Below, piece after piece: positions 1-64,000 of a DNA stretch of 64,000 nucleotides. A program made the position numbers and the translations under genes. The DNA comes from Bacillota bacterium. Its GTDB lineage: Bacteria > Bacillota > Clostridia > Acetivibrionales > DTU013. The number at the start of each line of letters is the position of its first letter. Positions within the stretch are counted from its first letter, which is position 1. Location: assembly GCA_023439545.1 (NCBI GenBank), contig JAEXNT010000011.1, positions 139,659 to 203,658 of the forward strand, read 5' to 3'. The notes below the pieces were generated by a model. It made no database searches and was not told the origin of the DNA. It saw nothing but the letters and a program-made list of their open reading frames with translations.

Positions 1-1053
1 CTATGCTGGCTGTCAGCCTGGCTAATCGGTTCAATCCCCTGGCTGATATCATTCGTGAGGTTATCAGGGTTACCTGATTCCGAAGTGACAGGAGTACTGT
101 CGGATTATATACGTTATTGCTTAGGCGGAATCTCATCGGGTATCCTGTTATCAAGCCTTATCCTGCCGGCGGGAATGCGGCTTGCCGACTTTTTGCGCGG
201 GCGCCTTAACAAGCGAGTCGAAACCGGCAGCCTGATAAATTTTTCGTCAGAGATGTCGGTCCGAGGCGCGTCTATACCTGTGATTCTTGTTGTCACAGCT
301 GTATACTCCATGCTGGCCTTTTCGCTTGTCACCAATACCGATATCCTGTTTCACAAAAGAAACCTTGGGCACGCCGTTTCCTATATTATGGGAAATCTGA
401 GCTACAACAGGTATACGGATGCACGAAACGAAGATGTTTGCCTTCTGGATATAAAGCTGCTGAACGAAAAGGACAAAACACCGGTGCGGGATATGCAGGC
501 AGCGATGTATCCCCTTGATTCCAAATCCGGCGGCAAGGTAATAGGCAATCAGGAAGCTTCTCCCGAAAAAACGGATGAGTACGGATCAGTCTCATTTTTA
601 CTCTCCGAAGGTGGATTCAGACTCGAACTATATCCTTCTGACTGGCCAGACTACGAAGGTCAGACTGTATCTGCTCCTCTTTCATATGATTTGAGTCTGT
701 CCTCACCCGGAATGACAGAGCTTATCGTTATACTCGGCAGCGACGCCGGAGCTGTAGACAACGGCAGCGGAATTGCAGACAACGACGTCGCTGCGAGCAA
801 TACCGTTACAGCGGCCAATCCTGTTAAGTCGAGCGAACCCACTAAATCAAGCGAACCCACTAAGTCGAGCGAATCCAGTAAATCAAGCGAACCCACTAAG
901 TCGAGCGAACCCACTAAATCGAGCGAACCCATTAAGTCGAGCGAATCCAGTAAATCAAGCGAATCAGGTAATTCAAGCGGCCCAAGCACAACAAGTATTC
1001 CCGCTATACCACGTTTGAAGATCGTAGAAGCATCGATGCAATACATGCCGTAA
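1..1053 (+). CDS. Hypothetical membrane/secreted protein (5' end outside window) with C-terminal (KSSEPT)n tail
   Basis: Reading frame is open from base 1 (ORF track starts at GTG 55). Hydrophobic N-terminal segments. No family recognised by eye. Confidence 0.45.
   Translation, partial: LCWLSAWLIGSIPWLISFVRLSGLPDSEVTGVLSDYIRYCLGGISSGILLSSLILPAGMRLADFLRGRLNKRVETGSLINFSSEMSVRGASIPVILVVTAVYSMLAFSLVTNTDILFHKRNLGHAVSYIMGNLSYNRYTDARNEDVCLLDIKLLNEKDKTPVRDMQAAMYPLDSKSGGKVIGNQEASPEKTDEYGSVSFLLSEGGFRLELYPSDWPDYEGQTVSAPLSYDLSLSSPGMTELIVILGSDAGAVDNGSGIADNDVAASNTVTAANPVKSSEPTKSSEPTKSSESSKSSEPTKSSEPTKSSEPIKSSESSKSSESGNSSGPSTTSIPAIPRLKIVEASMQYMP
826..969 (+). repeat. 18-bp coding tandem repeat, about 8 copies
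   Basis: Units of the aagtcgagcgaacccact type read directly; they translate to KSSEPT/KSSESS. Confidence 0.9.
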
Positions 1054-1131
1054 AATCAGGCAGCTATGGCAGCCGACTTTGGCAGGCGCATGTATCGTGG
1101 GGCAAGGTCCCTGTCCCTCTGTCCCACATAA

Positions 1132-1156
1132 AAAGCTGCCGTTTTCAGGCAGCTTT
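1132..1156. terminator. Hairpin terminator between convergent genes
   Basis: aaagctgcc-N7-ggcagcttt forms a 9-bp stem flanked by A/T runs on both sides. Confidence 0.6.
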
Positions 1157-1188
1157 CATTATGCTTTTGAATATTGGTTTACTTAGTC

Positions 1189-2562
1189 TTATTTAATATT
1201 GGGCAGATTTGCAATACTCTTTCTTACGTCCTCTTTCGAATAATCCACATCTATCATATTCCCGCTGAAATAGAGGTCATACGAAGACATATCGAAATAT
1301 CCGTGTCCGCTCAGGTTAAAGAGTATTACCTTCGATTCGCCCGCTTCCTTGTATTTCAATGCCTCGTCTATGGCAGCCTTTATGGCGTGGGAGGATTCCG
1401 GAGCCGGTACTATGCCCTCTGTACGAGCAAACAGGACGGCAGCGTCGAACACCGACTTCTGACCATATGCCTGAGCTTCGATGATGCCGTCATGATAAAG
1501 CTGGCTTACGATAGCCGAATCGCCATGATATCTCAGTCCGCCTGCATGGATGCCCTCCGGTGTAAAGTCATGTCCGAGAGTGTACATCTTTGCGATAGGA
1601 GCTACCCTGGCCGTATCACCGTAGTCATAAGCGAATATGCCTTTGGTAAGCGTCGGGCAGGCAGCCGGTTCCACCGCTACAGCTCTGACCTTGGCGCCAT
1701 CGAATTTATCCTTGATAAACGGGAACGAAATGCCTGAGAAGTTCGAACCTCCTCCGCAGCAGGCAAAAACCACATCGGGGTATTCATCTATTTTCTGCAT
1801 CTGAAGCTTTGCTTCCTGGCCAATGATAGTCTGGTGCAGGCATACATGGTTTAGAACGCTTCCGAGTGCGTAATTGGTATCATCATGGGTCGCCGCATCC
1901 TCTACTGCCTCGCTGATAGCTATTCCAAGGCTTCCTGTCGAATCCGGATCCTTTTCGAGTATCATCCTGCCCGAACCTGTCAGAGTGCTCGGGCTCGCAT
2001 GGACAGTAGCCCCGAAGGTCTGCATGAATGATCTCCTGTAGGGTTTTTGCTGATAGCTTACCTTTACCATGTAGACTGTACAATCCATGCCGAAATGACT
2101 GCAAGCCATGCTCAGAGCACTTCCCCACTGCCCGGCTCCCGTTTCGGTCGCGAGACGTTTGATGCCCGCTTTTTTATTGTAATAAGCCTGCGCAAGCGCT
2201 GAATTCAGCTTATGGCTTCCGGTGGCATTGACGCCCTCATACTTGTAATAGATCCTCGCAGGCGTATCCAGTGCTTTTTCAAGGCTCCTTGCCCTGAATA
2301 GGGGCGTAGGCCGCCACTGCCTGTACATGTCCCTTACTTCGTCAGGTATCTCGATATATCTTTCTGCAGACATTTCCTGGGCTATGAGCGCATCGGGAAA
2401 AATGGCCTTCATTTCCTCAGGCTTCATCGCTTCTCCGGTAAAGGGGCTGTAATACGGGGCGGGCTTGTTCGGCATGTCGGCAACGATATTGTACCAATGC
2501 CTCGGAATTTCGGACTCTTCCAAAAGAACTTTTACGACGTCATTTCTGCTCATGATTCTCAT
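1189..2562 (-). CDS. TrpB-like PLP enzyme (tryptophan synthase beta chain, type 2 group)
   Basis: 457 aa. TGSHKLNSA lysine context and GGGSNF glycine loop are typical of TrpB-like proteins. No other trp genes are adjacent. Confidence 0.85.
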   Translation of the reverse strand: MRIMSRNDVVKVLLEESEIPRHWYNIVADMPNKPAPYYSPFTGEAMKPEEMKAIFPDALIAQEMSAERYIEIPDEVRDMYRQWRPTPLFRARSLEKALDTPARIYYKYEGVNATGSHKLNSALAQAYYNKKAGIKRLATETGAGQWGSALSMACSHFGMDCTVYMVKVSYQQKPYRRSFMQTFGATVHASPSTLTGSGRMILEKDPDSTGSLGIAISEAVEDAATHDDTNYALGSVLNHVCLHQTIIGQEAKLQMQKIDEYPDVVFACCGGGSNFSGISFPFIKDKFDGAKVRAVAVEPAACPTLTKGIFAYDYGDTARVAPIAKMYTLGHDFTPEGIHAGGLRYHGDSAIVSQLYHDGIIEAQAYGQKSVFDAAVLFARTEGIVPAPESSHAIKAAIDEALKYKEAGESKVILFNLSGHGYFDMSSYDLYFSGNMIDVDYSKEDVRKSIANLPNIK

Positions 2563-2608
2563 CTCTCCTCATCTAATCTATTCTGACCTAATCTGATATC
2601 TGTTTTAT

Positions 2609-2637
2609 ATATTACAATATTATTACTTCATTTGCAA
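2609..2637 (-). promoter_or_regulatory. Sigma-A-type promoter upstream of the trpB-like gene
   Basis: On the minus strand: TTGCAA, 17 nt spacer, TAATAT. Confidence 0.4.
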
Positions 2638-2711
2638 GTAAATAATGGTAACGATCAAGTCGGCGTGTTGCCGTTTATCAGGTTACCGTCATCCTTAATT
2701 CAACCAGTTGG

Positions 2712-4019
2712 TCAATTACCAATATTGTCGCTGCCTGCTCCACTATCGCCTGCTTTACCTGTATTATTCCCATTCCCGTCGGACTTGTCCTTTTTCATGC
2801 CATAACGCTCGATATTAAGATCAACGCCCTTTGAACGGGCGAACCCGATCATATCGGTCAGCATAGCTTCGTTTGCAGCAGATAGTTTGTTTTGAGGAAT
2901 AACGAGCAGTACCTCCCTGCTTTTTATAGATTCCTTCTTAATTACTATTCCTTCGCTGCCCCAGGGTTTTTCCTGCCCCTTGTATTTGGCAAGCTCGTTT
3001 ATATAGCCCTTTAGCGTCTTCTCCGCATTTCCGCCGGTCTGATAACCAGCTGCCGTAAGATCCATGCTTTTTATCATAACCGCCTTCCCACCTTTGAATG
3101 CGGAGATTACGGGGAAGCTATCCGGCAGGTTCGCACCAAACAGCCTTCTTATTTTAAGCCCGCGCTGAAAATTGCTCAGCGACCATATATCCTCCTCGGC
3201 ATCGCCGGCCGTGCCGTCCAGGACTCCGCTGTCGTCATCTCCGCCAAGCCACGCCTTTGCCCGCGATCTCTGCACTATTTCAAGATCGGGCATAAAACTT
3301 AGCGGCAGAATCAGATTGACTTTATACCTCACTACTATATCGATATTTTCCTCACTGTCCGATAAAAAAGAAGATCCGCTGAAATCGAGTCCGTCAAAAC
3401 CGTTTTCTATATTGAGTATTTTAAGTCTCTGGTCAGCATTCTTTATACTGCCTGTCACCAGATACTTTTTCATATAGAGCTTCACAACAGGCGTAAAAAG
3501 CTGTGTCTTGGCGTCATTGACATAACCGGCGGCTATATAGCAGGCAATGGACTTAAGTTCGTCCAAAGGATCGGCAGCCGCAGCATCAGCCTGCTCGAGC
3601 AGCTTCCTGAAATTATCTCCGGCCTTGTCAAGCGAGTCGATATTATCTGCTGCGCTTCCCGCACTTTGCCCGGGGTTTTGTTCCGAGCCCTGCCGCGCGC
3701 CTGCCCCAATCGAGCTTAGGGAATCATAAGTCTCAAAGACACTGTTTATCTGATTTTTGAACAGTGCCGACCTGTCATTGACTTGATTACGTATCGTATC
3801 GTGAAGGTCCCGAATCCCGCTGATGTGGTAAACATAACCCGCAGACGCTATTTCGGATACGGTCTCATCAAGCGCATGCTGTATCAGCTCATATGTGCAC
3901 ACCGTCTTAACAAGGAAAAGCACCGTGAAAAAGGCGCATAAAAGAACAGGCATCACTAAAGCCGCTTCTACGGTCAATGCACCCTTCCGTTCCTTAAGCT
4001 TCGATTTCTCCGCCTCCAT
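2712..4019 (-). CDS. TadE-like protein with long C-terminal extension
   Basis: N-terminus KGALTVEAALVMPVLLCAFF is the TadE-like motif plus a TM helix. Last gene of a tight three-gene operon. Confidence 0.7.
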   Translation of the reverse strand: MEAEKSKLKERKGALTVEAALVMPVLLCAFFTVLFLVKTVCTYELIQHALDETVSEIASAGYVYHISGIRDLHDTIRNQVNDRSALFKNQINSVFETYDSLSSIGAGARQGSEQNPGQSAGSAADNIDSLDKAGDNFRKLLEQADAAAADPLDELKSIACYIAAGYVNDAKTQLFTPVVKLYMKKYLVTGSIKNADQRLKILNIENGFDGLDFSGSSFLSDSEENIDIVVRYKVNLILPLSFMPDLEIVQRSRAKAWLGGDDDSGVLDGTAGDAEEDIWSLSNFQRGLKIRRLFGANLPDSFPVISAFKGGKAVMIKSMDLTAAGYQTGGNAEKTLKGYINELAKYKGQEKPWGSEGIVIKKESIKSREVLLVIPQNKLSAANEAMLTDMIGFARSKGVDLNIERYGMKKDKSDGNGNNTGKAGDSGAGSDNIGN

Positions 4020-4030
4020 TGCAATTCCTC

Positions 4031-6520
4031 CTAATACCCTTCGTATACGAGCACCTTGAAGAGATATCTTCCGTCGGCAGTCTTCAGCGCCTTACTGATA
4101 AACGGACGCGTAATGAACAAATATTTCATCGATATCTCGGCCTCTACCCGAACATATGTCGAACTGTCCGTCATTCTGAAACTGCCTCTGCTTTTTTCGA
4201 GGTTCAGCTGTATCAGATCTTCGATCCTGTCGAGCTTTTTATTCTCGTCCACAGTAAGCAGGAATAGTCTCAAATAATCATGATAATTGAAATACAATCG
4301 TTTATCCGTATTAGGACCGGTTTGAGCGGGAATGCCTATATCAAGCTTCCAGTCGCCTTTCATTTTATAGATCGGGACTGATTCGCCCTGCATCAGGTCA
4401 GTGATATCTATTATCGCTTCGCCCATACCCCAGCCGCACATTATAAGGTTGGACAGGATAGGTATGCCTGCCCCTCCGGTCCACCAACCTGCGACTGCCG
4501 TTGCGACGCCGGTAGCCATCGACTTCTTTTTGGGATCGGTATAAACGTGGAGCGTATCGAGTCCGAACCTGACAAGCAGCACTTCACCCTTCGTCATTAT
4601 GCTATTTAGCTTTTGCGAAGGCTGCCCATGCAGTATGTACTCGGCTTCACCGTCATAGAAGGTATCGATTTTTCCTTTTTCGTTCCCGTGAAGATTTATA
4701 TCCTTTTCAGTACCGCTCCCGCTCTTCAATTCGGGAACGGCATTTTTAAAGCTTCCCATTATGTATTCATTAATATAGATATTATCCCTTAAGGCTGTAA
4801 GGTCTTCTCCCATCCTTTTCCCGATGTCTGAAACGAATCCGAGCACATTTTCCTGGAACATTCCATCCTCGTTATAAAGGTCCGCTTCCTCCCCTATATT
4901 CCCCAAGCAGCCGCCATATTCCACCGAGCCCCCTGAAGCCTCCGGAACCGAGCCGCCCTTTTTACCGAGCCCCAACAACTCCTCATCTTCCTTATCGAAA
5001 CTCGGAGTCGGTTTTTTAGTAACTGAAGGAAGGTCATTTTTCGATATCCCGGCTGTTTCATAATTGACATCCTGGAGGAGCTTCTCGGTAATGAATTTTC
5101 TCACGGCTTCTGCCTTGCCTTCTCTTGGATCCTCCTTTTCTCCGTCCCTGGCAGGCCTGAAATAATCATAGTCGACCTTGTAATAACCTTTTATCGTATC
5201 GAGCAACCCGGGAGGCAGGATAATATCGCCTATGTATCCCGTTCCTTGTCTGGCTGAATCGAGCTGTGACGCCACATCCTTCAGGAGCGAACTGTTGGAT
5301 CTCACATCTTCAAGTATTTCAGCTGCTTTCTGTCCGTCCAGTATCAATTGCTTCAACCCATCAAGCTCACTCTGCGTCCGTTCTCTGAAATCGGTGGAAA
5401 AAGCTCCGGCTTCGCCGGTAAAGTTTTCGCTGAGATATCCTTCGAGACCCTTAATAGCTTCCTGCGCTTTCCTTCCCTTCTCCGCTATGGCTTCCACCTC
5501 AATGACCGCGTCTTCGTTTTTCCCAATAAAGTCCTGTGTCAGTGAATTTCGCAATTGATCGAATACATCGCTCATTTCGTCTTCAGTGTCGTCGATGCTG
5601 TCCTCCAGCGACGAGCGTTCCTCCATCAGGCTACTCAGCGCGCTTTCCAGTGCATCGAGTGCGCTGCCGGAATCCGATCCGGAGCTGCTATCCGATCCGG
5701 AGCCCGTATCTCCGGTACCGCTACCCGATGCATTCCCTGCACTGCCACCCGTCTCCGTTCCCGGACTACTTTCCGAACCAGTGCTTTCCAGTTGCGATAT
5801 CTGCGACTCAAGCTCGCTGATATTGCTTTCTACGGAACTCAGGCTATTTTTCGCCGATGTCATGGCATCCTTGAGCGAATTGAAGCTTTTGAAAGCCGAC
5901 TCCCAACTGCCGTTCATATTGAAGCCGTTTATGAATTTCTCCGCGCTGCTTCCTAGGCCGTCGACCAGCTTCTTGAGCTTTTGCTGCGACTTATCCATCT
6001 TGCCGAGCAGTTTGTCTATTCCTACCTTTTGCTTGTACGCCCCGGACATTTTCCCAACATCCTTCACTGCGGAGAGTTTTTCGACAAATCCTTCGACCAA
6101 TTCCGCAGGCGCCCTGTATTTCATATATTCCAGTATCTGCTTCTTTGTGACATCGTTTTCACTGAGATTGAATACGGGAGTAACGCTTATCCTCTCGATC
6201 CTGAAGCCGAACAGGTCCGCGCTTCCCTTGTAGAAATCCTCCCCTGCCGGAATCGACAGATTGCAAGTAAGGTTTTCTTCGAAACAGTCCTGAAGACCGG
6301 CTTGATCATTTACCGTTATCGCAAAGATACCATAGTCATCTTTCAGCCTGCTGCCATAATCGGCAAGCAACGCTTTGGCCGCCGTATCTACAGCCCTTTT
6401 TACTATTGCCTTGCCGGCACTGATCCGCGATACGTCGACAAGCACTCCTGCCAATATCAGAAGAGCCGGAAGTAAAATAGCGGCAAACACTGTTACCTGG
6501 CCCGATCGTCCGTTTTTCAA
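4031..6520 (-). CDS. Large TadG-like (Tad N-terminal domain) protein, 829 aa
   Basis: N-terminus GQVTVFAAILLPALLILAGVLVDVSR resembles the TadG/Tad_N motif. Central coiled-coil and Ser/Gly-rich region. TTG start preceded by GGGGGT. Confidence 0.7.
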   Translation of the reverse strand: MKNGRSGQVTVFAAILLPALLILAGVLVDVSRISAGKAIVKRAVDTAAKALLADYGSRLKDDYGIFAITVNDQAGLQDCFEENLTCNLSIPAGEDFYKGSADLFGFRIERISVTPVFNLSENDVTKKQILEYMKYRAPAELVEGFVEKLSAVKDVGKMSGAYKQKVGIDKLLGKMDKSQQKLKKLVDGLGSSAEKFINGFNMNGSWESAFKSFNSLKDAMTSAKNSLSSVESNISELESQISQLESTGSESSPGTETGGSAGNASGSGTGDTGSGSDSSSGSDSGSALDALESALSSLMEERSSLEDSIDDTEDEMSDVFDQLRNSLTQDFIGKNEDAVIEVEAIAEKGRKAQEAIKGLEGYLSENFTGEAGAFSTDFRERTQSELDGLKQLILDGQKAAEILEDVRSNSSLLKDVASQLDSARQGTGYIGDIILPPGLLDTIKGYYKVDYDYFRPARDGEKEDPREGKAEAVRKFITEKLLQDVNYETAGISKNDLPSVTKKPTPSFDKEDEELLGLGKKGGSVPEASGGSVEYGGCLGNIGEEADLYNEDGMFQENVLGFVSDIGKRMGEDLTALRDNIYINEYIMGSFKNAVPELKSGSGTEKDINLHGNEKGKIDTFYDGEAEYILHGQPSQKLNSIMTKGEVLLVRFGLDTLHVYTDPKKKSMATGVATAVAGWWTGGAGIPILSNLIMCGWGMGEAIIDITDLMQGESVPIYKMKGDWKLDIGIPAQTGPNTDKRLYFNYHDYLRLFLLTVDENKKLDRIEDLIQLNLEKSRGSFRMTDSSTYVRVEAEISMKYLFITRPFISKALKTADGRYLFKVLVYEGY

Positions 6521-6535
6521 GTTATTACCCCCATA

Positions 6536-7189
6536 CTATTCCAAGAATTTAGAAAGCCTGTCCTTCATTTCCCTCATAGCATTTCTGGTCTTTTCAGCAA
6601 GGTTTTTCAACCCCGGGAACTTGTTTTCCAGCTTTTTTTCTACATCGAGTATGAAATCGGTCGTCCTGATCAATTCGGCAGGTTCGTCAACCGAGGAAAC
6701 AGCCACAGCAGAGATGTCGATGGTTTCACTTTTTCCGAGAAGCCCGCTCAGGCGTCCCAATGGATTTTTATAACTTTTGCTGACGCTTACGACCAGCTTT
6801 TTATAGATGACATAATCATTCAGTTCGGCTGAAACGGAGGTGTTGACCGGCTTAAGCAATTCATTGCGCGCTGCAAGCTTCAGTGCGTACTCTTCGACGT
6901 CGTCGAGCCTGCTTTCCTCTTCACTGTCAAAAAGCCTTCTATATATTTGAGGCTTTTTGATATCTTCAACGCCCGGTTTTCCTTCAAACGGCACATCCGT
7001 GCCTGAAGACCAGGCCAGAGCGCCCGCCTCCGCCGCACTTTCCGCGGCTGACTGTATCGCCGCCTTCTGCTGCAGCAGAAGCCCCATATATGCAATTGAA
7101 GCAATACAGAGTATTATTACCGGTATGATGATCGACGCCTCGACAGTAATACTCCCCTTGTTTTTTGCGCTTTCGACAATGATCCTCAT
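6536..7189 (-). CDS. TadE-like protein
   Basis: KGSITVEASIIIPVIILCIA motif. Start moved to ATG 7189 (GGAG 9 nt upstream); the ORF-track N-terminal extension lacks an RBS. Confidence 0.65.
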   Translation of the reverse strand: MRIIVESAKNKGSITVEASIIIPVIILCIASIAYMGLLLQQKAAIQSAAESAAEAGALAWSSGTDVPFEGKPGVEDIKKPQIYRRLFDSEEESRLDDVEEYALKLAARNELLKPVNTSVSAELNDYVIYKKLVVSVSKSYKNPLGRLSGLLGKSETIDISAVAVSSVDEPAELIRTTDFILDVEKKLENKFPGLKNLAEKTRNAMREMKDRLSKFLE

Positions 7190-7310
7190 TTGCTTAATCT
7201 CCATATATTTGTATATATTTCCATATTTATACATTTCATTGCTATTATACACCATTATTTGGTAAATATGAAGAAAATAATGAAGAAAATTAAAAAATAT
7301 CGCTCCGGTT

Positions 7311-9281
7311 TTATGAAAGCCTTATGTTTGTAATGTAAAAAGGATATCTCCCAGTAACTTTATCACGGGAAATATAGTTGAAAAGAAATACCGTATCGGC
7401 ATCGCTATCATATGAGACAGCGTTTTGCAGTCCTGCAGCATCCGGCAGCGTATAGGCGCCTTCAACGCCTTCAATTCCATCCTTGCAGCTTTGCCCGGTC
7501 TGATTGGACTCCGCCAAATGAAAGACTTCGAAATGAACTTTTTTGATCGATTGTTTGGGCGTCATGCCTGCAGTTTCAGGAATCAGGGCTTCTATTTTCC
7601 CACTGTCGCGCAGAAATTCAAAATATCTGTCCTGTAAAGCGGGTCTGCCCCTGCTCTCAAAAAATGCAGGCAGTGCGCCCGTATTATCGGATGCGAGAAA
7701 ATCAAGCCGCAGCAGCTCGCGGAACATACTCCGGCTGTTTTCATCCAGTTCTCCTTCGGCAAATCTGTCAAGCACCGTGTAAAACTCGCGAAGCGCCGCA
7801 GGTTTGGCCAGAAAACCGTTTTTCTCGTAAAACCCACGGAAGCTTTCAAAAAAGTCAAACGGAGAACCGAAACCAATTTTTATCAGATAGCCGAGCGAAT
7901 TGACAAAGCGTCCGCTGTTGTAGTATTTGTCCACAAGACCGGCTATGCCTTTCAGCGTCGTCAGTTCCTCATAATTTATATGTTCGCCCGAGAGTATCTC
8001 GTAGGGCGGTACATCCCGATACAGGTATCCCACGGCTTCAGCCGCGCTGCGGCGTGTTGTATGATTTGCGCGGCAGTTAGCTCCGGCCTCCGGACCTGTG
8101 CCCAAGCCCGGCCTTTGATCGGCTTCACGGCGCAGCCGCGTTCCCTTGAGAAATTTCAGGAAGCCAAGCTGCAGCTGATGAGGACCTGCTGAAAACACAC
8201 TGTCGAAAGAGCGGGCGAACGAGCTGTAATCCTCATATGGGAGCCCTGCGATCAGGTCCGCATGGATATGAACATTTCCCGCAGCCGTAAGCCTTTCGAT
8301 ATTTTGGAGCAGCCTTGCAGTATCGGTTTTCCTGCATACCGCAGAAAGAGCTTTTTCATTGGTGGACTGTACCCCTGCCTCTATCTGAATGAGACCCCTT
8401 GGCGAGTGTTCAAGGATTGACATGATTTCATCGTCAAAAAGGTCCGCTCCGACTTCGAAGTGGAAATTACAGCCGGACGAGCCATATCTTCCGGTTATAT
8501 GCTTCAGAAGCAGAGCGGCTCTTTCCCTGTTTGCATTAAATGTCCTGTCAACGAATTTTATCTGCGAAACACCCGATCCAACAAGCTTCTCCAAGTCTGA
8601 AAATATGCGTTTGGTTGAAAAAGTCCTGACCCCTTCCGAAACTGAAGAAAGGCAGTAGCTGCATGAAAAAGGGCAGCCTCTGGAAGCCTCGAAATAGGCG
8701 ATCTTGTTTTTAAGCGAAGCAAGCATTTCATCAGTATACGGCGACGGTATGTCATCCAGGTTTTTCACGAATGCCGGCGGCTTGCTCACGATGCCGGGAG
8801 CAGACCTGAAGGAAAGCCCGTCTATTAAGTCGAAGCCATCGATCGAGGCAATTCCCGTTTTGTCCGCAGAAGCAAGTCCCACCGATAACTTGTTGCAGAC
8901 TAGATGGGCTAATAGCTGAGGAAATGACTTTTCCCCCTCTCCCGCGAGGATAAAATCTATCTGCTCATGTTTTTCCAGCAATTCCCCGGCGTCATACGAT
9001 ACCTCCGGACCTCCCAGAACGATAATCGACCGCGGCAGAAGCTTCTTCAGGTCCGAGACAAGCTCGAGCACCAGACCAATATTCCATATATAGCAGGAAA
9101 AGGCTGTTACGTCAGGCTTATAACGATAGATGCCCTGCAGGATATCCCCGGCATATTCATTTATAGTACGTTCCAATATATCGACAGTCCCGCACTCAGG
9201 GCCGCATGACGCTTTGAGATACCAGGGCGCAAGAGCCGAATGGATATATTGGGAATTCAGCGCAACTATCAGCGTTTTCAT
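7311..9281 (-). CDS. B12-binding-domain radical SAM protein (DUF4080 type)
   Basis: N-terminal B12-binding-like domain, CPFSCSYC radical-SAM cluster motif, long C-terminal domain. Confidence 0.85.
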   Translation of the reverse strand: MKTLIVALNSQYIHSALAPWYLKASCGPECGTVDILERTINEYAGDILQGIYRYKPDVTAFSCYIWNIGLVLELVSDLKKLLPRSIIVLGGPEVSYDAGELLEKHEQIDFILAGEGEKSFPQLLAHLVCNKLSVGLASADKTGIASIDGFDLIDGLSFRSAPGIVSKPPAFVKNLDDIPSPYTDEMLASLKNKIAYFEASRGCPFSCSYCLSSVSEGVRTFSTKRIFSDLEKLVGSGVSQIKFVDRTFNANRERAALLLKHITGRYGSSGCNFHFEVGADLFDDEIMSILEHSPRGLIQIEAGVQSTNEKALSAVCRKTDTARLLQNIERLTAAGNVHIHADLIAGLPYEDYSSFARSFDSVFSAGPHQLQLGFLKFLKGTRLRREADQRPGLGTGPEAGANCRANHTTRRSAAEAVGYLYRDVPPYEILSGEHINYEELTTLKGIAGLVDKYYNSGRFVNSLGYLIKIGFGSPFDFFESFRGFYEKNGFLAKPAALREFYTVLDRFAEGELDENSRSMFRELLRLDFLASDNTGALPAFFESRGRPALQDRYFEFLRDSGKIEALIPETAGMTPKQSIKKVHFEVFHLAESNQTGQSCKDGIEGVEGAYTLPDAAGLQNAVSYDSDADTVFLFNYISRDKVTGRYPFYITNIRLS

Positions 9282-9326
9282 AATACCCCCGCAATGAGGC
9301 TATTATATATGACCTTGGGACCGTAT

Positions 9327-10505
9327 TCAAGTTCCCGCCGGAATGTCTGCGAAAATGCCCTCCTTCATCATTTTGCTCCACGACCCGAATACCGATTTCA
9401 GATAGTCTAAATACGTTTTCTTCCTTACATTGTCCGAAACGGTCAGAATACTTCTTCCGAGCACTTCTCCGTCCAGGCTGTATTCTATGAACCCGTTTTC
9501 GGAGCCTGCGTATACCGGCGCCTTGAGCATATCAGGCGTTACCTTCCTGATCCTGAGCCGGGTCTTCTCCTGCTCATTAAGCGGAAGCACGATGCCTTCA
9601 TCCGCTATAAGGTTGACTCTTTCGGAAGCGCCGCGGTATACCGGTACGCTTGCCATTATATCCCCCGGATCGAGTATTTTGGTCATTTTATAATTTTCAA
9701 AAGCATAATCCAATACCTCTCTGCTTGCATACGCTCTCGCATTCCTGGTAGGCGACCCCAGGACGACCGAGATCACGCGCATGCCTTCCCTCTTGGCAGT
9801 AGTGACGAGGCACCTGCCCGCCTTGCCGGTATATCCCGTTTTAACGCCGTCCAGTCCCGGATAAACACCAAGCAGTTCATTTGTATTAAACAGGCTGTGT
9901 CCGGGAATATACGTGGAATAGGTGGATACGATTTCGGCAAACACAGGATTGCGTAAAGCCTCTCTCGTTATGAGGGCGACGTCGTATGCGTTCGAATACT
10001 GGTTCGCGCAGTCGAGGCCATGAGGAGTCACATAATTGGAATTATCGGCTCCGATCGATACTGCTTTTTTATTCATCATAACCGCAAAATCCTCCACGCT
10101 GCCCCCGACATGCTCTGCAATTGCTATTGCCGCATCGTTTGCCGACACCATCAGCATTGCGTACAGCAGCTCCCTGACCGTATACTTATCGCCGGTCCTA
10201 AGCCCCATAACGGAACCTCCGATGCTTGCGGCCCTTTTGCTTACGGTCACCGTTTCATCCAGATCCGCTTTTTCCAACGCCACCAACGCTGTCATTATTT
10301 TTGTAGTGCTTGCAATCGAACGCTTCTGGGTGGCATTCTTATTGTACAGGATACGCCCTGACGACTCTTCGATGACGACGGCGGTAATGGCATTGATGGA
10401 AGGAGGGTTTTCTTCACAGAACGCAGCCTGCCCTGTCGTAAAGAAAACAATTATCAAAATCAAAAACGAACTTACCAGCTTGCTTGACAAACTCAGACAG
10501 ATCAT
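9327..10505 (-). CDS. D-alanyl-D-alanine carboxypeptidase (PBP5/DacB-DacF family)
   Basis: Signal peptide, SxxK motif (ASTTKIM), PBP5 C-terminal domain pattern. Confidence 0.9.
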   Translation of the reverse strand: MICLSLSSKLVSSFLILIIVFFTTGQAAFCEENPPSINAITAVVIEESSGRILYNKNATQKRSIASTTKIMTALVALEKADLDETVTVSKRAASIGGSVMGLRTGDKYTVRELLYAMLMVSANDAAIAIAEHVGGSVEDFAVMMNKKAVSIGADNSNYVTPHGLDCANQYSNAYDVALITREALRNPVFAEIVSTYSTYIPGHSLFNTNELLGVYPGLDGVKTGYTGKAGRCLVTTAKREGMRVISVVLGSPTRNARAYASREVLDYAFENYKMTKILDPGDIMASVPVYRGASERVNLIADEGIVLPLNEQEKTRLRIRKVTPDMLKAPVYAGSENGFIEYSLDGEVLGRSILTVSDNVRKKTYLDYLKSVFGSWSKMMKEGIFADIPAGT

Positions 10506-10633
10506 CTCCCGGTAAATTTAAACTACGAACAACACTAATTTAGAGTTGGCAGAGAGCCTTAATAATATGTATTTATACTGTTCCATCGAGCAGGTTTTTC
10601 CGATAATTATTATAGAATGAACAGGAGGTTTTT

Positions 10634-12193
10634 ATGAGCGCAAATATCATTTACAAAGATGAATATCTTGCGATCACCGCCGAAAATAGCGATGTTTTTG
10701 CCGAAACCTTTAAAAAGGGCTTCCCAATGGACAGAGTATCGTCTATTTTGTCTTCCCATCCGGAAATCGGTATTACAAGCCTCAGCGTTTTACGAAGTTC
10801 GCTCATGTCCGCACCTGCAAAACCCCGGAAGGTCGGTGAGCTAAGGGAACGAATCCATCTTGATGTAACGCCTTCGGGACTTACTGCAACCGTTACCTTC
10901 AACATTTCACCGGATGAATTGAATTCACATGATATTCTTAGGTCAGAAATATTAAAATTGTTGGAGCAGAATGGTATAATATATGGGATAAACCTTGATT
11001 TCCTCAATAAAGAGCTGCGTCAGGAAATACCCTATACTGCCGCGCAAGGATTTCCGGCTGAAGACGGTACCGACGCCAGGATCACGATGTATAAGCTCAA
11101 GGAATCAAAGCCCGAGATCCGCAAAGACGGTAAAGTCGATTATTACGAGGTGCAGTTGATAAACAGGGTCAAACCTGGAGACTGGCTCGGAGAAAGGTTG
11201 GAGGCGACAGACGGAAAAACCGGGAAAACTGTCAGGGGAGAAGAAATCAAGCCTGTCAAAGGTAAAACCGCCATATTGAACTATGACAGGAATTCTGTAG
11301 CCGAGGTTTCCACGGAAGGCAAAACAACGCTTTATTCCCGATTAAGCGGCGCCGTAAACTATACTTCAGGCAGGATAAGCGTTTCCAACCACCTTGAAAT
11401 AAACGGCGACGTAGGAGTTTCCACAGGCAACGTCAAATTTGACGGGTACCTCACAATCAAGGGCACCATACTGGATGGCTTTACAGTCGAAGCGACCAGA
11501 GACATCGAAATCAACAGCGAGCTGGGGCTCGGCAATATAAAGGGGCTTATTAGCACCAACGGCAGTATTTACATAAAAGGCGGAATATCGGCAAAGGAAA
11601 GGGTTGAAGTTCGTGCAGCCAGAAATGTATTCGTAAAATTTGCAGACAACGTCCGGATCGTATGCGGCGAAACCGCGCATATAGGCTATTACAGCCTGAA
11701 TTGCGACATTTCTGCCAGGGACGTCATATTCGACTCCACTAACGGTCAGGTCATAGGAGGGCATATAAAGTCGGAGATTCATGTATCGGTCCCCATAGGC
11801 GGTTCCGAAATGGAAAGGAAAACTACTTTAGAGGTCACCGGTTTCGACCGTCAGGCGCTGGTAACGCGTCTTGATGAAGTATTTCACGAAATCGGAATGA
11901 AAAAGGCGGAACAGCAGAAATTAAAGTCGAGCGTTGATGCCGGCATGAGCGGAACAGATCCTGCAAGCCTGTCTGACAGGATTTATCTGCTCAGGGAAGA
12001 AATAAAATCACTTGAAGAAGAGAGAAAGTATATAGCCGGTTATCTCAAAGCGAAGGGTGACGGCGAAATATCGGTAACAAAGCGCTTATTCCCCAACTGC
12101 GCCATTATTTTGGGCGGCAGGACTGCGGAATACACATCCGATACGGTCATAGCAACATTTTACCTCAAGGATGGAGAAATAAAGCAGACATAG
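10634..12193 (+). CDS. FapA/DUF342 family protein
   Basis: 519 aa with a beta-helix-like repeat region and C-terminal coiled coil, typical of DUF342. Confidence 0.75.
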   Translation: MSANIIYKDEYLAITAENSDVFAETFKKGFPMDRVSSILSSHPEIGITSLSVLRSSLMSAPAKPRKVGELRERIHLDVTPSGLTATVTFNISPDELNSHDILRSEILKLLEQNGIIYGINLDFLNKELRQEIPYTAAQGFPAEDGTDARITMYKLKESKPEIRKDGKVDYYEVQLINRVKPGDWLGERLEATDGKTGKTVRGEEIKPVKGKTAILNYDRNSVAEVSTEGKTTLYSRLSGAVNYTSGRISVSNHLEINGDVGVSTGNVKFDGYLTIKGTILDGFTVEATRDIEINSELGLGNIKGLISTNGSIYIKGGISAKERVEVRAARNVFVKFADNVRIVCGETAHIGYYSLNCDISARDVIFDSTNGQVIGGHIKSEIHVSVPIGGSEMERKTTLEVTGFDRQALVTRLDEVFHEIGMKKAEQQKLKSSVDAGMSGTDPASLSDRIYLLREEIKSLEEERKYIAGYLKAKGDGEISVTKRLFPNCAIILGGRTAEYTSDTVIATFYLKDGEIKQT

Positions 12194-12208
12194 AAAAGGA
12201 ACGACATT

Positions 12209-13333
12209 ATGTTTAAGAACATTTTAATAATATCTTCAGATGTAACGGGTCACGGTCATAAAAGTATCACTGAATCACTGCTGGAGCAGTTCAGAAATTA
12301 TCCCGAAACAAATGTGAAAGTCGTCGATGGTTTTGCGCTGGGCGGTAATCTCGGGCTTCGCGCCGGAAAAATGTACGGTTCCATAACGAGGACTTCAAAG
12401 GACGTCTGGAAAAGGATCTGGGAAATAACAGTAAAAAGGCCTTCGCTTATTATAGAGCTAAGCGAACTTACCATTTACGACCGTTTCGTCAAGCTTCTGC
12501 AGGAAACACAGCCCGATGTGATCCTTTCAACACACCCCAACTATAACGCCTCCATAACGAATATTCTTGCAAGGATCGATTACCGGGCGCCGATGATCGC
12601 AGTAGTTGCCGATCCCGTGACCATAAGCCCGTTATGGTGCAATCCGCAGGCGGATTATACCATATGCCCTACCGATGAGGCAAAGGAAGTTTGTATAAGG
12701 TGCGGAGTCCCGGAGGATCATGTCCGCATGTTCGGTTTTCCTGTAAGGCAGCGTTTTACGGAGCATCTTCACGGCCTTGACGAAAAGGCTGTCAATTCAA
12801 CCGATGTCGTTTATACGCCCCACTACCCCATCAAGTTCATGATCATGAGCGGCGGCGAAGGCTCGGGCAATATGAGCAGGCTTGCGAAAGTACTGCTCAA
12901 GAATTTCGACTGTAGCGTCAGAATATTGTGCGGGAGAAACAAACTGATGAAGAAGGCGCTCGAGCATACCCTTGCTGAAAAATACAAGGACAGAGTCGAT
13001 ATACTTGGATTTACGGAAAATGTACAGGAGATCATGCTGTCTACGGACATAATGTTCACACGCGCAAGCCCTAATACGATGATCGAGGCGGTCATGTGCA
13101 ATGTCCCGCTTGTAATAACGGGCGCGCTCCCCGGCCAGGAGGAGGGCAATCCCGATTTTGCCGTGAAACACGGGCTGGGAGTAGTCTGCACCGAGACTAA
13201 GGAATTAAAATATGTAGTATCGGGACTGCTTGCCGATAATTTCAAACAGTTGACCGAAATAAAGAAATCGCAGGCCGCATACAGGAATCCTTTCGCTGCG
13301 AGAGACATTGCCGATTTCATAATGAAGCTTTGA
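12209..13333 (+). CDS. MGDG-synthase/UgtP-family diacylglycerol glycosyltransferase
   Basis: N-terminal SSDVTGHGHKS motif. Overall resemblance to B. subtilis UgtP. Confidence 0.8.
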   Translation: MFKNILIISSDVTGHGHKSITESLLEQFRNYPETNVKVVDGFALGGNLGLRAGKMYGSITRTSKDVWKRIWEITVKRPSLIIELSELTIYDRFVKLLQETQPDVILSTHPNYNASITNILARIDYRAPMIAVVADPVTISPLWCNPQADYTICPTDEAKEVCIRCGVPEDHVRMFGFPVRQRFTEHLHGLDEKAVNSTDVVYTPHYPIKFMIMSGGEGSGNMSRLAKVLLKNFDCSVRILCGRNKLMKKALEHTLAEKYKDRVDILGFTENVQEIMLSTDIMFTRASPNTMIEAVMCNVPLVITGALPGQEEGNPDFAVKHGLGVVCTETKELKYVVSGLLADNFKQLTEIKKSQAAYRNPFAARDIADFIMKL

Positions 13334-13424
13334 AAATATTGACTATGTAAATGTTTGCTTGGTTATTACTTCAAGTAATAAACGTAATTATTTTAGGCAC
13401 AATAGTTACTGAGGAGGTGATAAA

Positions 13425-13628
13425 ATGGCAAACAACAGTAACAGCAGCAGGAATACAACTTCTTTCGATCAGATGAAATATGAAATTGCCAACCAGGTCG
13501 GAGTAAACCTGAAACAGGGTTACAATGGCGACATCGCATCAAGAGATGCTGGCAAGATCGGCGGAAATATAGTCAAGAAGGTATTTGAATCATACACCGG
13601 TAACAATTACGACATCAACAAGAAGTAA
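13425..13628 (+). CDS. Alpha/beta-type small acid-soluble spore protein
   Basis: 67 aa. KYEIANQVGV...RDAGKIGGNIVKK matches conserved SASP blocks. Strong RBS GAGGAGG. Confidence 0.92.
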   Translation: MANNSNSSRNTTSFDQMKYEIANQVGVNLKQGYNGDIASRDAGKIGGNIVKKVFESYTGNNYDINKK

Positions 13629-13635
13629 TAATAAA

Positions 13636-13672
13636 ACAAAAAGCAGGCGGTTTGGGCCACCTGCTTTTTTGT
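13636..13672 (+). terminator. Intrinsic terminator after the SASP gene
   Basis: aagcagg...cctgctt stem followed by a T run. Confidence 0.8.
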
Positions 13673-13791
13673 TTTATTATGGAACATAGCGAAAATTGCT
13701 GCGCAGCATAATAACGAAGCTTATGTGCTAGCGCAATAAGCATGCTTGTTCAAAGCTCACAGGCGCTCGATGCACCTGTGAGCTTTGAATT

Positions 13792-14073
13792 TTACATTAC
13801 ATTAATAGACGACTGTATCTTGCTGACTTCCTGCTTTGCAGCGGTGAGATCCTGCTGACTCGCCTGGGAAGTAGTATACCAACCCTTGGACGACAATATG
13901 TCGAATATATTCTTCTGATGCTGGAAAGTCCTGTTCAGTATTCCCGAGGCATCATTCCTGAGATTTATATCGGAACTCTCAAGGATCAGATTCGTCAACG
14001 AAGACGCACAGAGCTTATGTTCGTTCAACAATGTGTACATTATTTCCTTGTCGGTAAACTTGTTCATTTTCAA
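13792..14073 (-). CDS. Spore coat protein F-like (Coat_F domain)
   Basis: 93 aa with the pattern DKEIMYTLLNEHKLCASSLTNLILES...FQHQKNIF. Confidence 0.75.
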   Translation of the reverse strand: MKMNKFTDKEIMYTLLNEHKLCASSLTNLILESSDINLRNDASGILNRTFQHQKNIFDILSSKGWYTTSQASQQDLTAAKQEVSKIQSSINVM

Positions 14074-14077
14074 CCTC

Positions 14078-14275
14078 CTATTGGACAGATGTAGTGTTAA
14101 TGTGTTTGATCAGTGTTGTCAGATCCTGCTGATGCTCCTTCGCCATGCTTTGGCACAAGCCCTTTACCTGTGCATCGGTTGCCATATCGGCGCAGGCGTA
14201 CAGGAATTTGATCGAGTTTTCGGCCATTTTGATATTGTCCTGAACCAGCATCAATTCTTTTGATGTCAATGACAT
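14078..14275 (-). CDS. Small coat-associated protein (partner of the CotF-like gene, tentative)
   Basis: Start set at ATG 14275 with AAAGGAGGG 5 nt upstream. 4-nt gap to the CotF-like gene. Confidence 0.55.
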   Translation of the reverse strand: MSLTSKELMLVQDNIKMAENSIKFLYACADMATDAQVKGLCQSMAKEHQQDLTTLIKHINTTSVQ

Positions 14276-14406
14276 AAAATCCCTCCTTTGTAATGTTTCC
14301 AGAATAGCTTTTAACATTAATCCTCCTATTATTCAAAAACAGAAAATATTTATACTTTTTTTGGAGTTTGTATTATAATAGTGCTTATCTGAATTGAGGT
14401 AACCAT

Positions 14407-15783
14407 ATGAGATTGGACTTAATAAAAACAAAAATTAAAAACATCTTCAACGCCAGACCGACCGTGTTGATCGTACTCAGCTTTTTTCTGCTGATAATGG
14501 CGGGTACGCTTCTCCTGATGCTGCCAGTTTCAGCAAAAGACGGCAAAGGCACTAATCTGCTTGACGCCCTGTTCACCTCTACATCCGCCTCCTGTGTCAC
14601 CGGACTTATCGTGACGGATACATACCAGCACTGGACGTTATTTGGGCAGATTGTGATCATATCGTTGATACAGATCGGCGGCCTGGGCATAATTACCTTC
14701 GCGACCTTCTTCTATTCCCTGCTCGGCAAGAAATTCAGAATCAGGAGCATGGTACTTGCGCAGGAATCCATCAGCTTCTATTCATTCCAGGGAATAACGA
14801 GGCTCATAAAGAATGTTATGCTTGTAACCTTCGGTACGGAATTGATAGGAGCGCTGCTTTTGTCTATACGCTTTGTCCCGGAATACGGCATAAAGGGTTT
14901 ATATCTGGGAGTCTTTCATTCGATCGCCGCATTCTGCAATGCAGGTTTCGATTTGATGAGCATTTCCGGGAAAGGGCAGTTTGTCAGTCTTCTTTACTAC
15001 AACAATGATCCGCTGGTCATTTACACCGTAGCGTCGCTGATAGTAATAGGCGGCCTCGGCTTTGTCGTATGGAAGGACATATATGAATACAGGAAGAATA
15101 AGAACCTCGTTTTGCACACAAAACTGGTTATCACAATAGTACCTGTATTGATCGTATTGGGAGCTGTGGTTTTTTTCGCACTGGAATACAACAATCCCGC
15201 CACACTGGGTAAGCTTGATCTTCCCGGCAAGATCAACGCCTCCATATTTCAATCCGTAACGCCGAGGACGGCCGGCTTCAACTCAATAGACCAGAATGCG
15301 ATGAGCGACCTTTCCAAGCTGACGACAGTTATACTGATGTTTATTGGCGCGGCGCCGGGATCTACCGGAGGCGGAATAAAAGTAACGACCTTCGGTATTG
15401 TAATGATAGCTATACTTACTCAATTAAGAGGTTCGGACGATGTAATAGTGTTCAAAAGACGCATATCCTTCCCGACAATCATAAAAGCGCTGACTATCAT
15501 AGGCTTCAGCGCCATGCTGGTGCTGGTCGTGACTGTGATCGTGGTTTTGTTGGAAGGCCGTCCTATAATCAACGTCCTGTTCGAAGTCGTTTCAGCTTTC
15601 GCTACGGTTGGCCTGACTACGGGCATGACTCCTTACCTGCACCCGATCAGCAAGCTGCTGCTTATAATGATGATGTTTCTGGGCAGGGTTGGGCCTGTTA
15701 CATTTGCGCTTGCGCTTACGATGATATCCCACAAGAACAATACCGATATCGTATATCCTGAAGGCAAGGTAATAGTAGGTTAA
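14407..15783 (+). CDS. trkH: TrkH/KtrB-family potassium uptake membrane subunit
   Basis: 458 aa, polytopic, with repeated pore-loop GGLG/TGGG motifs. Confidence 0.9.
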   Translation: MRLDLIKTKIKNIFNARPTVLIVLSFFLLIMAGTLLLMLPVSAKDGKGTNLLDALFTSTSASCVTGLIVTDTYQHWTLFGQIVIISLIQIGGLGIITFATFFYSLLGKKFRIRSMVLAQESISFYSFQGITRLIKNVMLVTFGTELIGALLLSIRFVPEYGIKGLYLGVFHSIAAFCNAGFDLMSISGKGQFVSLLYYNNDPLVIYTVASLIVIGGLGFVVWKDIYEYRKNKNLVLHTKLVITIVPVLIVLGAVVFFALEYNNPATLGKLDLPGKINASIFQSVTPRTAGFNSIDQNAMSDLSKLTTVILMFIGAAPGSTGGGIKVTTFGIVMIAILTQLRGSDDVIVFKRRISFPTIIKALTIIGFSAMLVLVVTVIVVLLEGRPIINVLFEVVSAFATVGLTTGMTPYLHPISKLLLIMMMFLGRVGPVTFALALTMISHKNNTDIVYPEGKVIVG

Positions 15784-15788
15784 AAAGA

Positions 15789-15821
15789 AAAGCACCCGAT
15801 TTTTGGACGGGTGCTTTTTAA
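15789..15821. terminator. Hairpin terminator between trkH and trkA
   Basis: aagcacccg-N9-cgggtgctt followed by a T run. Confidence 0.75.
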
Positions 15822-15854
15822 TTCCTGGAGAATTTTCAATTTCCTTGAGAATAT

Positions 15855-16508
15855 TCAAAGGAAGAATTCCTTAAGTCTTTCCTGATCTTCGTTAGAGGAA
15901 GCCGCTATGATGTAATCGCCTTTTTGCAGCACCGTCTGCCCGTTAGGTATGAATACGTCATCATCCCTTATGATGGAGATCAGCAGACTGTTGCTTGGCA
16001 GCTTGAGATCCATTAGCTTCTTTCCGCAGGCTATCGAATTCTCATGCAATTCAATTTCATTCAGAGTGATTTTACCGTTTTTCAGTTTAATCAAAGTTTT
16101 AATACCGATGTAGTCTATCTCCTGCTCGATAAGCTCGGCTATCATCGATGTGCTGCTTACCGCTATGTCTACGCCGAGCTTTTTGAAAACGTCGATATTC
16201 TTGGGATTGTTTACCCTTGATATCGTTCTTTTAATATGGAAGTTATTCTTTGCGAGCTGGCAGGCGATCAGGTTGTCCTCATCCCTTCCCGTAGTTGCAA
16301 CGAATATGTCCGCCCTCGACGCATCAACTTCCTCGAGCTTTTCTATCGTAGTACCGTCTCCGTTGCATACTCTGATGTACAGCTGGTTGGCCAGCTTCTC
16401 GCAGAGATCTGCCTGCGGTTCTATTACCACAACTTCATGCTTGTATGATAAAAGTGTTTTTGCAAGATAATACCCTACTTTTCCCCCGCCTGCGATGATG
16501 ATATACAT
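15855..16508 (-). CDS. trkA: TrkA/KtrA potassium uptake NAD-binding subunit
   Basis: MYIIIAGGGKVGYYLAKTL Rossmann motif plus a TrkA_C domain. Confidence 0.9.
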   Translation of the reverse strand: MYIIIAGGGKVGYYLAKTLLSYKHEVVVIEPQADLCEKLANQLYIRVCNGDGTTIEKLEEVDASRADIFVATTGRDEDNLIACQLAKNNFHIKRTISRVNNPKNIDVFKKLGVDIAVSSTSMIAELIEQEIDYIGIKTLIKLKNGKITLNEIELHENSIACGKKLMDLKLPSNSLLISIIRDDDVFIPNGQTVLQKGDYIIAASSNEDQERLKEFFL

Positions 16509-16523
16509 GAATGCTCCTCCCTG

Positions 16524-17141
16524 TCAACGTGTCAGATACGCGACAATTATACTGTCGTCCTTATCCAGCCTGATGCCCGGATTCGGAAAGCTGAAGGCTC
16601 CGTTATGCACAATGCCGAAAATGTAACTATCCCTTTTTAGTTTTACCGAACTGAGCTTTTTACCGATATATTCTGCTTTTATCGCTTCTCTTTTAAATGT
16701 GAATGCTTCACCGCATATTGCATGATGCGATATATTTTCAGACTCGCCGAGAATTTTCGACCTAAGTACGTCTACCGTCAGGTTCGTGGGGCAGATCGTG
16801 TTGAGCCCGAACTGGTGGAATACATGTTCCCTCTCCGGATTATATATTCTGGCTATTACTCTGGGCACTTTGAAGATTTCCTTCGCGACCTGGCAAGCCA
16901 TAATGTTTACATTATCATCAGGAGTTACGGCAGCAAAAGCGTCTGCGTTTTCGATACCGGCCTGTTTCAGCACATCCTGATCTATCGGTACGCCGGTTAC
17001 CGTAATACCCTTGAAATCGTGCTTCAATGCCTTGAATTCATTTCTGTCGTTCGACACGACGACCACATCATGTCCGTCGTCGGCAAGAGCATGCGCAAAC
17101 TTGGAGCCCACCTTGCCGCAACCTATTATAATAATGTTCAT
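16524..17141 (-). CDS. trkA: TrkA/KtrA potassium uptake NAD-binding subunit (second copy)
   Basis: Start set at MNIIIIGCGKVG (ATG 17141). The ORF-track extension to 17279 only translates the upstream repeat array. Confidence 0.88.
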   Translation of the reverse strand: MNIIIIGCGKVGSKFAHALADDGHDVVVVSNDRNEFKALKHDFKGITVTGVPIDQDVLKQAGIENADAFAAVTPDDNVNIMACQVAKEIFKVPRVIARIYNPEREHVFHQFGLNTICPTNLTVDVLRSKILGESENISHHAICGEAFTFKREAIKAEYIGKKLSSVKLKRDSYIFGIVHNGAFSFPNPGIRLDKDDSIIVAYLTR

Positions 17142-17182
17142 AAATTCAGCCCTCGCTAAACTAAGTGTGTCCTCTAACCTTG

Positions 17183-17315
17183 TTTGGTGTGTCCCCTTTG
17201 TTTTAGCGTCAAAAAGGGACATTCCTTGGACAGTCCTTTGAAGGTGTGTCCCCATTGCTTTAGCGTCGAAAGGGGACATTCCTTGTAACGGTATTTGAAG
17301 GTGTGTCCCCTCTCC
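17183..17315. repeat. 57-bp tandem hairpin repeat, about 2.5 copies (GTGTCCCC...GGGGACAT units)
   Basis: ggtgtgtcccc(t/a)ttg(t/c)tttagcgtc(a/g)aaa(a/g)gggacattccttg seen at about 17186, 17243 and partially at 17300. Confidence 0.9.
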
Positions 17316-17452
17316 TTATTATACCCCCTTGAAGCTATTTTGCAATGCAATCTTTCATTATTTGGAAGGCGGTGAAAAAACAGCTTTGAATAACCGTAAA
17401 TCTCGCGGCAAATAATAAATTATTGTAAAAATTGTCTGACAGGAGTACGAAT

Positions 17453-18139
17453 ATGTTGGTAGTATTTGTTAGGACTCTCGTTTTATATTTGATCGTGGTA
17501 ATAGTCATGAGAGTTATGGGTAAAAGGCAAATAGGCCAGCTGCAGCCTTTCGAGCTTGCCATAGCGATCATGATATCCGAACTGGCAGCGGTGCCGATGC
17601 AGAACACCGGAATCCCGCTTGTGAACGGGATCATCCCGATACTTACGCTGCTCATCGCACAACTTCTCATGTCCTTCCTCACTTTGAAAAGTATCCGTGC
17701 GAGAGCAATAATCTGCGGCAAGCCAACCATACTTATTGAAAAAGGCAGAATCCGGGAGGATGAGCTGAGAAAAGAGCTCTATACCCTGAATGACCTGCTT
17801 GAACAGCTCAGGATCAAAAATTTCCCGAACATAACGGATATCGAATACGCGATACTTGAAACTAATGGCCAGCTCAGTGTTATACCGAAATCGCAGAAAA
17901 GGCCTTTGAATACTGCCGATATGAATATAAAGACCGATTACGAAGGCATAACCGTAGACGTCGTTATCGACGGGCATATCATGACGAATAATCTCAAAAC
18001 TATCGGAAAAGACAGACAGTGGCTGATACAGGAGATGCGGAAGCAGCATTATGACGACCCTTCCGAGATACTCCTGGCCAGCGTCGATCCGGCGGGGAAG
18101 CTTTCAATACAGGCCAGATACAGGGGAGGTGACCGGTGA
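17453..18139 (+). CDS. DUF421-family membrane protein (YetF/YdfS-like)
   Basis: Start ATG 17453 lies 7 nt after AGGAG. N-terminal TM helices followed by a soluble domain. Confidence 0.7.
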   Translation: MLVVFVRTLVLYLIVVIVMRVMGKRQIGQLQPFELAIAIMISELAAVPMQNTGIPLVNGIIPILTLLIAQLLMSFLTLKSIRARAIICGKPTILIEKGRIREDELRKELYTLNDLLEQLRIKNFPNITDIEYAILETNGQLSVIPKSQKRPLNTADMNIKTDYEGITVDVVIDGHIMTNNLKTIGKDRQWLIQEMRKQHYDDPSEILLASVDPAGKLSIQARYRGGDR

Positions 18140-18140
18140 T

Positions 18141-18539
18141 ATGAGACGCAGGGCTACTATAAGAATATTGGGTTCTATTATCGCTTTGACCCTAATAATA
18201 ATCATATTGAGCGTGGTCACGCAGAGGTTTCTTTACAATGGTTCGCAGAGCATGAAGCAGTCAATCGATTCGGTTGAGACAAGTATCGGGTCAAGCAACT
18301 GGAACCAGGCTGATACGCAGCTTACCCGGATGATAAATTCCTGGTCGGGCGTTAAAGGCTACTGGTCCTCCCTGATAGATCACCAGGAGATCGACAATAT
18401 CGACGAGACCCTCGCCAGATTGCAGATGTTCATAAAGGGAAAGGACAATGCGAGCGCGCTCGCGGAAGCAGCTGCACTGAAAAAATTCATAGTTCACATT
18501 CCGGAAAGAGAAAAGCCAAGCCTTGAGAATATCTTCTGA
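18141..18539 (+). CDS. DUF4363-like small membrane-anchored protein
   Basis: Start ATG 18141 directly after the upstream stop. One TM helix followed by a helical domain. Confidence 0.6.
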   Translation: MRRRATIRILGSIIALTLIIIILSVVTQRFLYNGSQSMKQSIDSVETSIGSSNWNQADTQLTRMINSWSGVKGYWSSLIDHQEIDNIDETLARLQMFIKGKDNASALAEAAALKKFIVHIPEREKPSLENIF

Positions 18540-18566
18540 AGCCTTCCCCTGAGGTTACACTAGACT

Positions 18567-19367
18567 TTACCTGAGCTGTCTTTGCCTCATGGCCTCGAAC
18601 ATCATCACGCCCGCGGCGACAGATGCGTTAAGTGATTCAGCGCGACCAGCCATGGGTATTTTCACCAGCAGGTCGGCATTCTTTACCGTTTCGGCGCTTA
18701 TCCCCCCGGCCTCGCTGCCTATTATCAATGCGATATTGCCCGAAAGATCGGCTTCATATATACTGACCGAACCCTCAAGGTGCGATGCGCAAAGCTGGAA
18801 CCCCTTCTGTTTCACAGACTGCATCATTTCGGCAATACCGCCCCCGCAGCAGACCGGTATGTGGAAGATCGAGCCCATCGTCGAGCGCAGTACTTTGGGG
18901 TTGTAAATATCTGCGCAGCCGTCCGATGCTACCACTCCCGCACACCCTGCCGCATCCGCCGTCCTTATGATAGTACCCATGTTGCCGGGATCCCTGATGT
19001 TGTCAAGAAGTACCAGAGTTCCTTCAACGATTGACGTATCCCGGAGCAGCTTCCTTTTCAGTTCGAGAACTGCCAGTACCCCTTGCGGGTTCTGGGTATC
19101 CGAGATCGAATCGAAAAGGTTGTCCGGCACTTCATAAGAGGTGATGCCCCTTTGTTCGACAGCACCGGTAAGTTCAGGAGAGTCGCCGCCCGATAAAAAA
19201 GTTTCCGAAAATATTATGTACCGGATACCTGCGTTCTCTTTAAACGCCTCCGAAACGAACCTGGTCCCCTCTATAAAATAAAGGCCTTTATCGTCCCTGT
19301 CTTTTTTGTTTTTGAGCGATCTTGCTTCTTTTATTACAGGGTTACTGGCGGCTGTCAGCCTGATCAT
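18567..19367 (-). CDS. TrmH/SpoU-family RNA 2'-O-methyltransferase
   Basis: SpoU methylase motifs (NPGNMGTIIRTA, IGSEAGGIS, SLNASVAAGV). Confidence 0.88.
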   Translation of the reverse strand: MIRLTAASNPVIKEARSLKNKKDRDDKGLYFIEGTRFVSEAFKENAGIRYIIFSETFLSGGDSPELTGAVEQRGITSYEVPDNLFDSISDTQNPQGVLAVLELKRKLLRDTSIVEGTLVLLDNIRDPGNMGTIIRTADAAGCAGVVASDGCADIYNPKVLRSTMGSIFHIPVCCGGGIAEMMQSVKQKGFQLCASHLEGSVSIYEADLSGNIALIIGSEAGGISAETVKNADLLVKIPMAGRAESLNASVAAGVMMFEAMRQRQLR

Positions 19368-19451
19368 AATTACTCCTCGCGCCTCCGGTTTGTTCCATAA
19401 AAATCAAATAAGGGGCTTTTCAGCCCCCTATCCAAAAATCAATGATTGTTA

Positions 19452-19802
19452 TCAAGCATTCTTTACGCTGTTAACGAGCTGTGCGAAGCCCTGCGCATCG
19501 TTTATAGCCATATCGGCCAATACCTTCCTGTTAAGGCTTATGCCGGCCTTTTTGAGACCGCTCATGAACCTGCTGTAGCTCATGCCGTTTATTCTTGCGG
19601 CGGCGTTGATCCTTGCGATCCAGAGCTGTCTGAAGTCCCTCTTCTTGGCTTTTCTATCCCTGTATGCGTATGAGAGCGATTTCATGACTGCCTGGTTGGC
19701 GATCCTGAAAAGCTTGCTCTTGCCTCCAAAATAACCCTTGGCCAATTTTAATATTTTTTTGTGCCTGGCACGTGTCCTAACAGCACCTTTGACTCTTGAC
19801 AT
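19452..19802 (-). CDS. rplT: 50S ribosomal protein L20
   Basis: [26 protein letters not shown]. Confidence 0.97.
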
Positions 19803-19818
19803 ATTATTCTTCCTCCTT

Positions 19819-19914
19819 CATGGATGTTGCAACGGTAATTCGCGCCGTTCGGCGCTAAACATCCTCCATGGATGTTTCAAAGGAATTTTGCGCCGCAGGC
19901 GCTAAACATCCCTT
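19819..19914. repeat. 48-bp tandem duplication of a hairpin element in the rpmI-rplT spacer
   Basis: catggatgtt...gcgcc-N3/4-ggcgctaaacatcc occurs twice (19819 and 19867). Confidence 0.9.
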
Positions 19915-19915
19915 C

Positions 19916-20113
19916 TTACTTGTACGGTATAAGCATTTTAACTGTCGCTTCATTGGCAGAAGAAGCATAAGCTCCGAGCCTGTGGTGTTTCTTTGCCTTT
20001 TTCGCCTTCGATACGAGTCTGTGGCTTCTGAATGCATGATTCATCTTAACCTTGCCAGTGGCGGTTATTCTAAATCTCTTTTTAGACGCACTGTGTGTTT
20101 TAACCTTTGGCAT
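19916..20113 (-). CDS. rpmI: 50S ribosomal protein L35
   Basis: [22 protein letters not shown]. Confidence 0.97.
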
Positions 20114-20186
20114 ATTTACTCCTCCTATTTTGTACTGTATCGCACACTTGAATACCTGCCGGTATTCCGTGATACTATGAAAGGTC

Positions 20187-20705
20187 CTATTGCTGTTTGG
20201 GATTGAGTATCATTATCATACTCCTGCCTTCCAGCTTCGGCTTTCTCTCCACGATTCCCACTTCTGCAACCGCATCCGCAAATTTATTAAGTACCTGTTC
20301 ACCCAGAGATGTATAATTCATTTCCCTGCCCCTGAAACGTACGCTTACCTTAACCTTGTCGCCGTCCTGCAGGAATTTGTACGCATTTTTTGCCTTGAAG
20401 CCGAAATCATGATCTTCAATCGTAGGCTTGATCCAAACTTCCTTAATGCTTACAATCTTTTGATTCTTTCTTGCTTCCTTTTCCTTTTTCGCAAGCTCGA
20501 ACATGTACTTTCCATAGTCCATGATCTTGCAGACAGGCGGTGTTGCTTGAGGGGCGATCTTAACAAGGTCCAGATTCTTGGTAGTTGCGAGTTTCTGCGC
20601 GTCCTTGACAGGCATTACGCCCAGCATGGATCCGTCAGAATCGATAACACGCGCTTCCTTATCCCTGATTTCCTCATTAATCATCAATTCATTTTTACTA
20701 CTGAT
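20187..20705 (-). CDS. infC: Translation initiation factor IF-3
   Basis: [14 protein letters not shown]... is clearly IF-3. The frame stays open upstream of the ORF-track TTG. Probable non-AUG start (ATC 20705), 9 nt after GGAGG. Confidence 0.9.
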
Positions 20706-20907
20706 ATTAAAACACCTCCGGATATATAAAAAATATCAAATAAAAAAGTGGATTGCAGAAGTCTGTCAATCCACCACATAGCTAAGTTACATATTGAACC
20801 TTCACTATTTACCTTACTGGACATGTCCGTAAGGTGAGAAGCGGATGACTTCTTCTTTGTTTTACTGAATAATAATAGCAGAAAGACAACGCCGTGTCAA
20901 GGAATAG
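20706..20907 (-). promoter_or_regulatory. infC operon leader, L20-leader-like attenuator region
   Basis: About 200-nt untranslated leader with stacked hairpins and a terminator immediately 5' of infC. Confidence 0.55.
20727..20774 (-). terminator. Attenuator terminator within the infC leader
   Basis: gtggattg-N11-caatccac stem followed on the minus strand by a long U run. Confidence 0.65.
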
Positions 20908-23211
20908 TTAACGTCCATGATCATGATCAATTTGCCTGTAAGACATTTCAGGCAGCTTTTTCAAAAACGCGGGCACTTCTCCGGCAAAATAAAAGTGCAG
21001 CCTGTGAAGCGCTCTCGAACATACCGTATACAAAAGCCCTTTCGCTTCTTCACCCTGATAAATGCCGCTGTCCGGGCAAATCATGAATACAGCGTCGAAT
21101 TCCAGCCCTTTTGAAAGATAGGACGGTATGACCACCGCGCCGGTGAAGAACTCCTGCCGTTCACCAGTTATCAGGCTGAGTTCCGTGTATTTGGCAAGTG
21201 CATTGTAAGCTTCGGTGCATTCACGTTCTGTTTTCATTATTACAGCAATTGACTTCAACCCATTACTCTTCAGTTTTTCAATATCCTCTGAAGCCGTACG
21301 GTATAATTCCTGCAGATTGGCGCAGCGGTGCGCTTCCGGCAGTTCTCCCTCCCTGTTTACGCTTTCGGCGTCGATATTACCTCCTATAATACCGTTGCAG
21401 AAATCGGCAATCTGCCTGGTGGAACGATAGCTTTTAACCAGCCTCGCGGAAATATAGGACGCATATCCCAGACTGCCTGCCAGGCGCTCCGTTTCCAGAG
21501 ACGGAATATATGGATTCAAAGCCTGGTTCGGGTCCCCCAGCAATGTAAGATTGCTGTTTCCGAACAATTCCCTCAGTATCTCGAGCTGAACGGGGGTGTA
21601 GTCCTGTACTTCATCGATCAATACATATTTGATAACATCCATATTGGGAAATCCATTCAGCAGACCATTCAAAAACACTATCGGAGCAATATCCTCATAA
21701 TTTGTATACCGTTTTCCCGATGCCCGATCGACACCGCCCGTTTTACCGGCATATACGTCACGATCCTTCAAGAACTCAGTGTAACAGTCGAATATATTGA
21801 GCTTTGTCATTTCCTCGATCAGCTGCCTCGTTGGCAATGCTTCCTCATGGACAATTGCGATACTGCGTCCGCGTATCTCCACAGCGTCGATGCATTCGCC
21901 CGTATTGGCGACCTCCGGGACGACTTCCTCCACCCTTTTTCTCACCAGTATATCGAGTTTGGAGGTCAGCCTGCTCCTGATCTTTTCGAGCCTCTTTACG
22001 ACCGGCAGGAACCTGAGGGCTTCGAAAAAATACTGAGAGATCTCTTCGGCGGTCTCTATCAGTTCCTCCCTGAAGATAACTTCATGGAAAACCCTGCCCT
22101 TTTCTGTCTTTTCCACATGCCGGCGCAGATGGCCAATGATTTCAAACGAAGCCTTGTATTTTATGCCTTCTATCCTTTGGCGACGGTTATCGAAGTCCCC
22201 GATCCCGGAGAAAGCGTCTCCATTTTCCTTGTTGTGGCCTGTATCACATTCAGCGATACCACCTTCTTCAAGCAGAAATTCCATATGCTGCGAGGCGCTT
22301 TCAGGACAGGCTCCGGGCCCCAGCGTCCTGACGGCATATTCGAACAGCGTGCTCCTGTTTATATCCTCTTCCCCGAGCTCTGGCAATACATCCGAAATAT
22401 AGTCGCTGAAAATTTCGTTTGGCGAGAATATGATTATATTTTTCGACGTTATACTGTCCTTGTGCCTGTACAAAAGGAATGCTGCCCTGTGAAGCGCTAT
22501 CGAGGTTTTACCGCTGCCTGCCGGTCCCGTGACAATCAGAAGCTTGTGGGTGTCGTTGCGTATAATGCTATTCTGTTCACGCTGTATGCTTGCAACGATA
22601 GTTTTCATCCTGCTGTCGGCACTCCTGCCGAGAATCTCCTGAAGTATCTCGTCATTTATTGTCAGGCTTGAATCGAACATCAGCGTAAGCTCGCCGTTCC
22701 ATATCCTGAATTGCCTCTTCAGGAGCAGCTCGCCTTCGATTCTTCCTGCCGGGCATAGATACCCCGCACCGCCCGGCTCATAATCGTAAAACATACTGGA
22801 AACAGGCGCTCTCCAGTCGTAGATCAAAAACTGCCCGGTCTTTTCATCCTTTAAATTTGAAATCCCGATATAGATTTTCTCGGCTAGGTTTTCGCCTGCC
22901 TCCCTGAAATCTATCCGTGCAAAATAGGGATTATTGGCAATCCTCTCGAGCTTCCGCGCCTGGTTGGTCAAAAAGATTGCCTTGTTTCCCTCCCTTATGA
23001 TATCTGTCTGGTACTGCCATATACCCGCCAGATCATCCAGGTCGTCAGGAGTCGGTTTGACGTTCTCCCAAATTGATCTCTGCATGCCGGTCAGATCCTT
23101 TTTCACCTTACCGGCTATACTCCTAGCAGCTTCCATCTGTATCGCGATCTGTCCTTCGACAACGATGAGCCTTTCCTTTTCAATTGCGTACTCTGCTTGA
23201 TCCGATCCCAT
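20908..23211 (-). CDS. helD: HelD-type UvrD-like helicase (RNA polymerase recycling ATPase)
   Basis: Walker A TGPAGSGKTS and UvrD-like C-terminal motifs. Start set at MGSDQ (ATG 23211, AGGAGGG 6 nt upstream). Confidence 0.85.
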   Translation of the reverse strand: MGSDQAEYAIEKERLIVVEGQIAIQMEAARSIAGKVKKDLTGMQRSIWENVKPTPDDLDDLAGIWQYQTDIIREGNKAIFLTNQARKLERIANNPYFARIDFREAGENLAEKIYIGISNLKDEKTGQFLIYDWRAPVSSMFYDYEPGGAGYLCPAGRIEGELLLKRQFRIWNGELTLMFDSSLTINDEILQEILGRSADSRMKTIVASIQREQNSIIRNDTHKLLIVTGPAGSGKTSIALHRAAFLLYRHKDSITSKNIIIFSPNEIFSDYISDVLPELGEEDINRSTLFEYAVRTLGPGACPESASQHMEFLLEEGGIAECDTGHNKENGDAFSGIGDFDNRRQRIEGIKYKASFEIIGHLRRHVEKTEKGRVFHEVIFREELIETAEEISQYFFEALRFLPVVKRLEKIRSRLTSKLDILVRKRVEEVVPEVANTGECIDAVEIRGRSIAIVHEEALPTRQLIEEMTKLNIFDCYTEFLKDRDVYAGKTGGVDRASGKRYTNYEDIAPIVFLNGLLNGFPNMDVIKYVLIDEVQDYTPVQLEILRELFGNSNLTLLGDPNQALNPYIPSLETERLAGSLGYASYISARLVKSYRSTRQIADFCNGIIGGNIDAESVNREGELPEAHRCANLQELYRTASEDIEKLKSNGLKSIAVIMKTERECTEAYNALAKYTELSLITGERQEFFTGAVVIPSYLSKGLEFDAVFMICPDSGIYQGEEAKGLLYTVCSRALHRLHFYFAGEVPAFLKKLPEMSYRQIDHDHGR

Positions 23212-23264
23212 TTTCAGCCCTCCTTCGATCTTTGTAAAAATGTTGTTTCGATCTGTAAAAACTA

Positions 23265-23293
23265 TTGACATCAGGTATAAAATGTGATAATAT
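23265..23293 (+). promoter_or_regulatory. Sigma-A promoter for rqcH
   Basis: TTGACA, 17 nt spacer, TAATAT, with a TG extended -10. Confidence 0.6.
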
Positions 23294-23426
23294 ATAATAG
23301 GAGAGTTATGTTGTATGCCTTTAACCAATAGTCTCTTCAGTGTATTACAAACATGCATAAATGTCAATATAAAAATCAGCCGGACTACTAAAAGTACGGC
23401 TTTTTTAATACAAAGGAGTGTTCCGG

Positions 23427-25184
23427 TTGCCATTTGACGGTATCGTAACAAAAAGCATAGTTGATGAATTAACCGAAAAACTGGTCGGCGGACGCGTGGA
23501 AAAAGTGTTTCAGCCTGAAGCCGACGAAATCGTCCTGCTTGTCAGGGCCTGGAACAAAAACTGCAAGCTGGTGCTGAGCGCCAGCCCCAATTACCCTCGC
23601 ATCCATATGACTGATGCTGTCAAGGAAAACCCTTCGGCTCCTCCCGTTTTTTGCATGCTCCTTAGAAAGCATCTGTCCGGAGGCAAGATACTGTCATTCG
23701 AATTTAATGACTACGAGAGAATAATAGGCGTCGTCATAGAAGCCGCCAACGAACTCGGCGACATATCGCAAAAACGCCTCGTTATAGAGATAATGGGCCG
23801 CTACAGCAATATAATACTTGTAAACAGCGAAGATAAAATAATAGATTCAATAAAGCATGTGGATTCGGATATCAGCAGCGTCCGCGAAGTCATGCCTGCA
23901 AGGCCTTACATATTACCACCCGCGCAGGATAAGCTTTCACCTGATGCCTTGGATATAGGGCTTCTGCTTGAAGGTTTGAAGACCTCCGAACAGGCCGTCG
24001 ATAAATACCTGCTTGAACGTATCAAGGGTTTCAGCCCTCTGCTTTGCCGGGAGGTTTGTTTCAGGGCAGGGATAGAAAACAGGACTCCGGCCTCTTCCCT
24101 TTCCGAAGAAGGTTGTCAAAGCTTGAAGGCAGCGCTTACAGCCATGCTCGACGATATAAGGGACGGAAGGTATGAACCCTGCATCATATTTGAAGATGAA
24201 GCCCGCCAGAAACCGTTGGATTTTCACTGTCTCGATATCAGGCAATACCGGTATCACTCGAAGCCCGGCTCGATAAGCGAAGTACTCGACGCCTTTTATT
24301 CCTCGCGGGACAATGCCGAGCGGATGAGGCAAAAAAAATCCGATCTCTACAAGGTATTGAACAACTCAATAGACAGATGCTCCAAAAAGCTGGCCATACA
24401 GGAAGAAACCCTCAGGGACGTGGCCGACAGGGACAAGCTGAAGCTCTTCGGCGAACTCATAACCGCTAATATCTACAGAATCCCGCACAATATCGGCAGC
24501 GTATCGCTTCAGAACTATTACTCGGAAAACGGCGACGAATATATCGAGGCGCCTCTTGATCCGAACCTTTCTCCTCAGGAAAATGCGCAGCGCTACTTCA
24601 GAAAATATTCCAAAGCCAAGAGCACCTTTACCTACACAACGCGTCAGCTCGAGGATTCGCGACAGGAGCTCGATTACCTGGAAAGCGTGCTTCAGCTGCT
24701 CGACAACTGCACTGCTCTCAGGGAAATGGACGAAGTAAGGCAGGAACTCGCGGAACAGGGCTATATGCAGCTTCACCGCAAGGTCTCGTCAAAAAAACAG
24801 CCGGCATTGTCCGAACCGCTGCATTTTATATCGACAGACGGGTTTGATATTTATGTCGGAAAAAACAACAAGCAAAATGATCAATTGACGCTGAAGCTGG
24901 CGCAATCGAACGATATCTGGCTTCATACCAAAAACATACCCGGCTCGCACGTAATAATTAGAAGAGGCGGCCGTGAGATACCTGACAGGACTGTCGAAGA
25001 AGCCGCCATCCTTGCCGCATGGCACAGCAAGGCCAGAATGTCGGCAAACGTGCAGGTCGATTACACCGCGGTGAAAAATGTGAACAAACCGTCCGGAGCG
25101 AAACCCGGGAAGGTTATCTATGTAAATTATGTTACGGCTGTAGTGACTCCGGACAAGAATCTGGCTGAAAAGCTGAAGAAATGA
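23427..25184 (+). CDS. rqcH: RqcH / NFACT-family (fibronectin-binding protein A-like) ribosome quality control factor
   Basis: PFDGIVTKSIVDEL N-terminus, NFACT-N and NFACT-R (DUF814) pattern. TTG 23427 lies 8 nt after AAAGGAG. Confidence 0.88.
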   Translation: MPFDGIVTKSIVDELTEKLVGGRVEKVFQPEADEIVLLVRAWNKNCKLVLSASPNYPRIHMTDAVKENPSAPPVFCMLLRKHLSGGKILSFEFNDYERIIGVVIEAANELGDISQKRLVIEIMGRYSNIILVNSEDKIIDSIKHVDSDISSVREVMPARPYILPPAQDKLSPDALDIGLLLEGLKTSEQAVDKYLLERIKGFSPLLCREVCFRAGIENRTPASSLSEEGCQSLKAALTAMLDDIRDGRYEPCIIFEDEARQKPLDFHCLDIRQYRYHSKPGSISEVLDAFYSSRDNAERMRQKKSDLYKVLNNSIDRCSKKLAIQEETLRDVADRDKLKLFGELITANIYRIPHNIGSVSLQNYYSENGDEYIEAPLDPNLSPQENAQRYFRKYSKAKSTFTYTTRQLEDSRQELDYLESVLQLLDNCTALREMDEVRQELAEQGYMQLHRKVSSKKQPALSEPLHFISTDGFDIYVGKNNKQNDQLTLKLAQSNDIWLHTKNIPGSHVIIRRGGREIPDRTVEEAAILAAWHSKARMSANVQVDYTAVKNVNKPSGAKPGKVIYVNYVTAVVTPDKNLAEKLKK

Positions 25185-25428
25185 GGTCAAGCTCCATTCC
25201 GGCCGGCTAACAGGCGGCTTCAAAAGTCCTGGTTTAGCTATACCGTGGTTAATAAATTCCAACCCCTTTCAACAATACTTTACATCCCTTGCGAAAAAAC
25301 CTATATGGTTCGGCTATGCTATTTTTATGCCCGGCAGTCATGGGGCGTATAACCTATAAGTTGCCACGGGCTTGCTTCTTGTATATAATTGTTTTATATT
25401 CAGAAAACATAGTCTATGGAGGTCTGGC

Positions 25429-25935
25429 ATGAATGCAGAAAAATATATCACAAAAGCGTTTGAAATGGGAGCTAACGACGCAGTCGAATTCAAAATAGAG
25501 GACATAGAGTTCGATCCCCGGACCTTGCTCAAATGCATGTTCGGCTGCGGCGACTGGGGCAAAGGCAACACCTGCCCTTCAAGACCAGGCTCGCTCGATC
25601 CCTGGGAATACGAAAAGCTGTTTAAAAAATACCATTGGGGAGTAATAATACACTCGAAGGATAAAAGGATATCGCAGGACGTTTCATTTGCCATTGAGAG
25701 CGAAGCATTTACGGATGGCTACTATTTTGCCTTTTCGCTCAGCGACTGCGCCCTGTGCAAGGAATGCGCGGGTTTCAAGGGCTGCGGCTGCGTGAACCCC
25801 AGAAAAGCAAGGCCGGCGTTCCATAGCGTAGGTATAGATGTTTTCAAAACGGTCAGGAAATTCGGACTGCCCCTCAATACATTAAAGAGCGAAACTGACG
25901 AGCAGAACTGGTATTCCGCCGTCTTTATAGAATAA
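25429..25935 (+). CDS. DUF2284-like Cys-rich metal-binding protein
   Basis: CMFGCGDWGKGNTCP and CALCKEC motifs. ATG 25429 lies 6 nt after GGAGG. Confidence 0.65.
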   Translation: MNAEKYITKAFEMGANDAVEFKIEDIEFDPRTLLKCMFGCGDWGKGNTCPSRPGSLDPWEYEKLFKKYHWGVIIHSKDKRISQDVSFAIESEAFTDGYYFAFSLSDCALCKECAGFKGCGCVNPRKARPAFHSVGIDVFKTVRKFGLPLNTLKSETDEQNWYSAVFIE

Positions 25936-25959
25936 CAAAAAAGAATTGGAGTGAAACGT

Positions 25960-27141
25960 ATGGTTTCTGAAAAAATATCTGTCAACCTGAGCAGATCGTC
26001 CTGGATCCGGGCAATGTTCGAACAGGGTGAAAAGCTTCGCAAGGAATTCGGAGCGGACAATGTATTCGATTTTTCACTTGGGAATCCGGATATAGAACCG
26101 CCTGCAATCGTCAAGGAAGCGCTTAAAAAAGCCGTATTGTCAGACGCACCCGGAATGCACGGATATATGAGCAATGCGGGTTACATGAATGTAAGGGCCG
26201 CAATTGCCGCAAAGCTCCAGCAGGCTACAGGCATCCCTGTCTACGCACAGCACGTCGTCATGGAGTGCGGAGCCGGAGGAGCCATGAATGTCGTACTTAA
26301 AACTATTTTGAATCCTAACGAGGAAGTCATTGTGCTGGCGCCCTATTTTGCCGAATATCTTTTTTACATCGACAATCACGGCGGAAAAGCCGTCATAGTC
26401 GACACCGACAAAAATACCTTCCAACCCGATCCGGCAAAGGTGTTCGACGCAATTACTCCCAGGACAAGGGCCATAATAATAAATTCACCCAATAATCCTT
26501 CAGGCGTGGTTTATAAGCGCGATATGCTGGAAAAGCTCTCGGAAAGTATACAGGCCAGGGAAAAGGAATTCGGAACGCAGATATGCGTCATCTCAGACGA
26601 ACCGTATGATAAGATAATATACGATGGCGCTGTGGTAACTCCGCTGTTCACTGTTTTCAAAAACTCCATCTCCGTCAATTCCTTCAGCAAATCGATGTCT
26701 CTCCCGGGCGAACGTATCGGCTTCATCGCGGTCAACCCGCTTATGGGCGACACCGCTGAACTTGTGGACGGGTTGATTTTCTCGACCAGGACATTGGGCT
26801 TTGTGAATGCTCCGGCGCTCTTCCAGAGGATACTGCCCGAATCGCTAGACGCCGTGGTTGAAACGGAGGCATACAAAAAGAGGCGTGATATGCTCTATGA
26901 AATCATCACGGGCGCGGGTTTCAGCTGCCTTAAGCCTCAGGGCGCATTCTACCTTTTCCCCAAGGCTCCGATCGAGGATGACGTGGCCTTCTGCAAGGCA
27001 GCTCTGAAATACAATCTCGTAATCGTGCCCGGAACCGGCTTCGGCTGCAAGGGCTTCTTCCGTCTGGCTTATTGTGTGGATGAAAAAACGATCAGAAATT
27101 CGAAAAAAGCTTTCGAGGCTCTGGCAAAAGAGTTCAGATAA
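25960..27141 (+). CDS. Class I/II PLP-dependent aminotransferase
   Basis: NSPNNPSG and SFSKS (PLP lysine) motifs. Confidence 0.88.
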   Translation: MVSEKISVNLSRSSWIRAMFEQGEKLRKEFGADNVFDFSLGNPDIEPPAIVKEALKKAVLSDAPGMHGYMSNAGYMNVRAAIAAKLQQATGIPVYAQHVVMECGAGGAMNVVLKTILNPNEEVIVLAPYFAEYLFYIDNHGGKAVIVDTDKNTFQPDPAKVFDAITPRTRAIIINSPNNPSGVVYKRDMLEKLSESIQAREKEFGTQICVISDEPYDKIIYDGAVVTPLFTVFKNSISVNSFSKSMSLPGERIGFIAVNPLMGDTAELVDGLIFSTRTLGFVNAPALFQRILPESLDAVVETEAYKKRRDMLYEIITGAGFSCLKPQGAFYLFPKAPIEDDVAFCKAALKYNLVIVPGTGFGCKGFFRLAYCVDEKTIRNSKKAFEALAKEFR

Positions 27142-27143
27142 AG

Positions 27144-27194
27144 GTGAAACATGGGGACGGTTCTTTTGTTCCATTAACCGTCCCCATGTTTCAC
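27144..27194. repeat. Perfect 19-bp inverted repeat with 13-nt loop between convergent genes
   Basis: gtgaaacatggggacggtt pairs with aaccgtccccatgtttcac. Belongs to the GGGGAC/GTCCCC family. No clean U run. Confidence 0.9.
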
Positions 27195-27204
27195 TCCCGC
27201 CGAA

Positions 27205-27840
27205 TCAATCCCTTGACAGCATAACGAGCAGGTAGCCCTCTTTAACGGTGACCAGTGCCGTATCTTCCGAGAATTCATTGCTGACGCCCCAGGAGGAACC
27301 TGTCTCCAGAACGGCGTCCCGCAGTGGATAGCGGAGACCTTCTGTCGATACTCCCACCGCATTCCCCGCCAAGGGAAGCAGAGTTACGAAAACGCCTTCT
27401 TCTCTTTTCAGTTTGATGCTGTCCCTGACAAGCCTGATCTCGTTTTTTTCGTCGGCTATCAAGCCTTCGCAGTTACTATCGGATAGCTTCTTCAACAAAA
27501 AAACGTTCGAGAGCGTATGATCGAGCCTCGATCCGACGGCCCCCAGCAGTATTACCTTGGTGCAGCCGCGCTCCAGCGCTATTTCGACGGCAAGCTCGCT
27601 GTCTGTCATGTCCTTTTCGGAAGGATATCTTATTATCTCTGTTCCGTTTACATTGAATTTATCCCAGTCGCTTTTGCTTATAGAATCAAAATCGCCCAGC
27701 AATATGCCGGGCTTGAGCTTTAGTTCACTGCAGTGCCGAGCTCCGCTGTCTGCGGCAATTACAAGGCTGGCACCGCCGGTATATTTTTTTACATATTCAT
27801 AATCGGTGATCCTGCCCCCGCAGAATATGATACAGGTCAT
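27205..27840 (-). CDS. thiN: Thiamine diphosphokinase
   Basis: 211 aa with the TPK catalytic and B1-binding pattern (GDFDS). Confidence 0.85.
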   Translation of the reverse strand: MTCIIFCGGRITDYEYVKKYTGGASLVIAADSGARHCSELKLKPGILLGDFDSISKSDWDKFNVNGTEIIRYPSEKDMTDSELAVEIALERGCTKVILLGAVGSRLDHTLSNVFLLKKLSDSNCEGLIADEKNEIRLVRDSIKLKREEGVFVTLLPLAGNAVGVSTEGLRYPLRDAVLETGSSWGVSNEFSEDTALVTVKEGYLLVMLSRD

Positions 27841-28502
27841 ACCATACCACCATACGCCCTTTGCCTCAGACCGTGGATTATTTCCGCGGCGTCGGCTGCA
27901 TTATATATCGTAGATCCGGCTACTATTATATTTGCGCCAGCTTCTGTTATCATATGTATGTTTTCGGTATCGATCCCACCGTCTACCTCTATGTCAAGCT
28001 TTATGCACCTTTGAACTGCCATTTGCCTGAGGGCCCTAACTTTATCCGTCATGCTTTCCAGATACTGCTGGCCTCCGAAGCCCGGATTCACAGTCATTAT
28101 CAGTACCATATCGATATCGTTCAGTATAGAGTCCAGGACGGACAAGGGCGTCGCCGGATTAAGTGCGACCGCCGGCCGCGCTCCGCCGTTTCCTATGAGT
28201 TGCAGCGTACGGTGCAGGTTATTATTGCCTTCGGCATGTACCGATATCATATTTGCTCCGGCCTCTATAAACTGGTTTATATACCGGTCGGGATTTTCTA
28301 TCATCAGATGTACGTCGAAAGGCAGTTTTGTCACTTTCCTGAGGCTCTGTACAACGACGGGTCCAACCGATATGTTGGGTACGAAATGTCCATCCATAAT
28401 ATCAATATGTATAATATCCGCGCCTGCTTTTTCGACTCTGACTATTTCCTCTCCAAGTTTTGAAAAATCGGAAGCTAATATTGAAGGTGCAATTCTTATC
28501 AT
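27837..28502 (-). CDS. rpe: Ribulose-phosphate 3-epimerase
   Basis: IAPSILASDF...HIDIMDGHFVPN. Confidence 0.95.
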   Translation of the reverse strand: MIRIAPSILASDFSKLGEEIVRVEKAGADIIHIDIMDGHFVPNISVGPVVVQSLRKVTKLPFDVHLMIENPDRYINQFIEAGANMISVHAEGNNNLHRTLQLIGNGGARPAVALNPATPLSVLDSILNDIDMVLIMTVNPGFGGQQYLESMTDKVRALRQMAVQRCIKLDIEVDGGIDTENIHMITEAGANIIVAGSTIYNAADAAEIIHGLRQRAYGGMV

Positions 28503-29413
28503 GATTTGGTTCCTTTCCGGTTTCCTTTTTTGTATTTCATATCATCTTCCTGCTTAAGTACCGTAAATAATTCCTTGTATCTTTCATATCTGCCGGCGCT
28601 CACAGCCCCCGAGCCCAATGCGTTTTTCACGCCGCAATCCGGTTCGTTTATGTGGCTGCAGCCGACAAATCTGCATTCGTTAATGTAATCGGCAAATTCC
28701 GGATAATAATTCTGCAATTGATCATACCTTATGCCGGTAAGCTCATACGAACTAAAACCGGGTGTATCTACTATATACCCACCCCTGGCCAGCTCCATCA
28801 GCTCTGCGTGCCTTGTTGTATGCTTTCCCCTGTCCAGCTTGTCACTGAGCTTTCCGGTCTTCATTGCCATTGTGTTCATAACTCTATTCAGAAGCGTTGA
28901 TTTTCCGACGCCCGACTGCCCGGCGAAAACTGAAATATGCCCTGTCAGAGCACTGTCAAGTTCCTCGAAGCCCTTATTTTCTTTCGAACTGGTTTCGATA
29001 ACACTATATCCGGCTTTGCTGTAAGCTTCTCGAAGTCCGGTCCTGCCGCCCTCGATATCCAGATCCGTTTTGTTTATACACAATACGGCGCCAATATTTT
29101 GCATTTCAGCCGATATAAGAAGCTTGTCGAGAAGGAGCAGATCCGGTTCAGGCGACCTGGCTGCGATAACCGCTATCAGTTGATCTACATTGGCTACCGC
29201 AGGCCTGACCAGTAAAGAGCTTCGCTCTTGAATTTCGTCAATATTACCCTTTTTCTGAACAGCATCAGTAATTGTAAATTCTACCCTGTCCCCTGTAAGC
29301 GGTGTCAGATCTTTCCTGCGGAAAATGCCCCTGGCTTTGCATTCATGGACTCCGTCATGCGACGACACATAATAAAATCCGCCTATTCCCTTTATGATAG
29401 TGCCTGTCGGCAA
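28499..29413 (-). CDS. rsgA: Ribosome small subunit-dependent GTPase A
   Basis: Circularly permuted GTPase motifs (NKTDL, GQSGVGKSTL) and a C-terminal Zn cluster. Confidence 0.93.
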   Translation of the reverse strand: MPTGTIIKGIGGFYYVSSHDGVHECKARGIFRRKDLTPLTGDRVEFTITDAVQKKGNIDEIQERSSLLVRPAVANVDQLIAVIAARSPEPDLLLLDKLLISAEMQNIGAVLCINKTDLDIEGGRTGLREAYSKAGYSVIETSSKENKGFEELDSALTGHISVFAGQSGVGKSTLLNRVMNTMAMKTGKLSDKLDRGKHTTRHAELMELARGGYIVDTPGFSSYELTGIRYDQLQNYYPEFADYINECRFVGCSHINEPDCGVKNALGSGAVSAGRYERYKELFTVLKQEDDMKYKKGNRKGTKS

Positions 29414-29448
29414 AACTGCAGACCTCCTCCGCCCGCGTTCGGTTAATC

Positions 29449-31479
29449 CTAATAATCGTCCTCCTGGACGATGGTGTTATTGAGCTTCACAATTATATGG
29501 GTCGTTCCCTGTTTTGCTAGTGGTACCTCAATACCGAACGGAAACTGACCTTTCACAATAGACTGGTTGAATACCACCGTCAGCTGGTTTGTATCGGAAG
29601 GCGTCGCCTCGACATATACGTTGACCTCGTCTCCATAAGCCATGGTCGGATCGAGTTCTATATTCAGGAGCATCTTTTTCGCCCCGTCAGCCGGCGTACC
29701 GTTCTGGTTTCCGGAAGCATCGTCCGCCCCGTTCCCGGTCTGTCCTGCCTGTCCGGCGCCATCCTCCTCGAAGGTCAGCTCGACGGCGGTCTGCTCATCG
29801 ACCTCTGCTCCGGCCAGTGGATACTGCTTTGTTATCTTTGCCACATCGCTGACCTGGTCGGACGGCAACATGGCGCCCAGCGTAAGCTTGCTGGAAAGTA
29901 TCAGCGCTTCGGCTTCCTTTCTTGTAAGTCCAACTACTTTGGGTACTTTTACTATTTCAAGCTTCGGTCCGCTGCTCACGAAAACAGTTATGGTTTCCCC
30001 TGGTTTCACCTCTTCGAGCGCAGCAGGTTCAGTCCGGATAATAACGCCGGTCGCAACAGTTTCGCTGAATTCCTGTTCTTCGGTACAATCGAGATTCTCA
30101 TTCCGGATGAGCTGTTCTCCAACCCTTGCTTCCTTGTTCGAAACATCGGGTACCTGAACAAGCTCCGGTCCGTCGCTCACTGTAAACTTGATGGAACTGC
30201 CTGGCTTGAGCTTGTTGCCCACCGCTGTATCCTGCGAGATTATGAGGCCCTGGTCCACAGTATCACTGTGTTTTTTTTCATCCTCGACCGCAGTGATATT
30301 ATACTTACCCAGTTCATCCCTGACTTCGTTGAAATCCCTGCTCTCATAATTCTGTACTACATACACATCCGTAGTATCAGGCATAATGGCATCAAGTAAA
30401 GGCTTTATGCCTATGAAGAATAAAATTCCCGCCACGACAAGGCCTGTCGCTATGCCAAGCCATACGCTCAGTTTATCTTTTTTACTCTTTCCTGTTTTCA
30501 TTTTTTTATTTTCCCCTGAGTCGGATTCGAAGCTCTCCCCGCCTGTATCAGCATCCTCATCCTCATATTCGTCGGGCATTTCGACATCCCTGCCGATAGC
30601 CTGCATCTTCCTCGTGGGAAGCTCATAATCGTCGGCATTGCTTCCCGAAATTTTGACGTTGGGCTCGCTGAGAGTTTTCTGCAGATCGTTGAGCATATCC
30701 GTAGCACTCTGATAGCGCAGGTTCTGATCTTTTTTCATCGCCTTCAGAATAACGTCGTTAAGGCCCTTCGGTATCGCAGGGTTGATGTCTGCAGGACGTT
30801 CGGCCCTTTCCTGGATATGCTTCAAAGCAACGGCTACAGGCGTCTCGCCATCGAACGGCACCTTGCCGGTGACCATCTCGTATATCGTTACTCCAAGAGA
30901 GTACAGGTCGGACTTCTCATCCGTAAAGCCTCCCCTGGCCTGTTCAGGCGAAAAATAGTGGACGGAGCCGATCGTGCTTCCGACCATGGTTATGGTAGCG
31001 GAAGTGACTGCTCGTGCAATGCCGAAGTCTGTGACCTTTGCAATGCCTTCCTTGGTTATCAGTATATTATGTGGCTTTATATCGCGATGTACGATGTGAT
31101 TCTTATGCGCCTGTTCAAGGGCCGAACAGATCTGGACTGCGATACTGACGGCTTCCTTCCACGGAAGGGCGCCCATCTGACCGATATATTCCTTTAAGGT
31201 GATACCGTTTATATATTCCATGACGATATACTGCATGTCGTCGTGTTTTCCTACGTCATAGATCGATACGATATTTGGGTGGTTCAGGCTTGCAGCCGCC
31301 TGTGCTTCGACCCGGAAACGCTTCACGAATTCCTCGTCGTCCGTGAATTCGCCTCTCAATATCTTAACGGCCACGAAACGGTTGAGCAGCAGGTCTTTAG
31401 CCTTATATACGACCGCCATGCCGCCTCCGCCTATTCTTTCAATCAATTGATATCTATTTCCAAGTATCTTACTTTCCAT
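29449..31479 (-). CDS. prkC: Ser/Thr protein kinase with PASTA repeats
   Basis: Hanks kinase motifs (HRDIKPHN, DFGIA), a TM segment and three PASTA-like repeats. ATG 31479 preferred (GAAGGTG 5 nt upstream). Confidence 0.92.
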   Translation of the reverse strand: MESKILGNRYQLIERIGGGGMAVVYKAKDLLLNRFVAVKILRGEFTDDEEFVKRFRVEAQAAASLNHPNIVSIYDVGKHDDMQYIVMEYINGITLKEYIGQMGALPWKEAVSIAVQICSALEQAHKNHIVHRDIKPHNILITKEGIAKVTDFGIARAVTSATITMVGSTIGSVHYFSPEQARGGFTDEKSDLYSLGVTIYEMVTGKVPFDGETPVAVALKHIQERAERPADINPAIPKGLNDVILKAMKKDQNLRYQSATDMLNDLQKTLSEPNVKISGSNADDYELPTRKMQAIGRDVEMPDEYEDEDADTGGESFESDSGENKKMKTGKSKKDKLSVWLGIATGLVVAGILFFIGIKPLLDAIMPDTTDVYVVQNYESRDFNEVRDELGKYNITAVEDEKKHSDTVDQGLIISQDTAVGNKLKPGSSIKFTVSDGPELVQVPDVSNKEARVGEQLIRNENLDCTEEQEFSETVATGVIIRTEPAALEEVKPGETITVFVSSGPKLEIVKVPKVVGLTRKEAEALILSSKLTLGAMLPSDQVSDVAKITKQYPLAGAEVDEQTAVELTFEEDGAGQAGQTGNGADDASGNQNGTPADGAKKMLLNIELDPTMAYGDEVNVYVEATPSDTNQLTVVFNQSIVKGQFPFGIEVPLAKQGTTHIIVKLNNTIVQEDDY

Positions 31480-31489
31480 AAAAGCACCT

Positions 31490-32224
31490 TCACTCACATT
31501 TGATTACTATTACCGTTATGTTGTCTTCCCCGCCCTTTGCTCTGGCGGCTTCTATCAATTCGGAACATGCCTTTTCCGGCTCGCACCTGATTATCACATC
31601 ATATATTTCGGCTTCATCGAGCATATTTGTAAGGCCGTCCGAGCAAAGCAAAAAAATATCATTCTTCACGATCTCCCGTGACAGTATATCTACTTCAAGA
31701 TCGGGCGAAGAACCTATCGCACGTGTTATTATGTTCTTTCCGGGGTGATGTTCCGCTTCCTCCCGGGTAAGCGAACCGTTTTTGACGAGTTCGCCTATGT
31801 ATGAATGGTCTTCTGTAAGCTGTGTCATTTTTTCATTTCTTATAAGGTATAGCCTGCTGTCGCCAACATGGGCGGCAGCGATCGTATTTTCATTTATAAC
31901 GGCCGCGGTAAGCGTAGTTCCCATGCCGTTAACTTCAGGCCGCTCCAATGATTTTTCATAAACGGCTCGGTTCGTATCTTCAACAAGTCTTCTGAGTCTG
32001 GCTCCGCCGTCTTCCGAAGACCAAATACCGACGCCTTCGCCGGTGATGGCTTCGCTCAGATAATCCACCGCCATCCTGCTGGCAACTTCACCGCAATTAT
32101 GTCCGCCCATACCGTCGGCAACAATAAACACACAGGGGGACTGTGAGCTGCCAGGCAATATCCTGTAGCTATCCTCGTTAAGTTCTCTTACCAGTCCTCT
32201 GTCTGTTCCCGCGGCGAATTTCAA
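31490..32224 (-). CDS. stp: PP2C-family Ser/Thr phosphatase
   Basis: VADGMGGH, SDGL and GGEDNITV motifs. Confidence 0.92.
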   Translation of the reverse strand: MKFAAGTDRGLVRELNEDSYRILPGSSQSPCVFIVADGMGGHNCGEVASRMAVDYLSEAITGEGVGIWSSEDGGARLRRLVEDTNRAVYEKSLERPEVNGMGTTLTAAVINENTIAAAHVGDSRLYLIRNEKMTQLTEDHSYIGELVKNGSLTREEAEHHPGKNIITRAIGSSPDLEVDILSREIVKNDIFLLCSDGLTNMLDEAEIYDVIIRCEPEKACSELIEAARAKGGEDNITVIVIKCE

Positions 32225-32330
32225 GTTATCTACATCCTTTGTTTTTTCACATGCGCCTGGCGCGCCTGCGATTTTAATTATTGAAACATAGCGAAGTCTT
32301 GTTTAAAATAAGTGGCGTTCGATACGCCGC

Positions 32331-33377
32331 TTATTTTACTTGGGGTCCCTCGCACATTTCACTTCTTCTGAGCTGTCCGCAGGCTGCATTTATATCGGAG
32401 CCCAATTCACGGCGGATCGTCGTTTCTATGCCCCTCTTTTGAAGCAGTCCGGAAAACTCTTCGATATGCCTGCGCCCGCTCTGCCTGTACCCGGTCCCTT
32501 TTACGGTATTGACAGGTATAAGGTTAACGTGGCACAGCATGCCTCTCAGCCGCGAAGCGAGTTCGGCGGCATTTTCGGGCGAATCGTTCACGCCCTCTAT
32601 CAGGGCGTATTCGAAAGTTATCCTGCGCTTGGTTTTCTCTGTATATATCTTACATGCTTCAATTATTTTGTCAATACTGTACTTCCTGCCTATCGGCATG
32701 ATCCCGGCCCGGATTTCGTCATTCGGAGCATGCAGTGAAATGGCCAGATTCACCTGTGTATTTTCATCCGCAAACTGCAGTATCTTAGGCACGAGGCCGC
32801 ATGTGGAAACAGTCATGTGCCTCTGTCCGATATTGAGTCCTTCGGGATCGTTTGCCAGCCGCAAAAATTTAATAACATTGTCATAATTGTCGAATGGCTC
32901 GCCGATACCCATTATTACCACGTTGCTGACCTTGACGCCGCTGTCGCGCTGTATTGCCAGTATCTGTTCCAGCATTTCTCCTGCCGTAAGATCCCTGCGG
33001 AAGCCTGCGATCGTCGAAGCGCAGAAGCTGCAGCCCATCTTGCAGCCTATCTGGGACGATATGCACGCCGTATAGCCATGCACATATTCCATCAGAACGC
33101 TCTCGATGATGTTGCCGTCCTGCAGTTCGAACAGGTATTTGGCAGTTCCGTCGACAGCCGATTCAAGCTTCCTTCTGATATTTAGACCGGAAACGCCGGC
33201 ATAAAGTTTCAAATCCTCTCGAAGCTGCTTCGACAGGTCGGTCATTTCATCGAAATCCCTTGCGCCCCTGGCTATCCAGCTGAATACCTGCTTTGCCCTG
33301 AACTTCTGCTGTCCAAGGCCTTTCAGGAATTCTTCGAGCTCTTTTATATCCATGTCGGGAAGATATGTTTTTTCCAT
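32331..33377 (-). CDS. rlmN: 23S rRNA/tRNA adenine-C2 methyltransferase RlmN
   Basis: Radical [11 protein letters not shown] motif. Overall RlmN pattern and conserved gene order. Confidence 0.93.
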
Positions 33378-33508
33378 GATGCAATTGCCATATGCCGCAG
33401 GGGGATCATGTGAAGTAAAATTTTACAGGCCCTTTAGGAATACCTCTGAGGAAAGTGCCGCTAGGTCAGCTCTGAAGCGTCGACCCGCGCGGCAGCTTTC
33501 CGATGCTA

Positions 33509-33568
33509 TTAAAATTTTATCTGCACAAGCAATTTCACCGTGAAATTGCGAATGAACACCTGCGGCAT
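33509..33568 (-). CDS. Candidate 19-codon leader sORF (MPQVFIRNFTVKLLVQIKF)
   Basis: ATG lies 5 nt after GAGGAGAG. Sits in the 260-bp rsmB-rlmN spacer. No homology evidence. Confidence 0.25.
   Translation of the reverse strand: MPQVFIRNFTVKLLVQIKF
33529..33549. promoter_or_regulatory. Perfect 21-bp palindrome (10-bp arms)
   Basis: gcaatttcac-c-gtgaaattgc read directly. Lies within the sORF. Confidence 0.6.
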
Positions 33569-33638
33569 AGTTACTCTCCTCATTATAAAACTTGTTGTAA
33601 CATCCATAATCATATAATCAATTACCCAGCAAAGATGC

Positions 33639-34961
33639 CTACCTCTCTATTTTCCGCAGCCTGGCCACGAAGAATCCGTCAATGCCGTCGCGGTTCGGGA
33701 ACAGCTGGACCATGCAGCCTTTCGCATGCTGCGCGAGCCCTGCCGGCAGGAACGGCGCTATATCATCCCCGGCATATTCCTGATGGTTTGCCAGGAAGTC
33801 CTTCACCATGTACTCGTTTTCGTCGGGCAGTATTGTACACGTGCTGTAAACCAGCACGCCTCCGGGTTTTACAAGCATAGCTGCGTTACGGAACAGTGTC
33901 CTCTGCAGTTCTGTAATAGCGTCGACATCCTTTGTTTCACGCGCCCACTTTATATCGGGTTTTCTTCTGACGATCCCCAGTCCGGTGCACGGCGCATCGA
34001 GCAATACCCTGTCGAACGCCTCCGCGTTTTTTTCATCGGGCAGCATAGCGTCGTACAATTCCGTTTGTATGATGTTTATCCCGAGCCGTGTCGCATTATC
34101 TTCAACCAGCTTCAGTTTATGTTCGAAGACATCCCTCGCTACAATTGTCCCCGTGTTGTGCATCAGCTGTGCCAGATGCGTAGTTTTGCCGCCTGGAGCG
34201 CTGCATGCGTCAAGTACTCTCTGACCCGGTTCCGGAGCCAGCACCCTTGCAGGCAGCATCGAGCTTTCGTCCTGTGCCTGGAAAAGCCCGTTTTTAAAGG
34301 CTTCCAGCCTGGAAAGCGAAACGGTGCTTTTGATTACTACCGCTTCTTCCGCGTACTTGCCCTGCTCCGCTTCAATTCCTTCATTCTTAAGTTTTTCCAG
34401 AAGCTCCTCTGCCGATACCTTCAGAGTATTTGCCCTTACCGTTAGTTCAGGCGTACCGTTTCCGGCGTCCAGCAGAGCTTCCGCAAATTCGTTTCCGAAT
34501 AATTCAGCGTATTTTTCAACCAGCCACTTTGGATAAGAATAGCTGACGGACAAATATCCTATCAAATCGTCTTCTTTCGAAGGTATTACCCTTTCAGCCC
34601 CGTTTCTGGCTATATTGCGCAGAACAGCATTGACAAACCCGGCTGAAGCCTTATGGCCATACCTTCCCGCCAGACTTACGCTTTCGTTACAGGCTGCCGA
34701 CGGCGGGACCCTGTTCATATACAGCAGCTGATATGCTCCCATTCTCAGTATGTTCAATATCCAGGGCGAAAGCTTCTGCATTTTGATGTCTGAATAGGCC
34801 GAAATGACCCTGTCGAGCGTAAGCTTCCGTTTGACCGTGCCGTAAACCAGTTCGGTGGCGAACGCCCTGTCTATATCCCTGAGCAGTTCAGCCGAAAAAT
34901 ATTTATTCAGCGCTATATTTGAATACGCACCTTTTTCGTTTATCTCATAAAGTATCTTCAA
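33639..34961 (-). CDS. rsmB: 16S rRNA (cytosine967-C5)-methyltransferase RsmB
   Basis: NusB-like N-terminal domain plus an m5C methyltransferase core (DAPCTGLG, STCT). Confidence 0.92.
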   Translation of the reverse strand: MKILYEINEKGAYSNIALNKYFSAELLRDIDRAFATELVYGTVKRKLTLDRVISAYSDIKMQKLSPWILNILRMGAYQLLYMNRVPPSAACNESVSLAGRYGHKASAGFVNAVLRNIARNGAERVIPSKEDDLIGYLSVSYSYPKWLVEKYAELFGNEFAEALLDAGNGTPELTVRANTLKVSAEELLEKLKNEGIEAEQGKYAEEAVVIKSTVSLSRLEAFKNGLFQAQDESSMLPARVLAPEPGQRVLDACSAPGGKTTHLAQLMHNTGTIVARDVFEHKLKLVEDNATRLGINIIQTELYDAMLPDEKNAEAFDRVLLDAPCTGLGIVRRKPDIKWARETKDVDAITELQRTLFRNAAMLVKPGGVLVYSTCTILPDENEYMVKDFLANHQEYAGDDIAPFLPAGLAQHAKGCMVQLFPNRDGIDGFFVARLRKIER

Positions 34962-35763
34962 CGCAGCTTCTCTTGCCTGATCCAGTCTGATTACCTTCCT
35001 CCCGCAATATTATGCTGTCGAGCTTTTCCCTGAGAAGCTCCACATCGACCGTAGTATTGACGCAAGGCCCGTTGGGTCTTTTGTTCAACACACCTATTAC
35101 CGGTATTTTGCTCACGTCCGATATCCCTATGGCCAGGTCGCGTTCGCAGGCAACGGATAGTACGATCTCCGGCTTTTCTCCGGCTATGGCGTTCCTTGCT
35201 GCAGTTCCGCCCGTCACAACGACAGCGTGGACCCCCTTTTCCTCGGCTAGCTCACGAATCTCTCCTATTGTACATCTTCCGCATTTCCTGCAATTGGCGA
35301 TATTGCCCGTGATTTTCAGGCCGCACTCCGAATTCTGCAGGCAATGCGGGAGCAGCAGCATTATTTTGTCAGGGCTCTTTCGGATTTTACTTGATTGTAC
35401 AAAGAGGTTGTTGATATCGATAAAAAGGCTCCTAATCACGTCCTTATCCTTTTTCAACAGGTCCGTTACAAAAAGTGCGAACGGAATGACAAGCTTGAGT
35501 CCGAGCCTCACGGGTACCAGCATGAAAGGACGCACCCTCCTGCTTTTGATCGCAGTGAAGATCGCCGCCGTGGCTATTAACACAAGGAGCATGATAATAA
35601 ACGCCATAAGTATCAATACGGAAATTATCCTGTTATACAGGTCGATCGAAAAAAAGCGGTATACATATGAAAACAGAGCAGCAACTGCACCGATCACAGC
35701 CAACAGCAGAAATGAATATCCCATAAAGCTGTTCAGCCTTTTATCCAAGTACTTCACCTTCAT
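34945..35763 (-). CDS. DUF116-family membrane protein
   Basis: N-terminal TM helices and a Cys-rich CRKCGRC segment. Conserved fmt-rsmB context. Confidence 0.7.
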   Translation of the reverse strand: MKVKYLDKRLNSFMGYSFLLLAVIGAVAALFSYVYRFFSIDLYNRIISVLILMAFIIMLLVLIATAAIFTAIKSRRVRPFMLVPVRLGLKLVIPFALFVTDLLKKDKDVIRSLFIDINNLFVQSSKIRKSPDKIMLLLPHCLQNSECGLKITGNIANCRKCGRCTIGEIRELAEEKGVHAVVVTGGTAARNAIAGEKPEIVLSVACERDLAIGISDVSKIPVIGVLNKRPNGPCVNTTVDVELLREKLDSIILREEGNQTGSGKRSCVEDTL

Positions 35764-36679
35764 CCATATTGTGTCCGCATTCGGAAGCGTTCATTCTTCT
35801 GCAGTTGTCAAACTGAAGCTCAGTAATTTGGAGGCAGCCGTCGCCTGTCTCAACTATCAGGCTATCCTTTTGTACTTTCAATAAAGCGCCCGGCTTTCCG
35901 GTCTTTAATGCAGAGCAGCCCTCGAGTACCGTCGTCTTCCAGAGCTTCATCCTGGAGCCCTTGTAATATGTAAACGCGCCGGGCCACGGGTTCGTTCCCC
36001 TCACAAGGTTGTGTATCTCGATGGCTTTCCTGTTCCAGTCGACAAGCCCGAGCTCTTTTGTCATCATGGGTACGTTTACAGCCTTGGAATGATCCTGGGG
36101 AGTTCTCATAAGCGTACCGTTTTCAAGGGCTTTCAGCGTATCGAGCAGTACTTCGGCGCCAAGGGGCATCAATTCGTCAAAAAGCTCCCCGCTCGTCATA
36201 TCCGTCGGGATCGGCACTTCCCGTGTAAGCAGAATATCGCCGGTATCCATGCCTTCATCCATGAACATGGTCGTGATCCCGGTTTTATCATCGCCGTTGA
36301 TGACGGCCCATTGAATCGGAGCAGCTCCCCTGTACTTGGGCAGCAGCGAGGCATGCACATTTATGCAGCCGAGTTTCGGCACATCGAGCACATTCCTGGT
36401 CAATATCCTGCCATAGGCCGCGGTAACGATCAGGTCAGGCTCAAGAGCGCGTACGGCTTCAAGGAATTCCGGCGTACGAACCTTTACCGGCTGCAAAACT
36501 GTCGCTATGCCGAGCTTTATTGCCGCTTCCTTGACCAGAGGCGCTTTAAGCTCGCTCTGTTTTCTGCCGAAAGGCTTATCGGGCTGCGTCACCACTCCGA
36601 CGACTTCATATTTGTTATGAACAAGGGCTTCCAGACATGGTACGGCAAAATCCGGAGTGCCCATAAATACGACTCTCAT
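35741..36679 (-). CDS. fmt: Methionyl-tRNA formyltransferase
   Basis: MRVVFMGTPDFAVP...HASLLPKYRGAAPI. Confidence 0.95.
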   Translation of the reverse strand: MRVVFMGTPDFAVPCLEALVHNKYEVVGVVTQPDKPFGRKQSELKAPLVKEAAIKLGIATVLQPVKVRTPEFLEAVRALEPDLIVTAAYGRILTRNVLDVPKLGCINVHASLLPKYRGAAPIQWAVINGDDKTGITTMFMDEGMDTGDILLTREVPIPTDMTSGELFDELMPLGAEVLLDTLKALENGTLMRTPQDHSKAVNVPMMTKELGLVDWNRKAIEIHNLVRGTNPWPGAFTYYKGSRMKLWKTTVLEGCSALKTGKPGALLKVQKDSLIVETGDGCLQITELQFDNCRRMNASECGHNMDEGEVLG

Positions 36680-36684
36680 ATTTC

Positions 36685-37158
36685 CTACTCCGATTTCTTC
36701 AATTCATCCTTGTCCAGATAACGGATAACCTTATCCCGGAAGAGTATTCCGTCAAGGTGATCGATCTCATGGCTCAAAGCCTGTGCCAGAAGGCCTTCGC
36801 CCTCGACCCGGAACTTCTCGCCCTTGCCGTTGAGAGCTTCAACAGCCACAAAAGACGGTCGGTTGACCTCTCCCCAGACTCCTGGTACGCTGAGGCAGCC
36901 TTCCGGAACGAGCTGCTGTCCGGACTGGCTCACTATTACAGGATTCACGAGCTCAATAAGTCCGTCGCCCGCATCGATAACGACGATTCTCTTCAGAACG
37001 CCGACCTGCGGCGCTGCGAGCCCGACTCCATCGGCCTTATATAAAGTGTCCGCCATATCCTTGAGTAATACCCTTATCTTGTCCGTTACCGAGTCGACTT
37101 CCCTGCACTTCTTCCGCAGTATCTCATCGCCTTCTTTTCTGATATTCCTTATTGCCAT
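36685..37158 (-). CDS. def: Peptide deformylase
   Basis: [13 protein letters not shown] and HEIDH motifs. Confidence 0.96.
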
Positions 37159-37324
37159 ATATTACTCTCCCTAATTAATTTGCATATAACAAAACTTTCC
37201 CATTTGAACTGAAATATACAATGATAGCGATGTTTCAGTGTCATCACATATTATATCAAATTGGTATGCTTTGCTGCAACCAAGGCAGAAATTATATATT
37301 ATTCTCTAAATGTGGGGTGCACTG

Positions 37325-37377
37325 TTGACATCCAACTCTGCCCATGTTATTATTGTTATATGTTACATGTAACATAT
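37325..37377 (+). promoter_or_regulatory. padR promoter with overlapping palindromic operator
   Basis: TTGACA, 17 nt spacer, TATTAT (TG-extended). This is followed by the perfect 20-bp palindrome atatgttacatgtaacatat, which contains ATGT-N8-ACAT. Confidence 0.65.
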
Positions 37378-37416
37378 GTTATGAATAATAATCCAGAAGG
37401 AAAAGAGAGTGGTACC

Positions 37417-37959
37417 ATGACAATAAACTATGCAATATTGGGACTTTTGAGCTGGAAATCCTGCACGGGGTACGAATTGAAAAAGATATTCGAGGAGTCG
37501 GCCTTCATGTATTGGTCCGGCAACAACAACCAAATATACAAATCCCTCGTCCAGCTGCTGGATGACGGGCTCGTTACGAATGAAGTCCTGCACAGCGAGA
37601 GCTCGCCCTCCAAAAAGCTCTATACAATAACGGAAGCAGGACGGTGGTATCTGAGGAACTGGATCGTTTCCTCCCCGGAATCCCCCGAATTCAAGAAAAC
37701 GTTCCTGATTCAGCTAGCCTGGTCTGACCGGCTCGACTCCGCCGAACTCGATGATCTGCTGTCCAAATACGAAAACGAAGTAAAAATACAACTAGTGATG
37801 ATACGCGAAAAACAGAAGCGCGGACAATATTCACCAGGACGCAGCAACCGTGAGACATTTATCTGGGATATGATCTATGAAAATCTTATTTCGTCATGCC
37901 GGAATGAACTGGACTGGCTCGGCCGCGTACGCGAGGGACTTGGCGAAATGAACGCTTAA
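37417..37959 (+). CDS. PadR-family transcriptional regulator
   Basis: MTINYAILGLLSWKSCTGYELKK winged-helix N-terminus. Start chosen downstream of the operator. Confidence 0.85.
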   Translation: MTINYAILGLLSWKSCTGYELKKIFEESAFMYWSGNNNQIYKSLVQLLDDGLVTNEVLHSESSPSKKLYTITEAGRWYLRNWIVSSPESPEFKKTFLIQLAWSDRLDSAELDDLLSKYENEVKIQLVMIREKQKRGQYSPGRSNRETFIWDMIYENLISSCRNELDWLGRVREGLGEMNA

Positions 37960-37982
37960 AGTAATAAAAAGGGGTGTTGAAA

Positions 37983-38837
37983 ATGGCACAAAAAGTAAAA
38001 AAATCGGTATTCAAATCTGAAGAAGGTAAAACTGCGATACTTTCTTTCTACGACAATCTGCTTGAAGGCTGGCCGATGGCCGTTAAAAAGCATATTGTCA
38101 ACTCACGCCACGGGGATATTTTTGTTATCGAGTGCGGAGACGCTGATAAACCGGCGCTTATACTGCTCCATGGTTCGGGCTCCAATTCTGCGGTATGGGC
38201 GGGCGAAATAATGGAATACACCGAACACTTCAGGGTATTTGCGGCGGATCTGCCGGGTGAGCCCGGGCATAGCTGCGAATACCGTCCCGACCTGTTTTCG
38301 GAGGCTTATGCAGAGTTTATGGCGGATGTTATGAACGAACTTGAAATAAAGCAGGCCGCTTTTATAGGAAATTCGCTTGGAGCCTGGTCTGCTCTTAAAT
38401 TTGCAGTGGCCTTCCCGGAAAAAGTGAAAGGGCTGATACTCATATCCACAGCCGGAATCGGACCCCAGAGGATATCCTTCATACTGCATGCGATACTTTC
38501 CCTGCTATTTGGCAGACCTGTCACCGAAAAGAGTCTCGCAGACCTGTCTGCAGGGAGTAAGGTACATCCGGTCGTCGTAGAGTATCTTGCTATGATTTTT
38601 AAGAACTATTCCCCATACTCGGGAAAAATACCAATACTCAGCGACGATGATCTGAAGAAGCTGAAAATGCCCGTTATGCTGACGGTCGGTGAAGAAGACA
38701 TAATGCTCGATCAGAGAAAAACCGCGCGGCGTCTTGCGGCTCTGCTTCCCAATGCAAAGATAAACCTGCTTCCCGGAGCGGGACATTTCATTCTGGAGCA
38801 GCAGAAAAGAAACATCGAATTTCTTACATCATGCTAA
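37983..38837 (+). CDS. Alpha/beta-fold hydrolase
   Basis: HGSGSNS oxyanion region and GNSLGA nucleophile elbow. Confidence 0.85.
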   Translation: MAQKVKKSVFKSEEGKTAILSFYDNLLEGWPMAVKKHIVNSRHGDIFVIECGDADKPALILLHGSGSNSAVWAGEIMEYTEHFRVFAADLPGEPGHSCEYRPDLFSEAYAEFMADVMNELEIKQAAFIGNSLGAWSALKFAVAFPEKVKGLILISTAGIGPQRISFILHAILSLLFGRPVTEKSLADLSAGSKVHPVVVEYLAMIFKNYSPYSGKIPILSDDDLKKLKMPVMLTVGEEDIMLDQRKTARRLAALLPNAKINLLPGAGHFILEQQKRNIEFLTSC

Positions 38838-41277
38838 CAGGGTTGATGTCCACGCTAAGGTCCACATCAGATCCGCCTTTATTTTTCCAGAATCCGTCCG
38901 ATACGTCGGAAAGCATCGCGGCAAGCCTGTCCTTGGAGTCGCACTTGATCAGCAGCCTCCATCTGTAGCGGTTGCGAAGCCTGGCTGCAGGTGCTCTCAC
39001 AGGTCCGGGCATCAACTCGTCTCCACTGGCAGGATCGATGATGGACGAAAGCAGCGAGGCCGTTTCCTTGGCCTTTGCAAAAGCCAGCTTGTCAAAGGGC
39101 GAGCTGACAACAAGACAGGCGATATTTGTGTACGGCGGATACCTGAGACGTCTCCTGATATCCGCCTCCTGTCTGTAGAATGCTTCATAATCGTGCGAGC
39201 AGGACGATATTATACTGTAATCGTCGGTATTATACGTCTGAATGACAACGCGCCCCGGAAGCTCTCCCCTGCCCGCCCTTCCGGAGACCTGTGTCAGGAG
39301 CTGGAAGGTCCTCTCGGAAGCCCTGTAATCATCCATGCCGAGCAGGCTGTCCGCCGCAAGAACCCCGACGAGCGTAACGTTCGGAAAATCATGGCCTTTC
39401 GCTATCATCTGAGTCCCGACAAGTATATTTATATTCTTCTCCCGGAATGAGTCCAGAATCTCTTCATGTGAATGCTTTCCCGAAGTAGTATCCATGTCCA
39501 TCCTGATAACGGAGCAGCCTGGAAAATGCTTCTGGAGATCTTCCTCCACCTTCTGCGTACCTGCTCCGAACTGGCGGATATGGTTACTTCCACATTCGGG
39601 GCATACGGAAGGCATTTTTACCGTGTAACCGCAATAATGACATATCAGCCTGTCTTCAGCCGCATGGTAGGTCATGGTCACACTGCAATACCTGCATTTG
39701 AGACTGATCCCGCAGTTCCTGCACAATACGAAAGAGGAATAGCCTCTTCTGTTCAGAAATAATATGGTCTGTTGTCCCAGGGCGATATTCTTCTCGATTT
39801 CGGCTGAAAGCGCTGAGCTGAACATGGTGCGGTTGCCCGCCTCGAGTTCCTTTCTCATGTCAACAAGCATGACTTCGGGCATCACAAGCGCATTGGTACG
39901 TTCCTTCATTGTAACAAGCCCTATTTCCCCTTCAACAGCCCGTTTATATGTCTCCAGCGAAGGAGTCGCAGAGCCGTACAGCAGTAATGCCCCGTCCTGC
40001 CGGCACCTGCTCGCTGCGACCTGCGCGGCGCTGTACTTTGGAGTGGTTTCGGACTTGTACGTATTTTCGTGCTCCTCGTCGATGATGATAAGCCCCAGGT
40101 TTTCAAAAGGCGCAAATACTGCTGAACGCGCACCCACGACCACCCGGACTTCACCGTTTCTTATGAGACGCCATTGGTCATAGCGTTCGCCAAGAGATAA
40201 TCTGCTGTGCAGCACAGCGACCCGGTTTCCGAACCTGCCCCTGAAGCGGTCTGTCATCTGCGGCGTGAGCGATATCTCGGGTACCAGCACTATAGCCTGC
40301 CTGCCCTTATCGAGCGAATACTGTATCATCTGAAGGTAAACTTCAGTTTTTCCGCTGCCTGTAACTCCATGCAGCAGCATTTCATTGAAAAGGCCGCTGT
40401 CCATGCGGGATCGCGCGTATTCGAGCGCCTCTGCCTGCTCGCGTGTGGGTTCCATCGGAGATGTGCTTTCCACTTCCCTGTGCTTAAGAGGATCACGTTT
40501 CACCTCGATATCCGTGTAATATATGTAGTTGTTTTTCCTGAGCGTATCGATGACGGAAGTCGAAACAGAGGCGAAACGCGCAAGATCTGCCACCGCTATG
40601 TATTCATTTTCCAGAAGCATCTCCAGTATACGGATCTGCTGTATTCTTTTTATAGCGCCGTTTTGGATATCCTCTTCGACTTCTTCGCGGGACATCGCCA
40701 GTCCTGCCACCCGGACGGATTTTTCCCTTACGGCTGCGGAATACTGTTCATCCACCCTTATTGCGCCGTCTTTCTCGAGCGCGCTTATATGCTTGGTGAA
40801 AGCTGTCTTGACATTGCTGAGCTTTTTCAACTCTTCCATCCCAAGGATACCGTCATTCGACTCCAACGCCGAAATGATGGCTTTTTGCGAAGGTGACAGC
40901 TTCAGCCCCCCGGCACATGTCAGCCTGACGACCTTCAGCGTCTTCACGTCGATTCCGGCAGGCAGCATGCATTTGATCGCAGACGCATACGTACAGAAAT
41001 ACCGCTGCTTCATCCAGCCTGCAAGCTCTATCTGCGAAACGGTCAATACAGGCTTTTTATCAATAATTTTTTTTATGGTTTTCATCCGGCTGAAATCTGA
41101 ATTCCCGGCAAAGCCCAAGACATAGCCTTCCTTAAGGCTGTTACCGTTCCCGAAGGGTACGATGACCCTCATTCCGGGAAGCAGGTTTTCCGAAAGGTCT
41201 TCCGGTACAAGATAATGATAAGGTTTGTCAAACTCCCGCATAGTGCCGTTTATGGCTACAACAGCGATTTTTTCCAT
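38824..41277 (-). CDS. priA: Primosomal protein N' (replication restart helicase PriA)
   Basis: GVTGSGKTEVY Walker A, DEEH box and Cys-rich Zn region. ATG 41277 lies 5 nt after AAAGGAG. Confidence 0.94.
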   Translation of the reverse strand: MEKIAVVAINGTMREFDKPYHYLVPEDLSENLLPGMRVIVPFGNGNSLKEGYVLGFAGNSDFSRMKTIKKIIDKKPVLTVSQIELAGWMKQRYFCTYASAIKCMLPAGIDVKTLKVVRLTCAGGLKLSPSQKAIISALESNDGILGMEELKKLSNVKTAFTKHISALEKDGAIRVDEQYSAAVREKSVRVAGLAMSREEVEEDIQNGAIKRIQQIRILEMLLENEYIAVADLARFASVSTSVIDTLRKNNYIYYTDIEVKRDPLKHREVESTSPMEPTREQAEALEYARSRMDSGLFNEMLLHGVTGSGKTEVYLQMIQYSLDKGRQAIVLVPEISLTPQMTDRFRGRFGNRVAVLHSRLSLGERYDQWRLIRNGEVRVVVGARSAVFAPFENLGLIIIDEEHENTYKSETTPKYSAAQVAASRCRQDGALLLYGSATPSLETYKRAVEGEIGLVTMKERTNALVMPEVMLVDMRKELEAGNRTMFSSALSAEIEKNIALGQQTILFLNRRGYSSFVLCRNCGISLKCRYCSVTMTYHAAEDRLICHYCGYTVKMPSVCPECGSNHIRQFGAGTQKVEEDLQKHFPGCSVIRMDMDTTSGKHSHEEILDSFREKNINILVGTQMIAKGHDFPNVTLVGVLAADSLLGMDDYRASERTFQLLTQVSGRAGRGELPGRVVIQTYNTDDYSIISSCSHDYEAFYRQEADIRRRLRYPPYTNIACLVVSSPFDKLAFAKAKETASLLSSIIDPASGDELMPGPVRAPAARLRNRYRWRLLIKCDSKDRLAAMLSDVSDGFWKNKGGSDVDLSVDINPVSMM

Positions 41278-41502
41278 TGCGACTCCTTTCGATCGGGAAG
41301 TCATAATAAGTAAACTGTACGGCGTATTTCAATTATACATCAACTATGCATCAGCGCAAACAGGAGTAAAACAACGACGAACCGTCCCTGCGTTTCGCCT
41401 GCGTTTCTCAAGCCTTACAGGAATTTCTTGTTTTAGTATCCGCATTAGTTTATAATGTTTAGAGAAAATACCCTGCAATAATTATTTTTAAGGATGGAAA
41501 AA

Positions 41503-42303
41503 ATGATAATCATAGGCGAAAAATTGAACAGTACATTGAAAGCTGCAAGAGCAGCGATCGAAACTGCCGACACGGCATTTGTGCAGGAACTTGCAAAAAA
41601 ACAATATGAAGCCGGAGCCACCTATATAGATGTAAATGCCGGTATGTTTATAAATGATGAACCTGAAAAACTGGAATGGCTTGTTAAAACCGTTCAGGAA
41701 GTGGTGGATGCTCCGCTGTCCATAGATTCGCCCAACCCATTGGCAGTTGAAAGGGCTTTGAAGGCGGTAAAAACGCCAAAGCCCATCATCAACTCGATAA
41801 CGTTCGAAAAGGAAAGATATAATGCCGTACTTCCTCTGGTACTCCAATACAACACCGGCATTGTTGCACTATGCATGGATGATTCCGGAATGCCCGAAAC
41901 TGTAGACGAAAGAGTGTCCATCGCCGAAAAGCTGATTGCGGGGATGACAGCCAAGGGCGTCTCGATTTCCGATATCTACATCGATCCGATGGTCAGGCCG
42001 ATAGGTACCGGCGATCATTACGGCAAAGTGGCTCTCGAAACCATACGCAAGGTAAAGAGAGAATTCCCCGAAGTGCATATAACCTGCGGCCTTAGTAACA
42101 TATCCTTCGGTATACCCGCCAGAAAGGTTATGAACCAGGCCTTCCTCATCGCCGCAATGACTTCCGGAATGGACGGCGCGATCCTCGATCCCCTTGACAA
42201 CAAGCTGATGACCTTCGTATACGCAACCGAAGCACTGCTTGGGTATGATGAATTCTGCATGAACTACCTTATGAAATTCAGGGAAGGTCTTTTTGAAATA
42301 TGA
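41503..42303 (+). CDS. Pterin-binding (DHPS-like) methyltetrahydrofolate-corrinoid methyltransferase family protein
   Basis: IIIGEKLNS...YIDVNAG pattern. Start could instead be ATG 41494. Confidence 0.75.
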   Translation: MIIIGEKLNSTLKAARAAIETADTAFVQELAKKQYEAGATYIDVNAGMFINDEPEKLEWLVKTVQEVVDAPLSIDSPNPLAVERALKAVKTPKPIINSITFEKERYNAVLPLVLQYNTGIVALCMDDSGMPETVDERVSIAEKLIAGMTAKGVSISDIYIDPMVRPIGTGDHYGKVALETIRKVKREFPEVHITCGLSNISFGIPARKVMNQAFLIAAMTSGMDGAILDPLDNKLMTFVYATEALLGYDEFCMNYLMKFREGLFEI

Positions 42304-43556
42304 AGGTTCTTGGAATAGTCGCCGAGTACAATCCGTTCCACAATGGACATTTGTATCATCTCGAGACTTCCAGGGCATTGACGGGAGCCGACTGTATCGT
42401 TGCCGTGATGAGCGGCAATTTCACACAGCGCGGTGAACCAGCCGTGGTCGATAAATGGGCCAGGGCAGAAATGGCTTTGCAATGTGGCGTCGATTTAGTA
42501 ATAGAACTGCCGGTGCTATATGCGATGTCAAGCGCGGAGTATTTCGCTTTTGGCGCCGTGAAGCTGCTTGACAGCCTCGGCGTGGTGGACACGCTATGTT
42601 TCGGCAGCGAGTTCGGTTTGATCAACAAATTGGAACAGACTGCGGCTATTCTCACCGATGAGCCTGACGAATACAAGGCTTTGCTCAAAGCCTGCCTGTC
42701 CTCGGGCAAATCCTTCCCCGCCGCAAGGCAGAAAGCTCTTTCTGAATATCTCAAATCAAAATATCACAAAGATGACCTCTCGGAGCTGCTCAGGAACCCC
42801 AACAACATATTGGGAATAGAATACCTCAAGGCACTCAGGCGCCTGAACAGCAGGATCGTTCCGCTGACTGTGGGAAGGGTGGAAAACGATTACAATTCTG
42901 TAGAACTGACCGGCAAAATCAGCAGCGCCACTTCCATAAGAAAGGTGCTGTCTTCAAACCCCTGGTACGGTGCAAGAGAATTGCTGGAGTCCTGCCTGCC
43001 CAATCCGTCGCTTGCGATAATGGAACGGGAGGTCGAAGTAGGCAGAGGTCCCGTCTTCCCTCTGGATTTCGCGCAGCTTCTTTTATCGACCCTAAGAAAA
43101 ATGACAATCGACCAGATAAAAAATCTTCCGTATATGGAAAACGGTCTTGAAAACAGGATCAGGCTGGCGACCGGGAATTCGGCCACCTGGCAGGAGCTCG
43201 TCGACAGGATCTGCACGAAGCGGTATACGATTACACGTGTGCAGAGGATACTGTTCAGTGCGCTGGCCGGTCTTGACAGCGAATCGCTGGAATATTTCAC
43301 CCGCCTTGGCGGACCTGCCTGCATCAGAATACTGGGCTTCAATGAAACCGGAAGGAAATTGCTTTCCGAAACACGAGGCAAATCAACGCTTCCCGTCATA
43401 ACAAAAACCGCCGGATATAAGAATTCAACGGTCGAGGGAGTCGCCAGAACGCTCAAGCTTGAAGCGGCAGCCACAGACCAGTATGTAATAGCCTGTCAGA
43501 ACCCATATATGCGCAAGTCAGGCGCCGAATTCACACGAAACGTAGTTATGTGTTAA
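42300..43556 (+). CDS. tmcAL: tRNA(Met) cytidine acetate ligase (UPF0348/DUF795 nucleotidyltransferase)
   Basis: GIVAEYNPFHNGHLYHL HIGH-like motif. Confidence 0.85.
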   Translation: MKVLGIVAEYNPFHNGHLYHLETSRALTGADCIVAVMSGNFTQRGEPAVVDKWARAEMALQCGVDLVIELPVLYAMSSAEYFAFGAVKLLDSLGVVDTLCFGSEFGLINKLEQTAAILTDEPDEYKALLKACLSSGKSFPAARQKALSEYLKSKYHKDDLSELLRNPNNILGIEYLKALRRLNSRIVPLTVGRVENDYNSVELTGKISSATSIRKVLSSNPWYGARELLESCLPNPSLAIMEREVEVGRGPVFPLDFAQLLLSTLRKMTIDQIKNLPYMENGLENRIRLATGNSATWQELVDRICTKRYTITRVQRILFSALAGLDSESLEYFTRLGGPACIRILGFNETGRKLLSETRGKSTLPVITKTAGYKNSTVEGVARTLKLEAAATDQYVIACQNPYMRKSGAEFTRNVVMC

Positions 43557-43641
43557 CAATTTGTTCCGTTTTTCTTTTTACAGAAGGAATTTTTCAAACT
43601 GTATAGAATAGGAATATATAAGAATATGATGGAGGTGTTGT

Positions 43642-44442
43642 ATGAAATATCTAACTAATGCAGTCAATTTCTCGATCAAAAACTGGATGCTCATACTCCC
43701 GGTTTTCGTATTGTCAGCGATAGTCAACTTGATCAGCAATGCGGCGACTCCTAGTCTCAGCACTATTACAGCATTGATGAACCCGAACAATATTACCGAC
43801 CCCACAGCATTGTTTTCGTCAGTAACCTCGTTGATGGGAGCTGCCGCTGGCGCTGGAATTATTGCTTTTATAGCGACGCTTATTTATTCACCGGCAACCT
43901 ACGGACTTGTCAACAAGGGCCTTGAAACAGGAAGCGCAGGCATGAACGACCTTGGTTCGGCTATCAGCAGCAATTTTGCAAAATTTATAATGTATGTTGT
44001 CGGTATGATCGTTTTAATACTTGGATTGTCCATCGCATTTTTCATAGTGGTATTCCTCCTCGGATTGCTGCTGGGACTCCTCGGTACTTTCGGAAATGTA
44101 CTTATGGTAATAATAATGCTAGCAATCGGGGTATTTTTTATAGCTTTAGCTGTTTTGCTGAGCATGTGGTTCGCCGCCATGGTAGTCGACGGACTGAGTG
44201 TCGTCGATGCTGCCAAGAAGTCTATCGACGTCGTCAAAGGCTGCTTCTGGACAGTTTTGGGGATAACCGTTCTGGTCTCGATACTGTTTGGCATAGCAGG
44301 TTTCATACTAGGCCTGTTAAGAGTAATACCGCTGCTTGGACCGATTATCTACAGCGCTGCTCCGGCTGCACAATATTTCGTAATGGCCGTATTCGTACTG
44401 ATGGTCTATCGCGACAGGACCGGCAGGGCTTCCGCGGTATGA
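43642..44442 (+). CDS. Polytopic membrane protein of unknown function
   Basis: 266 aa with several long hydrophobic helices. No family recognised. Confidence 0.6.
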   Translation: MKYLTNAVNFSIKNWMLILPVFVLSAIVNLISNAATPSLSTITALMNPNNITDPTALFSSVTSLMGAAAGAGIIAFIATLIYSPATYGLVNKGLETGSAGMNDLGSAISSNFAKFIMYVVGMIVLILGLSIAFFIVVFLLGLLLGLLGTFGNVLMVIIMLAIGVFFIALAVLLSMWFAAMVVDGLSVVDAAKKSIDVVKGCFWTVLGITVLVSILFGIAGFILGLLRVIPLLGPIIYSAAPAAQYFVMAVFVLMVYRDRTGRASAV

Positions 44443-44496
44443 TGGCCGTATGAAGATAACCGGTTTGATAAAGTCAGAATTTAAATAAAGTCAATA

Positions 44497-44531
44497 AAAC
44501 GGGGACCTGAAAACGGTCTCCGTTTATTTTT
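44497..44531 (+). terminator. Intrinsic terminator
   Basis: aaacggggacc-N7-ggtctccgttt followed by atttttg. Confidence 0.8.
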
Positions 44532-44537
44532 GACGTG

Positions 44538-44643
44538 GGAAAGGGATGGGACATTGGGACAGGGAAAAGTCAATGTCCCCATGTCCCATCCCTTTCCTTG
44601 TGTCCCACCTGTCCCCATATCCGACCATCCCTGTGTCCCACTT
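44538..44643. repeat. Long imperfect hairpin plus GTCCC-rich tract upstream of tyrS
   Basis: ggaaagggatgggacat (44538-44554) pairs with atgtcccatccctttcc (44581-44597). It is followed by three further (g)tgtccc(a/c) copies. Confidence 0.85.
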
Positions 44644-44712
44644 TACAGCCTTGAATTACTGGCGGCAGTATGGTAAAATACACAAAAAGCAAAACACAGA
44701 GGTAATAAAAAT

Positions 44713-45942
44713 ATGTCGAACAACGTGTATGATATACTTAAGGAACGCGGCTTTATCGCACAGCTCACCCATGAAGAGGAAATAAAAAAGCTTCTTGAGG
44801 ATGAGAAGGTCACCTTCTACATAGGCTTCGATCCCACGGCCGACAGCCTGCACGTAGGGCATTTCCTGCAGATGATGGTTATGGCGCACATGCAGCGCGC
44901 GGGACACAAACCGATCGCACTCATTGGCGGCGGTACCGCAATGGTCGGAGACCCCTCCGGCAGGACCGACATGCGTAAAATGATGACACGTGAAACTATC
45001 AAATATAATTCCGACAAATTCAAGCTCCAGCTCTCGAAGTTCATAGATTTCACAAACGACAGGGCCATGATGGTTAATAACTCCGACTGGCTCCTCGAAC
45101 TCAATTATGTCGAGTTTTTAAGAGATATAGGCGTTCATTTTTCGGTCAACAGGATGCTGACGGCGGAATGCTTCAAGTCCAGGATGGAAAAAGGCCTGAC
45201 CTTTATAGAATTCAATTATATGCTCATGCAGAGTTACGACTTCCTCGTGCTCAGCCAGAAATACGGCTGCCGTATTGAACTCGGCGGAGACGACCAGTGG
45301 AGCAACATACTGGGAGGTATAGAGCTAATAAGGCGCGTAGATGGCAAGGAAGCCTACGGTATGACCTTTACCCTGCTAACCAACAGCGAAGGCAAAAAAA
45401 TGGGCAAAACGGAAAAAGGCGCGCTCTGGCTCGACCCCGAAAAGACGTCGCCCTATGATTTCTATCAGTACTGGAGGAACGTTGATGACGCCGACGTTAT
45501 AAAGTGCCTGAAGCTTCTCACCTTCCTCCCGATGAGCGAAATAAACAAGCTGGCGGAATTGAAAAATGAACAGATAAATGAAGCCAAAAAAGTGCTGGCA
45601 TACGAAGTAACCAAGCTCGTTCATGGCGAAGCCGAAGCCTCCAACGCGCGTCAACTCGCGGAAGCCCTGTTTGGCGGCGGCGGAAACACCAGCAACATGC
45701 CGTCTACCGAAATAGCCGCAGACGAACTGGCAGTCGGGATCAATATCATTGACGCACTCGTGAAAACCGGGCTTGTGCCATCAAAAGGCGAGGGTCGCAG
45801 ACTGGTGCAGCAGGGCGGAATTTATCTCGAAGAAGACGCGGTAACGGCCTTTGACTTCACTATTACAAAGGAGCTGTTCAAAAACAACGAGCTAATCATT
45901 AAAAAAGGCAAAAAGACATACCACAAATTGATCATTAAATAG
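44713..45942 (+). CDS. tyrS: Tyrosine--tRNA ligase
   Basis: HVGH (HIGH) and KMGKT (KMSKS) motifs, with a C-terminal S4 domain. Confidence 0.96.
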
Positions 45943-45970
45943 CCAGTGAACCGTCCCTGCGTTTCATTAA

Positions 45971-45994
45971 AAAACCGGCCGAAGGCCGGTTTTT
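45971..45994. terminator. Bidirectional terminator between tyrS and rnj
   Basis: aaaaccggcc-gaa-ggccggtttt. Confidence 0.85.
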
Positions 45995-46013
45995 CCATTT
46001 CGCATGATCTTTG

Positions 46014-47684
46014 CTATATTTCCATTATTATAGGCAGTATCACAGGCTTGCGCTTTGTCTTTTCAAACAGGAAATTTCTCAATTCATCCTTTATCTGGCC
46101 TTTCTTTGCGGACCAGTCATTTTTGTTCTTTGAATTTTCAAATTTGGCGAGAGTATTCTTTATCAAATCCCGCGATTCCTCTATAAGATCCTCAGCCTCG
46201 CGCACATAGACAAAGCCCCTCGAAATAATATCCGGTCCGGCCAATAGCTGCCCTGATTCCTTTTCTATTGTTATTACGACAACTATCAAACCGTCCTGCG
46301 ACAGAAGCTTTCTGTCCCTCAATACAATGCTGCCCACATCCCCTACGCCAAGGCCGTCGACAAGTACTCTTCCCGATGAGACCGTGCCATTGATCTTTGC
46401 GGAATCCGAACTCAGCTCGAGTACCTTTCCGTTCTCCATCATAAAAATGTTCTCGGGCGGCATTCCAAGCTTGGCAGCAAGGTTGGCATGTTGTTTCAGA
46501 TGCCTGTATTCGCCGTGCACGGGCATAAAGAACTTTGGCTTTACAAGGTTATGAATGAGTTTGAGCTCCTCACGGCAAGCGTGCCCGGACACATGGACTT
46601 CAGCAAGGGATTCGTAAATGACGTCGGCTCCCTTTTTGAACAGTTCGTTAATCACCTTGATTATCGGTTTTTCATTACCCGGTATAGGCGATGCCGAGAT
46701 TATTATCAGATCGCCCGGTTCGATCTCGACCTTCTTGTGCTCCGAGGCCGCCATCCTTGACAGGCCCGACATGGGCTCGCCCTGGCTGCCGGTAGTTATG
46801 ACCACCATCCTGTCGGAAGGGTATTTATCGATAAGATCGATGTCGATAAGCATACCTTCGGGAATATTGAGGTAACCCAGTTCCCTGGCGGCGTTCACTA
46901 CATTTACCATGCTCCTGCCTACAACCGATACCTTCCTGTTGAATTTACCGGCCGCATTTATGACCTGCTGTATCCTGTCAACGTTTGAAGCAAAACTGGC
47001 AACTATTATCCTGCTTTTTGCATTTATAAAGATCTCGTCGAAGGTATCCCCGACGGTTCTCTCCGACATCGTGTAGCCGGGCCGCTCTACATTCGTACTG
47101 TCGCACATGAGAAGAAGCACGCCCTTTTTCCCCAATTCAGCCAGACGGGCAAGATCGATGGGTTTGCCCTGTATGGGCGTGTAATCGATCTTGAAGTCGG
47201 AGGTGTGCAGGATCATCCCTGCCGGCGTATGTATGGCAAGCATTACGGAATCCGCTATACTGTGCGTCGATCTGATGAATTCCACTTTGAACGCTCCGAG
47301 CTGTATAGTCTCGCCGGGCTCGACATCATTGAGCTCGACAACCGAAAGCAGCCCATGCTCCTCCAGCTTATATTTAAGCAGGCCGTTGGTAAGTCTTGTC
47401 GCATATACCGGCACATTTATCTCCTTGAGAAAATAAGGCATGGCGCCTATATGATCCTCGTGCCCGTGCGATACTACTATCCCCCTGATCTTTTCCCTGT
47501 TTTTGGCCAGGTACGAGACGTCCGGTATCACAAGGTCTATACCCAGCATATCGTCCTCGGGAAAAGCCAGACCGCAATCCACAACAATAATATCTTCACC
47601 ATACTCGAAAACAGTTATGTTCTTCCCTATTTCCTGCAAACCGCCCAGCGGTATTACTTTAAGTTTCTGTTTGCTCTTTGACAC
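46014..47684 (-). CDS. rnj: Ribonuclease J
   Basis: Beta-CASP metallo-beta-lactamase with HGHEDH motif; 556 aa. Confidence 0.94.
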   Translation of the reverse strand: MSKSKQKLKVIPLGGLQEIGKNITVFEYGEDIIVVDCGLAFPEDDMLGIDLVIPDVSYLAKNREKIRGIVVSHGHEDHIGAMPYFLKEINVPVYATRLTNGLLKYKLEEHGLLSVVELNDVEPGETIQLGAFKVEFIRSTHSIADSVMLAIHTPAGMILHTSDFKIDYTPIQGKPIDLARLAELGKKGVLLLMCDSTNVERPGYTMSERTVGDTFDEIFINAKSRIIVASFASNVDRIQQVINAAGKFNRKVSVVGRSMVNVVNAARELGYLNIPEGMLIDIDLIDKYPSDRMVVITTGSQGEPMSGLSRMAASEHKKVEIEPGDLIIISASPIPGNEKPIIKVINELFKKGADVIYESLAEVHVSGHACREELKLIHNLVKPKFFMPVHGEYRHLKQHANLAAKLGMPPENIFMMENGKVLELSSDSAKINGTVSSGRVLVDGLGVGDVGSIVLRDRKLLSQDGLIVVVITIEKESGQLLAGPDIISRGFVYVREAEDLIEESRDLIKNTLAKFENSKNKNDWSAKKGQIKDELRNFLFEKTKRKPVILPIIMEI

Positions 47685-47904
47685 GTTAGATCCTCCAAAA
47701 CTTTCTTACATAATATCTTTCAACATTTGACCGTTCAATATGTATACGGTTTTTGCATACCTTATCCATTATAACACTTTATGAATCATTTGCAAAATAT
47801 TTGTAACCTCCAAACGCAGTCATATAGGTTAATTGAAGTGTTTTAAGACGTCCGGCAATAAAAAATTCACAAAAACGGTATGCAAAAATAGGACTACGTA
47901 CTCA

Positions 47905-47933
47905 TTGACATGGTATTTTAGCACTAGTATAAT
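47905..47933 (+). promoter_or_regulatory. Consensus sigma-A promoter
   Basis: TTGACA, 17 nt spacer, TATAAT, an exact consensus. Confidence 0.7.
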
Positions 47934-47939
47934 GAACTT

Positions 47940-48033
47940 ACTCGTTCGTTGAACGACTCTCTTTTGTTTAACCCGGATAAAAAGTTTACAAGTGAGATAA
48001 TACAGAGTCCCAATTGGGGCTCTGTATTTTCCT
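47940..48033 (+). ncRNA. Candidate ~95-nt small RNA (orphan promoter-terminator unit)
   Basis: Starts about 7 nt after the consensus -10 and ends at a 12-bp stem (48000-48027) plus a U run. No RBS-preceded ORF inside. Confidence 0.4.
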
Positions 48034-48101
48034 TTTCAGCATTTTTTAAATAATCGGCCATGCTTCCTGGTCGTCCGGCTTCCGCCTTTCCTGCCCCGTG
48101 T

Positions 48102-48152
48102 CCTTGCTCTATGCCTCCTTTCCCGCCCTATGCCCTTGCTCTATATGCCTCC
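48102..48152. repeat. Direct repeat ccttgctctat(at)gcctcc, 2 copies
   Basis: Copies at 48102-48118 and 48134-48152, read directly. Confidence 0.8.
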
Positions 48153-48260
48153 CCACGTGCACTGTTCCGGAAATAGGTTCACAAAGACAAGTCATATTGC
48201 ATATATGGAATCACATATATATTTAGAGTTTACAAAACTCAACCGGTTCGGAGGCTCTTC

Positions 48261-49439
48261 ATGAAAAGACTGATAATAATGCTTGGTTTCCTGCTGCTTT
48301 TGAATGGATCGCTGATCACCGCCGCAGCGGAACAAGCGCCGATACTCAACAAACCGTCAACAGTAACTGCTGCTCCCGCGGTAAGCAATACAAATAAAAT
48401 CAATTATAAAACTGAGTTAAAAAAGCTGGGATTCTTTAATGACGAGAGCAGGGATTCTGCTCTGAACCTGCGGAACGCCGTGATTCGCTTTCAAAGCAGT
48501 TGCAATATTGCGGTGACCGGCGTGTGGGATAAAAAATGCCTCTCCATGCTTGCAGAGCGGCTGCAGACCGGAGTGGCCGACTGTGAGGATATAGTCGCCG
48601 CGCCTCCTGTTTCTGGAAAATGGATTTCAATAAATAAAACCAAAAGAATATTGACGTTGTATGAGGGGGACAAAGCAGTCCAAAAATATCCCGTAGCGGT
48701 GGGAAACCCGCCTTCGCGCACTCCCGAGGGCAAATATACTATTGTCAGTAAGGTAATAAATCCCTCCTGGGGCGGAGGCGGTTATGCCAAGCCCGTAAAA
48801 GGAGGCGTCCCTGAAAACCCGCTCGGATACAGATGGCTGGGGCTTTCGTACAAGAACGGCTCCACGCTCGGAATACACGGCAACAACAGCCCGTACTCGA
48901 TTGGAAAAAACGTGTCCCACGGCTGTATAAGAATGATAAATTCCGATGTAACCCAGCTTTTTACGATCATACCGCGATCGGCTCCGGTCTGGATCGGCTC
49001 CGAAGCGAAGCTGAAGGAATGGGGAGTCATACAGCCGGAATATGGCAGTAATAAAAAGATCGCTGCCGATTCCTCCGGCAAGGTCTCGTCAACGACCGAC
49101 GGAACCATCAAGGTTACCTATGACGAGGCAGTGCCGACCGCCGTGAAAGCTCAACCAACCAGTAGTTCAGCTATTGAAATTCCGGAGGGTACAACCGGTC
49201 CCGTTACAGGCGGGGGCATCGGTGTCTCAAGTGATGCCGGCGCACCCGGTGACAACGCAGGCAGCCCGGAAACCGGCGCCCCAAACGATACCGGCGCACC
49301 CGGTGACAACACAGGCAGTCCGGAAACCGGCGCCCCAGGCAATGCCGGCGTACCCGGTGACAACGCAGGCAGCCCGGAAACCGGCGCTCCACTAAACGGT
49401 ACGGTACCTTCGACCGGGGGCGCCATAAGCTTTCCTTGA
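48261..49439 (+). CDS. L,D-transpeptidase (YkuD domain) with PG-binding domain and repetitive C-terminal tail
   Basis: Signal peptide, PG_binding_1-like segment, and HGCIRM active-site motif. Confidence 0.88.
   Translation: MKRLIIMLGFLLLLNGSLITAAAEQAPILNKPSTVTAAPAVSNTNKINYKTELKKLGFFNDESRDSALNLRNAVIRFQSSCNIAVTGVWDKKCLSMLAERLQTGVADCEDIVAAPPVSGKWISINKTKRILTLYEGDKAVQKYPVAVGNPPSRTPEGKYTIVSKVINPSWGGGGYAKPVKGGVPENPLGYRWLGLSYKNGSTLGIHGNNSPYSIGKNVSHGCIRMINSDVTQLFTIIPRSAPVWIGSEAKLKEWGVIQPEYGSNKKIAADSSGKVSSTTDGTIKVTYDEAVPTAVKAQPTSSSAIEIPEGTTGPVTGGGIGVSSDAGAPGDNAGSPETGAPNDTGAPGDNTGSPETGAPGNAGVPGDNAGSPETGAPLNGTVPSTGGAISFP
49233..49394 (+). repeat. 54-bp coding tandem repeat, 3 copies
   Basis: ga(t/c)gccggcgcacccggtgacaac... 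units starting at 49233, 49287 and 49341; they encode (D/N)xGAPGDNxGSPETGAP. Confidence 0.9.
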
Positions 49440-49465
49440 AATGTCAACATCCACCTTTCAAGCGG

Positions 49466-50725
49466 TTAGGCTAATTTATTCAGGCTCGGGATATCCAAAG
49501 TGGCAAAATAGTCGGCTGGAGTCTCAGCACGGCGGATAAGCTCCGCACTGCCGTCTTCCTTCAGCAGAACCTCTGCGGAACGCAGCTTGCCGTTGTAATT
49601 ATAGCCCATCGAATAACCATGGGCGCCCGTATCGTGTATTACTACCAGATCCCCTATATCTATCGCAGGCAGCATCCGGTCGATAGCAAACTTGTCATTG
49701 TTCTCGCACAAGCCTCCGGTTACATCGTATTTGTGATCGCAGGGCATGTTCTCCTTGCCCATTACGGTTATATGGTGATAAGCTCCGTACATGGCAGGAC
49801 GCATCAGGTTTGCCGCACAGGCGTCGAGGCCGATATATTCCTTGTGTATGTGCTTCTCATGTATTGCCGTCGTTACGAGGCAGCCGCAGGGTCCGAGCAT
49901 GAACCTTCCAAGTTCGGTGTATATCGAAACATCCTCCATTCCGGCAGGTACGAGGATTTCTTCGAAGGCCTTCCTGACTCCCTGCCCTACTGCGTATATA
50001 TCGGCCGGCTGCTGCTCGGGACGGTATGGAATCCCTATGCCTCCCGAAAGGTTAATGAACGCGATATGCGCGCCCGTCTCCTTCTTAAGCTCGGCGGCAG
50101 TCCTGAACAGTATCGCCGCAAGCTGCGGGTAGTATTCGTTCGCCACGGTATTGCTGGCCAGAAACGCATGCAGCCCGAAATGCTTCACACCTTTGCCGAT
50201 AAGCTTCCTGAAGCCTTCGGTCAGCTGTTCGCGTGTAAAGCCGTATTTTGCGTCCTTCGGAGTATCCATAATGGCGTTGTTTATTACAAAAGCCCCTCCG
50301 GGATTGAAACGGCAGCTTATCGTTTCAGGTATACCCGCCGCTTTTTCCAGAAAATCGATGTGAGTGATGTCGTCAAGGTTGATCACTGCTTTAAGTTTCC
50401 TGGCATATATAAAATCCTCTTTAGGAGTCACATTCGACGAAAACATGATCTCATTGCCTTTAAATCCCGTCGCTTCAGCCAGCATAAGCTCCGTATAGGA
50501 AGAGCAGTCGGTTCCGCAGCCCTCTTCCCTCAGGATCTTCAGTATTGCAGGGTTCGGGGTGGCTTTCACAGCAAAATATTCCTTGAAGCCCTTGTTCCAT
50601 GAAAACGCCTCTTTCAGCTTACGCGCGTTTTCACGGATGCCTTTTTCGTCATACAAATGAAAAGGCGTATGAAATTCCTTGACTATTTCCTTAATTTGCT
50701 CATTGTTGAAAAATAACTTCTTCAT
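49466..50725 (-). CDS. Type III PLP-dependent decarboxylase (Orn/DAP/Arg family, LysA-like)
   Basis: FAVKATPNP PLP-lysine motif and alanine-racemase-fold pattern. Confidence 0.82.
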   Translation of the reverse strand: MKKLFFNNEQIKEIVKEFHTPFHLYDEKGIRENARKLKEAFSWNKGFKEYFAVKATPNPAILKILREEGCGTDCSSYTELMLAEATGFKGNEIMFSSNVTPKEDFIYARKLKAVINLDDITHIDFLEKAAGIPETISCRFNPGGAFVINNAIMDTPKDAKYGFTREQLTEGFRKLIGKGVKHFGLHAFLASNTVANEYYPQLAAILFRTAAELKKETGAHIAFINLSGGIGIPYRPEQQPADIYAVGQGVRKAFEEILVPAGMEDVSIYTELGRFMLGPCGCLVTTAIHEKHIHKEYIGLDACAANLMRPAMYGAYHHITVMGKENMPCDHKYDVTGGLCENNDKFAIDRMLPAIDIGDLVVIHDTGAHGYSMGYNYNGKLRSAEVLLKEDGSAELIRRAETPADYFATLDIPSLNKLA

Positions 50726-51426
50726 TTGATATTGTCCCCCTTCGTCATCTCGATAAGTTTTATCTCATTTTTTAGTGAATCCTTCAATAGATCTATCAGG
50801 TTCTTCTTTCTGGAATACAGGCAGGTGGAGTATTCGCCGTCCTCGATATCACCGGTGAGCACATTTGTGGAATCGGCAATAAGTCTTATCTGCCGGTGCG
50901 ACTTTTCCCCGAAATAGACGGTAGCCCCGTCAAGACTGAACGGCACGTTGGTGATAAGCACCGTCTTGATGCCCCTGCCCGCGGCGGACTTTATTTCCGG
51001 CAGCAAACATTCGAGCACCTGCTCGGATACCGATACATACACCCTCTCCCTTGCTTCCGAAATCATATTCCTCATCTTGTCAAGTATGTGGGTCTTGCCT
51101 TTTATAGTAACGTAACCTTCAACGTCGTCCCTTTTAACAGGAATGTTCCTTAACAGCTCCTGCTTTGTCTCCTCCAGCTTCCTGATCCTGTTGCTGCAGA
51201 ACTCCTCAATGGGGACAGGCGTATATCTGGTGGCCGGCCCCTCTATCACGAAGGCGCCTCCCTTGTCGACCAAAGCGGCCAGAGAAGTGTATGCATTGGA
51301 ACGTGATATTCCTGTTATTTTGGCAACCTCATACCCGTTCAGATCCCCCTCCGAAAGCAGGGTCGTGTATATGACGGCTTCCTGCCTTGTGAGATTGTAT
51401 TGGGTCAGCAGCTCTATCATATCCAT
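50722..51426 (-). CDS. TrmB-family transcriptional regulator
   Basis: LTRQEAVIYTTLL...GYEVAKITGISRSNAYTSL winged HTH. The ORF-track extension to 51603 runs through the tRNA fragment and is rejected. Confidence 0.8.
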   Translation of the reverse strand: MDMIELLTQYNLTRQEAVIYTTLLSEGDLNGYEVAKITGISRSNAYTSLAALVDKGGAFVIEGPATRYTPVPIEEFCSNRIRKLEETKQELLRNIPVKRDDVEGYVTIKGKTHILDKMRNMISEARERVYVSVSEQVLECLLPEIKSAAGRGIKTVLITNVPFSLDGATVYFGEKSHRQIRLIADSTNVLTGDIEDGEYSTCLYSRKKNLIDLLKDSLKNEIKLIEMTKGDNIK

Positions 51427-51532
51427 CGAAACCATTCCTTCTAATTTAGTGTTCCTGTTAGGAAATACTATATACCAAATTGCAATTTTTGTCCAGATTA
51501 ATTTTGTTCGAGGGCTTCCATGTGACAGGCAT

Positions 51533-51564
51533 AAAAAAACCCTGGAAGATCGTTTCTTCCAAGG
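51533..51564 (-). terminator. Intrinsic terminator immediately 3' of the tRNA remnant
   Basis: Minus strand reads ccttggaaga-N5-tcttccaggg followed by UUUUUUU. Confidence 0.8.
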
Positions 51565-51573
51565 CTTTCGTTC

Positions 51574-51622
51574 TGGCTGCGGGAGAAGGATTTGAACCCT
51601 CACAGACTGATCCAGAGTCAGA
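51574..51622 (-). tRNA. Truncated tRNA: 3' portion only (anticodon arm to CCA), anticodon loop CUCUGGA, so CUG (Gln-like)
   Basis: The T arm (gaggg-ttcaaat-ccttc), the acceptor 3' strand tcccgca, the discriminator G and CCA are all present. No D arm or 5' acceptor strand lies upstream. Confidence 0.7.
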
Positions 51623-51713
51623 ATTCTTTCTTATGGTATATTATTACAACTGTGTACAAGCCTTAATTTTACTGGCTTTTGCTTTTATTACTCTTAATTA
51701 TTTTCAGTAAAAA

Positions 51714-51754
51714 TTGTCTACCATTTATCACAGCGGTAGACAACCGGTAGACAA
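51714..51754. repeat. Arm-type repeat set: ttgtctacc (inverted) and two direct cggtagacaa copies 11 bp apart
   Basis: Copies at 51714-51722, 51734-51743 and 51745-51754, about 100 bp inside the element end. Confidence 0.7.
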
Positions 51755-51849
51755 TGTTTGTCCTAAATATCAGGGATCATTATAGGATGAAAATATGAAC
51801 CTTGGCTTAAGATTTCTAAACTGCAGGGTAAAGGCTCTAGATATTCATA

Positions 51850-52347
51850 TTACTTGTAAGCACTAATAATCTTAATTATTTGCTCTTTACTCAATGTATC
51901 ATATCTGCCGTACTTTCTCCATTCGTTTAGCATTGGCAAGTATTTATAAAGCCTATTACTGTGACTATTTATTTCTACATCCTTAAACTCAGAAAACCTT
52001 CCCAAATCCTCTAAATAGAAGCAGGCAAAAATGAAATGTTCTGTTTCTTCATTACCATCAAATCCTTGAAATATTACATTATCTTTATCTATACCGGTTT
52101 TGTCGCTTAACTCGTGATAAGATCCATATAATGATCTATACATTTGTAAAATATCAATAACCTCTTTACATATGTCTATAGGAATCCCATCTGACATAAA
52201 TTCAACCAGAGAATCATACTCAATTTCAAAGCCTTCTGCTAATATTTTTTGGGCATTTTGACATTCTTTTTCTTCCTCAGGATATAACTTTTCAAGTATC
52301 CGATATTGGTTAAATAAAATAAGTCTTTCTTTTTCATTTAATTCCAT
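51850..52347 (-). CDS. YfbU-family protein
   Basis: MELNEKERLILFNQYRIL... parallels E. coli YfbU (MEMTNAQRLILSNQY). ATG 52347 lies 9 nt after GGGAG. Confidence 0.75.
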   Translation of the reverse strand: MELNEKERLILFNQYRILEKLYPEEEKECQNAQKILAEGFEIEYDSLVEFMSDGIPIDICKEVIDILQMYRSLYGSYHELSDKTGIDKDNVIFQGFDGNEETEHFIFACFYLEDLGRFSEFKDVEINSHSNRLYKYLPMLNEWRKYGRYDTLSKEQIIKIISAYK

Positions 52348-52462
52348 ATGTATCATCTCCCTTTATAAACTATATTCTACAAAAGTAAACATAACCCTGC
52401 ATAAATAGATAATTAATTAGCAATTGTGGTTAATTCAGTGAAACCAAAAACTGACATTCAAT

Positions 52463-52477
52463 CTTTCGTCACTCGAC
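52463..52477. promoter_or_regulatory. Conserved element motif copy 3 (ctttcgtcactcgac)
   Basis: Matches the palindromic motif at 57397 and 56125. Lies 116 nt upstream of the YfbU-like gene. Confidence 0.45.
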
Positions 52478-52532
52478 TAGATTATTAATAATACAGATTA
52501 TTTCTTTTGCTTCGTTTTCTAAACTGTTATAA

Positions 52533-52805
52533 TCACCGATTGACTGTATTAGGCAAGCCTAGATTGCTCTCCATTGCAGCCTCGAGAACATTTATTCGGT
52601 TCCGAAGTTTTCCTGCTTCAATATCAGATACATTCCCGTTACCGGCCAGATCGCTTTCCGTGATCTCCCCTGCTATGAGCCGGGTCAAATCACCGAGAGC
52701 CTGCTGATCGTTATCATATACATTAAGGACCTTAACCAACCTGTGACAATTCTTGCCGGCGTTAACGATGCTATATTTATCTGGACTTTTACTTAGTATA
52801 TTCAA
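52533..52805 (-). CDS. Hypothetical protein, 90 aa
   Basis: TTG start 10 nt after GGGAGG. No family recognised. Confidence 0.45.
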   Translation of the reverse strand: MNILSKSPDKYSIVNAGKNCHRLVKVLNVYDNDQQALGDLTRLIAGEITESDLAGNGNVSDIEAGKLRNRINVLEAAMESNLGLPNTVNR

Positions 52806-52864
52806 TTATATTCGCCTCCCTCGCTATGATTTTATTCTACCATAATCAAGAAGAAAGCCCGAAG

Positions 52865-53032
52865 TTAATCGGGCAAAGTTTGTTTATGGGTAAAAGTAAT
52901 ATACTCTCGACTGATGATATGCTTGAAATAATGAGTATTCCCTTTGCTCCCCATATACATATACTGTTCGCGTTCAGCGTCTGTCTTAAAGCATTTTTCA
53001 AACACCGCGTCGGTATTATCCACAAAGTACAT
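52865..53032 (-). CDS. Hypothetical small protein (MYFVDNTDAVFEK...), 55 aa
   Basis: ATG 53032 lies 4 nt after the stop of the upstream small gene, suggesting translational coupling. Confidence 0.45.
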   Translation of the reverse strand: MYFVDNTDAVFEKCFKTDAEREQYMYMGSKGNTHYFKHIISREYITFTHKQTLPD

Positions 53033-53036
53033 TTCA

Positions 53037-53246
53037 TCACTCTTTTGTATTCCTTCCAATGAACAGGATCCAGTTGCCGAACCACCACGAGAGGTAATAC
53101 CTTGTACGTCCGAATGTCTTTATCAGCCATTCCTTGTGCGCTCGCTTTTTCGCTTTCTTCTTGTCTTTTGCCTTTTTAATCTTATTCCTGTTTTTGTAGC
53201 GGTCCGCCGCCATCCACATAAGTTTTTTCGTATTGAGTTTACTCAA
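53037..53246 (-). CDS. Hypothetical small basic protein with hydrophobic Trp-rich C-terminus, 69 aa
   Basis: TTG start 10 nt after GGAGGGG. Lys/Arg-rich N-terminal half. Confidence 0.4.
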   Translation of the reverse strand: MSKLNTKKLMWMAADRYKNRNKIKKAKDKKKAKKRAHKEWLIKTFGRTRYYLSWWFGNWILFIGRNTKE

Positions 53247-53292
53247 TGTTTTTCATCCCCTCCGTATAATTTTATTTTTGCTTTAAAAAAGC

Positions 53293-53844
53293 CTAGCGGA
53301 AGAGGGTATCCAACCCGGACATATCCAGACCCACAATTTTAAATTTAACGCCTATTTGGGGCAATTTTAGCGGCCTATCAGTGCAAATGATTACAATAGG
53401 TCGGACACCGAATACAGGCAGAAAGTCCATTTTATATTTGTCAAAGTCAAACTGATTGCTGAGATGTACCTCGACCAAAACGGGATAAACCACACCTTTA
53501 TTTCGTATATATGTGAGAGCATCCGGCCGGATATGATCGATTGTAAATTCATTATGCCATTCCAGGATCTCATATATCTGTTTCATAGTTGCATACAGTT
53601 CGGCGCGGATAAGATCATGGTGCAGCTGCTGCAGAAGAGATTTACGCTCCAGATAGTAGGCAAAATCATTATTAATCGTACTCCGGGTACGCTTGACAAA
53701 TCCCTGTTCCGTCAATTTCTGCAACCGGCTCCGGCTATTGCGCGTGATAGTCTCTGCAAAATAAAGTCGGTGAATTTGTGAAGAAGTGGCTACGTGGAAT
53801 TCCTCAAGGAAATTTAAAATATTCTGATCTCGCGTTGTTATCAT
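53293..53844 (-). CDS. Replication-relaxation family protein
   Basis: MITTRDQNILNFLEEFHVATSSQIHRLYF is a Replic_Relax-type N-terminal wHTH. ATGA overlap with the ftsK-like stop. Confidence 0.75.
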   Translation of the reverse strand: MITTRDQNILNFLEEFHVATSSQIHRLYFAETITRNSRSRLQKLTEQGFVKRTRSTINNDFAYYLERKSLLQQLHHDLIRAELYATMKQIYEILEWHNEFTIDHIRPDALTYIRNKGVVYPVLVEVHLSNQFDFDKYKMDFLPVFGVRPIVIICTDRPLKLPQIGVKFKIVGLDMSGLDTLFR

Positions 53845-55082
53845 TTCATCACCTTCTTCAAATACGGATTGATACACTTGCCACGCAATACCTTCATTTT
53901 GGCACGTTTTTCAGATTGGATTTCCTCTGTGGTTTTAAAGGCATTATGCTTTATCAAGATCGATCGTACGTCGTCTGGCTCAATATAAAGGCACTGGACT
54001 TCCTTTATTTCACCGTTGTATTTTATCAGACAGCGGCCCTTATTCTTTATCTGCTCTGCTCCGGCGACGTTTAGTATGACTTCACTGTCCACGTCTGTAA
54101 CGACTTTAAAGGCTAGGCGTGTAGGCATGCAACCTTTAGTACTTCCTGAGATAATTTTTATATCAGGTCTTTGCATGGATACAAGATATAATAAGCCCAC
54201 TTTTCTATCCAGAGCGACACGGACGCGGAATTTATCGAGCAATCCTTCGCTATCGGATATCCGGGAAAACTCGTCTATGATAATAACCTTATAGGGCAAT
54301 GCCTTGCTGGGGTAAAACTTATTCCACACGGCTAGATTTTGAACAAAGCGCTTTTTACGTACGCTGGTAAATAGCTTCAGCCTCCTGTCACTTTCCTGCT
54401 CCATTTCGTCAAGCAACTGTCCGAAGTCCTCCGGTTTCTCACCATATGACCGGACCTTTTTGCAGTCTTGGAAAATACCCAGTTCGACACCCTGGAAGTC
54501 AATCAGGTGCAGATCAATATTATGCCTGCTCAAAATCAGTGACAATATGATCGTTCGTAGGAAGGAGGACTTGCCGGACTTTGGTTCCCCGGCTACGATG
54601 GTTTGTATAGCATCGTCGATGTCGAAATAAAACTTGCCTTCATGAGTATATCCAATAAATACCTCTGTGGGATCCTCGCAGTCCTCGAATTCATATTTGT
54701 AATTCGCCCCGAGGTTCATCTGTGTCAGCTTCATTACAAGGTTTTTATTGAATCCATATTCCACCTTGCAGTTCAAAGCCTGCTCTATTTCCTGCTGCCG
54801 CTGCTCAAAATGCTTCTGCGATATCCCTTCGGGCATATGTATAACAAGGGTATCTTTATCATGCTTTATTACGAGCGGTATCTTATCATCACAAGATTTT
54901 ATCCCGCACTTACGGAACAGTGTTTCAAACCTGTTTTCATGGAGCAGAGCCAATTCGATTCCTGTTATCAAGGCCCCTCCCGCAAGCATCGCAAGAGTAG
55001 TTACTCCCGGCATAAGTATTTGACCTATGCCGCCTATACCCATCAGTATAAGCCCGCCGCCTGTCTTTCCATATCTATCCAT
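53841..55082 (-). CDS. FtsK/SpoIIIE-family DNA translocase (membrane anchored)
   Basis: Walker A GEPKSGKSS, Walker B VIIIDEF, N-terminal TM helices. ATG 55082 lies 6 nt after GGAGG. Confidence 0.88.
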   Translation of the reverse strand: MDRYGKTGGGLILMGIGGIGQILMPGVTTLAMLAGGALITGIELALLHENRFETLFRKCGIKSCDDKIPLVIKHDKDTLVIHMPEGISQKHFEQRQQEIEQALNCKVEYGFNKNLVMKLTQMNLGANYKYEFEDCEDPTEVFIGYTHEGKFYFDIDDAIQTIVAGEPKSGKSSFLRTIILSLILSRHNIDLHLIDFQGVELGIFQDCKKVRSYGEKPEDFGQLLDEMEQESDRRLKLFTSVRKKRFVQNLAVWNKFYPSKALPYKVIIIDEFSRISDSEGLLDKFRVRVALDRKVGLLYLVSMQRPDIKIISGSTKGCMPTRLAFKVVTDVDSEVILNVAGAEQIKNKGRCLIKYNGEIKEVQCLYIEPDDVRSILIKHNAFKTTEEIQSEKRAKMKVLRGKCINPYLKKVMK

Positions 55083-55103
55083 CACACACCTCCGTCCGCG
55101 CCC

Positions 55104-55132
55104 CCGCCTGCTCCACCCTGCTCCGCAGGCGG
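55104..55132. promoter_or_regulatory. GC-rich inverted repeat in the ftsK-like 5' leader (candidate oriT or regulatory hairpin)
   Basis: ccgcctgc-N13-gcaggcgg sits inside an ~80-nt GC-rich patch in otherwise AT-rich DNA. Confidence 0.35.
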
Positions 55133-55223
55133 CACTCCGTGGCTCCCATGAACTTGCTTTTTGCAATGTTTAGTAAAATTACCGCTTGGAAGTCTTATAG
55201 ACTTGCATATCCGTAAAGCCGTT

Positions 55224-55259
55224 TGGTATAGGGAATGGTATATGGTTTGGTACTGGTAT
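55224..55259. repeat. Cluster of five TGGT(A/T)(T/C) direct repeats (iteron-like)
   Basis: Copies at 55224, 55236, 55243, 55248 and 55254, read directly. Confidence 0.75.
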
Positions 55260-55351
55260 ATGTATATGGAACATAAAAGAAATGTTGCCTGTACGGTAGA
55301 GAATATCTAAAACCGATTTATTTAATAGATTTGTTGTTGATAAAATAATTT

Positions 55352-55379
55352 AAAAAAAGACCTGGAGATTAATCCAGGT
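55352..55379 (-). terminator. Intrinsic terminator overlapping the XRE gene stop
   Basis: acctgga-N6-tccaggt followed on the minus strand by cUUUUUUU. Confidence 0.75.
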
Positions 55380-55563
55380 AGAATATTTTTTTTACATCTT
55401 TGTTAAGCTTAAAGGCCATTTTTAAAGCCACTTCTAGGCTGGGCTGAATAGAATGCTCATATCGGTTATACTGCCTAAAATCTATTTCTAGAAAGCTTGC
55501 GAACTCTTTTTGATTCATCATATATTCTTTCATCCGGATCTCTTTGAGCCGATTCTGGACCAT
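55369..55563 (-). CDS. XRE-family HTH protein
   Basis: LKEIRMKEYMMNQKEFASFLEIDFRQYNRYE is an HTH_3 pattern. Confidence 0.8.
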   Translation of the reverse strand: MVQNRLKEIRMKEYMMNQKEFASFLEIDFRQYNRYEHSIQPSLEVALKMAFKLNKDVKKIFYLD

Positions 55564-55622
55564 AATAATCACCAAACTATATGTTCTCTATTTCCCGTAT
55601 AATACCTTTTTCTATCCGGAAA

Positions 55623-55934
55623 CTATTTTATCCCCAAAGCTCGTCTATGTTGTTCCTTTTCATGCCATTTTAGAAACTGCTCTTTTGGGATACATGCCCT
55701 TCTGCCCCATTTTAATTTGGTAAATTCCGGGTTGTTTATAATTTTGTAAGCTCTCGTTATTCCGCAATATAATAAGGATTTTATATCTTCGACAGTAATC
55801 ATACTGGGAAGCATGTCTTCTGTTATTTTCTTTTTATCATTTGGATTTTGTTTGCATTGTAAAGCGTTTAGGCTGCTTAAATGTTCATTTAACATTCTGA
55901 TCTCCGCCAATAACTGTTCAAGTATTCCTTCCAT
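55623..55934 (-). CDS. DNA-binding protein with C-terminal excisionase/MerR-type HTH
   Basis: ITVEDIKSLLYCGITRAYKIINNPEF...IPKEQFLKW. Strong RBS. Confidence 0.6.
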   Translation of the reverse strand: MEGILEQLLAEIRMLNEHLSSLNALQCKQNPNDKKKITEDMLPSMITVEDIKSLLYCGITRAYKIINNPEFTKLKWGRRACIPKEQFLKWHEKEQHRRALGIK

Positions 55935-56124
55935 AAAGCACCTCTTCCTTTCAATAATATTATATACAATTCCTTAACGGGGGTATTTTACCATACATAT
56001 TAAGCATAAAAAAGGAAGACGGTTTTTCGTCTCCCTTTAAGGCTAGATTCAATTGTATATTATATCCTGTCTTTTGAAAGTCTATCAAGAGCCTTATCAA
56101 TACCGAATTTGGTATCGCTATAGC

Positions 56125-56143
56125 TTTTGTCGCTCAACGAAAG
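56125..56143. promoter_or_regulatory. Conserved element motif copy 2 (ttttgtcgctcaacgaaag)
   Basis: Imperfect palindrome flanked by TGGTAT copies at 56110 and 56148. Confidence 0.45.
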
Positions 56144-56273
56144 ATCATGGTATAGGTTATCCATTCTTTTCTCAGTAAGCAGATCCAAAATAGCATTTAA
56201 AGCACTGGTTGCTTACATAATTTCCTCAATCCCCCTTTAAATTGTACAGATAAGCTTCGCCGGCCGTTCTCTT

Positions 56274-56453
56274 TTAGTCGATCAATTTGTATACCGGGAC
56301 ACACATTACCTTTGCTATTGCTTTTAGAGTTTTCATGGAAGGCTTACTTTTCCCGGATTCAAGTTCACACATATGACTCGGTGAAATGCCAGCAGAGTGA
56401 GCAATATCCTTTTGAGAAATGCGGCTTGCAAGCCTATGACTTTTGAGCTTCGT
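56274..56453 (-). CDS. XRE-family HTH protein
   Basis: LKSHRLASRISQKDIAHSAGISPSHMCELESGKSKPS. TTG 56453 lies 8 nt after AAGGGGG. Confidence 0.75.
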   Translation of the reverse strand, partial: TKLKSHRLASRISQKDIAHSAGISPSHMCELESGKSKPSMKTLKAIAKVMCVPVYKLID

Positions 56454-56760
56454 CAAATACTTTGCCCCCTTTGCAATCGGTATCATTTTTAATGACGTCT
56501 AAAAGAAACCTTATACCATCAGAAAATGCTTTTTTATAACACACCTTCATAGCAATTATCTCTTTGAGGTTATATTCATGATCGATTCTATCGCGTAAAG
56601 AACCGCATGTATGGCCTTTCGGATCACTCGCTTCAACTTCCTTCAAAAGGATTTCAATTTCTTCAAGTTCCTTAACATATTCGGGATTTCTATAAGACTG
56701 ACCATAAATTTCTTCGTCAAGCCATTCTTCGCATTCCTCTAATAAAGCATCTAATAGCAT
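56434..56760 (-). CDS. Hypothetical acidic protein, 108 aa
   Basis: AGGAGGTG lies 5 nt before the ATG. No family recognised. Confidence 0.55.
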   Translation of the reverse strand: MLLDALLEECEEWLDEEIYGQSYRNPEYVKELEEIEILLKEVEASDPKGHTCGSLRDRIDHEYNLKEIIAMKVCYKKAFSDGIRFLLDVIKNDTDCKGGKVFDEAQKS

Positions 56761-56849
56761 ATAAACACCTCCTAAGCATACTCCGCTTTACTTCAGGCAG
56801 TATAAATATTTACTGTCAGCTTTATCATGAGTAAATATAGAATCATGGT

Positions 56850-57005
56850 CTATTCATTTGGCATCATTCTTACAAGCTTTAAATTACGCTCCTGGATAGC
56901 TTGCTGAATAAGCTCCCTTTCCTCTTCAACACCTGATGTATTTAACTTTGAGTAAAGGATCTGCAGCTCAGACTCAATCTTTTCAATTTCGAATTGTTCA
57001 AGCAA
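56850..57005 (-). CDS. Candidate small helical protein, 51 aa
   Basis: TTG start 7 nt after AGGAGG. Not in the ORF track because it is under 60 aa. Heptad-like sequence. Confidence 0.35.
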   Translation of the reverse strand: MLEQFEIEKIESELQILYSKLNTSGVEEERELIQQAIQERNLKLVRMMPNE

Positions 57006-57138
57006 ATAGATAGCCTCCTTCCTATACCCTTGAAGGCAGGCCGCAGCAATGCTATAATATTCATAAGGCAGCCTTTATCAAGGTTGTTTTGTGTGCCGGT
57101 ATCCTCTAAGCTTTGGACGGTGAAGAGGTTGCCGGCTT

Positions 57139-57312
57139 TCATTTGACTGATTTTGTACATGATTCTATAAACTCCTTTAGCTGCTCATCTGTAATTCTCC
57201 AATGCTTCCCTATCTTCACCCCTTCTAATTTTCCTGCTTTTAAATACTTTCTTAAGGTTATTACAGGAATTTTTATTTTTTCCGATAATTCTTCAAGAGT
57301 ATAGAATTCCAA
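57139..57312 (-). CDS. Excisionase-family (HTH_17) DNA-binding protein
   Basis: YTLEELSEKIKIPVITLRKYLKAGKLEGVKIGKHWRI. TTG 57312 lies 8 nt after GGAGG. Confidence 0.8.
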   Translation of the reverse strand: MEFYTLEELSEKIKIPVITLRKYLKAGKLEGVKIGKHWRITDEQLKEFIESCTKSVK

Positions 57313-57333
57313 ATCATTCACCTCCTACCAATT

Positions 57334-57362
57334 ATTGTATAATGCATTTTCTGATATGTCAA
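57334..57362 (-). promoter_or_regulatory. Sigma-A promoter for the xis-like gene
   Basis: On the minus strand: TTGACA, 17 nt spacer, TACAAT. Confidence 0.6.
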
Positions 57363-57396
57363 TATCTATCAATAATTTTAGTTACCTGTCATTACC

Positions 57397-57414
57397 TTTC
57401 GTCGCTCGACGAAA
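57397..57414. promoter_or_regulatory. Conserved element motif copy 1: palindrome tttcgtc-gctc-gacgaaa
   Basis: Perfect 7-bp arms, about 35 bp upstream of the -35 element. Confidence 0.5.
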
Positions 57415-57503
57415 TTTTACTTATTTGCCACGCTGGATTACTTTTATTTATATCATGAAAAAAGCACTCGGTTAAGAGTGCTTAATGAGTATGTTCTTAT
57501 ATA

Positions 57504-57785
57504 CTAATCTTCATTTAGGTATTTATCTCTAAGAGTCCCAAGTAGTATATTTCCTCTTGCATTATTGTCATTTCCATCATAAACTATAAAATCATATCCA
57601 GGATATTGTTTTTGTAATTTTTCTTTTAAGTAAGAAACATTAGCAGAATTTTTAGTCATTTTAATCGCTTTGTAGTTTTCTGACAAGACTACTTCGCTTC
57701 TGACGTTTTTTCCGTCTTTAATAAAGTGAACCTTAACGCCTTCTACCTTGAAAATTGTTTTTTCAATATATCCAATTTTTGGCAT
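57504..57785 (-). CDS. Hypothetical protein, 93 aa
   Basis: ATG 57785 lies 6 nt after AAGGGGTG. No family recognised. Confidence 0.5.
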   Translation of the reverse strand: MPKIGYIEKTIFKVEGVKVHFIKDGKNVRSEVVLSENYKAIKMTKNSANVSYLKEKLQKQYPGYDFIVYDGNDNNARGNILLGTLRDKYLNED

Positions 57786-58384
57786 ACAAAGCACCCCTTT
57801 TTTATTGCATTATATACCATAATATAGCAATAAGCAATTAATAATCGACATTTGATGTTAGTTGCAGTAAAACTAAGCGCTATCCAATTACCGCATTAAG
57901 TCTGTAAAAATTTATTATAAGCATTCTGTGTAATATTTTGTGTAGGGTTGAAACAAATAGTACAGACAGTAAAAGACCTTCCAGCGTTCAACCTGAAAGG
58001 TCTTTTCAAAAATCATATCGCTAAACGATTCTTTGAAATGAAAGAAGCTATTATATTTATATTTGTTTCCCCCAAAAAGTACGTGAGATTCGTACTCCTA
58101 ATCATGGGTTAGAAAATACATTTCAACAGAAAATCTTTGCCTGGTTTCATTCACTACCCGGCCCCAGGTTCTTGATGCACTTTAATGATCCATCGAGAGA
58201 TCAAAGATATTCCCCTACTTTTAGTTTATCATGTTAAAAATTCCATAGAACCTTCAGGTAATTGAATCTCTGAAGGTACACCCTTTTTATCATCTGGGAG
58301 TAAATTATTTCAATAAAATTTTGTTGAACAATTATGTAAAATATTATAAAATGGCAATATCTTTATAGCAAAGGAGACATCAAT

Positions 58385-58942
58385 ATGAATCTTAGTCAGA
58401 TGAAAGAAATTGAAGACTTAAAAGCTCAATTAAGTGCTTCAAGAGATGAATATAGTAAAATATACCAACCTAAAAAGCAAAAGGCTTATAATGAAGTAGT
58501 AAATGGGTTTAAGACATATTTTAAAAATCAAGGTTTCGAAATTCAGGAGACCTCATCATTTGTATATGCAATTTATCGTGATATTAAATTTTCATTAAGC
58601 TTACCGGGAACTGATACAAGCTTTGTTGGCGCTGCTTCAGTATTCAATTTATCTGAGGAGCATAACAAAATAGATAAGCATTCGATAATGATTATTCAAA
58701 AAGGACATAGAACCGGAATACATATTACTTCATCTATATCTCCAAAAACTGAAGATGAAAAATATAAACAAGAAGTTGAAAGTCTAAAAAATAGCATTGA
58801 AGATTCCAAAAAAAACATAGAAGCTATGAAAGATGATGTACTGGTTTTTGGATTAAGGATAGATAATAATAGATCAGGCAGAGAATATGAACAATTTAAT
58901 TCTATGAATGACCTTATTGAACATTTATTTGAATCAAAATAA
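58385..58942 (+). CDS. Hypothetical coiled-coil protein, 185 aa; the only plus-strand gene in the element
   Basis: AAAGGAG RBS. Very AT-rich. An upstream hairpin with T run lies at about 58250-58292. Confidence 0.6.
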   Translation: MNLSQMKEIEDLKAQLSASRDEYSKIYQPKKQKAYNEVVNGFKTYFKNQGFEIQETSSFVYAIYRDIKFSLSLPGTDTSFVGAASVFNLSEEHNKIDKHSIMIIQKGHRTGIHITSSISPKTEDEKYKQEVESLKNSIEDSKKNIEAMKDDVLVFGLRIDNNRSGREYEQFNSMNDLIEHLFESK

Positions 58943-59419
58943 TTACTACCTATAGTTTGACTGGTCAAATCCAGCAAACGCTTATATATCAACAATTTGA
59001 TCGTATTTTGCAATGTAGTGTTTTCGGTGCAAAAGTATTCTGTTTTGTCTCGTTTTCATGCAGCTATAGGAGTATATATAATCTGTTCTTATGGTACTTG
59101 GTATCTATATAAGTATTAGTTATAATCAGTAAGTCAGCTCGTTGAATAAAGTCCTTATACCCCGAACCCTACAGATTGTTGGCCTACAGCTGGTATATAC
59201 AGGTCAGCAAATTACGGCATGGTATAGACAAAAAGCAAGACTGCACATAATTAAATTTATGGGTAGTCTGGGAATATGAGGCAAAAGATACATTTCGTGT
59301 AATCCATATCCCTTCATACCCGCTATGCATTGGTATTACAGTGTTTCGGGCTTTGCTCATTTTTTATAGGTGATTGTGCTTTTGATGCGTTTTGCTATAG
59401 GATACTATATATTGTGTTT

Positions 59420-59512
59420 ACCCTGCCCGAGATGCCACCGGAACCGGTTTTTGTCGGTTGCCCAGACCCCCGGGGGGCGGGTCGCCTGGCGCGCGGGAGA
59501 GTTACCTCGCGT
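59420..59512. other. GC-rich structured island in an AT-rich non-coding region
   Basis: Roughly 93 nt of GC-rich sequence with several local stems (aaccg/cggtt, gaccc/gggtc, cgcggg/ctcgcg). No credible ORF. Confidence 0.5.
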
Positions 59513-59640
59513 AAAAATGTAGACCATCTAGGCCTCAATTTTTGATTAGCAATCCTATGAAAAATCCTATTAAAAATAAGAAAATGCCATGAAAGCATTA
59601 ATTATAGGCGCTTTCAAGTAAGTACATATCAAAAAAATTA

Positions 59641-59904
59641 TCATCGTTTAAAATTAGTTTCAATGCAATTAATTCCTTTTCCAGAAATTCTATATCTCTG
59701 CTTCGTTTCCCTGACATATCCGTTTCGAACGAGAATCCCTAGCTTTTTCCTAAACTCTTTTTCAGTCATATCAAAATGCGTACTATTATAAAGTGTCTCA
59801 GCCGAGTACGTCCTGTCATAAAGCTGGTAAAGAGTACGTAAAATATAGCCTTCTGAGCTTAATTGAGTAAAATGCTTAATTGCATATTTGTATTTAGTTT
59901 TCAT
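59641..59904 (-). CDS. Small winged-helix DNA-binding protein, 87 aa
   Basis: LGILVRNGYVRETKQRYRISGKG is a wing-like C-terminus. Its own RBS is preceded by the inverted repeat caacaat-N20-attgttg. Confidence 0.55.
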   Translation of the reverse strand: MKTKYKYAIKHFTQLSSEGYILRTLYQLYDRTYSAETLYNSTHFDMTEKEFRKKLGILVRNGYVRETKQRYRISGKGINCIETNFKR

Positions 59905-59960
59905 ACTATTTTCCTCACAACAATATATAAATACATTTTATAACATTGTTGAGAAAGTAG

Positions 59961-59999
59961 TAAAAATGCACAAGGAAGCTTATAACAAAGCTTCCCTGT
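59961..59999 (-). terminator. Intrinsic terminator closing the ArpU-like-led operon
   Basis: 12-bp stem (59970-59981 / 59988-59999) followed on the minus strand by gcaUUUUU. Confidence 0.75.
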
Positions 60000-60013
60000 A
60001 TTATGAGTTACTT

Positions 60014-60997
60014 TTACCCGAATTCTGCAATAACGTTAGAAAGCCCTCTTACATCCGCATCGGTATAGTCGACAATGCCTCTGAAATAAGTCGTACAGTC
60101 GATGTACAGGCCACATCCACCGCCGCTCCAAACCTCCGTTCCTGGGCCATGTCCAGCTTCAGCAAAAAACTTCACTGTCAACGCGTTTCCATGCCAACCA
60201 TTCGAGTACCAGCCGCCAATAGTTATACCGCTTTCAAGCACGGGATCACTGCCTGGATTGACATTGAACATACCACCGTTGAATGAACCGGAATAAACAC
60301 CGTTTTGGTTTATATACGTCGCGTAACCGCTGTTCCTCCATGCCGCTAAAGAAGCGCCCAGCGGGACATACAACTTCTCGTTGAAGGTTTTAGGCTCAGT
60401 TTTGTCCTTGATCAGACGGTGATCAATCAAAGCAATGCCCCGCCTGTCAACCTGGAAAACTGTCATGAAGCCACCAACGGCTTCACACGCCACAGATTCA
60501 TAAGCTTGCAGGAAAAGTTGTTCTAGCGGCATGGTGTTAATATTTTGTTCGATAAAATGTCCGACCTCGGAAGTCGCCATTCCCTCCACCCGCGCTCCAT
60601 CATACCAGAACATGACAGCAAAATCATCATTCGAATTCATGCTGCAGCACACTGGAGCATTACGGGTGTTGTCATAATAGAATATCGCTAGATTGCATAT
60701 AAATGCATTTGCAGGATCAGCGATGTTATTGCCCTGGCAGAAAGCCTTTACTTTGCTTCTGGCTATCCCCTGAAGAGCTTCAATCGTATCGTTGTCCTGA
60801 TGCGCAAATTCAAAAATTACTGCTGCTCCTACCGCTTCAATGCCTGCCGAAAATATCAAACGGCTATGCACGACATGGAGCTTTTGGCCGTCGTCGCCGA
60901 GTCTGCGAAATTCACCATTGGCACACAATGACCTACGGGAATCGGAGGCCACGAATAGTGGGCCTGTATTTGAATAAATGGAAATACAACAACTCAT
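60014..60997 (-). CDS. Two-domain protein: N-terminal proteasome-beta/HslV-like Ntn-hydrolase fold (Cys in place of Thr1) plus a Gly/Trp-rich C-terminal domain
   Basis: By-eye alignment of CCISIYSNTGPLFVASDSRRS...QKL...SAGIEAVGAAV to [21 protein letters not shown]...RKV...GIAGTAAVAV. Not verified by a profile search. Confidence 0.5.
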   Translation of the reverse strand: MSCCISIYSNTGPLFVASDSRRSLCANGEFRRLGDDGQKLHVVHSRLIFSAGIEAVGAAVIFEFAHQDNDTIEALQGIARSKVKAFCQGNNIADPANAFICNLAIFYYDNTRNAPVCCSMNSNDDFAVMFWYDGARVEGMATSEVGHFIEQNINTMPLEQLFLQAYESVACEAVGGFMTVFQVDRRGIALIDHRLIKDKTEPKTFNEKLYVPLGASLAAWRNSGYATYINQNGVYSGSFNGGMFNVNPGSDPVLESGITIGGWYSNGWHGNALTVKFFAEAGHGPGTEVWSGGGCGLYIDCTTYFRGIVDYTDADVRGLSNVIAEFG

Positions 60998-61104
60998 TAA
61001 ATCATCCCTTTCTTTTTAAAAACATCTTTGCTTAAAAGCCGCACGGATAGCCCTCGCAGGGAATCCATGTTCCTGATAGCGCTGCATCAAGCCATACCTG
61101 ACCA

Positions 61105-61512
61105 TTAATTTAACCCTACACTAAGCATGTCTATGAACTGCGAGAACTTGCCGTCCGGTGCAGGAAGCTTCTCTAATTTTTCGCGCTGCTTGCCTAAGAA
61201 TTCGGCAAATTCTACAATCCAGTCCTGCAACAGACTTACAGGCGCGCTCTGAAAAAACCTTTCATCATAACCATAACCATTGACCAGGCTGTGAAAAGGG
61301 GTTTTTGTTGCTTCAAAATTCCCATTGTGCATCAGTTTACAGACATATTTGTCAACGCCGCCATTATCTCTTATGGTCTCGGGGATTTCCTCAAAGCTAC
61401 TGAGGATAGTGGCTTTATCGGTTTTCTGAATGCGTTCTGCTATATCCCAGTCCATAGAACGATAGCCGGTTGTCAAAAGCTCAGTCAGTTCATCTTTGTC
61501 AAGCGCGTTCAT
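61105..61512 (-). CDS. Hypothetical protein, 135 aa
   Basis: Start moved to ATG 61512 (GGAGG 8 nt upstream). C-terminal DWIVEFAEFL resembles DWFEEFAKML of the 139-aa protein. Confidence 0.55.
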   Translation of the reverse strand: MNALDKDELTELLTTGYRSMDWDIAERIQKTDKATILSSFEEIPETIRDNGGVDKYVCKLMHNGNFEATKTPFHSLVNGYGYDERFFQSAPVSLLQDWIVEFAEFLGKQREKLEKLPAPDGKFSQFIDMLSVGLN

Positions 61513-61535
61513 CTGCTCGGCCTCCTGCATCCTAC

Positions 61536-62969
61536 TTATTCCAACTTATAGCTTATTTCCGTCCAATCATGCTCCGGATCCTGCGCGACGTTGCCCACGG
61601 AAAGCCAGTCCTGATATGTGGGACCCCCGATAATACAGGCAACTCCGTTACGTTTACGGAACATTTCCTCAAGGAATAGATTGCTTTTTACCTGCCAGAA
61701 TCTTTGAGGATTGCAGTAATATGCAAAATGTCCGCCACGTTCGCTTTTATAACCCCCATAGACGATTGTGATTTTGCTTCCTCCTTCAGTTTTTTTGCAG
61801 ACAGCACCATCCTCTACTAGCCTTTCAAGTACGCGTGGACTAAGTCCTTCGATATCAAGCCGCCCAGTGTTCCGACATATTTTTAGCTTTATTCCTGGTG
61901 CCGAAGTCGGCTTCGCTTCTGTCGGTGCCCGCCAATTATCCGCAAATTTCATTATTTCAGCAGTTTGCATATCGGTAAACATGAAGCGCATTTGAAGTTC
62001 AGGAAAACTTGCTCCGAGAGCCTTTTTCCCCGCGGCGAGGGCCGATTCAATGATTTTCTGTCTCTCAAAGGGGTCTTCTACCTTCTTTTGAGGTTCTGTC
62101 TTGGGTGCGGGGACTGTGCCGGGGGTGAAGACCTTCCTGCGGTCTGACTTTTTCACCATGGTCAGCAATCCTACATTCGGACTATAAGTGGCTATAACGG
62201 GTTTTGCAGGATCTATATTCTTCAAGTCAGTTACTACCATAAATTCTCCATGGTCATTCTCTACAGTATCCCTAGCAGACATTGACATGACGCCAGCGCC
62301 GGGATAAGCTCCATCAAAGACAATACTATTTTCCCAAAGTGCGGCTGGTGGGTATGCTTTTATCCAGCATAGAGAATCCTTTTCATTCCCGGCAGTATCC
62401 TTGACCTTGTAGGTTTGGCCGGCATAGTGTTCGCAGTCGCGACTTGTGTACTCCTCACCACACACAGAACATATGCCCCGATTAAAACTGAAACCTATAG
62501 ATGTATCAAATAGCGTCCCGGCCTCGATACCTGCAATAAGGTCATCTGTATTTATACCGTCGATTTCCACGCCGCGTTTAATGTAAGTGTCGCTCAAAAG
62601 AGAAACCGTTTCGCCTTCCTCAGTAGGTTCTCCAAAACATGCATCAAAGGTTCTTCCATAGGGGATAGCAGGTTTCGGACGACCGCCTAAACCAAACAGC
62701 CCTCCCGAATGCCAGGAGTGGTCTATCAGGAAGGATACGCCTTTTCTTGCATCCATAGCGAACACATCAAGCGTCTCTCTCATTAGCTGGACATACCGCT
62801 CGGGGATTATCATATCTCCAGTTAATTTTGATGGGAACACGAATACTTCATCGGCGGTCAGCCTACGTTTCGCAAGCTTATTGATTTTTTCAAGTTGTGC
62901 TGTGGTCGGTACACCGAATTCACCCAATTCAATCATCCTTTCCTTTTGGGCGTTCGCCCAAATCTTCAT
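61536..62969 (-). CDS. Prohead-serine-protease-like protein (HK97/XkdF type) with Cys/His insertion, linker and extra C-terminal domain
   Basis: LIDHS (His), DTSIGF (Ser) and LWENSIVFDGAYPGAGV follow the Peptidase_S78-type order. CSVC...CEH...C cluster. Start uncertain (ATG 62969 or 62936). Confidence 0.6.
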   Translation of the reverse strand: MKIWANAQKERMIELGEFGVPTTAQLEKINKLAKRRLTADEVFVFPSKLTGDMIIPERYVQLMRETLDVFAMDARKGVSFLIDHSWHSGGLFGLGGRPKPAIPYGRTFDACFGEPTEEGETVSLLSDTYIKRGVEIDGINTDDLIAGIEAGTLFDTSIGFSFNRGICSVCGEEYTSRDCEHYAGQTYKVKDTAGNEKDSLCWIKAYPPAALWENSIVFDGAYPGAGVMSMSARDTVENDHGEFMVVTDLKNIDPAKPVIATYSPNVGLLTMVKKSDRRKVFTPGTVPAPKTEPQKKVEDPFERQKIIESALAAGKKALGASFPELQMRFMFTDMQTAEIMKFADNWRAPTEAKPTSAPGIKLKICRNTGRLDIEGLSPRVLERLVEDGAVCKKTEGGSKITIVYGGYKSERGGHFAYYCNPQRFWQVKSNLFLEEMFRKRNGVACIIGGPTYQDWLSVGNVAQDPEHDWTEISYKLE

Positions 62970-62984
62970 TTATTTTGCTTTGCT

Positions 62985-63296
62985 TTACTTTCCCGAGTAT
63001 TCCATATCATGCCACTCACGCAGCCCATGCCTATCAAGTTCGTTGGTAGAGAACATGTCATAGATTGTGCAATTAAGTTGGCCGTTTGGCCATATCCCTG
63101 GATAGTCCTGGTTAAACAGAGTACACAGTGTAGGGTTGGGTGTTACGGAGAACGTCGCTAGATTTGCATAGTACTTTACCCCATTTCCGGCCTCGCCTCG
63201 GGCTATAATACCTTCATTTACGAATTCTTGAAGCTGCGTCTCGCTCAAACCTCCAGTATCCAGCCTGCCGGATCTTTTACATATTCTGAAAATCAT
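62985..63296 (-). CDS. Hypothetical protein, 103 aa, sharing a motif with the C-terminal domain of the 477-aa protein
   Basis: ICKRSGRLDTGGLSETQLQEFVNEGII compared with ICRNTGRLDIEGLSPRVLERLVEDGAV. Confidence 0.6.
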   Translation of the reverse strand: MIFRICKRSGRLDTGGLSETQLQEFVNEGIIARGEAGNGVKYYANLATFSVTPNPTLCTLFNQDYPGIWPNGQLNCTIYDMFSTNELDRHGLREWHDMEYSGK

Positions 63297-63712
63297 AACG
63301 CTTTCTCGCTTTCAGTTAACATTTTTGCAAACTCTTCAAACCAATCACAAAAACTTTCCGTGTCCTTTTCAAAAATTAAAATGAGAATATCATCAGCCGG
63401 CTTGACTAAATCGTTGTCAAATGTCCTTCCCTTGATTAATTCGTCGATGCTTTTGTTGTCTCTATTATCTCTGTAAAACTCTAGAAAGCCCTGAAAAATC
63501 AGTGAAAACGGTACATCATCAAAGTCGCCATAGTTCACCATATCCGTGAAATATCTATGGTTATGGTTGCCTAAGAACATAATTGATAGATCCTCTGGCT
63601 CAATAACACAATTATCCTTGAATTTCCTGATCTCTTCTGGGGTCATAGAAACAGCGTGCGGCAACCGGGCCAGTTTCATCTCTTTGAATTGTTTGTCCAT
63701 CTTATTTCTCAT
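63293..63712 (-). CDS. Hypothetical protein, 139 aa
   Basis: ATGA overlap with the downstream gene. No family recognised. Confidence 0.55.
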   Translation of the reverse strand: MRNKMDKQFKEMKLARLPHAVSMTPEEIRKFKDNCVIEPEDLSIMFLGNHNHRYFTDMVNYGDFDDVPFSLIFQGFLEFYRDNRDNKSIDELIKGRTFDNDLVKPADDILILIFEKDTESFCDWFEEFAKMLTESEKAL

Positions 63713-64000
63713 CCTCTCTCATCCATTCCAACATCGATTTTATCTTTCTGCAGTCTTCTAAATTGATCTGGACTATAGTGATCATTTTTTGTAATGCTCT
63801 ATCGCGGCAACAATTTAAGGCTCGTGGGCTACATTTCAGTTCCTGGGCTATTACTTTCCACGTCTTATAGTGGAAATATTTCTGTTCAATCAGTAAACGC
63901 TCTTGCCGGTGTAATGCTCTGACTCCGATATCGATTTTCATGATTATAGCACTGACCAGCAAAATATCTTGCTGTATTTTTTCAATTTCTTCTGTAATCC
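63702..64000 (-). CDS. Sigma-70 region-4 / ArpU-like transcriptional regulator (5' end outside window)
   Basis: ERLLIEQKYFHYKTWKVIAQELKCSPRALNCCRDRALQKM is a region-4 HTH pattern. The frame stays open to the window edge. Confidence 0.6.
   Translation of the reverse strand, partial: ITEEIEKIQQDILLVSAIIMKIDIGVRALHRQERLLIEQKYFHYKTWKVIAQELKCSPRALNCCRDRALQKMITIVQINLEDCRKIKSMLEWMREDEK

Follow-up and report, generated by a model that had tools for sequence, protein, structure and literature searches.

The evidence supports the assignment of the gene string occupying the last 12.4 kb of the window (the whole stretch of DNA analysed, 64,000 nt) to a discrete, mosaic, integrated element, rather than to the early region of an ordinary prophage. 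On the basis of its predicted gene content, we give about an even chance to the reading that this element is a phage satellite of the PICI/SaPI or P4 type, with an accessory phage-type FtsK cassette. Phage parasitism is the most likely explanation because the element carries a cut-down copy of a head-assembly gene together with an FtsK cassette common to tailed phages.

Boundaries of the element at a tRNA-Gln gene

A metagenome contig (L001) that is 100% identical to the window runs past its end and adds 9.7 kb, giving a composite sequence of 73.7 kb. The delimitation by att sites called for in the preliminary description yielded an element of 17,745 bp (window position 51574 to about 69318) between exact 13-bp repeats, with the att-proximal 12.4 kb inside the window and a further 5.3 kb beyond base 64000. 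The sites at the att-proximal end are as follows.

51574-51621, minus strand: attR, a 48-nt 3' fragment of tRNA-Gln(CTG), recognised by identity with the tRNA of L021
51574-51586, minus strand: 13-nt direct repeat TCTCCCGCAGCCA (minus strand), the last 13 nt of the tRNA fragment
51709-51759, no strand assigned: three TGTCTACC copies, one direct and two inverted, read as integrase arm-type sites (P arm)

The att end claimed earlier is thus borne out by the tRNA fragment, the 48 nt of which are the same letters as the 3' end of the intact tRNA-Gln(CTG) of a related strain (L021); ARAGORN detected no complete tRNA at attR. The empty site is represented by related strains (L021-L023) with an intact tRNA-Gln and without the element, which is itself present in three assemblies. 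The 13-bp repeat has just two exact copies in the 73.7-kb composite, the second at the integrase end, and TGTCTACC has five, each within about 170 bp inside the two repeats. A tyrosine integrase gene lies at the far end and is followed by the second att repeat. The GC content of the element is 0.393, versus 0.479 for the rest of the window.

Beyond base 64000, the element contains only the remainder of the ArpU-like gene, a replication module of the primase-finger/helicase type, some small regulators and the integrase. The element as a whole also has a divergent pair of small regulators. The replication module consists of an AAA_25 helicase with a wHTH domain (PF13481, 1e-30) and a CHC2 primase-finger protein (6e-9), with a cluster of ATAGTC iterons (nine copies in 140 bp; 43 copies in the 73.7 kb) at the 3' end of the helicase gene. 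The preliminary description had envisaged that a full virion and lysis gene set past base 64000 might make this an ordinary prophage; such a set was looked for, and terminase, portal, capsid, tail-tube and lysis genes gave no match within the bounded 17.7 kb. No small terminase or other packaging-redirection gene was recognised in the element.

Gene content and transcription

Nearly all the genes point to the att end, as described previously: of the 21 credible ORFs found from 51850 to 64000, 20 are on the minus strand. The features of this part of the element are listed below.

51850-52356, minus strand: YfbU-domain protein, 168 aa, accessory, at the att-proximal end (Pfam PF03887, 2.7e-41; phrog_6084)
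52533-53246, minus strand: three small ORFs of 90, 64 and 69 aa, no family matches; the last, p69, is 53037-53246
53293-53844, minus strand: Replic_Relax-family protein, 183 aa from the ATG at 53844, ORF 53293-53877 (PF13814; phrog_9996, phrog_2190)
53841-55082, minus strand: membrane-anchored FtsK/SpoIIIE-type ATPase, 413 aa as called, ORF to 55166 (PF01580, 3e-14; phrog_1358, 9e-58)
55369-55575, minus strand: XRE-type HTH protein (XRE68), 68 aa (HTH_3, 4e-7), first gene of the conserved FtsK cassette
55623-57321, minus strand: string of small regulators (103-aa HTH-like ORF, XRE, 108-aa ORF, 51-aa ORF and HTH_17 gene)
55623-55934, minus strand: the 103-aa ORF of this string, HTH-like by PHROGs only
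56274-56486, minus strand: second XRE gene (XRE70), HTH_3 match in Pfam
57139-57321, minus strand: HTH_17 excisionase-type gene (Pfam)
57362-57334: strong promoter-like site ahead of the HTH_17 gene
57483-57462: terminator-like hairpin after p96
57504-57794, minus strand: 96-aa ORF, p96 (phrog_10601, 6e-6)
58385-58942, plus strand: 185-aa coiled-coil-like ORF, the sole plus-strand ORF, in an AT-rich spacer (PHROGs without assigned function)
59641-59904, minus strand: possible wHTH protein, 87 aa (HTH_45, E 0.002, below cutoff)
59969-60000, minus strand: terminator-like hairpin of 13 pairs after p327, closing the ArpU-like-led operon
60014-60997, minus strand: 327-aa two-domain protein, p327 (AF2 model, Foldseek, domain architecture)
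61105-61530, minus strand: 141-aa ORF, no family matches
61536-62969, minus strand: 477-aa predicted phage head-morphogenesis derivative (protease/scaffold slot)
62985-63296, minus strand: 103-aa ORF, p103, paralogue of the C-terminal domain of the 477-aa protein
63293-63712, minus strand: 139-aa ORF, no family matches
63702-64000, minus strand: 3' part of an ArpU/RinA/sigma-r4-like regulator, 177-180 aa in full, ending at about 64244, past the window

Further terminator-like hairpins follow XRE68 and lie between XRE70 and the 103-aa ORF at 55623-55934; with four such hairpins and one strong promoter-like site, the region is predicted not to be a single transcript. In the AT-rich spacer around the 185-aa ORF, GC content is 0.31-0.33, and the dip spans 57-60 kb.

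Pfam matches confirmed the YfbU gene, the two XRE genes and the FtsK/SpoIIIE and Replic_Relax genes of the preliminary description, and its statement that type IV secretion genes are absent agrees with the scans, as none of the ORFs scanned matched a type IV secretion protein in Pfam, PHROGs or NCBIfam. Other designations proved weaker than claimed. Of the "two or three" excisionase-type HTH genes, one passes Pfam (HTH_17), whereas the 103-aa ORF at 55623-55934 is HTH-like by PHROGs only; the HTH_17 gene and the 108-aa ORF weakly match a related element (L007, described below). The reported wHTH gene corresponds to the 87-aa ORF, with its score under the cutoff. The label "ArpU-like" derives from remote PHROG matches of the full-length protein (phrog_36, 2e-8; phrog_248, 1e-6) and weak matches to sigma-70 region 4, NCBIfam yielding weak sigma-70 matches alone, far under the cutoffs. 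In L007, the corresponding slot is occupied by a DUF722/Sigma70_r4 protein homologous to it (E 2e-10).

Head- and tail-derived genes and a related element

The earlier statement that virion genes are lacking does not hold for two ORFs: the 477-aa ORF is, by sequence comparison, a homologue of a phage head-morphogenesis gene, and the C-terminal domain of the 327-aa ORF has tail-tip relatives. The 477-aa protein displays 61-68% identity, over about 276 aa, to phage head genes located between a portal-sized gene and a Phage_capsid_4 gene in prophages L003-L010 (five phage loci). In an alignment with the phage form (alignment A1), the N-terminal domain (15-290) and a helical segment (303-352) are kept, a middle linker of roughly 100-130 aa is deleted, and the phage C-terminus is replaced by a new domain of about 125 aa, for which the model is of low confidence. 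Annotated head maturation proteases were matched by tblastn, and annotated prohead proteases were among the matches of a BFVD fold search. The family matched neither Pfam Peptidase_S78 nor, by hhalign, an S78 sequence, and the label "protease" therefore rests on gene position, the annotations of others and predicted-structure matches. The adjacent 141-aa ORF is not homologous to the phage gene in the same slot.

The AF2 model of the 327-aa protein (pLDDT 85) matched 20S proteasome beta subunits in a Foldseek search of the PDB (E 7e-10, probability 1.0), and the N-terminal 200 aa have a predicted proteasome beta-subunit (Ntn-hydrolase) fold. Among the relatives of the C-terminal domain (110 aa) are phage tail-tip proteins (architectures of 118 representatives); one relative (P0276) carries Prophage_tail, and a motif of about 29 aa recurs near the C-terminal end of a Tal-type protein of phage L114.

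Just one related element, L007, was found. It has the same layout, with an integrase 36% identical and adjoined by a tRNA 3' fragment, a replication module and an ArpU-like gene, and it also encodes a p103 homologue (44% identical, same position), a head-gene derivative (66%) from which the linker is likewise gone, and a Tal-like tail protein. Terminase, portal and capsid genes are absent from it, as is FtsK. With p103 as the marker, a word-index search gave p103 as its sole match, and scans with patterns for the family returned nothing, L007 being among the misses.

We regard as unlikely the reading of the element as a phage-derived mosaic island without transfer of its own, either a decaying prophage chimera still integrating and excising or an anti-phage defence island kept by the host, in which the head-protein copy would be a decoy or sensor, with the proteasome-fold protein and the FtsK/nuclease pair as effectors. 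Parts from at least two phage families, the GC dip in the spacer, the packaging genes not found and the weak matches to SspH and mads8 that PADLOC gave for the FtsK ATPase domain are all consistent with such an island, but every ORF is intact, as are the integrase, repeats and arm sites, the replication module has iterons, operon order is kept in L007 despite 21-66% divergence, and none of the other ORFs matched a specific defence family.

The FtsK-Replic_Relax cassette and the route of transfer

The FtsK-like protein has a hydrophobic N-terminus and, as read from its sequence, Walker A (GEPKSGKSS) and Walker B (VIIIDEF) motifs. Its stop codon overlaps the Replic_Relax ATG as ATGA, and the two genes are translationally coupled, as reported previously. 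The PF13814 match (2.5e-9; 37.9 bits versus a cutoff of 25.3) covers only model positions 1-63, the N-terminal third, and the predicted protein combines a wHTH N-terminus with a possible PD...ExH nuclease-like core. The XRE-FtsK-Replic_Relax-p69 block has 64-81% identity to its counterpart in L012, a tailed temperate phage (XRE68 73%, FtsK 72%, Replic_Relax 64% and p69 81%, the p69 counterpart being the ORF after Replic_Relax); the identities to L013 are 63% for FtsK and 62% for Replic_Relax. In the two contexts read (L012 and L013), the pair lies in tailed temperate phages, adjoining integrase/repressor genes and lysis and tail genes. The closest FtsK relatives (45-73% identity) are mostly on 38-48 kb contigs, and homologues with about 25% identity occur in 293 deposited phage genomes, mostly of Bacillus phages, several of which have a replication-relaxation/replication-initiation gene annotated beside FtsK. 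The pair is also found on non-phage clostridial plasmids typed as non-mobilizable by MOB-suite, such as a 37-kb plasmid of C. perfringens, where it adjoins a resolvase. On the best reading, this block and YfbU belong to the accessory, att-proximal part of the element, the block being a cassette exchanged with temperate tailed phages and not the main transfer route; our guess is that it serves episome maintenance or segregation, or the exclusion of incoming DNA.

It is quite improbable that the element is an IME, with the Replic_Relax protein as a MOBC-type relaxase acting at an oriT, the membrane-anchored FtsK-like protein as a TcpA-type coupling protein, an excised circle passing through the mating pore that a co-resident conjugative element supplies, and the phage-like genes as regulatory or defensive cargo. 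According to PMC5357655, PF13814 corresponds to the MOBC relaxase domain, and the TcpA coupling proteins of ICEs and IMEs in Firmicutes are those with PF01580 only; both matches are above Pfam cutoffs and fit these assignments, and the translational coupling, the hydrophobic N-terminus and the plasmid-borne pairs also speak for an IME. However, in streptococcal IMEs the partners of PF13814 relaxases are VirD4 and serine integrases and never TcpA (PMC5357655), the pair has its nearest homologues in tailed temperate phages, the plasmid typing and the restriction of the PF13814 match to the wHTH third argue against mobilisation, no oriT-like repeat stood out, and L007 lacks the pair. An IME would also leave unexplained the head-gene derivative and the tail-related protein, and these phage genes point to phage parasitism, not conjugation.

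Holin, endolysin and tail-fibre genes lie outside the element, 3.4-9 kb past the integrase-side repeat, and the gene order on either side of the junction is similar to that of the circular L012 phage map, but it is very improbable that these genes and the window genes belong to one ordinary prophage, the latter as its early region. The integrase is separated from the lysis and tail genes by the 13-bp core, a terminator mimic and arm sites, an arrangement to be expected where two elements have inserted in tandem into a single tRNA gene; the two integrases are only 23% identical, and the 13-bp core is absent from L012. The neighbour is an unrelated prophage, in tandem just outside the element. 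Its family encodes an ordinary protease (Peptidase_S78) and has a capsid gene that is different, and a 47.9-kb relative has its own complete head module, unrelated to the 477-aa gene, with no homologue of the latter in the 20 kb read, head module included.

Autonomous transfer on the AICE paradigm invoked in the preliminary description, the FtsK-like protein alone pumping dsDNA into a neighbouring cell like TraB of Streptomyces elements, is barely credible despite the membrane-anchored FtsK-family ATPase, the lack of T4SS genes and a weak match to NCBIfam plasmid_TraB (actinomycete TraB; E 7e-5), because tailed phages commonly carry the cassette, with the identities to L012 given above, and, in addition, the TraB match reaches 21.6 bits versus a cutoff of 800, Spd, NUDIX/Pif and RepSA-type genes are absent, and GerA spore-germination genes in a close relative whose LysA shares the host's 90%-identity cluster point to a spore-forming Firmicute host, not a mycelial actinomycete.

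No helper phage was identified for the element, and the tandem prophage belongs to a family with different head genes. As a phage satellite, the element would be derepressed by a helper phage or a stress signal, leading to excision and to replication from the iterons. The ArpU-like protein would switch on the element operon and possibly, in a manner likened to P4 Delta, the late genes of the helper. Helper procapsids would take up the 477-aa protein in place of their own protease/scaffold protein, and this substitution would disturb or down-size capsid assembly such that the 17.7-kb genome fits, an effect comparable to those of SaPI CpmB and P4 Sid but achieved differently. The 327-aa protein, for its part, may alter the tip of the hijacked tail.

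Boundaries, replicon and neighbour of the island

The metagenome contig L001 was 100% identical to positions 53293-64000 of the window and ran 9,712 bp beyond the window end; joined to the window, it gave a 73.7-kb composite, in which positions >64000 lie beyond the window.

Features of the composite at tRNA-Gln(CTG)
51850-52356, minus strand: YfbU (Pfam, 2.7e-41)
53293-53877, minus strand: Replic_Relax (Pfam PF13814, 2.5e-9, 37.9 bits for a cutoff of 25.3; the match covers model positions 1-63 of 191 only, the N-terminal third)
53841-55166, minus strand: FtsK_SpoIIIE (Pfam, 3e-14)
Minus strand: two XRE/HTH_3 genes and one HTH_17 excisionase-type gene (Pfam)
Beyond 64000, first: remainder of the ArpU-like gene (177-180 aa), then a 92-aa ORF
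Beyond 64000, next: AAA_25 helicase with a wHTH domain (PF13481, 1e-30), then a CHC2 primase-finger protein
64753-64866 (L001 8847-8960): iteron-like cluster within the 3'-terminal part of the AAA_25 helicase gene
Beyond 64000, next: two small ORFs and a 58-aa HTH protein, then a divergent 265-aa ORF and a 422-aa tyrosine integrase
69319-73712 (L001 1-4394), and contig L024 1-10386: tandem prophage at the same tRNA-Gln

The sequence TCTCCCGCAGCCA sits ~150 bp downstream of the integrase gene, and the same 13 bases terminate a tRNA-like fragment at window positions 51574-51586. This 13-mer has just two occurrences in the 73.7-kb composite, and the five copies of the motif TGTCTACC all lie within ~170 bp inside the two repeats. 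On the basis of the exact 13-bp repeats and the arm-type TGTCTACC sites at both ends, the element is 17,745 bp long, extending from window position 51574 to composite position 69318. Its GC content is 0.393, versus 0.479 in the rest of the window. No internal att site dividing it into two tandem elements was found, and the same element was present in three assemblies. The 48 nt at 51574-51621 are identical to the 3' end of tRNA-Gln(CTG). In three related strains (L021-L023, with LysA in the same 90%-identity cluster), the tRNA gene is intact and the element is absent. The hairpin adjoining the integrase-side repeat is nearly identical to the tRNA terminator of these strains, and we read hairpin and repeat together as an attP that would mimic the 3' end of the tRNA together with the terminator behind it. 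The host is a spore-forming Firmicute. In related strains (compared at L021, 5364-9300), tRNA-Gln is separated from a TrmB-family regulator gene by a different terminator and a GerA operon for spore germination; in the window strain (51480-51573), nothing but another terminator stands between the tRNA fragment and the TrmB gene. Elsewhere in the chromosomal part of the window, a YkuD-type L,D-transpeptidase (48261-49439) carries ~3 copies of a degenerate Pro/Gly-rich repeat (GAPGDNAGSPETGAP) in its C-terminal tail.

Near the 3' end of the helicase gene, ATAGTC is repeated nine times in 140 bp, with a 9-bp spacing and flanking inverted copies, and this iteron-like cluster is probably the replication origin of the element.

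Past the integrase-side repeat, a holin gene and a Peptidase_M15 endolysin gene are accompanied by tail-fibre genes (among them a CBM96 gene) and by small genes of the moron type (HEPN-like and bPH/SHOCT). They are 71-93% identical to their counterparts in L012, a contig of a tailed temperate phage. The prophage could be read to ~6 kb beyond the holin, where two assemblies break, and its head genes lie outside that span. As the att core and arm sites lie between, the lysis and tail genes belong to a separate second element. The element thus does not contain the complete virion and lysis set that would make the region an ordinary prophage, given that the att core separates it from the lysis and tail genes, that the integrases of the element and L012 are just 23% identical and that the 13-bp core is absent from L012. 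The tandem prophage was also rejected as the helper of the element or the donor of its 477-aa gene (see below), because a 47.9-kb relative of this prophage encodes an ordinary S78 protease and its capsid gene is unrelated.

Between 51850 and 64000, the minus strand carries 20 of the 21 credible ORFs, in agreement with the direction towards the att end given in the preliminary description. The string does not form a single transcript: terminator-like hairpins were found 3' of the 327-aa, 96-aa and XRE68 genes, with a fourth between the second XRE gene (XRE70) and a 103-aa ORF at 55623-55934, and a promoter-like site (11/12) precedes HTH_17. The gene string described there was borne out by Pfam for YfbU, Replic_Relax, FtsK, the two XRE genes and one HTH_17 gene, whereas the labels of a second “excisionase-type” gene, a “wHTH” gene and an “ArpU-like” gene correspond to weak or remote matches. 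An AT-rich spacer at 57800-59640 (GC 0.31-0.33) holds the sole plus-strand ORF (185 aa, coiled-coil-like), together with a GC-rich palindrome (59462-59481) and two imperfect copies of a 25-nt direct repeat, which lie at 59063 and 59394. Nothing was found in an Rfam search.

The operon headed by the ArpU-like gene

The element had been described as lacking virion genes, a statement contradicted by the 477-aa ORF (61536-62969), which is a homologue of a phage head gene. Its family comprises at least 424 proteins. In five phage or prophage loci, the homologue is flanked by a portal-sized gene on one side and a Phage_capsid_4 major capsid gene on the other, with the tail and tape-measure genes further downstream, and the 477-aa protein is 61-68% identical to the phage homologues over ~276 N-terminal residues. 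Weaker relatives in deposited phages are annotated “head maturation protease”, and a relative in Flavonifractor phage Cormatin is located between the portal and major head genes. The AlphaFold model (N-domain pLDDT >85) matched predicted phage proteins, several of them annotated as prohead or capsid-maturation proteases. The family gave no match to Pfam Peptidase_S78, even at E values up to 1, and hhalign comparison of its alignment with an S78 protease yielded a probability of 4.8%; we therefore refer to the product as a head-morphogenesis protein of the protease/scaffold slot. Searches of the PDB with this protein, by sequence and by fold, returned nothing, as did viral scans with the 477-aa, 327-aa and p103 queries and both metagenome scans. 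A scan of species-representative genomes identified seven loci, the source genome not being among them.

According to the family alignment, the N-domain has been kept, with an invariant His84, Ser85 and Ser157 and a Cys/His cluster, and the helical segment 303-352 is retained, but the middle linker of ~100-130 residues is missing and the phage C-terminal tail has been swapped for a new domain of ~125 aa. This new domain (61536-61892) and the upstream 103-aa ORF p103 (62985-63296) are paralogues with a shared ICxxxGRLD motif, and a homologue of the p103-type domain was found in L007 alone, a related element described below. The truncated head-gene homologue is plausibly a candidate gene for capsid interference or size redirection. 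The 139-aa (63293-63712) and 141-aa (61105-61530) ORFs display weak mutual similarity (DW(F/I)xEFAxxL motif, BLASTP E value of 0.02) and are possibly distant paralogues, placed on either side of the two p103-type domains.

The 327-aa ORF (60014-60997) had 118 relatives among 1.84 billion representatives and consists of two domains. The first (~200 aa), for which there is no Pfam model, is always N-terminal, its relatives starting at residue 1 and having variable C-termini thereafter. The second (~110 aa) is 50-60% identical to parts of other proteins, one carrying Prophage_tail, and its ~29-aa motif recurs near the C-terminal end of a Tal-type tail-tip protein encoded in the phage order tape measure, Dit, Tal. 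The AlphaFold model (pLDDT 85) has the alpha-beta-beta-alpha sandwich of the proteasome beta-subunit (Ntn-hydrolase) fold, and Foldseek comparison with the PDB gave 531 matches at E ≤0.001 (best 7e-10, probability 1.0, TM(target) 0.6-0.7). In our reading, Ser2, Asp19 and Lys39 occupy the positions of proteasome Thr1, Asp17 and Lys33 and are putative catalytic residues. BLASTP and the proteasome fold excluded the 327-aa and 141-aa ORFs as capsid or decoration homologues.

The locus L007 has a tyrosine integrase 36% identical to that of the element, a divergent regulator pair and a different replication module (DnaD-like and DnaC-like). A homologous ArpU-like protein (E value of 2e-10) is followed by homologues of the 103-aa ORF (44%) and of the 477-aa protein (66%, with the linker deleted) and, further on, by a Tal-like tail protein. 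L007 is likewise integrated at a tRNA gene: next to its integrase, at ~150-198, are a terminator and the 3' fragment of a tRNA, comprising T-arm and acceptor end. The contig spans 18.5 kb, with the other end of the element outside it; FtsK and genes for terminase, portal and capsid are absent from L007. The layout shared with L007, from which FtsK is absent, identifies the ArpU-p103-head-gene operon as the conserved core and the FtsK cassette as accessory. Another candidate satellite, MT835769 (18.6 kb, “Bacteriophage sp.”), proved to be a fragment of a real phage.

The FtsK/Replic_Relax cassette

The FtsK stop codon is joined to the Replic_Relax start codon by an ATGA overlap. The nearest homologues of the pair (45-73% identity) were found mostly on contigs of 38-48 kb. 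In L012 and L013, both tailed temperate phages, the pair lies between the integrase/repressor and moron/lysis/tail genes, and L012 shares the whole block (XRE 73%, FtsK 72%, Replic_Relax 64% and the small cassette gene p69 81% identity). Distant FtsK homologues (~25% identity) were identified in 293 deposited phage genomes, of which 196 belong to Bacillus phages, and several of the 293 annotate a “replication-relaxation” or “replication initiation” gene beside FtsK; a role of the phage pair in replication or segregation is a guess in annotations (PMC9658697, PMC11526630). Replic_Relax homologues also adjoin FtsK on ten clostridial plasmids, all ten typed as non-mobilizable. These occurrences in phage genomes and, as close homologues, on clostridial plasmids and in a satellite-like island define the pair as a mobile cassette common to all three. 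On the 37-kb non-phage Clostridium perfringens plasmid NZ_CP102313.1 (L025, 23069-26363), a resolvase, two small ORFs, FtsK and the Replic_Relax homologue adjoin an IS1595-like element and erm(Q).

The absence of type IV secretion proteins noted previously was confirmed in every library searched, but the analogy with transfer by actinomycete AICEs drawn from it is unsupported: homologues of the cassette are phage-borne or lie on non-mobilizable plasmids, and NCBIfam plasmid_TraB scored 21.6 bits against FtsK for a cutoff of 800. In streptococcal IMEs, the partners of PF13814/MobC relaxases are VirD4 and serine integrases, and those of TcpA-type FtsK proteins are exclusively RCR-type relaxases (Coluzzi et al. 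2017, PMC5357655). No convincing inverted repeat of the oriT type adjoins the pair. Mobilisation by the pair is possible, but we do not favour it.

A putative phage satellite and its alternatives

We see here a discrete, hybrid element that includes virion-derived genes and does not resemble an AICE. Our preferred explanation, held with roughly even confidence, is a phage satellite whose phage-type FtsK cassette is accessory. As in PICIs, it is att-bounded, within the ~10-18 kb range and with a terminal integrase, the site is empty in a relative, and it has its own replicon (CHC2 finger, AAA_25/wHTH helicase and iterons). No terminase, portal, capsid, tail-tube, holin or endolysin gene was found within its boundaries, so that it lacks the complete virion and lysis set of an ordinary tailed prophage. 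The satellite reading has weak points. No element ORF matched a packaging-redirection gene of the TerS, Ppi or Rpp type, the sole TerS-like PHROG match being weak (9e-5) and to the 58-aa HTH protein in the cro position, though divergent genes of this kind may be present; no helper was found, and the tandem prophage is of another family; and only one relative was found.

An unlikely alternative is a phage-derived island without transfer of its own, or a defence island; PADLOC gave no match in the element except for the FtsK ATPase domain. An IME is improbable: its PF13814 (MOBC) match exceeds the cutoff, although in the N-terminal third of the model only, but the ten plasmids with homologues are typed non-mobilizable and the pairing is not that of streptococcal IMEs. 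A single prophage including the lysis genes past the integrase is very improbable and was rejected on the basis of the att core, terminator mimic and arm sites that intervene, the integrase divergence and the L012-like nature of the neighbour. An AICE-like element is hardly credible, given the TraB score, the lack of Spd and NUDIX/Pif genes among the searched ORFs and a host that is no mycelial actinomycete, its close relative carrying the GerA operon.

Comparison of the element with known systems
SaPI-type PICIs. Likeness: ~15-18 kb with att repeats, integrase at one end and divergent regulators beside it; replicon of the primase/helicase type, with iterons; structural and lysis genes absent; a gene plausibly disturbing helper capsid assembly (cf. 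scaffold-like CpmB); accessory genes opposite the integrase end. Difference: no recognisable TerS, Ppi or Stl homologue in the element; its candidate capsid-directed gene is a truncated phage head-assembly gene (protease/scaffold slot), not a small dedicated scaffold; own ArpU/RinA-like regulator, tail-tip-related protein and phage-type FtsK/Replic_Relax cassette; spore-forming Firmicute host, putative helper dependence.
P4 (Escherichia coli satellite phage). Likeness: functional logic, with integrase, primase-helicase plus iterons and no virion genes; own late-gene activator (Delta) and capsid-size determinant (Sid). Difference: no sequence relationship; Sid is an external scaffold, versus an internal protease/scaffold derivative as the candidate here.
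cf-PICIs. Likeness: satellites with phage head-morphogenesis homologues. Difference: full head set (terminase, portal, protease, capsid, connectors), versus the protease/scaffold-slot derivative alone here.
Temperate Firmicute siphophages (L012, L013; Bacillus phages such as phiCM3, BtCS33, 268TH007, RBClin15). Likeness: same coupled pair, near integrase, repressor and moron region. Difference: complete phages (38-68 kb) that have genes for terminase, portal, capsid, tail and lysis, whereas the 17.7-kb element does not.
Streptococcal IMEs with TcpA or class 8 PF13814/MobC (PMC5357655). Likeness: tyrosine integrase, excisionase-type HTH, no T4SS; PF01580-only ATPase upstream of a nicking-type protein. 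Difference: compact, without phage head- or tail-derived genes or a primase-helicase replicon.
AICEs (e.g. pSAM2). Likeness: tRNA integration, FtsK-family ATPase, Rep protein, no T4SS. Difference: no TraB match, Spd or Pif genes in the element; other host type; phage-associated cassette.

As a satellite, the element would behave like a PICI or P4, with derepression followed by excision and replication. The ArpU-like protein would drive its own operon and perhaps, as we infer by analogy, act on the late genes of the helper. The linker-deleted head protein would compete with the helper's own protein inside procapsids, which would be disturbed or down-sized, and the proteasome-fold protein with its tail-tip-related domain would modify the tail tip. 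The FtsK cassette and YfbU would be accessory cargo of the att-proximal region. More speculatively, and with considerable doubt, the element and L007 might form an undescribed lineage of satellites in spore-forming Firmicutes, which would remodel the capsids of their helper by means of a linker-deleted version of its head protein and would supply a tail-tip-related protein of their own. The present element, unlike L007, would add the FtsK module, which could offer the excised satellite a second, particle-independent route, for instance by mobilisation, by excluding competing DNA or by segregation into spores or daughter cells.

To our knowledge, the function of the FtsK and Replic_Relax pair has never been tested. 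The pair is reframed here as a shared mobile cassette, for the role of which this compact element would provide a convenient test ground. If the satellite reading is true, capsids would be hijacked in a new way, by a truncated version of the head-assembly protein of the helper itself, and PICI/P4-type parasitism would extend to little-studied spore-forming Firmicutes.

Follow-up and report, generated by a model that had tools for sequence, protein, structure and literature searches.

The block of six co-directional genes at the end of the window (the whole 64,000-nucleotide stretch analysed) is read here as, probably, a PICI-like phage satellite's late operon that acts as a helper-exploitation or interference module through an inferred mechanism. 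This reading draws on (i) the anatomy of the element, (ii) an orphaned head protein whose homologues lie in head modules at 86 of 86 other loci, (iii) a recurrent gene order that includes a gene for a proteasome-like Ntn domain joined to a fibre-type domain (Ntn-fibre), and (iv) the retained invariant residues, proteasome catalytic pattern, and fibre-tip homology of the encoded proteins. Two of the five genes behind the activator derive from phage virion-module families. The Ntn-fibre gene recurs in other satellite-like elements, a role for it not having been described before.

Operon Organization and Genomic Context

An ORF scan places the block on the minus strand between a sigma-region-4-like activator gene and a terminator. 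In transcriptional order it comprises the 3′ part of the activator gene (63702 to the window edge at 64000), genes for a 139-aa (63293-63712) and a 103-aa protein (62985-63296), a 477-aa maximal ORF (61536-62969), a 141-aa maximal ORF (61105-61530; 135 aa from an internal ATG), and a 327-aa gene (60014-60997). Two junctions overlap, by 11 nt (63712/63702) and 4 nt (63296/63293), and gaps of 15 and 107 nt within the block follow from the ORF coordinates. The operon is closed by an intrinsic-terminator-like hairpin and T-run (59959-60000, minus strand), of which the hairpin (60000-59969) has 13 pairs and a 6-nt loop and lies 14 nt past the stop of the 327-aa gene. These coordinates agree with the original prediction of six packed genes with two overlaps, an edge-cut sigma-like gene, and a strong terminator. 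All operon ORFs are intact and tightly coupled, and identical copies occur on three to five contigs.

Beyond position 64000 (locus L001) lie genes for a helicase, a primase, a small HTH protein, and an integrase, with no portal, capsid, or terminase gene found there. The replication module, a primase and a DnaB/AAA_25-type helicase with 9-nt-spaced iterons, is intact. Terminase, portal, capsid, tail, and lysis genes are absent from the block and from the region directly upstream, including the 5 kb beyond 64000, as are capsid, portal, terminase, tail-tube, and lysis genes from the element as a whole. The gene arrangement around the block is that of a PICI-like phage satellite; the earlier proposals that it belongs to an integrated element and is not a head-morphogenesis block are borne out by the integrase, primase, iteron-bearing helicase, and phage-type late activator found in place of structural genes. 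A small terminase, a cos/pac site, and a known capsid-size gene were looked for in the element and not found, and no helper phage was identified. Prophage-like genes, including a lysis region, adjoin the integrase; on the same contigs, no homologue of the 477-aa or 327-aa protein is detectable among them. FtsK_SpoIIIE and Replic_Relax genes are located 5-7 kb downstream of the operon, inside the same candidate att-bounded region. The element may reach ~17.7 kb and take in these FtsK-like and relaxase-like genes, which point to conjugative mobilisation as an alternative or additional transfer route.

Activator and Small Proteins

The activator fragment (63702-64000, minus strand) is the 3′ part of an ORF open at the window edge, the product of which is a phage late transcriptional activator of the sigma-70-region-4-like type. 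Complete, the gene encodes 177 aa (L001 8702-9235), and its product matches PHROG 36 and 248, both “transcriptional regulator/activator”, with E values of 5e-8 and 1e-6, respectively. Matches to Sigma70_r4_2, RinA, and ECF are weak and all under the curated cut-offs. The activator and its sigma-like counterpart in the satellite-like locus L090 share 33% identity.

The three small proteins were originally described as ORFans with shared motifs. None of the 139-, 103-, and 135-aa proteins matches a Pfam, NCBIfam, or PADLOC family at meaningful E values. The shared motifs hold for one pair: the 103-aa protein (62985-63296, minus strand) is a separately encoded paralogue of the domain at the C-terminus of the 477-aa protein (BLASTP E 2e-6 with 37% identity across 35 aa; 31% identity along the full length). 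The 139-aa protein (63293-63712, minus strand), the gene of which overlaps both the activator and 103-aa genes, resembles the 135-aa protein only marginally (E 0.02-0.04). Among 5.8 billion proteins, the 103-aa protein has no homologue except itself. The 135-aa protein (61105-61512, minus strand) would have 141 aa if taken from the upstream ATG at 61530; the ATG at 61512 has the better ribosome binding site (AGGAGG 8 nt ahead) and is the start used by the public gene call.

The 477-Residue Head-Module Protein

The product of the 477-aa ORF (61536-62969, minus strand) is an orphan phage head-module protein; it belongs to the head maturation protease/scaffold family and bears an additional domain at its C-terminus. 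The public gene call starts at ATG 62936 (466 aa), and a start at TTG 62924 (462 aa) yields MGEFGVPT, which matches the N-termini of homologues; judged from these features, one of the two is likely the real start. The protein has 424 homologues, most of which cover only the N-terminal ~56%, where identity to phage copies reaches 70%. In all 86 other loci whose contigs extend far enough, a portal and/or major head gene adjoins the homologue (portal matches in 78, major head matches in 69, with PHROG identities assigned). The original prediction was to fall if homologous loci always lay in complete head modules; these 86 do lie in head modules, and the window locus is the exception, with replication genes and an integrase beyond 64000.

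The N-terminal globular domain (residues ~17-270; 62160-62921, minus strand) is modelled by AlphaFold with a pLDDT >90 for residues ~20-220. An alignment with 62 phage homologues reveals invariant His84, Ser157 (in TSIGF), and a Cys167/Cys170/Cys179/His181 cluster, and every family-invariant residue is retained in the 477-aa protein. By hhalign, the protein is homologous to the “head maturation protease” of Enterococcus phage fHoEfm07 (probability 99.3%, E 1e-20). Fold searches with the domain return BFVD matches with E values from 1e-9 to 1e-4, some named prohead or capsid maturation protease, and no match in the PDB. The HK97/XkdF type first proposed for this domain is not sustained: membership in Pfam Peptidase_S78 or S78_2 was not found, and hhalign gives no link to Peptidase_S78. 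What stands is a prohead-protease-like family, indicated indirectly by synteny, by the folds of protease-named phage proteins, and by a homologue that is annotated as a head maturation protease; the protease activity itself is known only from annotation.

A helical segment (residues ~298-352; 61914-62078, minus strand) has its counterpart in the helical region at the C-terminus of the phage homologues. It forms three helices (pLDDT ~94), aligns with the block conserved at the C-termini of the phage proteins, and is a candidate scaffold or capsid-targeting part. The extra C-terminal domain (residues ~358-477; 61539-61898, minus strand), which is paralogous to the 103-aa ORF, is missing from all phage homologues, which stop near the equivalent of residue ~355-375. 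Its low pLDDT is due to this lack of homologues.

The 327-Residue Ntn-Fibre Protein

The N-terminus of the 327-aa protein (residues 1-205; 60383-60997, minus strand) is confidently predicted to adopt a proteasome beta-subunit fold with an intact Ser/Asp/Lys/Gly active-site pattern, in agreement with the Ntn domain first proposed from the sequence. The AlphaFold pLDDT is >90 and mostly 93-98, and Ser2, Asp19, Lys39, and Gly52 correspond to proteasome Thr1/Asp17/Lys33/Gly47. Against the PDB, Foldseek finds 560 matches below 1e-3 (best 6tu3_K, E 7.6e-10), with the top 50 all being proteasome subunits, and a profile of the Ntn family matches proteasome beta6 (E 2.8e-6). Nearly all of the 113 remote homologues align from at or near their own N-terminus, and S2, D19, K39, G52, and G175 are invariant. 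A Pfam Proteasome match occurs in 3 of 40 family members.

The C-terminal fibre-type domain (residues ~216-327; 60017-60352, minus strand), for which AlphaFold confidence is low, is homologous to the C-terminal regions found in tail-fibre-type proteins of phages. It has 16 homologues that share this domain only (39-57% identity); one carries Pfam Prophage_tail, and two are encoded on podophage-like contigs directly after the tail adaptor and nozzle-like genes. The sole Ntn-fibre member in a cultured phage, Psychrobacillus phage Perkons, resides in the phage’s own tail module. The few named relatives of the 327-aa protein are Bacillota-associated.

Related Loci

Ntn-fibre relatives are found in three other satellite-like elements (L090, L100, and L128) and one capsid-forming element (L102). 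The recurrent order is a replication module, a sigma-like activator, zero to six genes, and the Ntn-fibre gene. L128 encodes a primase, D5-type helicase, sigma, a 114-aa protein, and the Ntn-fibre. L090 contains the parts of the recurrent order, but with the Ntn-fibre gene before the sigma-like gene. L100 harbors an integrase, a cI-like repressor, a PHROG 36/248 activator, two orphan Peptidase_S78 head proteases, a TerS-like gene, and the Ntn-fibre. In L102, the Ntn-fibre gene follows the TerL gene of a set that includes portal, protease, major head, HNH, TerS, and TerL.

Co-occurrence of the two large proteins had been proposed for examination. Across this handful of loci, the conserved pair is instead the sigma-like activator and the Ntn-fibre; a head protease stands beside that pair outside a capsid module only in the window locus and L100. 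The head protease has no counterpart in L090 and L128 and is therefore not essential to the module. The phage contig L106 encodes a protease 61% identical to that of L100, together with a distal tail protein that shares 38% identity with the L100 fibre over the fibre's C-terminal part, which suggests, from sequence similarity, that one helper lineage can be the source of both satellite genes.

Proposed Function and Alternatives

The operon would be switched on by its activator when a helper phage of matching type replicates. The protease/scaffold variant would then enter helper procapsids via its phage-like parts and, once inside, either remodel assembly or carry in the extra domain and its 103-aa paralogue. 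By means of its fibre tip, the Ntn-fibre could join or act on helper virions or the cell surface, with the Ntn head as the putative source of hydrolytic or ligase-like activity. The net outcome would be spread of the satellite at a cost borne by the helper. Of the accessory functions originally named, satellite interference fits best; defence and toxin activation are not supported, with PADLOC finding no defence system in the block. The original preference for an accessory role over virion assembly goes too far, since each of the two large proteins comes from a virion-module family, in one case of head proteases/scaffolds and in the other of fibres with the Perkons member in a tail module.

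A rather unlikely alternative is that the block is cargo of the island, an interference or abortive module directed against phages, with no gain in transfer. The free protease would mis-process capsid or scaffold, and the fibre-tip-targeted Ntn hydrolase would degrade or poison phage fibres. Both large proteins do combine a phage-like with a foreign part, as in a decoy, L100 carries two stand-alone protease domains (188 and 207 aa) without a capsid gene, and satellites and PICIs carry phage-blocking genes that, in the abstract of PMC11364771, include tail-assembly inhibitors (Tai). However, PADLOC gives no match, the 477-aa protein keeps all of its family-invariant residues, and the tail-module location in Perkons renders the Ntn-fibre compatible with a virion part. 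A late operon behind a phage-type activator, the TerS-like neighbour in L100, and the full capsid-forming module in L102 also suit particle formation.

It is improbable that the block is a decayed prophage remnant with leftover, now functionless head and fibre genes. The presence of only two virion-related genes, the missing packaging genes, and the lysis region by the integrase fit decay, whereas the intact, coupled, terminated operon, its identical copies, the intact iteron-bearing replication module, and the invariant catalytic-type residues in both families do not; moreover, the compact order persists in four loci whose Ntn domains have diverged to 27-37% identity, with the Ntn-fibre gene ahead of the sigma-like gene in L090. 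Least probable of all is an accessory operon of an integrative mobilisable/conjugative element with the fibre-like Ntn hydrolase as mating adhesin or cell-wall-opening factor, as the nearby FtsK_SpoIIIE and Replic_Relax genes might indicate; conjugative transposons, too, carry sigma-region-4-like regulators. However, L090, L100, L128, and L102 have the operon without such genes as FtsK or relaxase, the relatives found are phage- or satellite-linked, the head-module protein is left unexplained, and the 327-aa protein, as read from its sequence, opens with the Ntn nucleophile segment (MSCC...), which leaves no space for an N-terminal signal peptide.

Comparison with Known Systems

The element read here as a probable satellite resembles PICI/SaPI-type satellites, which are defined by five core components in de Sousa et al. 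2023 (PMC10085698), in its terminal integrase, small regulator, primase-helicase module with iterons, late operon, lack of a virion set, and 10-18 kb size. It differs in having no detectable small terminase or cpm/ccm-type capsid-size gene and in encoding a sigma-like late activator of its own, a fibre-like protein, and an orphaned homologue of the head proteases/scaffolds. That paper describes tail components as essentially confined to phages. Capsid-forming cf-PICIs are approached by L102, with its related Ntn-fibre and head and terminase set, while the window element is without portal, capsid, and terminase; a keyword look-up in the accessible cf-PICI literature, including PMC10085698, gave no sign of an encoded fibre.

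Tai systems are found in PICIs as well as in prophages and P4-like satellites, with examples including E. coli phi80, and the abstract mentions no enzymatic fibre (PMC11364771). By description, and with no sequence relationship apparent from that abstract, the likeness lies in genes borne by satellites and directed at how other phages assemble their tails. SaPI CpmB and SaPIpT1028 Rcm are satellite proteins that mimic the helper scaffold and compete to redirect capsid assembly (PMC12409344). By analogy, the 477-aa protein may share this capsid-binding logic; however, CpmB and Rcm are small and helical with no enzyme domain, whereas the 477-aa protein, known from sequence, is a whole protease-plus-helical protein with a new domain.

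Like fHoEfm07-type head maturation proteases, the 477-aa protein has a globular N-terminal domain in which His and Ser are conserved, followed by a C-terminal helical block. Its phage homologues are flanked on one side by the major head gene and on the other by a gene for a portal or head-morphogenesis protein, whereas it is orphaned from the head module in a satellite, bears an extra C-terminal domain, and is not detectably Peptidase_S78. Lambda C/Nu3 and P2 gpO are likewise fusions of a head protease with a scaffold-like part at the C-terminus.

Fuchs et al. 2021 (PMC8665760) described the proteasome-like “Firmicute clusters” FC1-FC5, of which FC4 (representative WP_076223917.1) has C-terminal domains resembling phage tail proteins and is given no function, reliable model, or phage/satellite link. 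The 327-aa family shares with FC1-FC5 an Ntn domain with Ser/Thr1-Asp17-Lys33-Gly47 and no propeptide and, by description, most closely resembles FC4.

Operon organization and boundaries

The operon is compact and terminator-bounded, and all six minus-strand ORFs of the original prediction were found at the positions it had given, with overlaps of 11 and 4 nt and intergenic gaps that agree with the ORF coordinates. In order of transcription, the genes are (i) an activator that extends from 63702, is still open at the window edge, and reaches 177 aa in L001, an ENA contig with the same locus that continues past position 64000, (ii) a 139-aa gene (63293–63712), (iii) a 103-aa gene (62985–63296), (iv) the 477-aa gene (maximal ORF 61536–62969), (v) a fifth gene (maximal ORF 61105–61530), and (vi) the 327-aa gene (60014–60997). 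A 13-pair hairpin followed by a T-run (minus strand, 60000–59969) lies 14 nt past the last stop codon. For the fifth gene, a 135-aa product from ATG 61512 is the best reading, with AGGAGG 8 nt upstream of this codon. The start of the 477-aa gene is most likely TTG 62924, located behind GGAAAGGA, because this codon yields MGEFGVPT, the N-terminus of the homologues; the public gene call starts at ATG 62936 and gives a 466-aa version. A perfect 7-bp palindromic hairpin (TTTGGGCGTTCGCCCAAA, plus strand; 62945–62962) is found between the 103-aa gene and this likely start, inside the 5′ end of the maximal ORF.

The activator shows similarity to the transcription-regulation families PHROG 36 (E 5e-8) and PHROG 248 (E 1e-6), and its matches to Pfam Sigma70_r4_2 (E 0.05–0.08) and NCBIfam RinA (E 0.02) all fall below the cut-offs. 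The five downstream proteins have no meaningful Pfam, NCBIfam, or PADLOC match, and the intergenic regions of the operon share no promoter-like motif. Two other genes are found near the operon. One, directly past the terminator (59641–59904, minus), encodes an 87-aa protein that is winged-helix-like and has a promoter-like site of its own; the other encodes a 185-aa protein (58385–58942, plus) that matches PHROG 14564 and 22061, both of unknown function, and weakly Phage_scaffold (E 0.007).

The 477-aa protein

The 477-aa protein has 424 homologues with up to 70% identity, most of them aligning over the N-terminal ~56% only. Scans of genome contigs returned no locus with a single-protein query and only six with an alignment query; the genomic neighborhoods sampled comprise 86 further loci, drawn from IMG/VR, from GTDB genomes, and from a single metagenome. 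All 86 have a portal and/or major head gene beside the homologue (78 and 69 loci, respectively), and the missing partners correspond to contig ends; portal, major head, and TerL genes were identified through PHROG 3753, 3922, and 2. The window is the only locus at which neither gene accompanies the homologue. An ordinary head module is ruled out by the lack of a portal or capsid gene within 10 kb.

Homology and the position of its phage homologues between the portal and major head genes place the protein in a phage head maturation protease/scaffold family. Its N-terminal half matches two PHROG families of unknown function (PHROG 16951/37798 group, E 4e-19). Enterococcus phage fHoEfm07 has a homologue that bears the annotation "head maturation protease" and is encoded between head morphogenesis and major head genes, and hhalign of the family against this protein covers both the globular and the helical parts (probability 99.3%, E 1e-20). 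The AlphaFold model is confident at residues 20–220 and 300–350. A Foldseek search of the PDB with the whole model gave nothing significant and matched no protease structure, and a sequence-profile search of the PDB likewise returned nothing; phage-protein models in BFVD match the fold with E 1e-9 to 1e-4, and several of them are named prohead or capsid maturation protease. The HK97/XkdF-type assignment of the original prediction is not borne out, as Peptidase_S78 and S78_2 give no match to the protein (E up to 1) or to 62 homologues (E up to 0.1); hhalign of the family with an S78 protease, a weak test with a single-sequence template, gave a probability of 0.2%.

The invariant residues of the family, namely His84, Ser157 (in TSIGF), and a Cys/Cys/Cys/His cluster, are all kept, and the protein therefore does not resemble a dead decoy. 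Its assignment as a head-module protein is supported, and it is probably a protease with a scaffold-like tail, the putative protease activity being assigned by annotation. After the conserved helical block, it carries ~120 extra residues that occur in no phage homologue. The free 103-aa protein and this extra domain are paralogues (local E 2e-6; 31% identity over the full length), and a search of 5.8 billion proteins detected no further relative of the domain.

The 327-aa protein

The proteasome-like Ntn fold proposed for the 327-aa protein proved correct by model, structure search, profile, and Pfam. Residues 1–205 are predicted by AlphaFold with pLDDT above 90 (mostly 93–98), and Foldseek retrieves proteasome beta subunits from the PDB with E down to 7.6e-10 (560 PDB hits below 1e-3, target-normalised TM 0.6–0.7), as expected for a proteasome beta-subunit fold. 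The Ntn family profile matches a proteasome beta subunit among PDB sequences with E 2.8e-6, and three of 40 family members reach Pfam Proteasome. The proteasome-like family is characterized by a Thr/Ser1-Asp17-Lys33 triad and a Gly47 oxyanion hole (Fuchs et al. 2021, PMC8665760); the equivalents here are S2, D19, K39, and G52. Ser2, Asp19, Lys39, Gly52, and Gly175 are invariant among the 28–40 family members compared.

An exhaustive HMMER search with residues 1–212 identified 113 remote homologues, in nearly all of which the alignment begins at, or close to, the protein's own N-terminus. They continue into fibre-like C-terminal parts of very variable length and are referred to here as Ntn-fibres. 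A word-based search with the 327-aa protein found relatives of the C-terminal ~110 residues only. These tip-domain relatives form the C-terminal ends of fibre-like proteins from phages; Pfam Prophage_tail is present in one of these proteins, and two are encoded directly after tail adaptor genes on podophage-like contigs. On one podophage-like contig (L093), a reverse transcriptase gene (RVT_1, 5471–6517) lies in the structural region just upstream of the tail adaptor and tip-domain fibre genes and may belong to a diversity-generating retroelement acting on a tail gene.

Fuchs et al. 2021 (PMC8665760) distinguish Firmicute clusters FC1–FC5 of proteasome homologues and report that the C-terminal domains of FC4 resemble phage tail proteins, giving no function and no phage link. 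The Ntn-fibre family is probably FC4 or a neighbor of it, on the basis of features that agree by description. As judged from sequence, both large proteins of the operon are chimeras in which a phage virion-module part is joined to a part absent from phage homologues.

Distribution of Ntn-fibres

Gene neighborhoods are given here for the loci with sufficient flanking sequence. Ntn-fibres occur in other integrase-bearing elements. The locus L090 (Ntn domain 35% identical) encodes an integrase, cI/cro-like HTH genes, Rep_O, a primase-helicase, a homologue of the 92-aa gene that lies upstream of the operon in L001 (56%), the Ntn-fibre, and a sigma-like gene (33%). L128 (37%) has a primase, a D5-type helicase, a Sigma70_r4 protein, a 114-aa gene, and the Ntn-fibre, and its integrase is 35–46% identical to that of the window element; this locus has no terminal overlap and thus no sign of a circular form. 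L100 (27%) is a 10-kb integrase element with a cI-like repressor, a PHROG 36/248 activator, two orphan Peptidase_S78 head protease genes (PHROG 80), a TerS-like gene (PHROG 1066), and the Ntn-fibre, and no portal or capsid gene; at 6232–8605, its S78 genes (188 and 207 aa) flank the TerS-like gene and a 202-aa protein of unknown function. From the gene orders of these three loci and the window element, the recurrent unit consists of a replication module combined with a sigma-like activator and an Ntn-fibre. The fibre closes the same-strand gene run in the window element, L128, and L100, and precedes the sigma-like gene in L090.

Other settings include L102 (Ntn domain 27% identical), where a portal, protease, major head, HNH, TerS, and TerL set like that of capsid-forming PICIs comes before the Ntn-fibre with two small genes in between, an island (L101), and a phage (L096) in which the Ntn-fibre gene lies upstream of the terminase, outside the tail genes. 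ORF185 of Psychrobacillus phage Perkons (L098, 8986–11631) is an 881-aa "putative tail fiber protein" encoded after the tape measure and tail proteins. Its N-terminus reads MSS...ASDT...SK, and it is the only detectable Ntn match in 50,697 GenBank phage records; the 2026 Perkons paper does not mention its proteasome-like domain. Scans of JGI metagenomes and IMG/VR yielded no close relatives of the Ntn domain, and Ntn-fibre elements seem to be rare in current phage collections.

A head protease encoded outside a capsid module and together with the fibre is found only in the window element and L100, which use two different protease families. The phage contig L106 encodes a protease that is 61% identical to that of L100 as well as a distal tail protein that shares 38% identity with the C-terminal part of the L100 fibre, so that the two satellite genes of L100 can come from one helper-type lineage. 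This pattern of a single phage type is seen in L100/L106 only. For the window element, an IMG/VR scan with the fibre-tip domain gave one weak locus, on no contig with a protease homologue, and no common helper for its two proteins was found. One identified phage type as the source of both was dropped: the tip relatives are podophage-like, and a typical locus of the 477-aa homologues (L002) belongs to a long-tailed phage, as indicated by its tape-measure gene.

The surrounding element

Upstream of the operon, L001 continues with the rest of the activator, the 92-aa gene, an AAA_25/DnaB_C helicase (418 aa, E 1e-30), a CHC2 zinc-finger primase (Zn_ribbon_DnaG, 168 aa, E 6e-9), and small HTH genes, and its opposite strand encodes a 265-aa protein without a family match and a tyrosine integrase (Phage_integrase, 422 aa, L001 3777–5045), ~3.7 kb past the window edge. 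Four TAGTC-containing repeats with 9-nt spacing at the helicase gene's 3′ end (L001 8075–8124) look like candidate origin iterons of the element. Genes for a portal, capsid, terminase, tail, or lysis function are absent from this upstream region.

Five core components of a phage-inducible chromosomal island (PICI) are listed in de Sousa et al. 2023 (PMC10085698), and the element matches two and possibly three of them: (i) an integrase, located at the element end, (ii) a replication module, provided by the primase and helicase, and (iii) possibly a capsid-morphogenesis gene. The last is the 477-aa gene, a candidate by position and ancestry that is unrelated to known cpm/ccm genes. As to regulation, a 58-aa HTH protein (weak LacI-type match) faces the 265-aa protein beside the integrase, and the genes there show no AlpA, MerR, or Stl match. 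Searched against Pfam, PHROG, and NCBIfam with E values as high as 1, no operon protein matches TerS. The portal, major capsid, head-tail connectors, and terminase of a capsid-forming PICI are absent within 10 kb on either side. The element has the anatomy of a satellite.

A 13-nt direct repeat, TCTCCCGCAGCCA, is present at L001 3619–3631, 146 nt outside the integrase gene, and at L001 21351, which corresponds to window 51574–51586 (minus). It occurs once in the window against 0.01 expected by chance; by our estimate, a repeat-pair scan returns a chance match of this kind about one time in ten. A tRNA-like T-arm, GGTTCAAATCC, precedes the right-hand copy, and a CCA-type sequence and a hairpin follow it (window 51574–51650, minus; L001 21290–21363); ARAGORN calls no tRNA there. 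This copy probably represents the attR of a tandem array located at the 3′ end of a tRNA whose intact form would lie past the neighboring prophage-like region. If both repeats are the element ends, the element spans ~17.7 kb including a low-GC part (GC 0.33–0.41) between the operon and host genes. This part encodes an FtsK_SpoIIIE-like protein (413–441 aa) and a Replic_Relax relaxase-like protein (183–194 aa; window 53293–55166, minus), and resembles a mobilisation module that lies nested within, or was added to, the satellite-like element. Homologues of a 90-aa gene near the right end are present in L090 and L128, which supports its membership of the same element type.

Outside the integrase, L001 1–3700 carries a Peptidase_M15 endolysin fragment and a holin-like 102-aa gene (PHROG 18218), followed by a 275-aa protein (weak HEPN_Apea match) and a 253-aa bPH/SHOCT protein. 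This region is possibly a neighboring prophage with the same att core; no homologues of the 477-aa or 327-aa proteins were detected on contigs of this prophage-like end.

Proposed function and alternatives

The operon is, with somewhat better than even confidence, a satellite operon for helper exploitation or interference; far less confidence attaches to any single step of the mechanism. The activator would switch the operon on late during helper infection. The protease/scaffold variant may enter helper procapsids via its conserved parts and there either alter assembly or carry in the extra domain and the 103-aa paralogue, while the fibre tip may join helper fibres or bind the cell surface. 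The Ntn head would act in putative hydrolysis; ligation is a possible alternative because connectase, which belongs to the same superfamily, is a protein ligase (PMC8665760). Against this satellite reading stand the lack of a TerS gene or pac/cos site, the lack of an identified helper, the presence of FtsK and Replic_Relax within the same candidate att-bounded region, and a protease activity assigned by annotation only.

A more speculative extension, which is on balance unlikely, is that the pair of sigma-like activator and proteasome-like fibre serves as the signature module for a Bacillota phage satellite group not yet described. By analogy, the Ntn head could serve as a connectase-like ligase or targeted hydrolase that grafts the satellite's receptor-binding tip onto, or cuts, a helper virion or cell-surface protein; here, the module would be joined with a pirated head protease/scaffold that brings a new domain into helper capsids.

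Among the alternatives to a helper-exploiting satellite operon, pure interference or defence cargo fares best and is still rather unlikely; the matches of the operon proteins in PADLOC-DB v2 are at noise level only (E above 0.05). Catalytic-type residues are kept in both large proteins, and a decayed prophage remnant is improbable. An accessory operon of a conjugative element, the reading to which the FtsK- and Replic_Relax-like genes relate, is very improbable, and L090 and L128 contain no such mobilisation module. A toxin-activation or defence system, which the original prediction had entertained, was rejected given no PADLOC match and a phage-type late operon context.

Relation to known systems

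Phage satellites steal capsids and tails. Satellites as such are already known, and so, separately, are scaffold mimicry and the proteasome-like Firmicute clusters. Three features appear to be undescribed in the literature searched: (i) a proteasome-like fibre as a recurrent, in most cases terminal, gene of satellite late operons, (ii) orphan head proteases in capsid-less satellites, and (iii) the particular chimera found in this element. No satellite-encoded fibre is described in the literature consulted. The orphan head protease/scaffold with its added domain, together with the different protease family in L100, suggests that capsids may be hijacked, or cargo loaded, by a route not described so far. 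An enzyme-headed satellite fibre, if real, would be a new way for a satellite to steer its own destination or cripple its helper, and under the signature-module reading a capsid-less satellite could itself select the cells it targets or put its helper out of action. Such a fibre would also place in a biological context, for the first time, one of the proteasome-like clusters for which Fuchs et al. 2021 reported no function.

Follow-up and report, generated by a model that had tools for sequence, protein, structure and literature searches.

In this work, we are describing a complete two-module gene located near one end of the window, the term by which we mean the whole 64,000-nucleotide stretch of DNA that was analysed. 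According to the ORF list and the sequence itself, the gene is a minus-strand ORF running from ATG to stop (60014-60997, stop codon at 60014-60016) and encoding 327 aa. Its translation, MSCCISIYSNTGPLFVASDSRRS...GQKLHVV...SAGIEAVGAAVIFEF...GVYSGSFNGGMFNV...VDYTDADVRGLSNVIAEFG, matches exactly the residues quoted in the initial annotation of this locus, which gave no strand for the ORF. The same protein, identical in sequence, is called on five public contigs. A Shine-Dalgarno-like element read from the sequence (GAAAGGGATG, 61003-61012, minus strand) places AAAGGGA about 8 nt 5' of the ATG. Just after the stop codon lies an intrinsic-terminator-like hairpin (59969-60000, minus strand) with a 13-bp stem, 5 GC pairs and a T run, and the gene is the final one of a putative operon. 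A GC-rich patch at 59420-59520 gave no match to an Rfam family and no folding signal.

The same putative late operon comprises co-oriented upstream genes (61105-64000, minus strand), namely ORFs of 141, 477, 103 and 139 aa and an ArpU/sigma-like activator, which is truncated by the window end and matches phrog_248 and phrog_36 (transcriptional activator). DHSW and TSIGF motifs in the 477-aa product, together with the S78 genes found upstream at the locus L005, had suggested a prohead protease like S78, a suspicion that found no support. The product gave no Pfam match at E up to 10 and no BLAST similarity to the S78 protein of L005 or to a 471-aa protein of the locus L009, its AF2 model had no Foldseek match at E 0.001 or better, and a weak match among PDB sequences was to an unrelated protein, a putative chorismate mutase (E 0.002).

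Judged by gene content, the part of the window from approximately 52500 to 64000 belongs to an integrated mobile element, which runs about 5 kb past the window, up to a tyrosine integrase. Its genes encode HTH regulators, an excisionase-like HTH_17 protein, FtsK/SpoIIIE together with Replic_Relax, a primase Zn-ribbon, an AAA_25/DnaB-like protein and the ArpU-like activator; no capsid, terminase or tail genes were recognisable in the part of the element lying in the window. Direct att repeats and a tRNA were sought around the element and none was found, so its borders are undefined. By its genes the carrier looks like a small phage satellite, putatively of the PICI or cf-PICI-like type; the undefined borders and the FtsK/Replic_Relax module, which lies inside or beside the element, count against this. 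The gene under study stands outside any tail morphogenesis module, its satellite-like operon containing no tail genes. An activator homologue and a 92-aa gene are common to this island and to the related island L003.

The N-terminal 205 residues (60383-60997, minus strand) are assigned to a proteasome-beta-like Ntn domain on the basis of AF2, Foldseek, a family profile run against the PDB, and the homologues. The AF2 model has pLDDT above 90 across most of aa 1-205, falling to 59 near aa 131-140, and its order of strands and helices is that of the alpha-beta-beta-alpha Ntn sandwich. When the model was compared with the PDB by Foldseek, the top 50 matches were all 20S beta subunits (best E 1.3e-8, probability 1.00; range E 1e-8 to 6e-7), with TM(target) of 0.53-0.68. 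The family profile gave 19 PDB matches, every one a proteasome beta subunit (best E 5.6e-7), and Pfam PF00227 was matched by 4 of 106 family members (best E 6.4e-5). The query sequence alone had no Pfam match at E up to 10 and none in PHROG or among PDB sequences; proteasome homology, as judged from profiles, is clear at the level of the family, with the single sequence below threshold, and the likeness to proteasome beta greatly exceeds what chance would produce. The initial annotation had called a proteasome-beta/HslV-type Ntn domain over about the same 205 residues. Since AlphaFold, Foldseek and the family profile all give the proteasome-beta fold, that call was correct, and the check it had proposed, a structure prediction followed by Foldseek, returned both the sandwich and the proteasome beta subunits.

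The family of the N-domain surfaced only in an exhaustive HMMER search, a word-indexed homologue search having given the C-terminal tip alone. HMMER found 104 N-domain homologues at 50% clustering, and nearly all of them match from or near their own residue 1, despite C-termini of 200-1084 aa. Three homologues have apparent N-terminal extensions, each with an internal MSLC or MSL start.

In the register that the family profile sets with mature yeast beta1 (PRE3), Ser2 falls on Thr1, Asp19 on Asp17, Lys39 on Lys33 and Gly52 on Gly47, and Cys4 takes the place of proteasome residue 3. All conservation counts given here refer to 93 aligned family N-domains. Residue 2 (codon AGT, 60992-60994, minus strand, as for the following codons), the predicted N-terminal nucleophile, is Ser in 92/93 and Thr in one. 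Asp19 (60941-60943, lying on D17 of both PRE3 and human beta5), Lys39 (60881-60883, aligned with K33) and Gly52 (60842-60844, the counterpart of the oxyanion-hole glycine, aligned with the SGS/AGG motif) are each kept in 93/93. Further downstream, Glu172-x-x-Gly175-Gly176 (60470-60484) corresponds to the D166/S169-G170-G171 region of proteasomes, its GG lying on the GG of human beta5; Glu172 is found in 88, Gly175 in 93 and Gly176 in 92 sequences. M1, S2, D19, K39, G52, G175 and G176 are invariant in alignment A2, and in the family at large the catalytic set and the GG motif are kept among sequences only 20-30% identical, with a single change of Ser2 to Thr. Cys3 is kept in 6/93 and Cys4 in 62/93, the other 31 having V, A, S, L, T, Y or G at the latter position, and two subtypes, Cys4/Arg21 and non-Cys/Ala21, divide the family.

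From these equivalences Ser2, not a cysteine, is the predicted nucleophile once Met1 has been removed; because the domain always begins at residue 1, loss of Met1 would expose the serine at the N-terminus. Serine in position 1 is an accepted nucleophile in the proteasome family: connectase uses Ser-1 or Thr-1 (PMC7980362), and the triad of the proteasome-homologue family is stated with Thr1/Ser1 (PMC8665760). Much of what the initial annotation had read around the active site was borne out, namely the counterparts of Asp17 and Lys33, which are invariant and in register, the 4-residue insertion before Lys39 relative to 20S beta, the glycine it had paralleled with the SAG motif (Gly52), and the near absence of a propeptide. 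Its proposal to align homologues had a divided outcome, with Asp19 and Lys39 conserved and Cys3 and Cys4 not.

The nucleophile itself had been assigned there to cysteine, and a Cys-Ntn hydrolase, in which Cys3 or Cys4 would become N-terminal after loss of Met-Ser(-Cys), has some points in its favour: the query carries Cys3-Cys4, the Cys3-to-Asp19 spacing of 17 equals that of Thr1 and Asp17, and Cys4 is the majority residue at its position. The spacing, however, is the product of a one-residue hairpin insertion (Gly12) found in only 4/93 sequences, and the profile register puts neither cysteine on Thr1. Moreover, the cysteines vary while Asp19, Lys39 and Gly52 stay unchanged and Ser2 gives way to Thr only once, and we see no evident route for cleaving Met-Ser. 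We consider a cysteine nucleophile hardly credible. The domain might also be a catalytically dead scaffold, with the proteasome fold serving only attachment or oligomerisation, as in proteasome alpha subunits. Proteasome alpha and several beta subunits are indeed inactive scaffolds, and the same position in fibres is normally a structural anchor. Nevertheless, Ser2, Asp19, Lys39, Gly52 and the GG motif persist at 20-30% identity and the starts stay at residue 1. Such a conserved pattern speaks against a scaffold, because an Ntn active site requires it and a scaffold would not, and we find this explanation unlikely.

Among known systems the 20S beta subunits (PF00227) are the best match in structure and profile, with the triad, the oxyanion glycine and the C-terminal GG motif in register. 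The window protein differs from them by Ser in place of Thr, by having no propeptide, by its 4-residue insertion before the Lys and by its fusion to a fibre tip; identity is only 8-18%, and neither an alpha-type partner nor an ATPase gene lies near the window gene. HslV of E. coli, a bacterial proteasome homologue, is a stand-alone protein of about 175 aa with Thr1, exposed simply by removal of Met1, and HslU as its partner, whereas the window protein has Ser2 within a fused chain of 327 aa. An HslU-like AAA+ gene was sought near the window gene and none was found. The family profile scored weakly, at 3 bits, against an approximate E. coli HslV sequence.

With connectase there is already a case of an Ntn domain that becomes covalently linked through its N-terminus. 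Its free N-terminal amine joins the chemistry to give an amide-linked enzyme-substrate adduct, and it has no propeptide (PMC7980362). Helices H1 and H2 are missing from it, and a two-helix S3/S4 insertion covers its active site (PMC8665760), whereas the model of the window protein keeps both helices (H54-65 and H72-89) and shows just the 4-residue insertion before Lys39. Connectase is archaeal and monomeric, and no KDPGA-type substrate is known for the window protein. The stand-alone phage homologues PPH and AAH are alike in being proteasome-like folds encoded by phages, and Foldseek against BFVD matched, among others, proteins of Vibrio phage phi 3 (A0A0B5H8V9) and of Caulobacter phage CcrColossus ('Ntn hydrolase'), at E of only 1e-6 to 1e-1. 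They differ in length (about 140-220 aa), in having no fibre module, and in coming mostly from phages of Proteobacteria or Actinobacteria.

The second module of the protein, aa 215-327 (60017-60355, minus strand), is a C-terminal fibre tip, and there is no third. These approximately 113 residues share 50-60% identity with the C-termini of 29 other proteins, including tail proteins recognised by Pfam PF06605 (Prophage_tail) and PHROG phrog_21973, and one of the tip homologues is encoded in a phage structural module. The phage-fibre reading of the C-terminus in the initial annotation thereby holds. AF2 confidence over this module is low (pLDDT 50-72). Most likely, as far as the homologous tips indicate, the module binds a cell-surface receptor. 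Many family members contain long fibre-shaft repeats and reach lengths of up to 1084 aa.

Most relatives of the gene sit in small satellite-like elements of integrase/primase, Mu-like or capsid-forming type, and a few in true tail modules. Of the latter, ORF185 of Psychrobacillus phage Perkons, annotated 'putative tail fiber protein', follows the tape measure and tail genes, and at the locus L006 the relative follows a PhageMin_Tail gene; the published description of Perkons does not mention ORF185. The island L003 resembles the one in the window in having integrase, primase, ArpU-like activator and target gene without structural genes, L012 is a mini Mu-like element, and at L009 the relative lies upstream of terminase. 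The 14-kb contig L095 carries portal, S78 protease, HK97 capsid, TerL and an ORF assigned by eye only as head-tail adaptor-like, followed by the target gene, and shows no tail genes over its length. At L008, L102 and L103 the genes around the relatives are defence-like or unknown. Some relatives have AbiH, NERD and further conflict-type genes beside them, and at six loci the neighbouring gene encodes a Cu_amine_oxidN1-type protein that is secreted or membrane-bound. All-against-all BLAST of nine loci gave no conserved upstream partner; Perkons and L010 share an upstream gene that is homing-endonuclease-like. In a tblastn search of limited sensitivity, with three N-domains against 50,697 deposited phage genomes, Perkons was the sole match, and a genome-collection scan with the five closest N-domains yielded no confirmed locus.

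Two published kinds of satellite bear on these contexts. MiniFlayer of Streptomyces is a satellite with its own tail fibre gene, and that fibre binds the neck of the helper, an enzyme domain being unreported (PMC10690885). The cf-PICIs have genes for capsid, portal, protease, connectors and terminase but none for a tail (bioRxiv 10.1101/2022.09.08.507074). L095 has the cf-PICI layout and carries the target gene, whereas an island-encoded fibre is not mentioned in the cf-PICI descriptions consulted.

What we observed is the fold, the equivalence and conservation of the catalytic residues, the homology of the tip and the contexts in the genomes. Building on this, we read the gene, with slightly better than even confidence, as encoding a particle-associated receptor-binding fibre with a predicted catalytically active proximal domain, expressed from a phage or satellite late operon. 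Removal of Met1, enzymatic activity, presence in the particle and the substrate are all parts of what we propose. Methionine aminopeptidase would strip Met1 and leave Ser2 as the N-terminal nucleophile, which would act with Asp19 and Lys39, as Thr1, Asp17 and Lys33 do, and with Gly52 in the oxyanion hole. The fibre tip, common to true phage tail proteins, would recognise the cell-surface receptor. The N-terminal region of tail fibres is normally the part attaching them to the particle, and the C-terminal homologues carry a different N-terminal region where the window protein has its proteasome-like domain. Because this position normally holds the attachment part, the proteasome-like domain would be the end nearest the particle. 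The target of catalysis may be a partner protein or a protein of the envelope, to be cleaved or docked onto, whereas bulk degradation is in our view not its purpose, and the protein could supply capsid-forming, tail-less satellite-like elements with their own adsorption device.

Against the role as a fibre stands the fact that the window gene and most relatives lie outside tail modules. The low confidence of the C-terminal model weighs on the same side, as does the single match among deposited phage genomes in the tblastn search of limited sensitivity. Gram-positive endolysins, moreover, consist of an N-terminal enzyme and a C-terminal cell-binding module, a layout that the window protein would share. 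Rings of six or seven subunits would also mismatch a trimeric fibre; several proteasome homologues may not form rings (PMC8665760). The protein could be viewed as a free lysin- or bacteriocin-like enzyme, released at lysis and outside any particle, with a soluble peptidase at the N-terminus that the tip would steer to the envelope; its candidate targets are the peptidoglycan stem, the S-layer or some other protein of the surface. Besides the order of catalytic and binding parts, the size of 327 aa fits such enzymes, as do the final place in the operon ahead of a terminator, the secreted or membrane neighbour of Cu_amine_oxidN1 type and the absence of tail genes from most contexts. The long fibre-shaft repeats do not fit, nor do the Perkons and L006 genes inside tail modules and the tip homologues in structural modules, and cleavage of peptidoglycan by a proteasome-family enzyme would, to our knowledge, be without known precedent. 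On balance we hold a lysin-like enzyme to be rather unlikely. Carriage by satellite-like islands and the conflict-type neighbours such as AbiH and NERD could instead point to interference or defence, the product being a decoy fibre, encoded by a satellite or prophage, that would bind or enter the tail of a competing or helper phage and damage it by proteolysis. However, the receptor tips are exchanged with true fibres, at 50-60% identity, which points to selection for host binding, and members in real tail modules (L006, Perkons) misfit a decoy, which makes interference quite unlikely in our view.

Within the preferred reading of a particle-associated fibre, one specific course would be connectase-like docking in a single turnover, to which we give little credence: Ser1 would attack one specific peptide bond of a virion protein, the acyl group would move to the N-terminal amine, and the fibre would become covalently joined. 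The helper tail or neck, or the satellite's own connector, come into question as targets. Such docking would account for the extreme N-terminal placement of the domain, for the invariant triad and for the lone tail-type gene in L095-like capsid-forming elements. If it takes place, the SCCISIYSNTGPLFVASDSR peptide should be N-terminally extended by foreign sequence in particles, and small satellites with diverse replication modules would equip hijacked or tail-less particles with their own host recognition.

The known proteasome homologues are self-compartmentalising proteases of the cytoplasm, or in one instance a protein ligase. The member described here has an intact predicted active site and occupies the end of a phage fibre, mainly on satellite-like mobile elements, and it would therefore act at or on the virus particle. 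If active, it could represent a virion-associated enzyme of a new class, directed at Gram-positive envelopes, or, alternatively, a new mode of fibre attachment or a tool by which a satellite sets its own host range.

The initial annotation was not aware of a published Cys-Ntn proteasome homologue joined to a domain of this kind. Proteins of this type had in fact been listed in 2021 by Fuchs, Alva and Lupas, whose Firmicute cluster FC4, with WP_076223917.1 as representative, consists of proteasome homologues that carry a phage-tail-like domain at the C-terminus, given with no structure or model, genomic context or function (PMC8665760). The window protein resembles FC4 in being restricted to Firmicutes, in having no propeptide, in the Thr1/Ser1-Asp17-Lys33 triad and in an additional domain at the C-terminus, described there as 'similar to phage tail proteins'. 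Its assignment to FC4 is by the description of the cluster only, and WP_076223917.1 was not among the members of the 10 homologue clusters examined. New with respect to the FC4 paper are serine as the predicted nucleophile, the division into two subtypes and the connection with satellite-like elements, and an answer on the activity would give the cluster a first functional context. The distribution of the family fits FC4 as well, the host of the window being a member of the Clostridia, with an RNase J 94% identical to that of a Clostridia MAG, and relatives occurring in Bacillus solitudinis, Paenibacillus alvei and the Psychrobacillus phage.

The target is an ORF of 327 aa on the minus strand (60014-60997) with the N-terminus MSCCISIYSNTGPLFVASDSRRS and the C-terminus VDYTDADVRGLSNVIAEFG, and its sequence was identical on translation to that quoted in the initial annotation. 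On the same strand, an SD-like AAAGGGA motif could be read about 8 nt 5' of the ATG and a strong terminator-like hairpin (60000-59969) lies directly 3' of the stop codon. An identical protein is called in five public contigs. Used alone, the target sequence gave no Pfam, PHROG or PDB sequence match.

An AlphaFold2 model of the target, built from a 106-sequence alignment, reached pLDDT >90 for the greater part of aa 1-205, falling lower around aa 131-140, and showed the strand and helix order expected for a proteasome-family Ntn domain. In a Foldseek comparison with the PDB the best 50 matches were all 20S proteasome beta subunits (E 1.3e-8 to 5.6e-7, probability 1.00, TM on target 0.53-0.68). 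Likewise, with a cutoff of E 10, a profile of 53 N-domains retrieved 19 PDB sequences, every one a proteasome beta subunit, the best being 8adn_L (E 5.6e-7, profile positions 5-196), and Pfam PF00227 matches four family members (best E 6.4e-5). In BFVD, phage-encoded stand-alone Ntn or proteasome-like proteins were matched with weaker scores. As model, Foldseek, profile and PF00227 agree, the proteasome-type fold originally proposed was the right call, and we are highly confident in assigning the target to the proteasome family.

The two parts of the protein have different relatives. A word-indexed search with the target returned relatives for aa 215-327 only, while an exhaustive HMMER search of 1.84 billion representatives found 118 proteins, one being the target itself; 104 of them match aa 1 to ~205, 13 have a match confined to aa 215-327, and P0018 alone (348 aa, 40% identity) matches the target from end to end. 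In nearly every homologue the N-domain match starts at or near residue 1, with C-termini that vary from about 200 to 1084 aa. Three homologues have an apparent N-terminal extension, which looks like a mis-called start codon, since each contains an internal MSLC or MSL start. The N-terminal position of the Ntn domain is thus absolute across the family.

The C-terminal module, aa 215-327, shares 50-60% identity with the C-terminal ends of 29 other proteins, whose N-terminal regions differ. One of these carries PF06605 (Prophage_tail) and tail-protein PHROGs, further ones match 'tail protein' PHROGs, and P0003 is encoded in a phage structural module, 3' of capsid, SU10 adaptor and tail APC genes. 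The resemblance to phage fibre tips noticed earlier is borne out by this identity, and the comparison shows what is probably a receptor-tip module shuffled among proteins. The model gives low confidence here (pLDDT 50-72), so the label 'fibre tip' rests on homology and not on fold.

Residue counts from 93 aligned family N-domains point to Ser2 as the nucleophile. Met1, the start codon, is present in 91 and Ser2 in 92, the remaining protein, P0115, having Thr. Asp19, Lys39 and Gly52 are found in all 93, as is Gly175; Gly176 and Ser/Thr20 occur in 92 each and Glu172 in 88. In a MAFFT alignment of the 53-sequence set the sole invariant columns were M1, S2, D19, K39, G52, G175 and G176. The predicted catalytic set is thereby shown to be intact across members sharing only 20-30% identity. 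Profile positions 5-110 aligned to chain 4-105 of mature yeast beta1 (1fnt_H), and a repeat of the alignment gave the same coordinates. This register places family position 2 on Thr1 and the invariant Asp on Asp17; a 4-residue insertion then precedes the invariant Lys, the counterpart of Lys33, and Gly47 is matched by the SG/AG glycine and the SGG strand motif by the family GG. The initial annotation had proposed a Cys nucleophile (Cys3) acting with Asp19 and Lys39. Conservation upholds the latter two as catalytic counterparts, but Cys3 occurs in only 6/93 and Cys4 in 62/93, the others having V, A, S, L, T, Y or G. The spacing of 17 from Cys3 to Asp19 is due to an extra residue in the first hairpin, Gly12, present only in the target and three close relatives. 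A Cys-Ntn enzyme is therefore ruled out as far as the alignment can tell, and we give that reading hardly any credence.

Serine in the P1' position is a standard substrate of methionine aminopeptidase, hence the mature protein should begin with Ser. Other proteasome-like homologues also lack propeptides and share the triad Thr1/Ser1-Asp17-Lys33 (Fuchs et al., PMC8665760), and Ser-1 is functional in a member of this family, connectase (PMC7980362). Cys4 co-varies with Arg21 (57/93, with Ala in 35): the alignment holds 49 C/R, 23 non-C/A, 12 C/A and 8 non-C/R combinations, which define two subtypes and not a nucleophile. The few tail-module members are of the non-Cys/Ala21 subtype and satellite-like ones of the Cys4/Arg21 subtype; that subtype tracks genomic context is tentative, the basis being about a dozen loci.

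The closest description is Firmicute Cluster 4 (FC4) of Fuchs, Alva and Lupas (2021, PMC8665760), a group of proteasome-like proteins whose extra C-terminal domain resembles phage tail proteins, listed there without a model, since the authors doubted its correctness, and with no genomic context or function found. The target shows every feature in the published description of FC4 (representative WP_076223917.1), the basis of the comparison. The earlier view that no such fusion had been described thus gives way: the target belongs to a kind listed but never characterised. New here are the Ser1 assignment, the confident N-domain model, the two subtypes and the link to satellite-like elements, capsid-forming ones included. 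HslV identity is ruled out by Ser in place of Thr, the fusion, the lack of HslU nearby and a weak profile match only; connectase identity by the presence of helices H1 and H2 and the absence of the two-helix S3/S4 insertion.

Carriers of the family include phages, but small satellite-like elements are the commoner ones. Psychrobacillus phage Perkons encodes ORF185 (881 aa, start MSSLLVLQ...SDTATS) after its tape measure and tail genes, with the annotation 'putative tail fiber protein'. In Paenibacillus alvei (L006) the family member is preceded, in this order, by scaffold, SU10 capsid and PhageMin_Tail genes and one of 237 aa; in a Bacillus solitudinis prophage the member lies upstream of terminase, and an 18-kb contig (L101) has SU10 capsid, portal and a member. 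A 14.3-kb IMG/VR contig (L095) encodes portal, S78 protease, HK97 capsid, small connector-sized ORFs and TerL, then a putative head-tail adaptor ORF (read by eye) and the member, with no tail genes, which is the layout of cf-PICIs. Other carriers are an element with integrase and two Peptidase_S78 genes (L005), two AEP-primase elements (L008 and L011), a mini Mu-like element with MuA, MuB, Mor and a 221-aa gene (L012), and two loci with large unknown, NERD and ankyrin genes (L102 and L103).

The window's host is an uncultured Clostridia bacterium (its RNase J and the one in a Clostridia MAG share 94% identity; HelD, PASTA kinase and PriA are also encoded). The target closes a run of co-oriented genes that opens with an ArpU/sigma-like activator and continues with genes for proteins of 139, 103, 477 and 141 aa; a terminator follows the target. 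Beyond the window the island that carries this run continues with genes for a tyrosine integrase, a primase Zn-ribbon and an AAA_25/DnaB-like protein; the opposite side carries HTH genes, one excisionase-like gene and FtsK/SpoIIIE with Replic_Relax. No capsid, terminase or tail gene was recognised in the island, whose borders were not located. A related island (L003) has the integrase, activator and target in common with it, as well as a 92-aa gene.

We moderately favour a particle-associated adsorption fibre. The Ntn domain takes the place of the N-terminal region of the tip homologues, which in tail fibres is normally the particle-attaching part; with two modules only, it is most likely the end nearest the particle. 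Enzymes of this family hydrolyse or transfer peptide bonds in polypeptides, so the most likely substrate is a protein, whether a partner in the virion or an envelope/S-layer protein, any single one being a doubtful choice at best. Connectase, whose own N-terminal amine ends amide-bonded to substrate (PMC7980362), offers a possible working model by analogy. MiniFlayer, a Streptomyces satellite, carries its own fibre without an enzyme domain (PMC10690885), and the cf-PICI reports consulted (among them bioRxiv 10.1101/2022.09.08.507074) mention no island-encoded fibre.

A free lysin-like enzyme in which the C-terminal module serves as a binding domain is an unlikely reading. A catalytically dead scaffold is less likely still, as the invariant triad speaks against it, and a role as an interference or defence decoy appears marginally less probable than that. 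The adsorption fibre remains our preferred reading.

Directly beside the proteasome-fibre gene, on either strand, six loci encode a protein that has a signal peptide or TM segment (L006:11552-12115, L011:7624-8178, L012:9425-10006, L095:11327-11863, L102:11546-12430, L103:11434-12039). A Cu_amine_oxidN1-type domain was assigned by Pfam at four and by sequence similarity at the other two; several also have a coiled coil, and the L006 and L011 proteins share 36% identity. No such gene adjoins the target in the window. In phage T5, Llp adjoins pb5; by analogy these proteins could be receptor-masking or immunity partners, or might belong to a lysis cassette. Immediately 5' of the P. alvei member, the 237-aa gene (L006:9291-10004; start MTMITAVSGRGFALITGDR...K39...AG53) has a Thr1/Asp17/Lys/Gly pattern, a weak Pfam Proteasome match (E 0.25) and no PDB sequence match, and may be a second, Thr-type proteasome-like paralogue. 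Immediately 5' of two tail-module-type members, Perkons ORF186 (L007:8188-8985) and L010:244-1371 have their N-terminal 125 aa in common and, given their DUF7487, DUF559 and MTES_1575 features, look like inserted homing endonucleases and not structural partners.

In the window, the 477-aa neighbour (61536-62969, minus) belongs to a large uncharacterised family: at least 424 homologues share 50-70% identity across the N-terminal 56%, and His84-Ser85-Trp86, Ser157 and a Cys167/Cys170/Cys179/His181 cluster are invariant. It had no Pfam match, and no PDB structure matched the fold of its AlphaFold2 model (pLDDT 68) with an E-value of 0.001 or less. A match of 37% over 35 aa (pairwise E 2e-6) links its residues 362-396 (LKICRNTGRLDIEGLSPRVLERLVEDG) to the N-terminal end of the neighbouring 103-aa ORF (61782-61886 and 63186-63290, minus), the shared stretch being, on this similarity, a small repeated module. 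The FtsK/SpoIIIE and Replic_Relax pair, typical of conjugative or mobilisable elements, adjoins the target-carrying element both in the window (53293-55166) and in an unrelated AEP-primase element (L011:12131-13832), the two FtsK proteins being 22% identical. A GC-rich patch of ~100 nt (59420-59520) in the AT-rich intergenic region 3' of the operon matched no Rfam family at the gathering score, and its folding z-scores (+0.7, -0.5) give no signal. Outside the window, at L001:6136-6185 (about window coordinate 64800-64860), at least four overlapping TAGTC-based repeats with 9-bp spacing sit within the AAA_25/DnaB-like replication gene of the island and look like an iteron-type origin.
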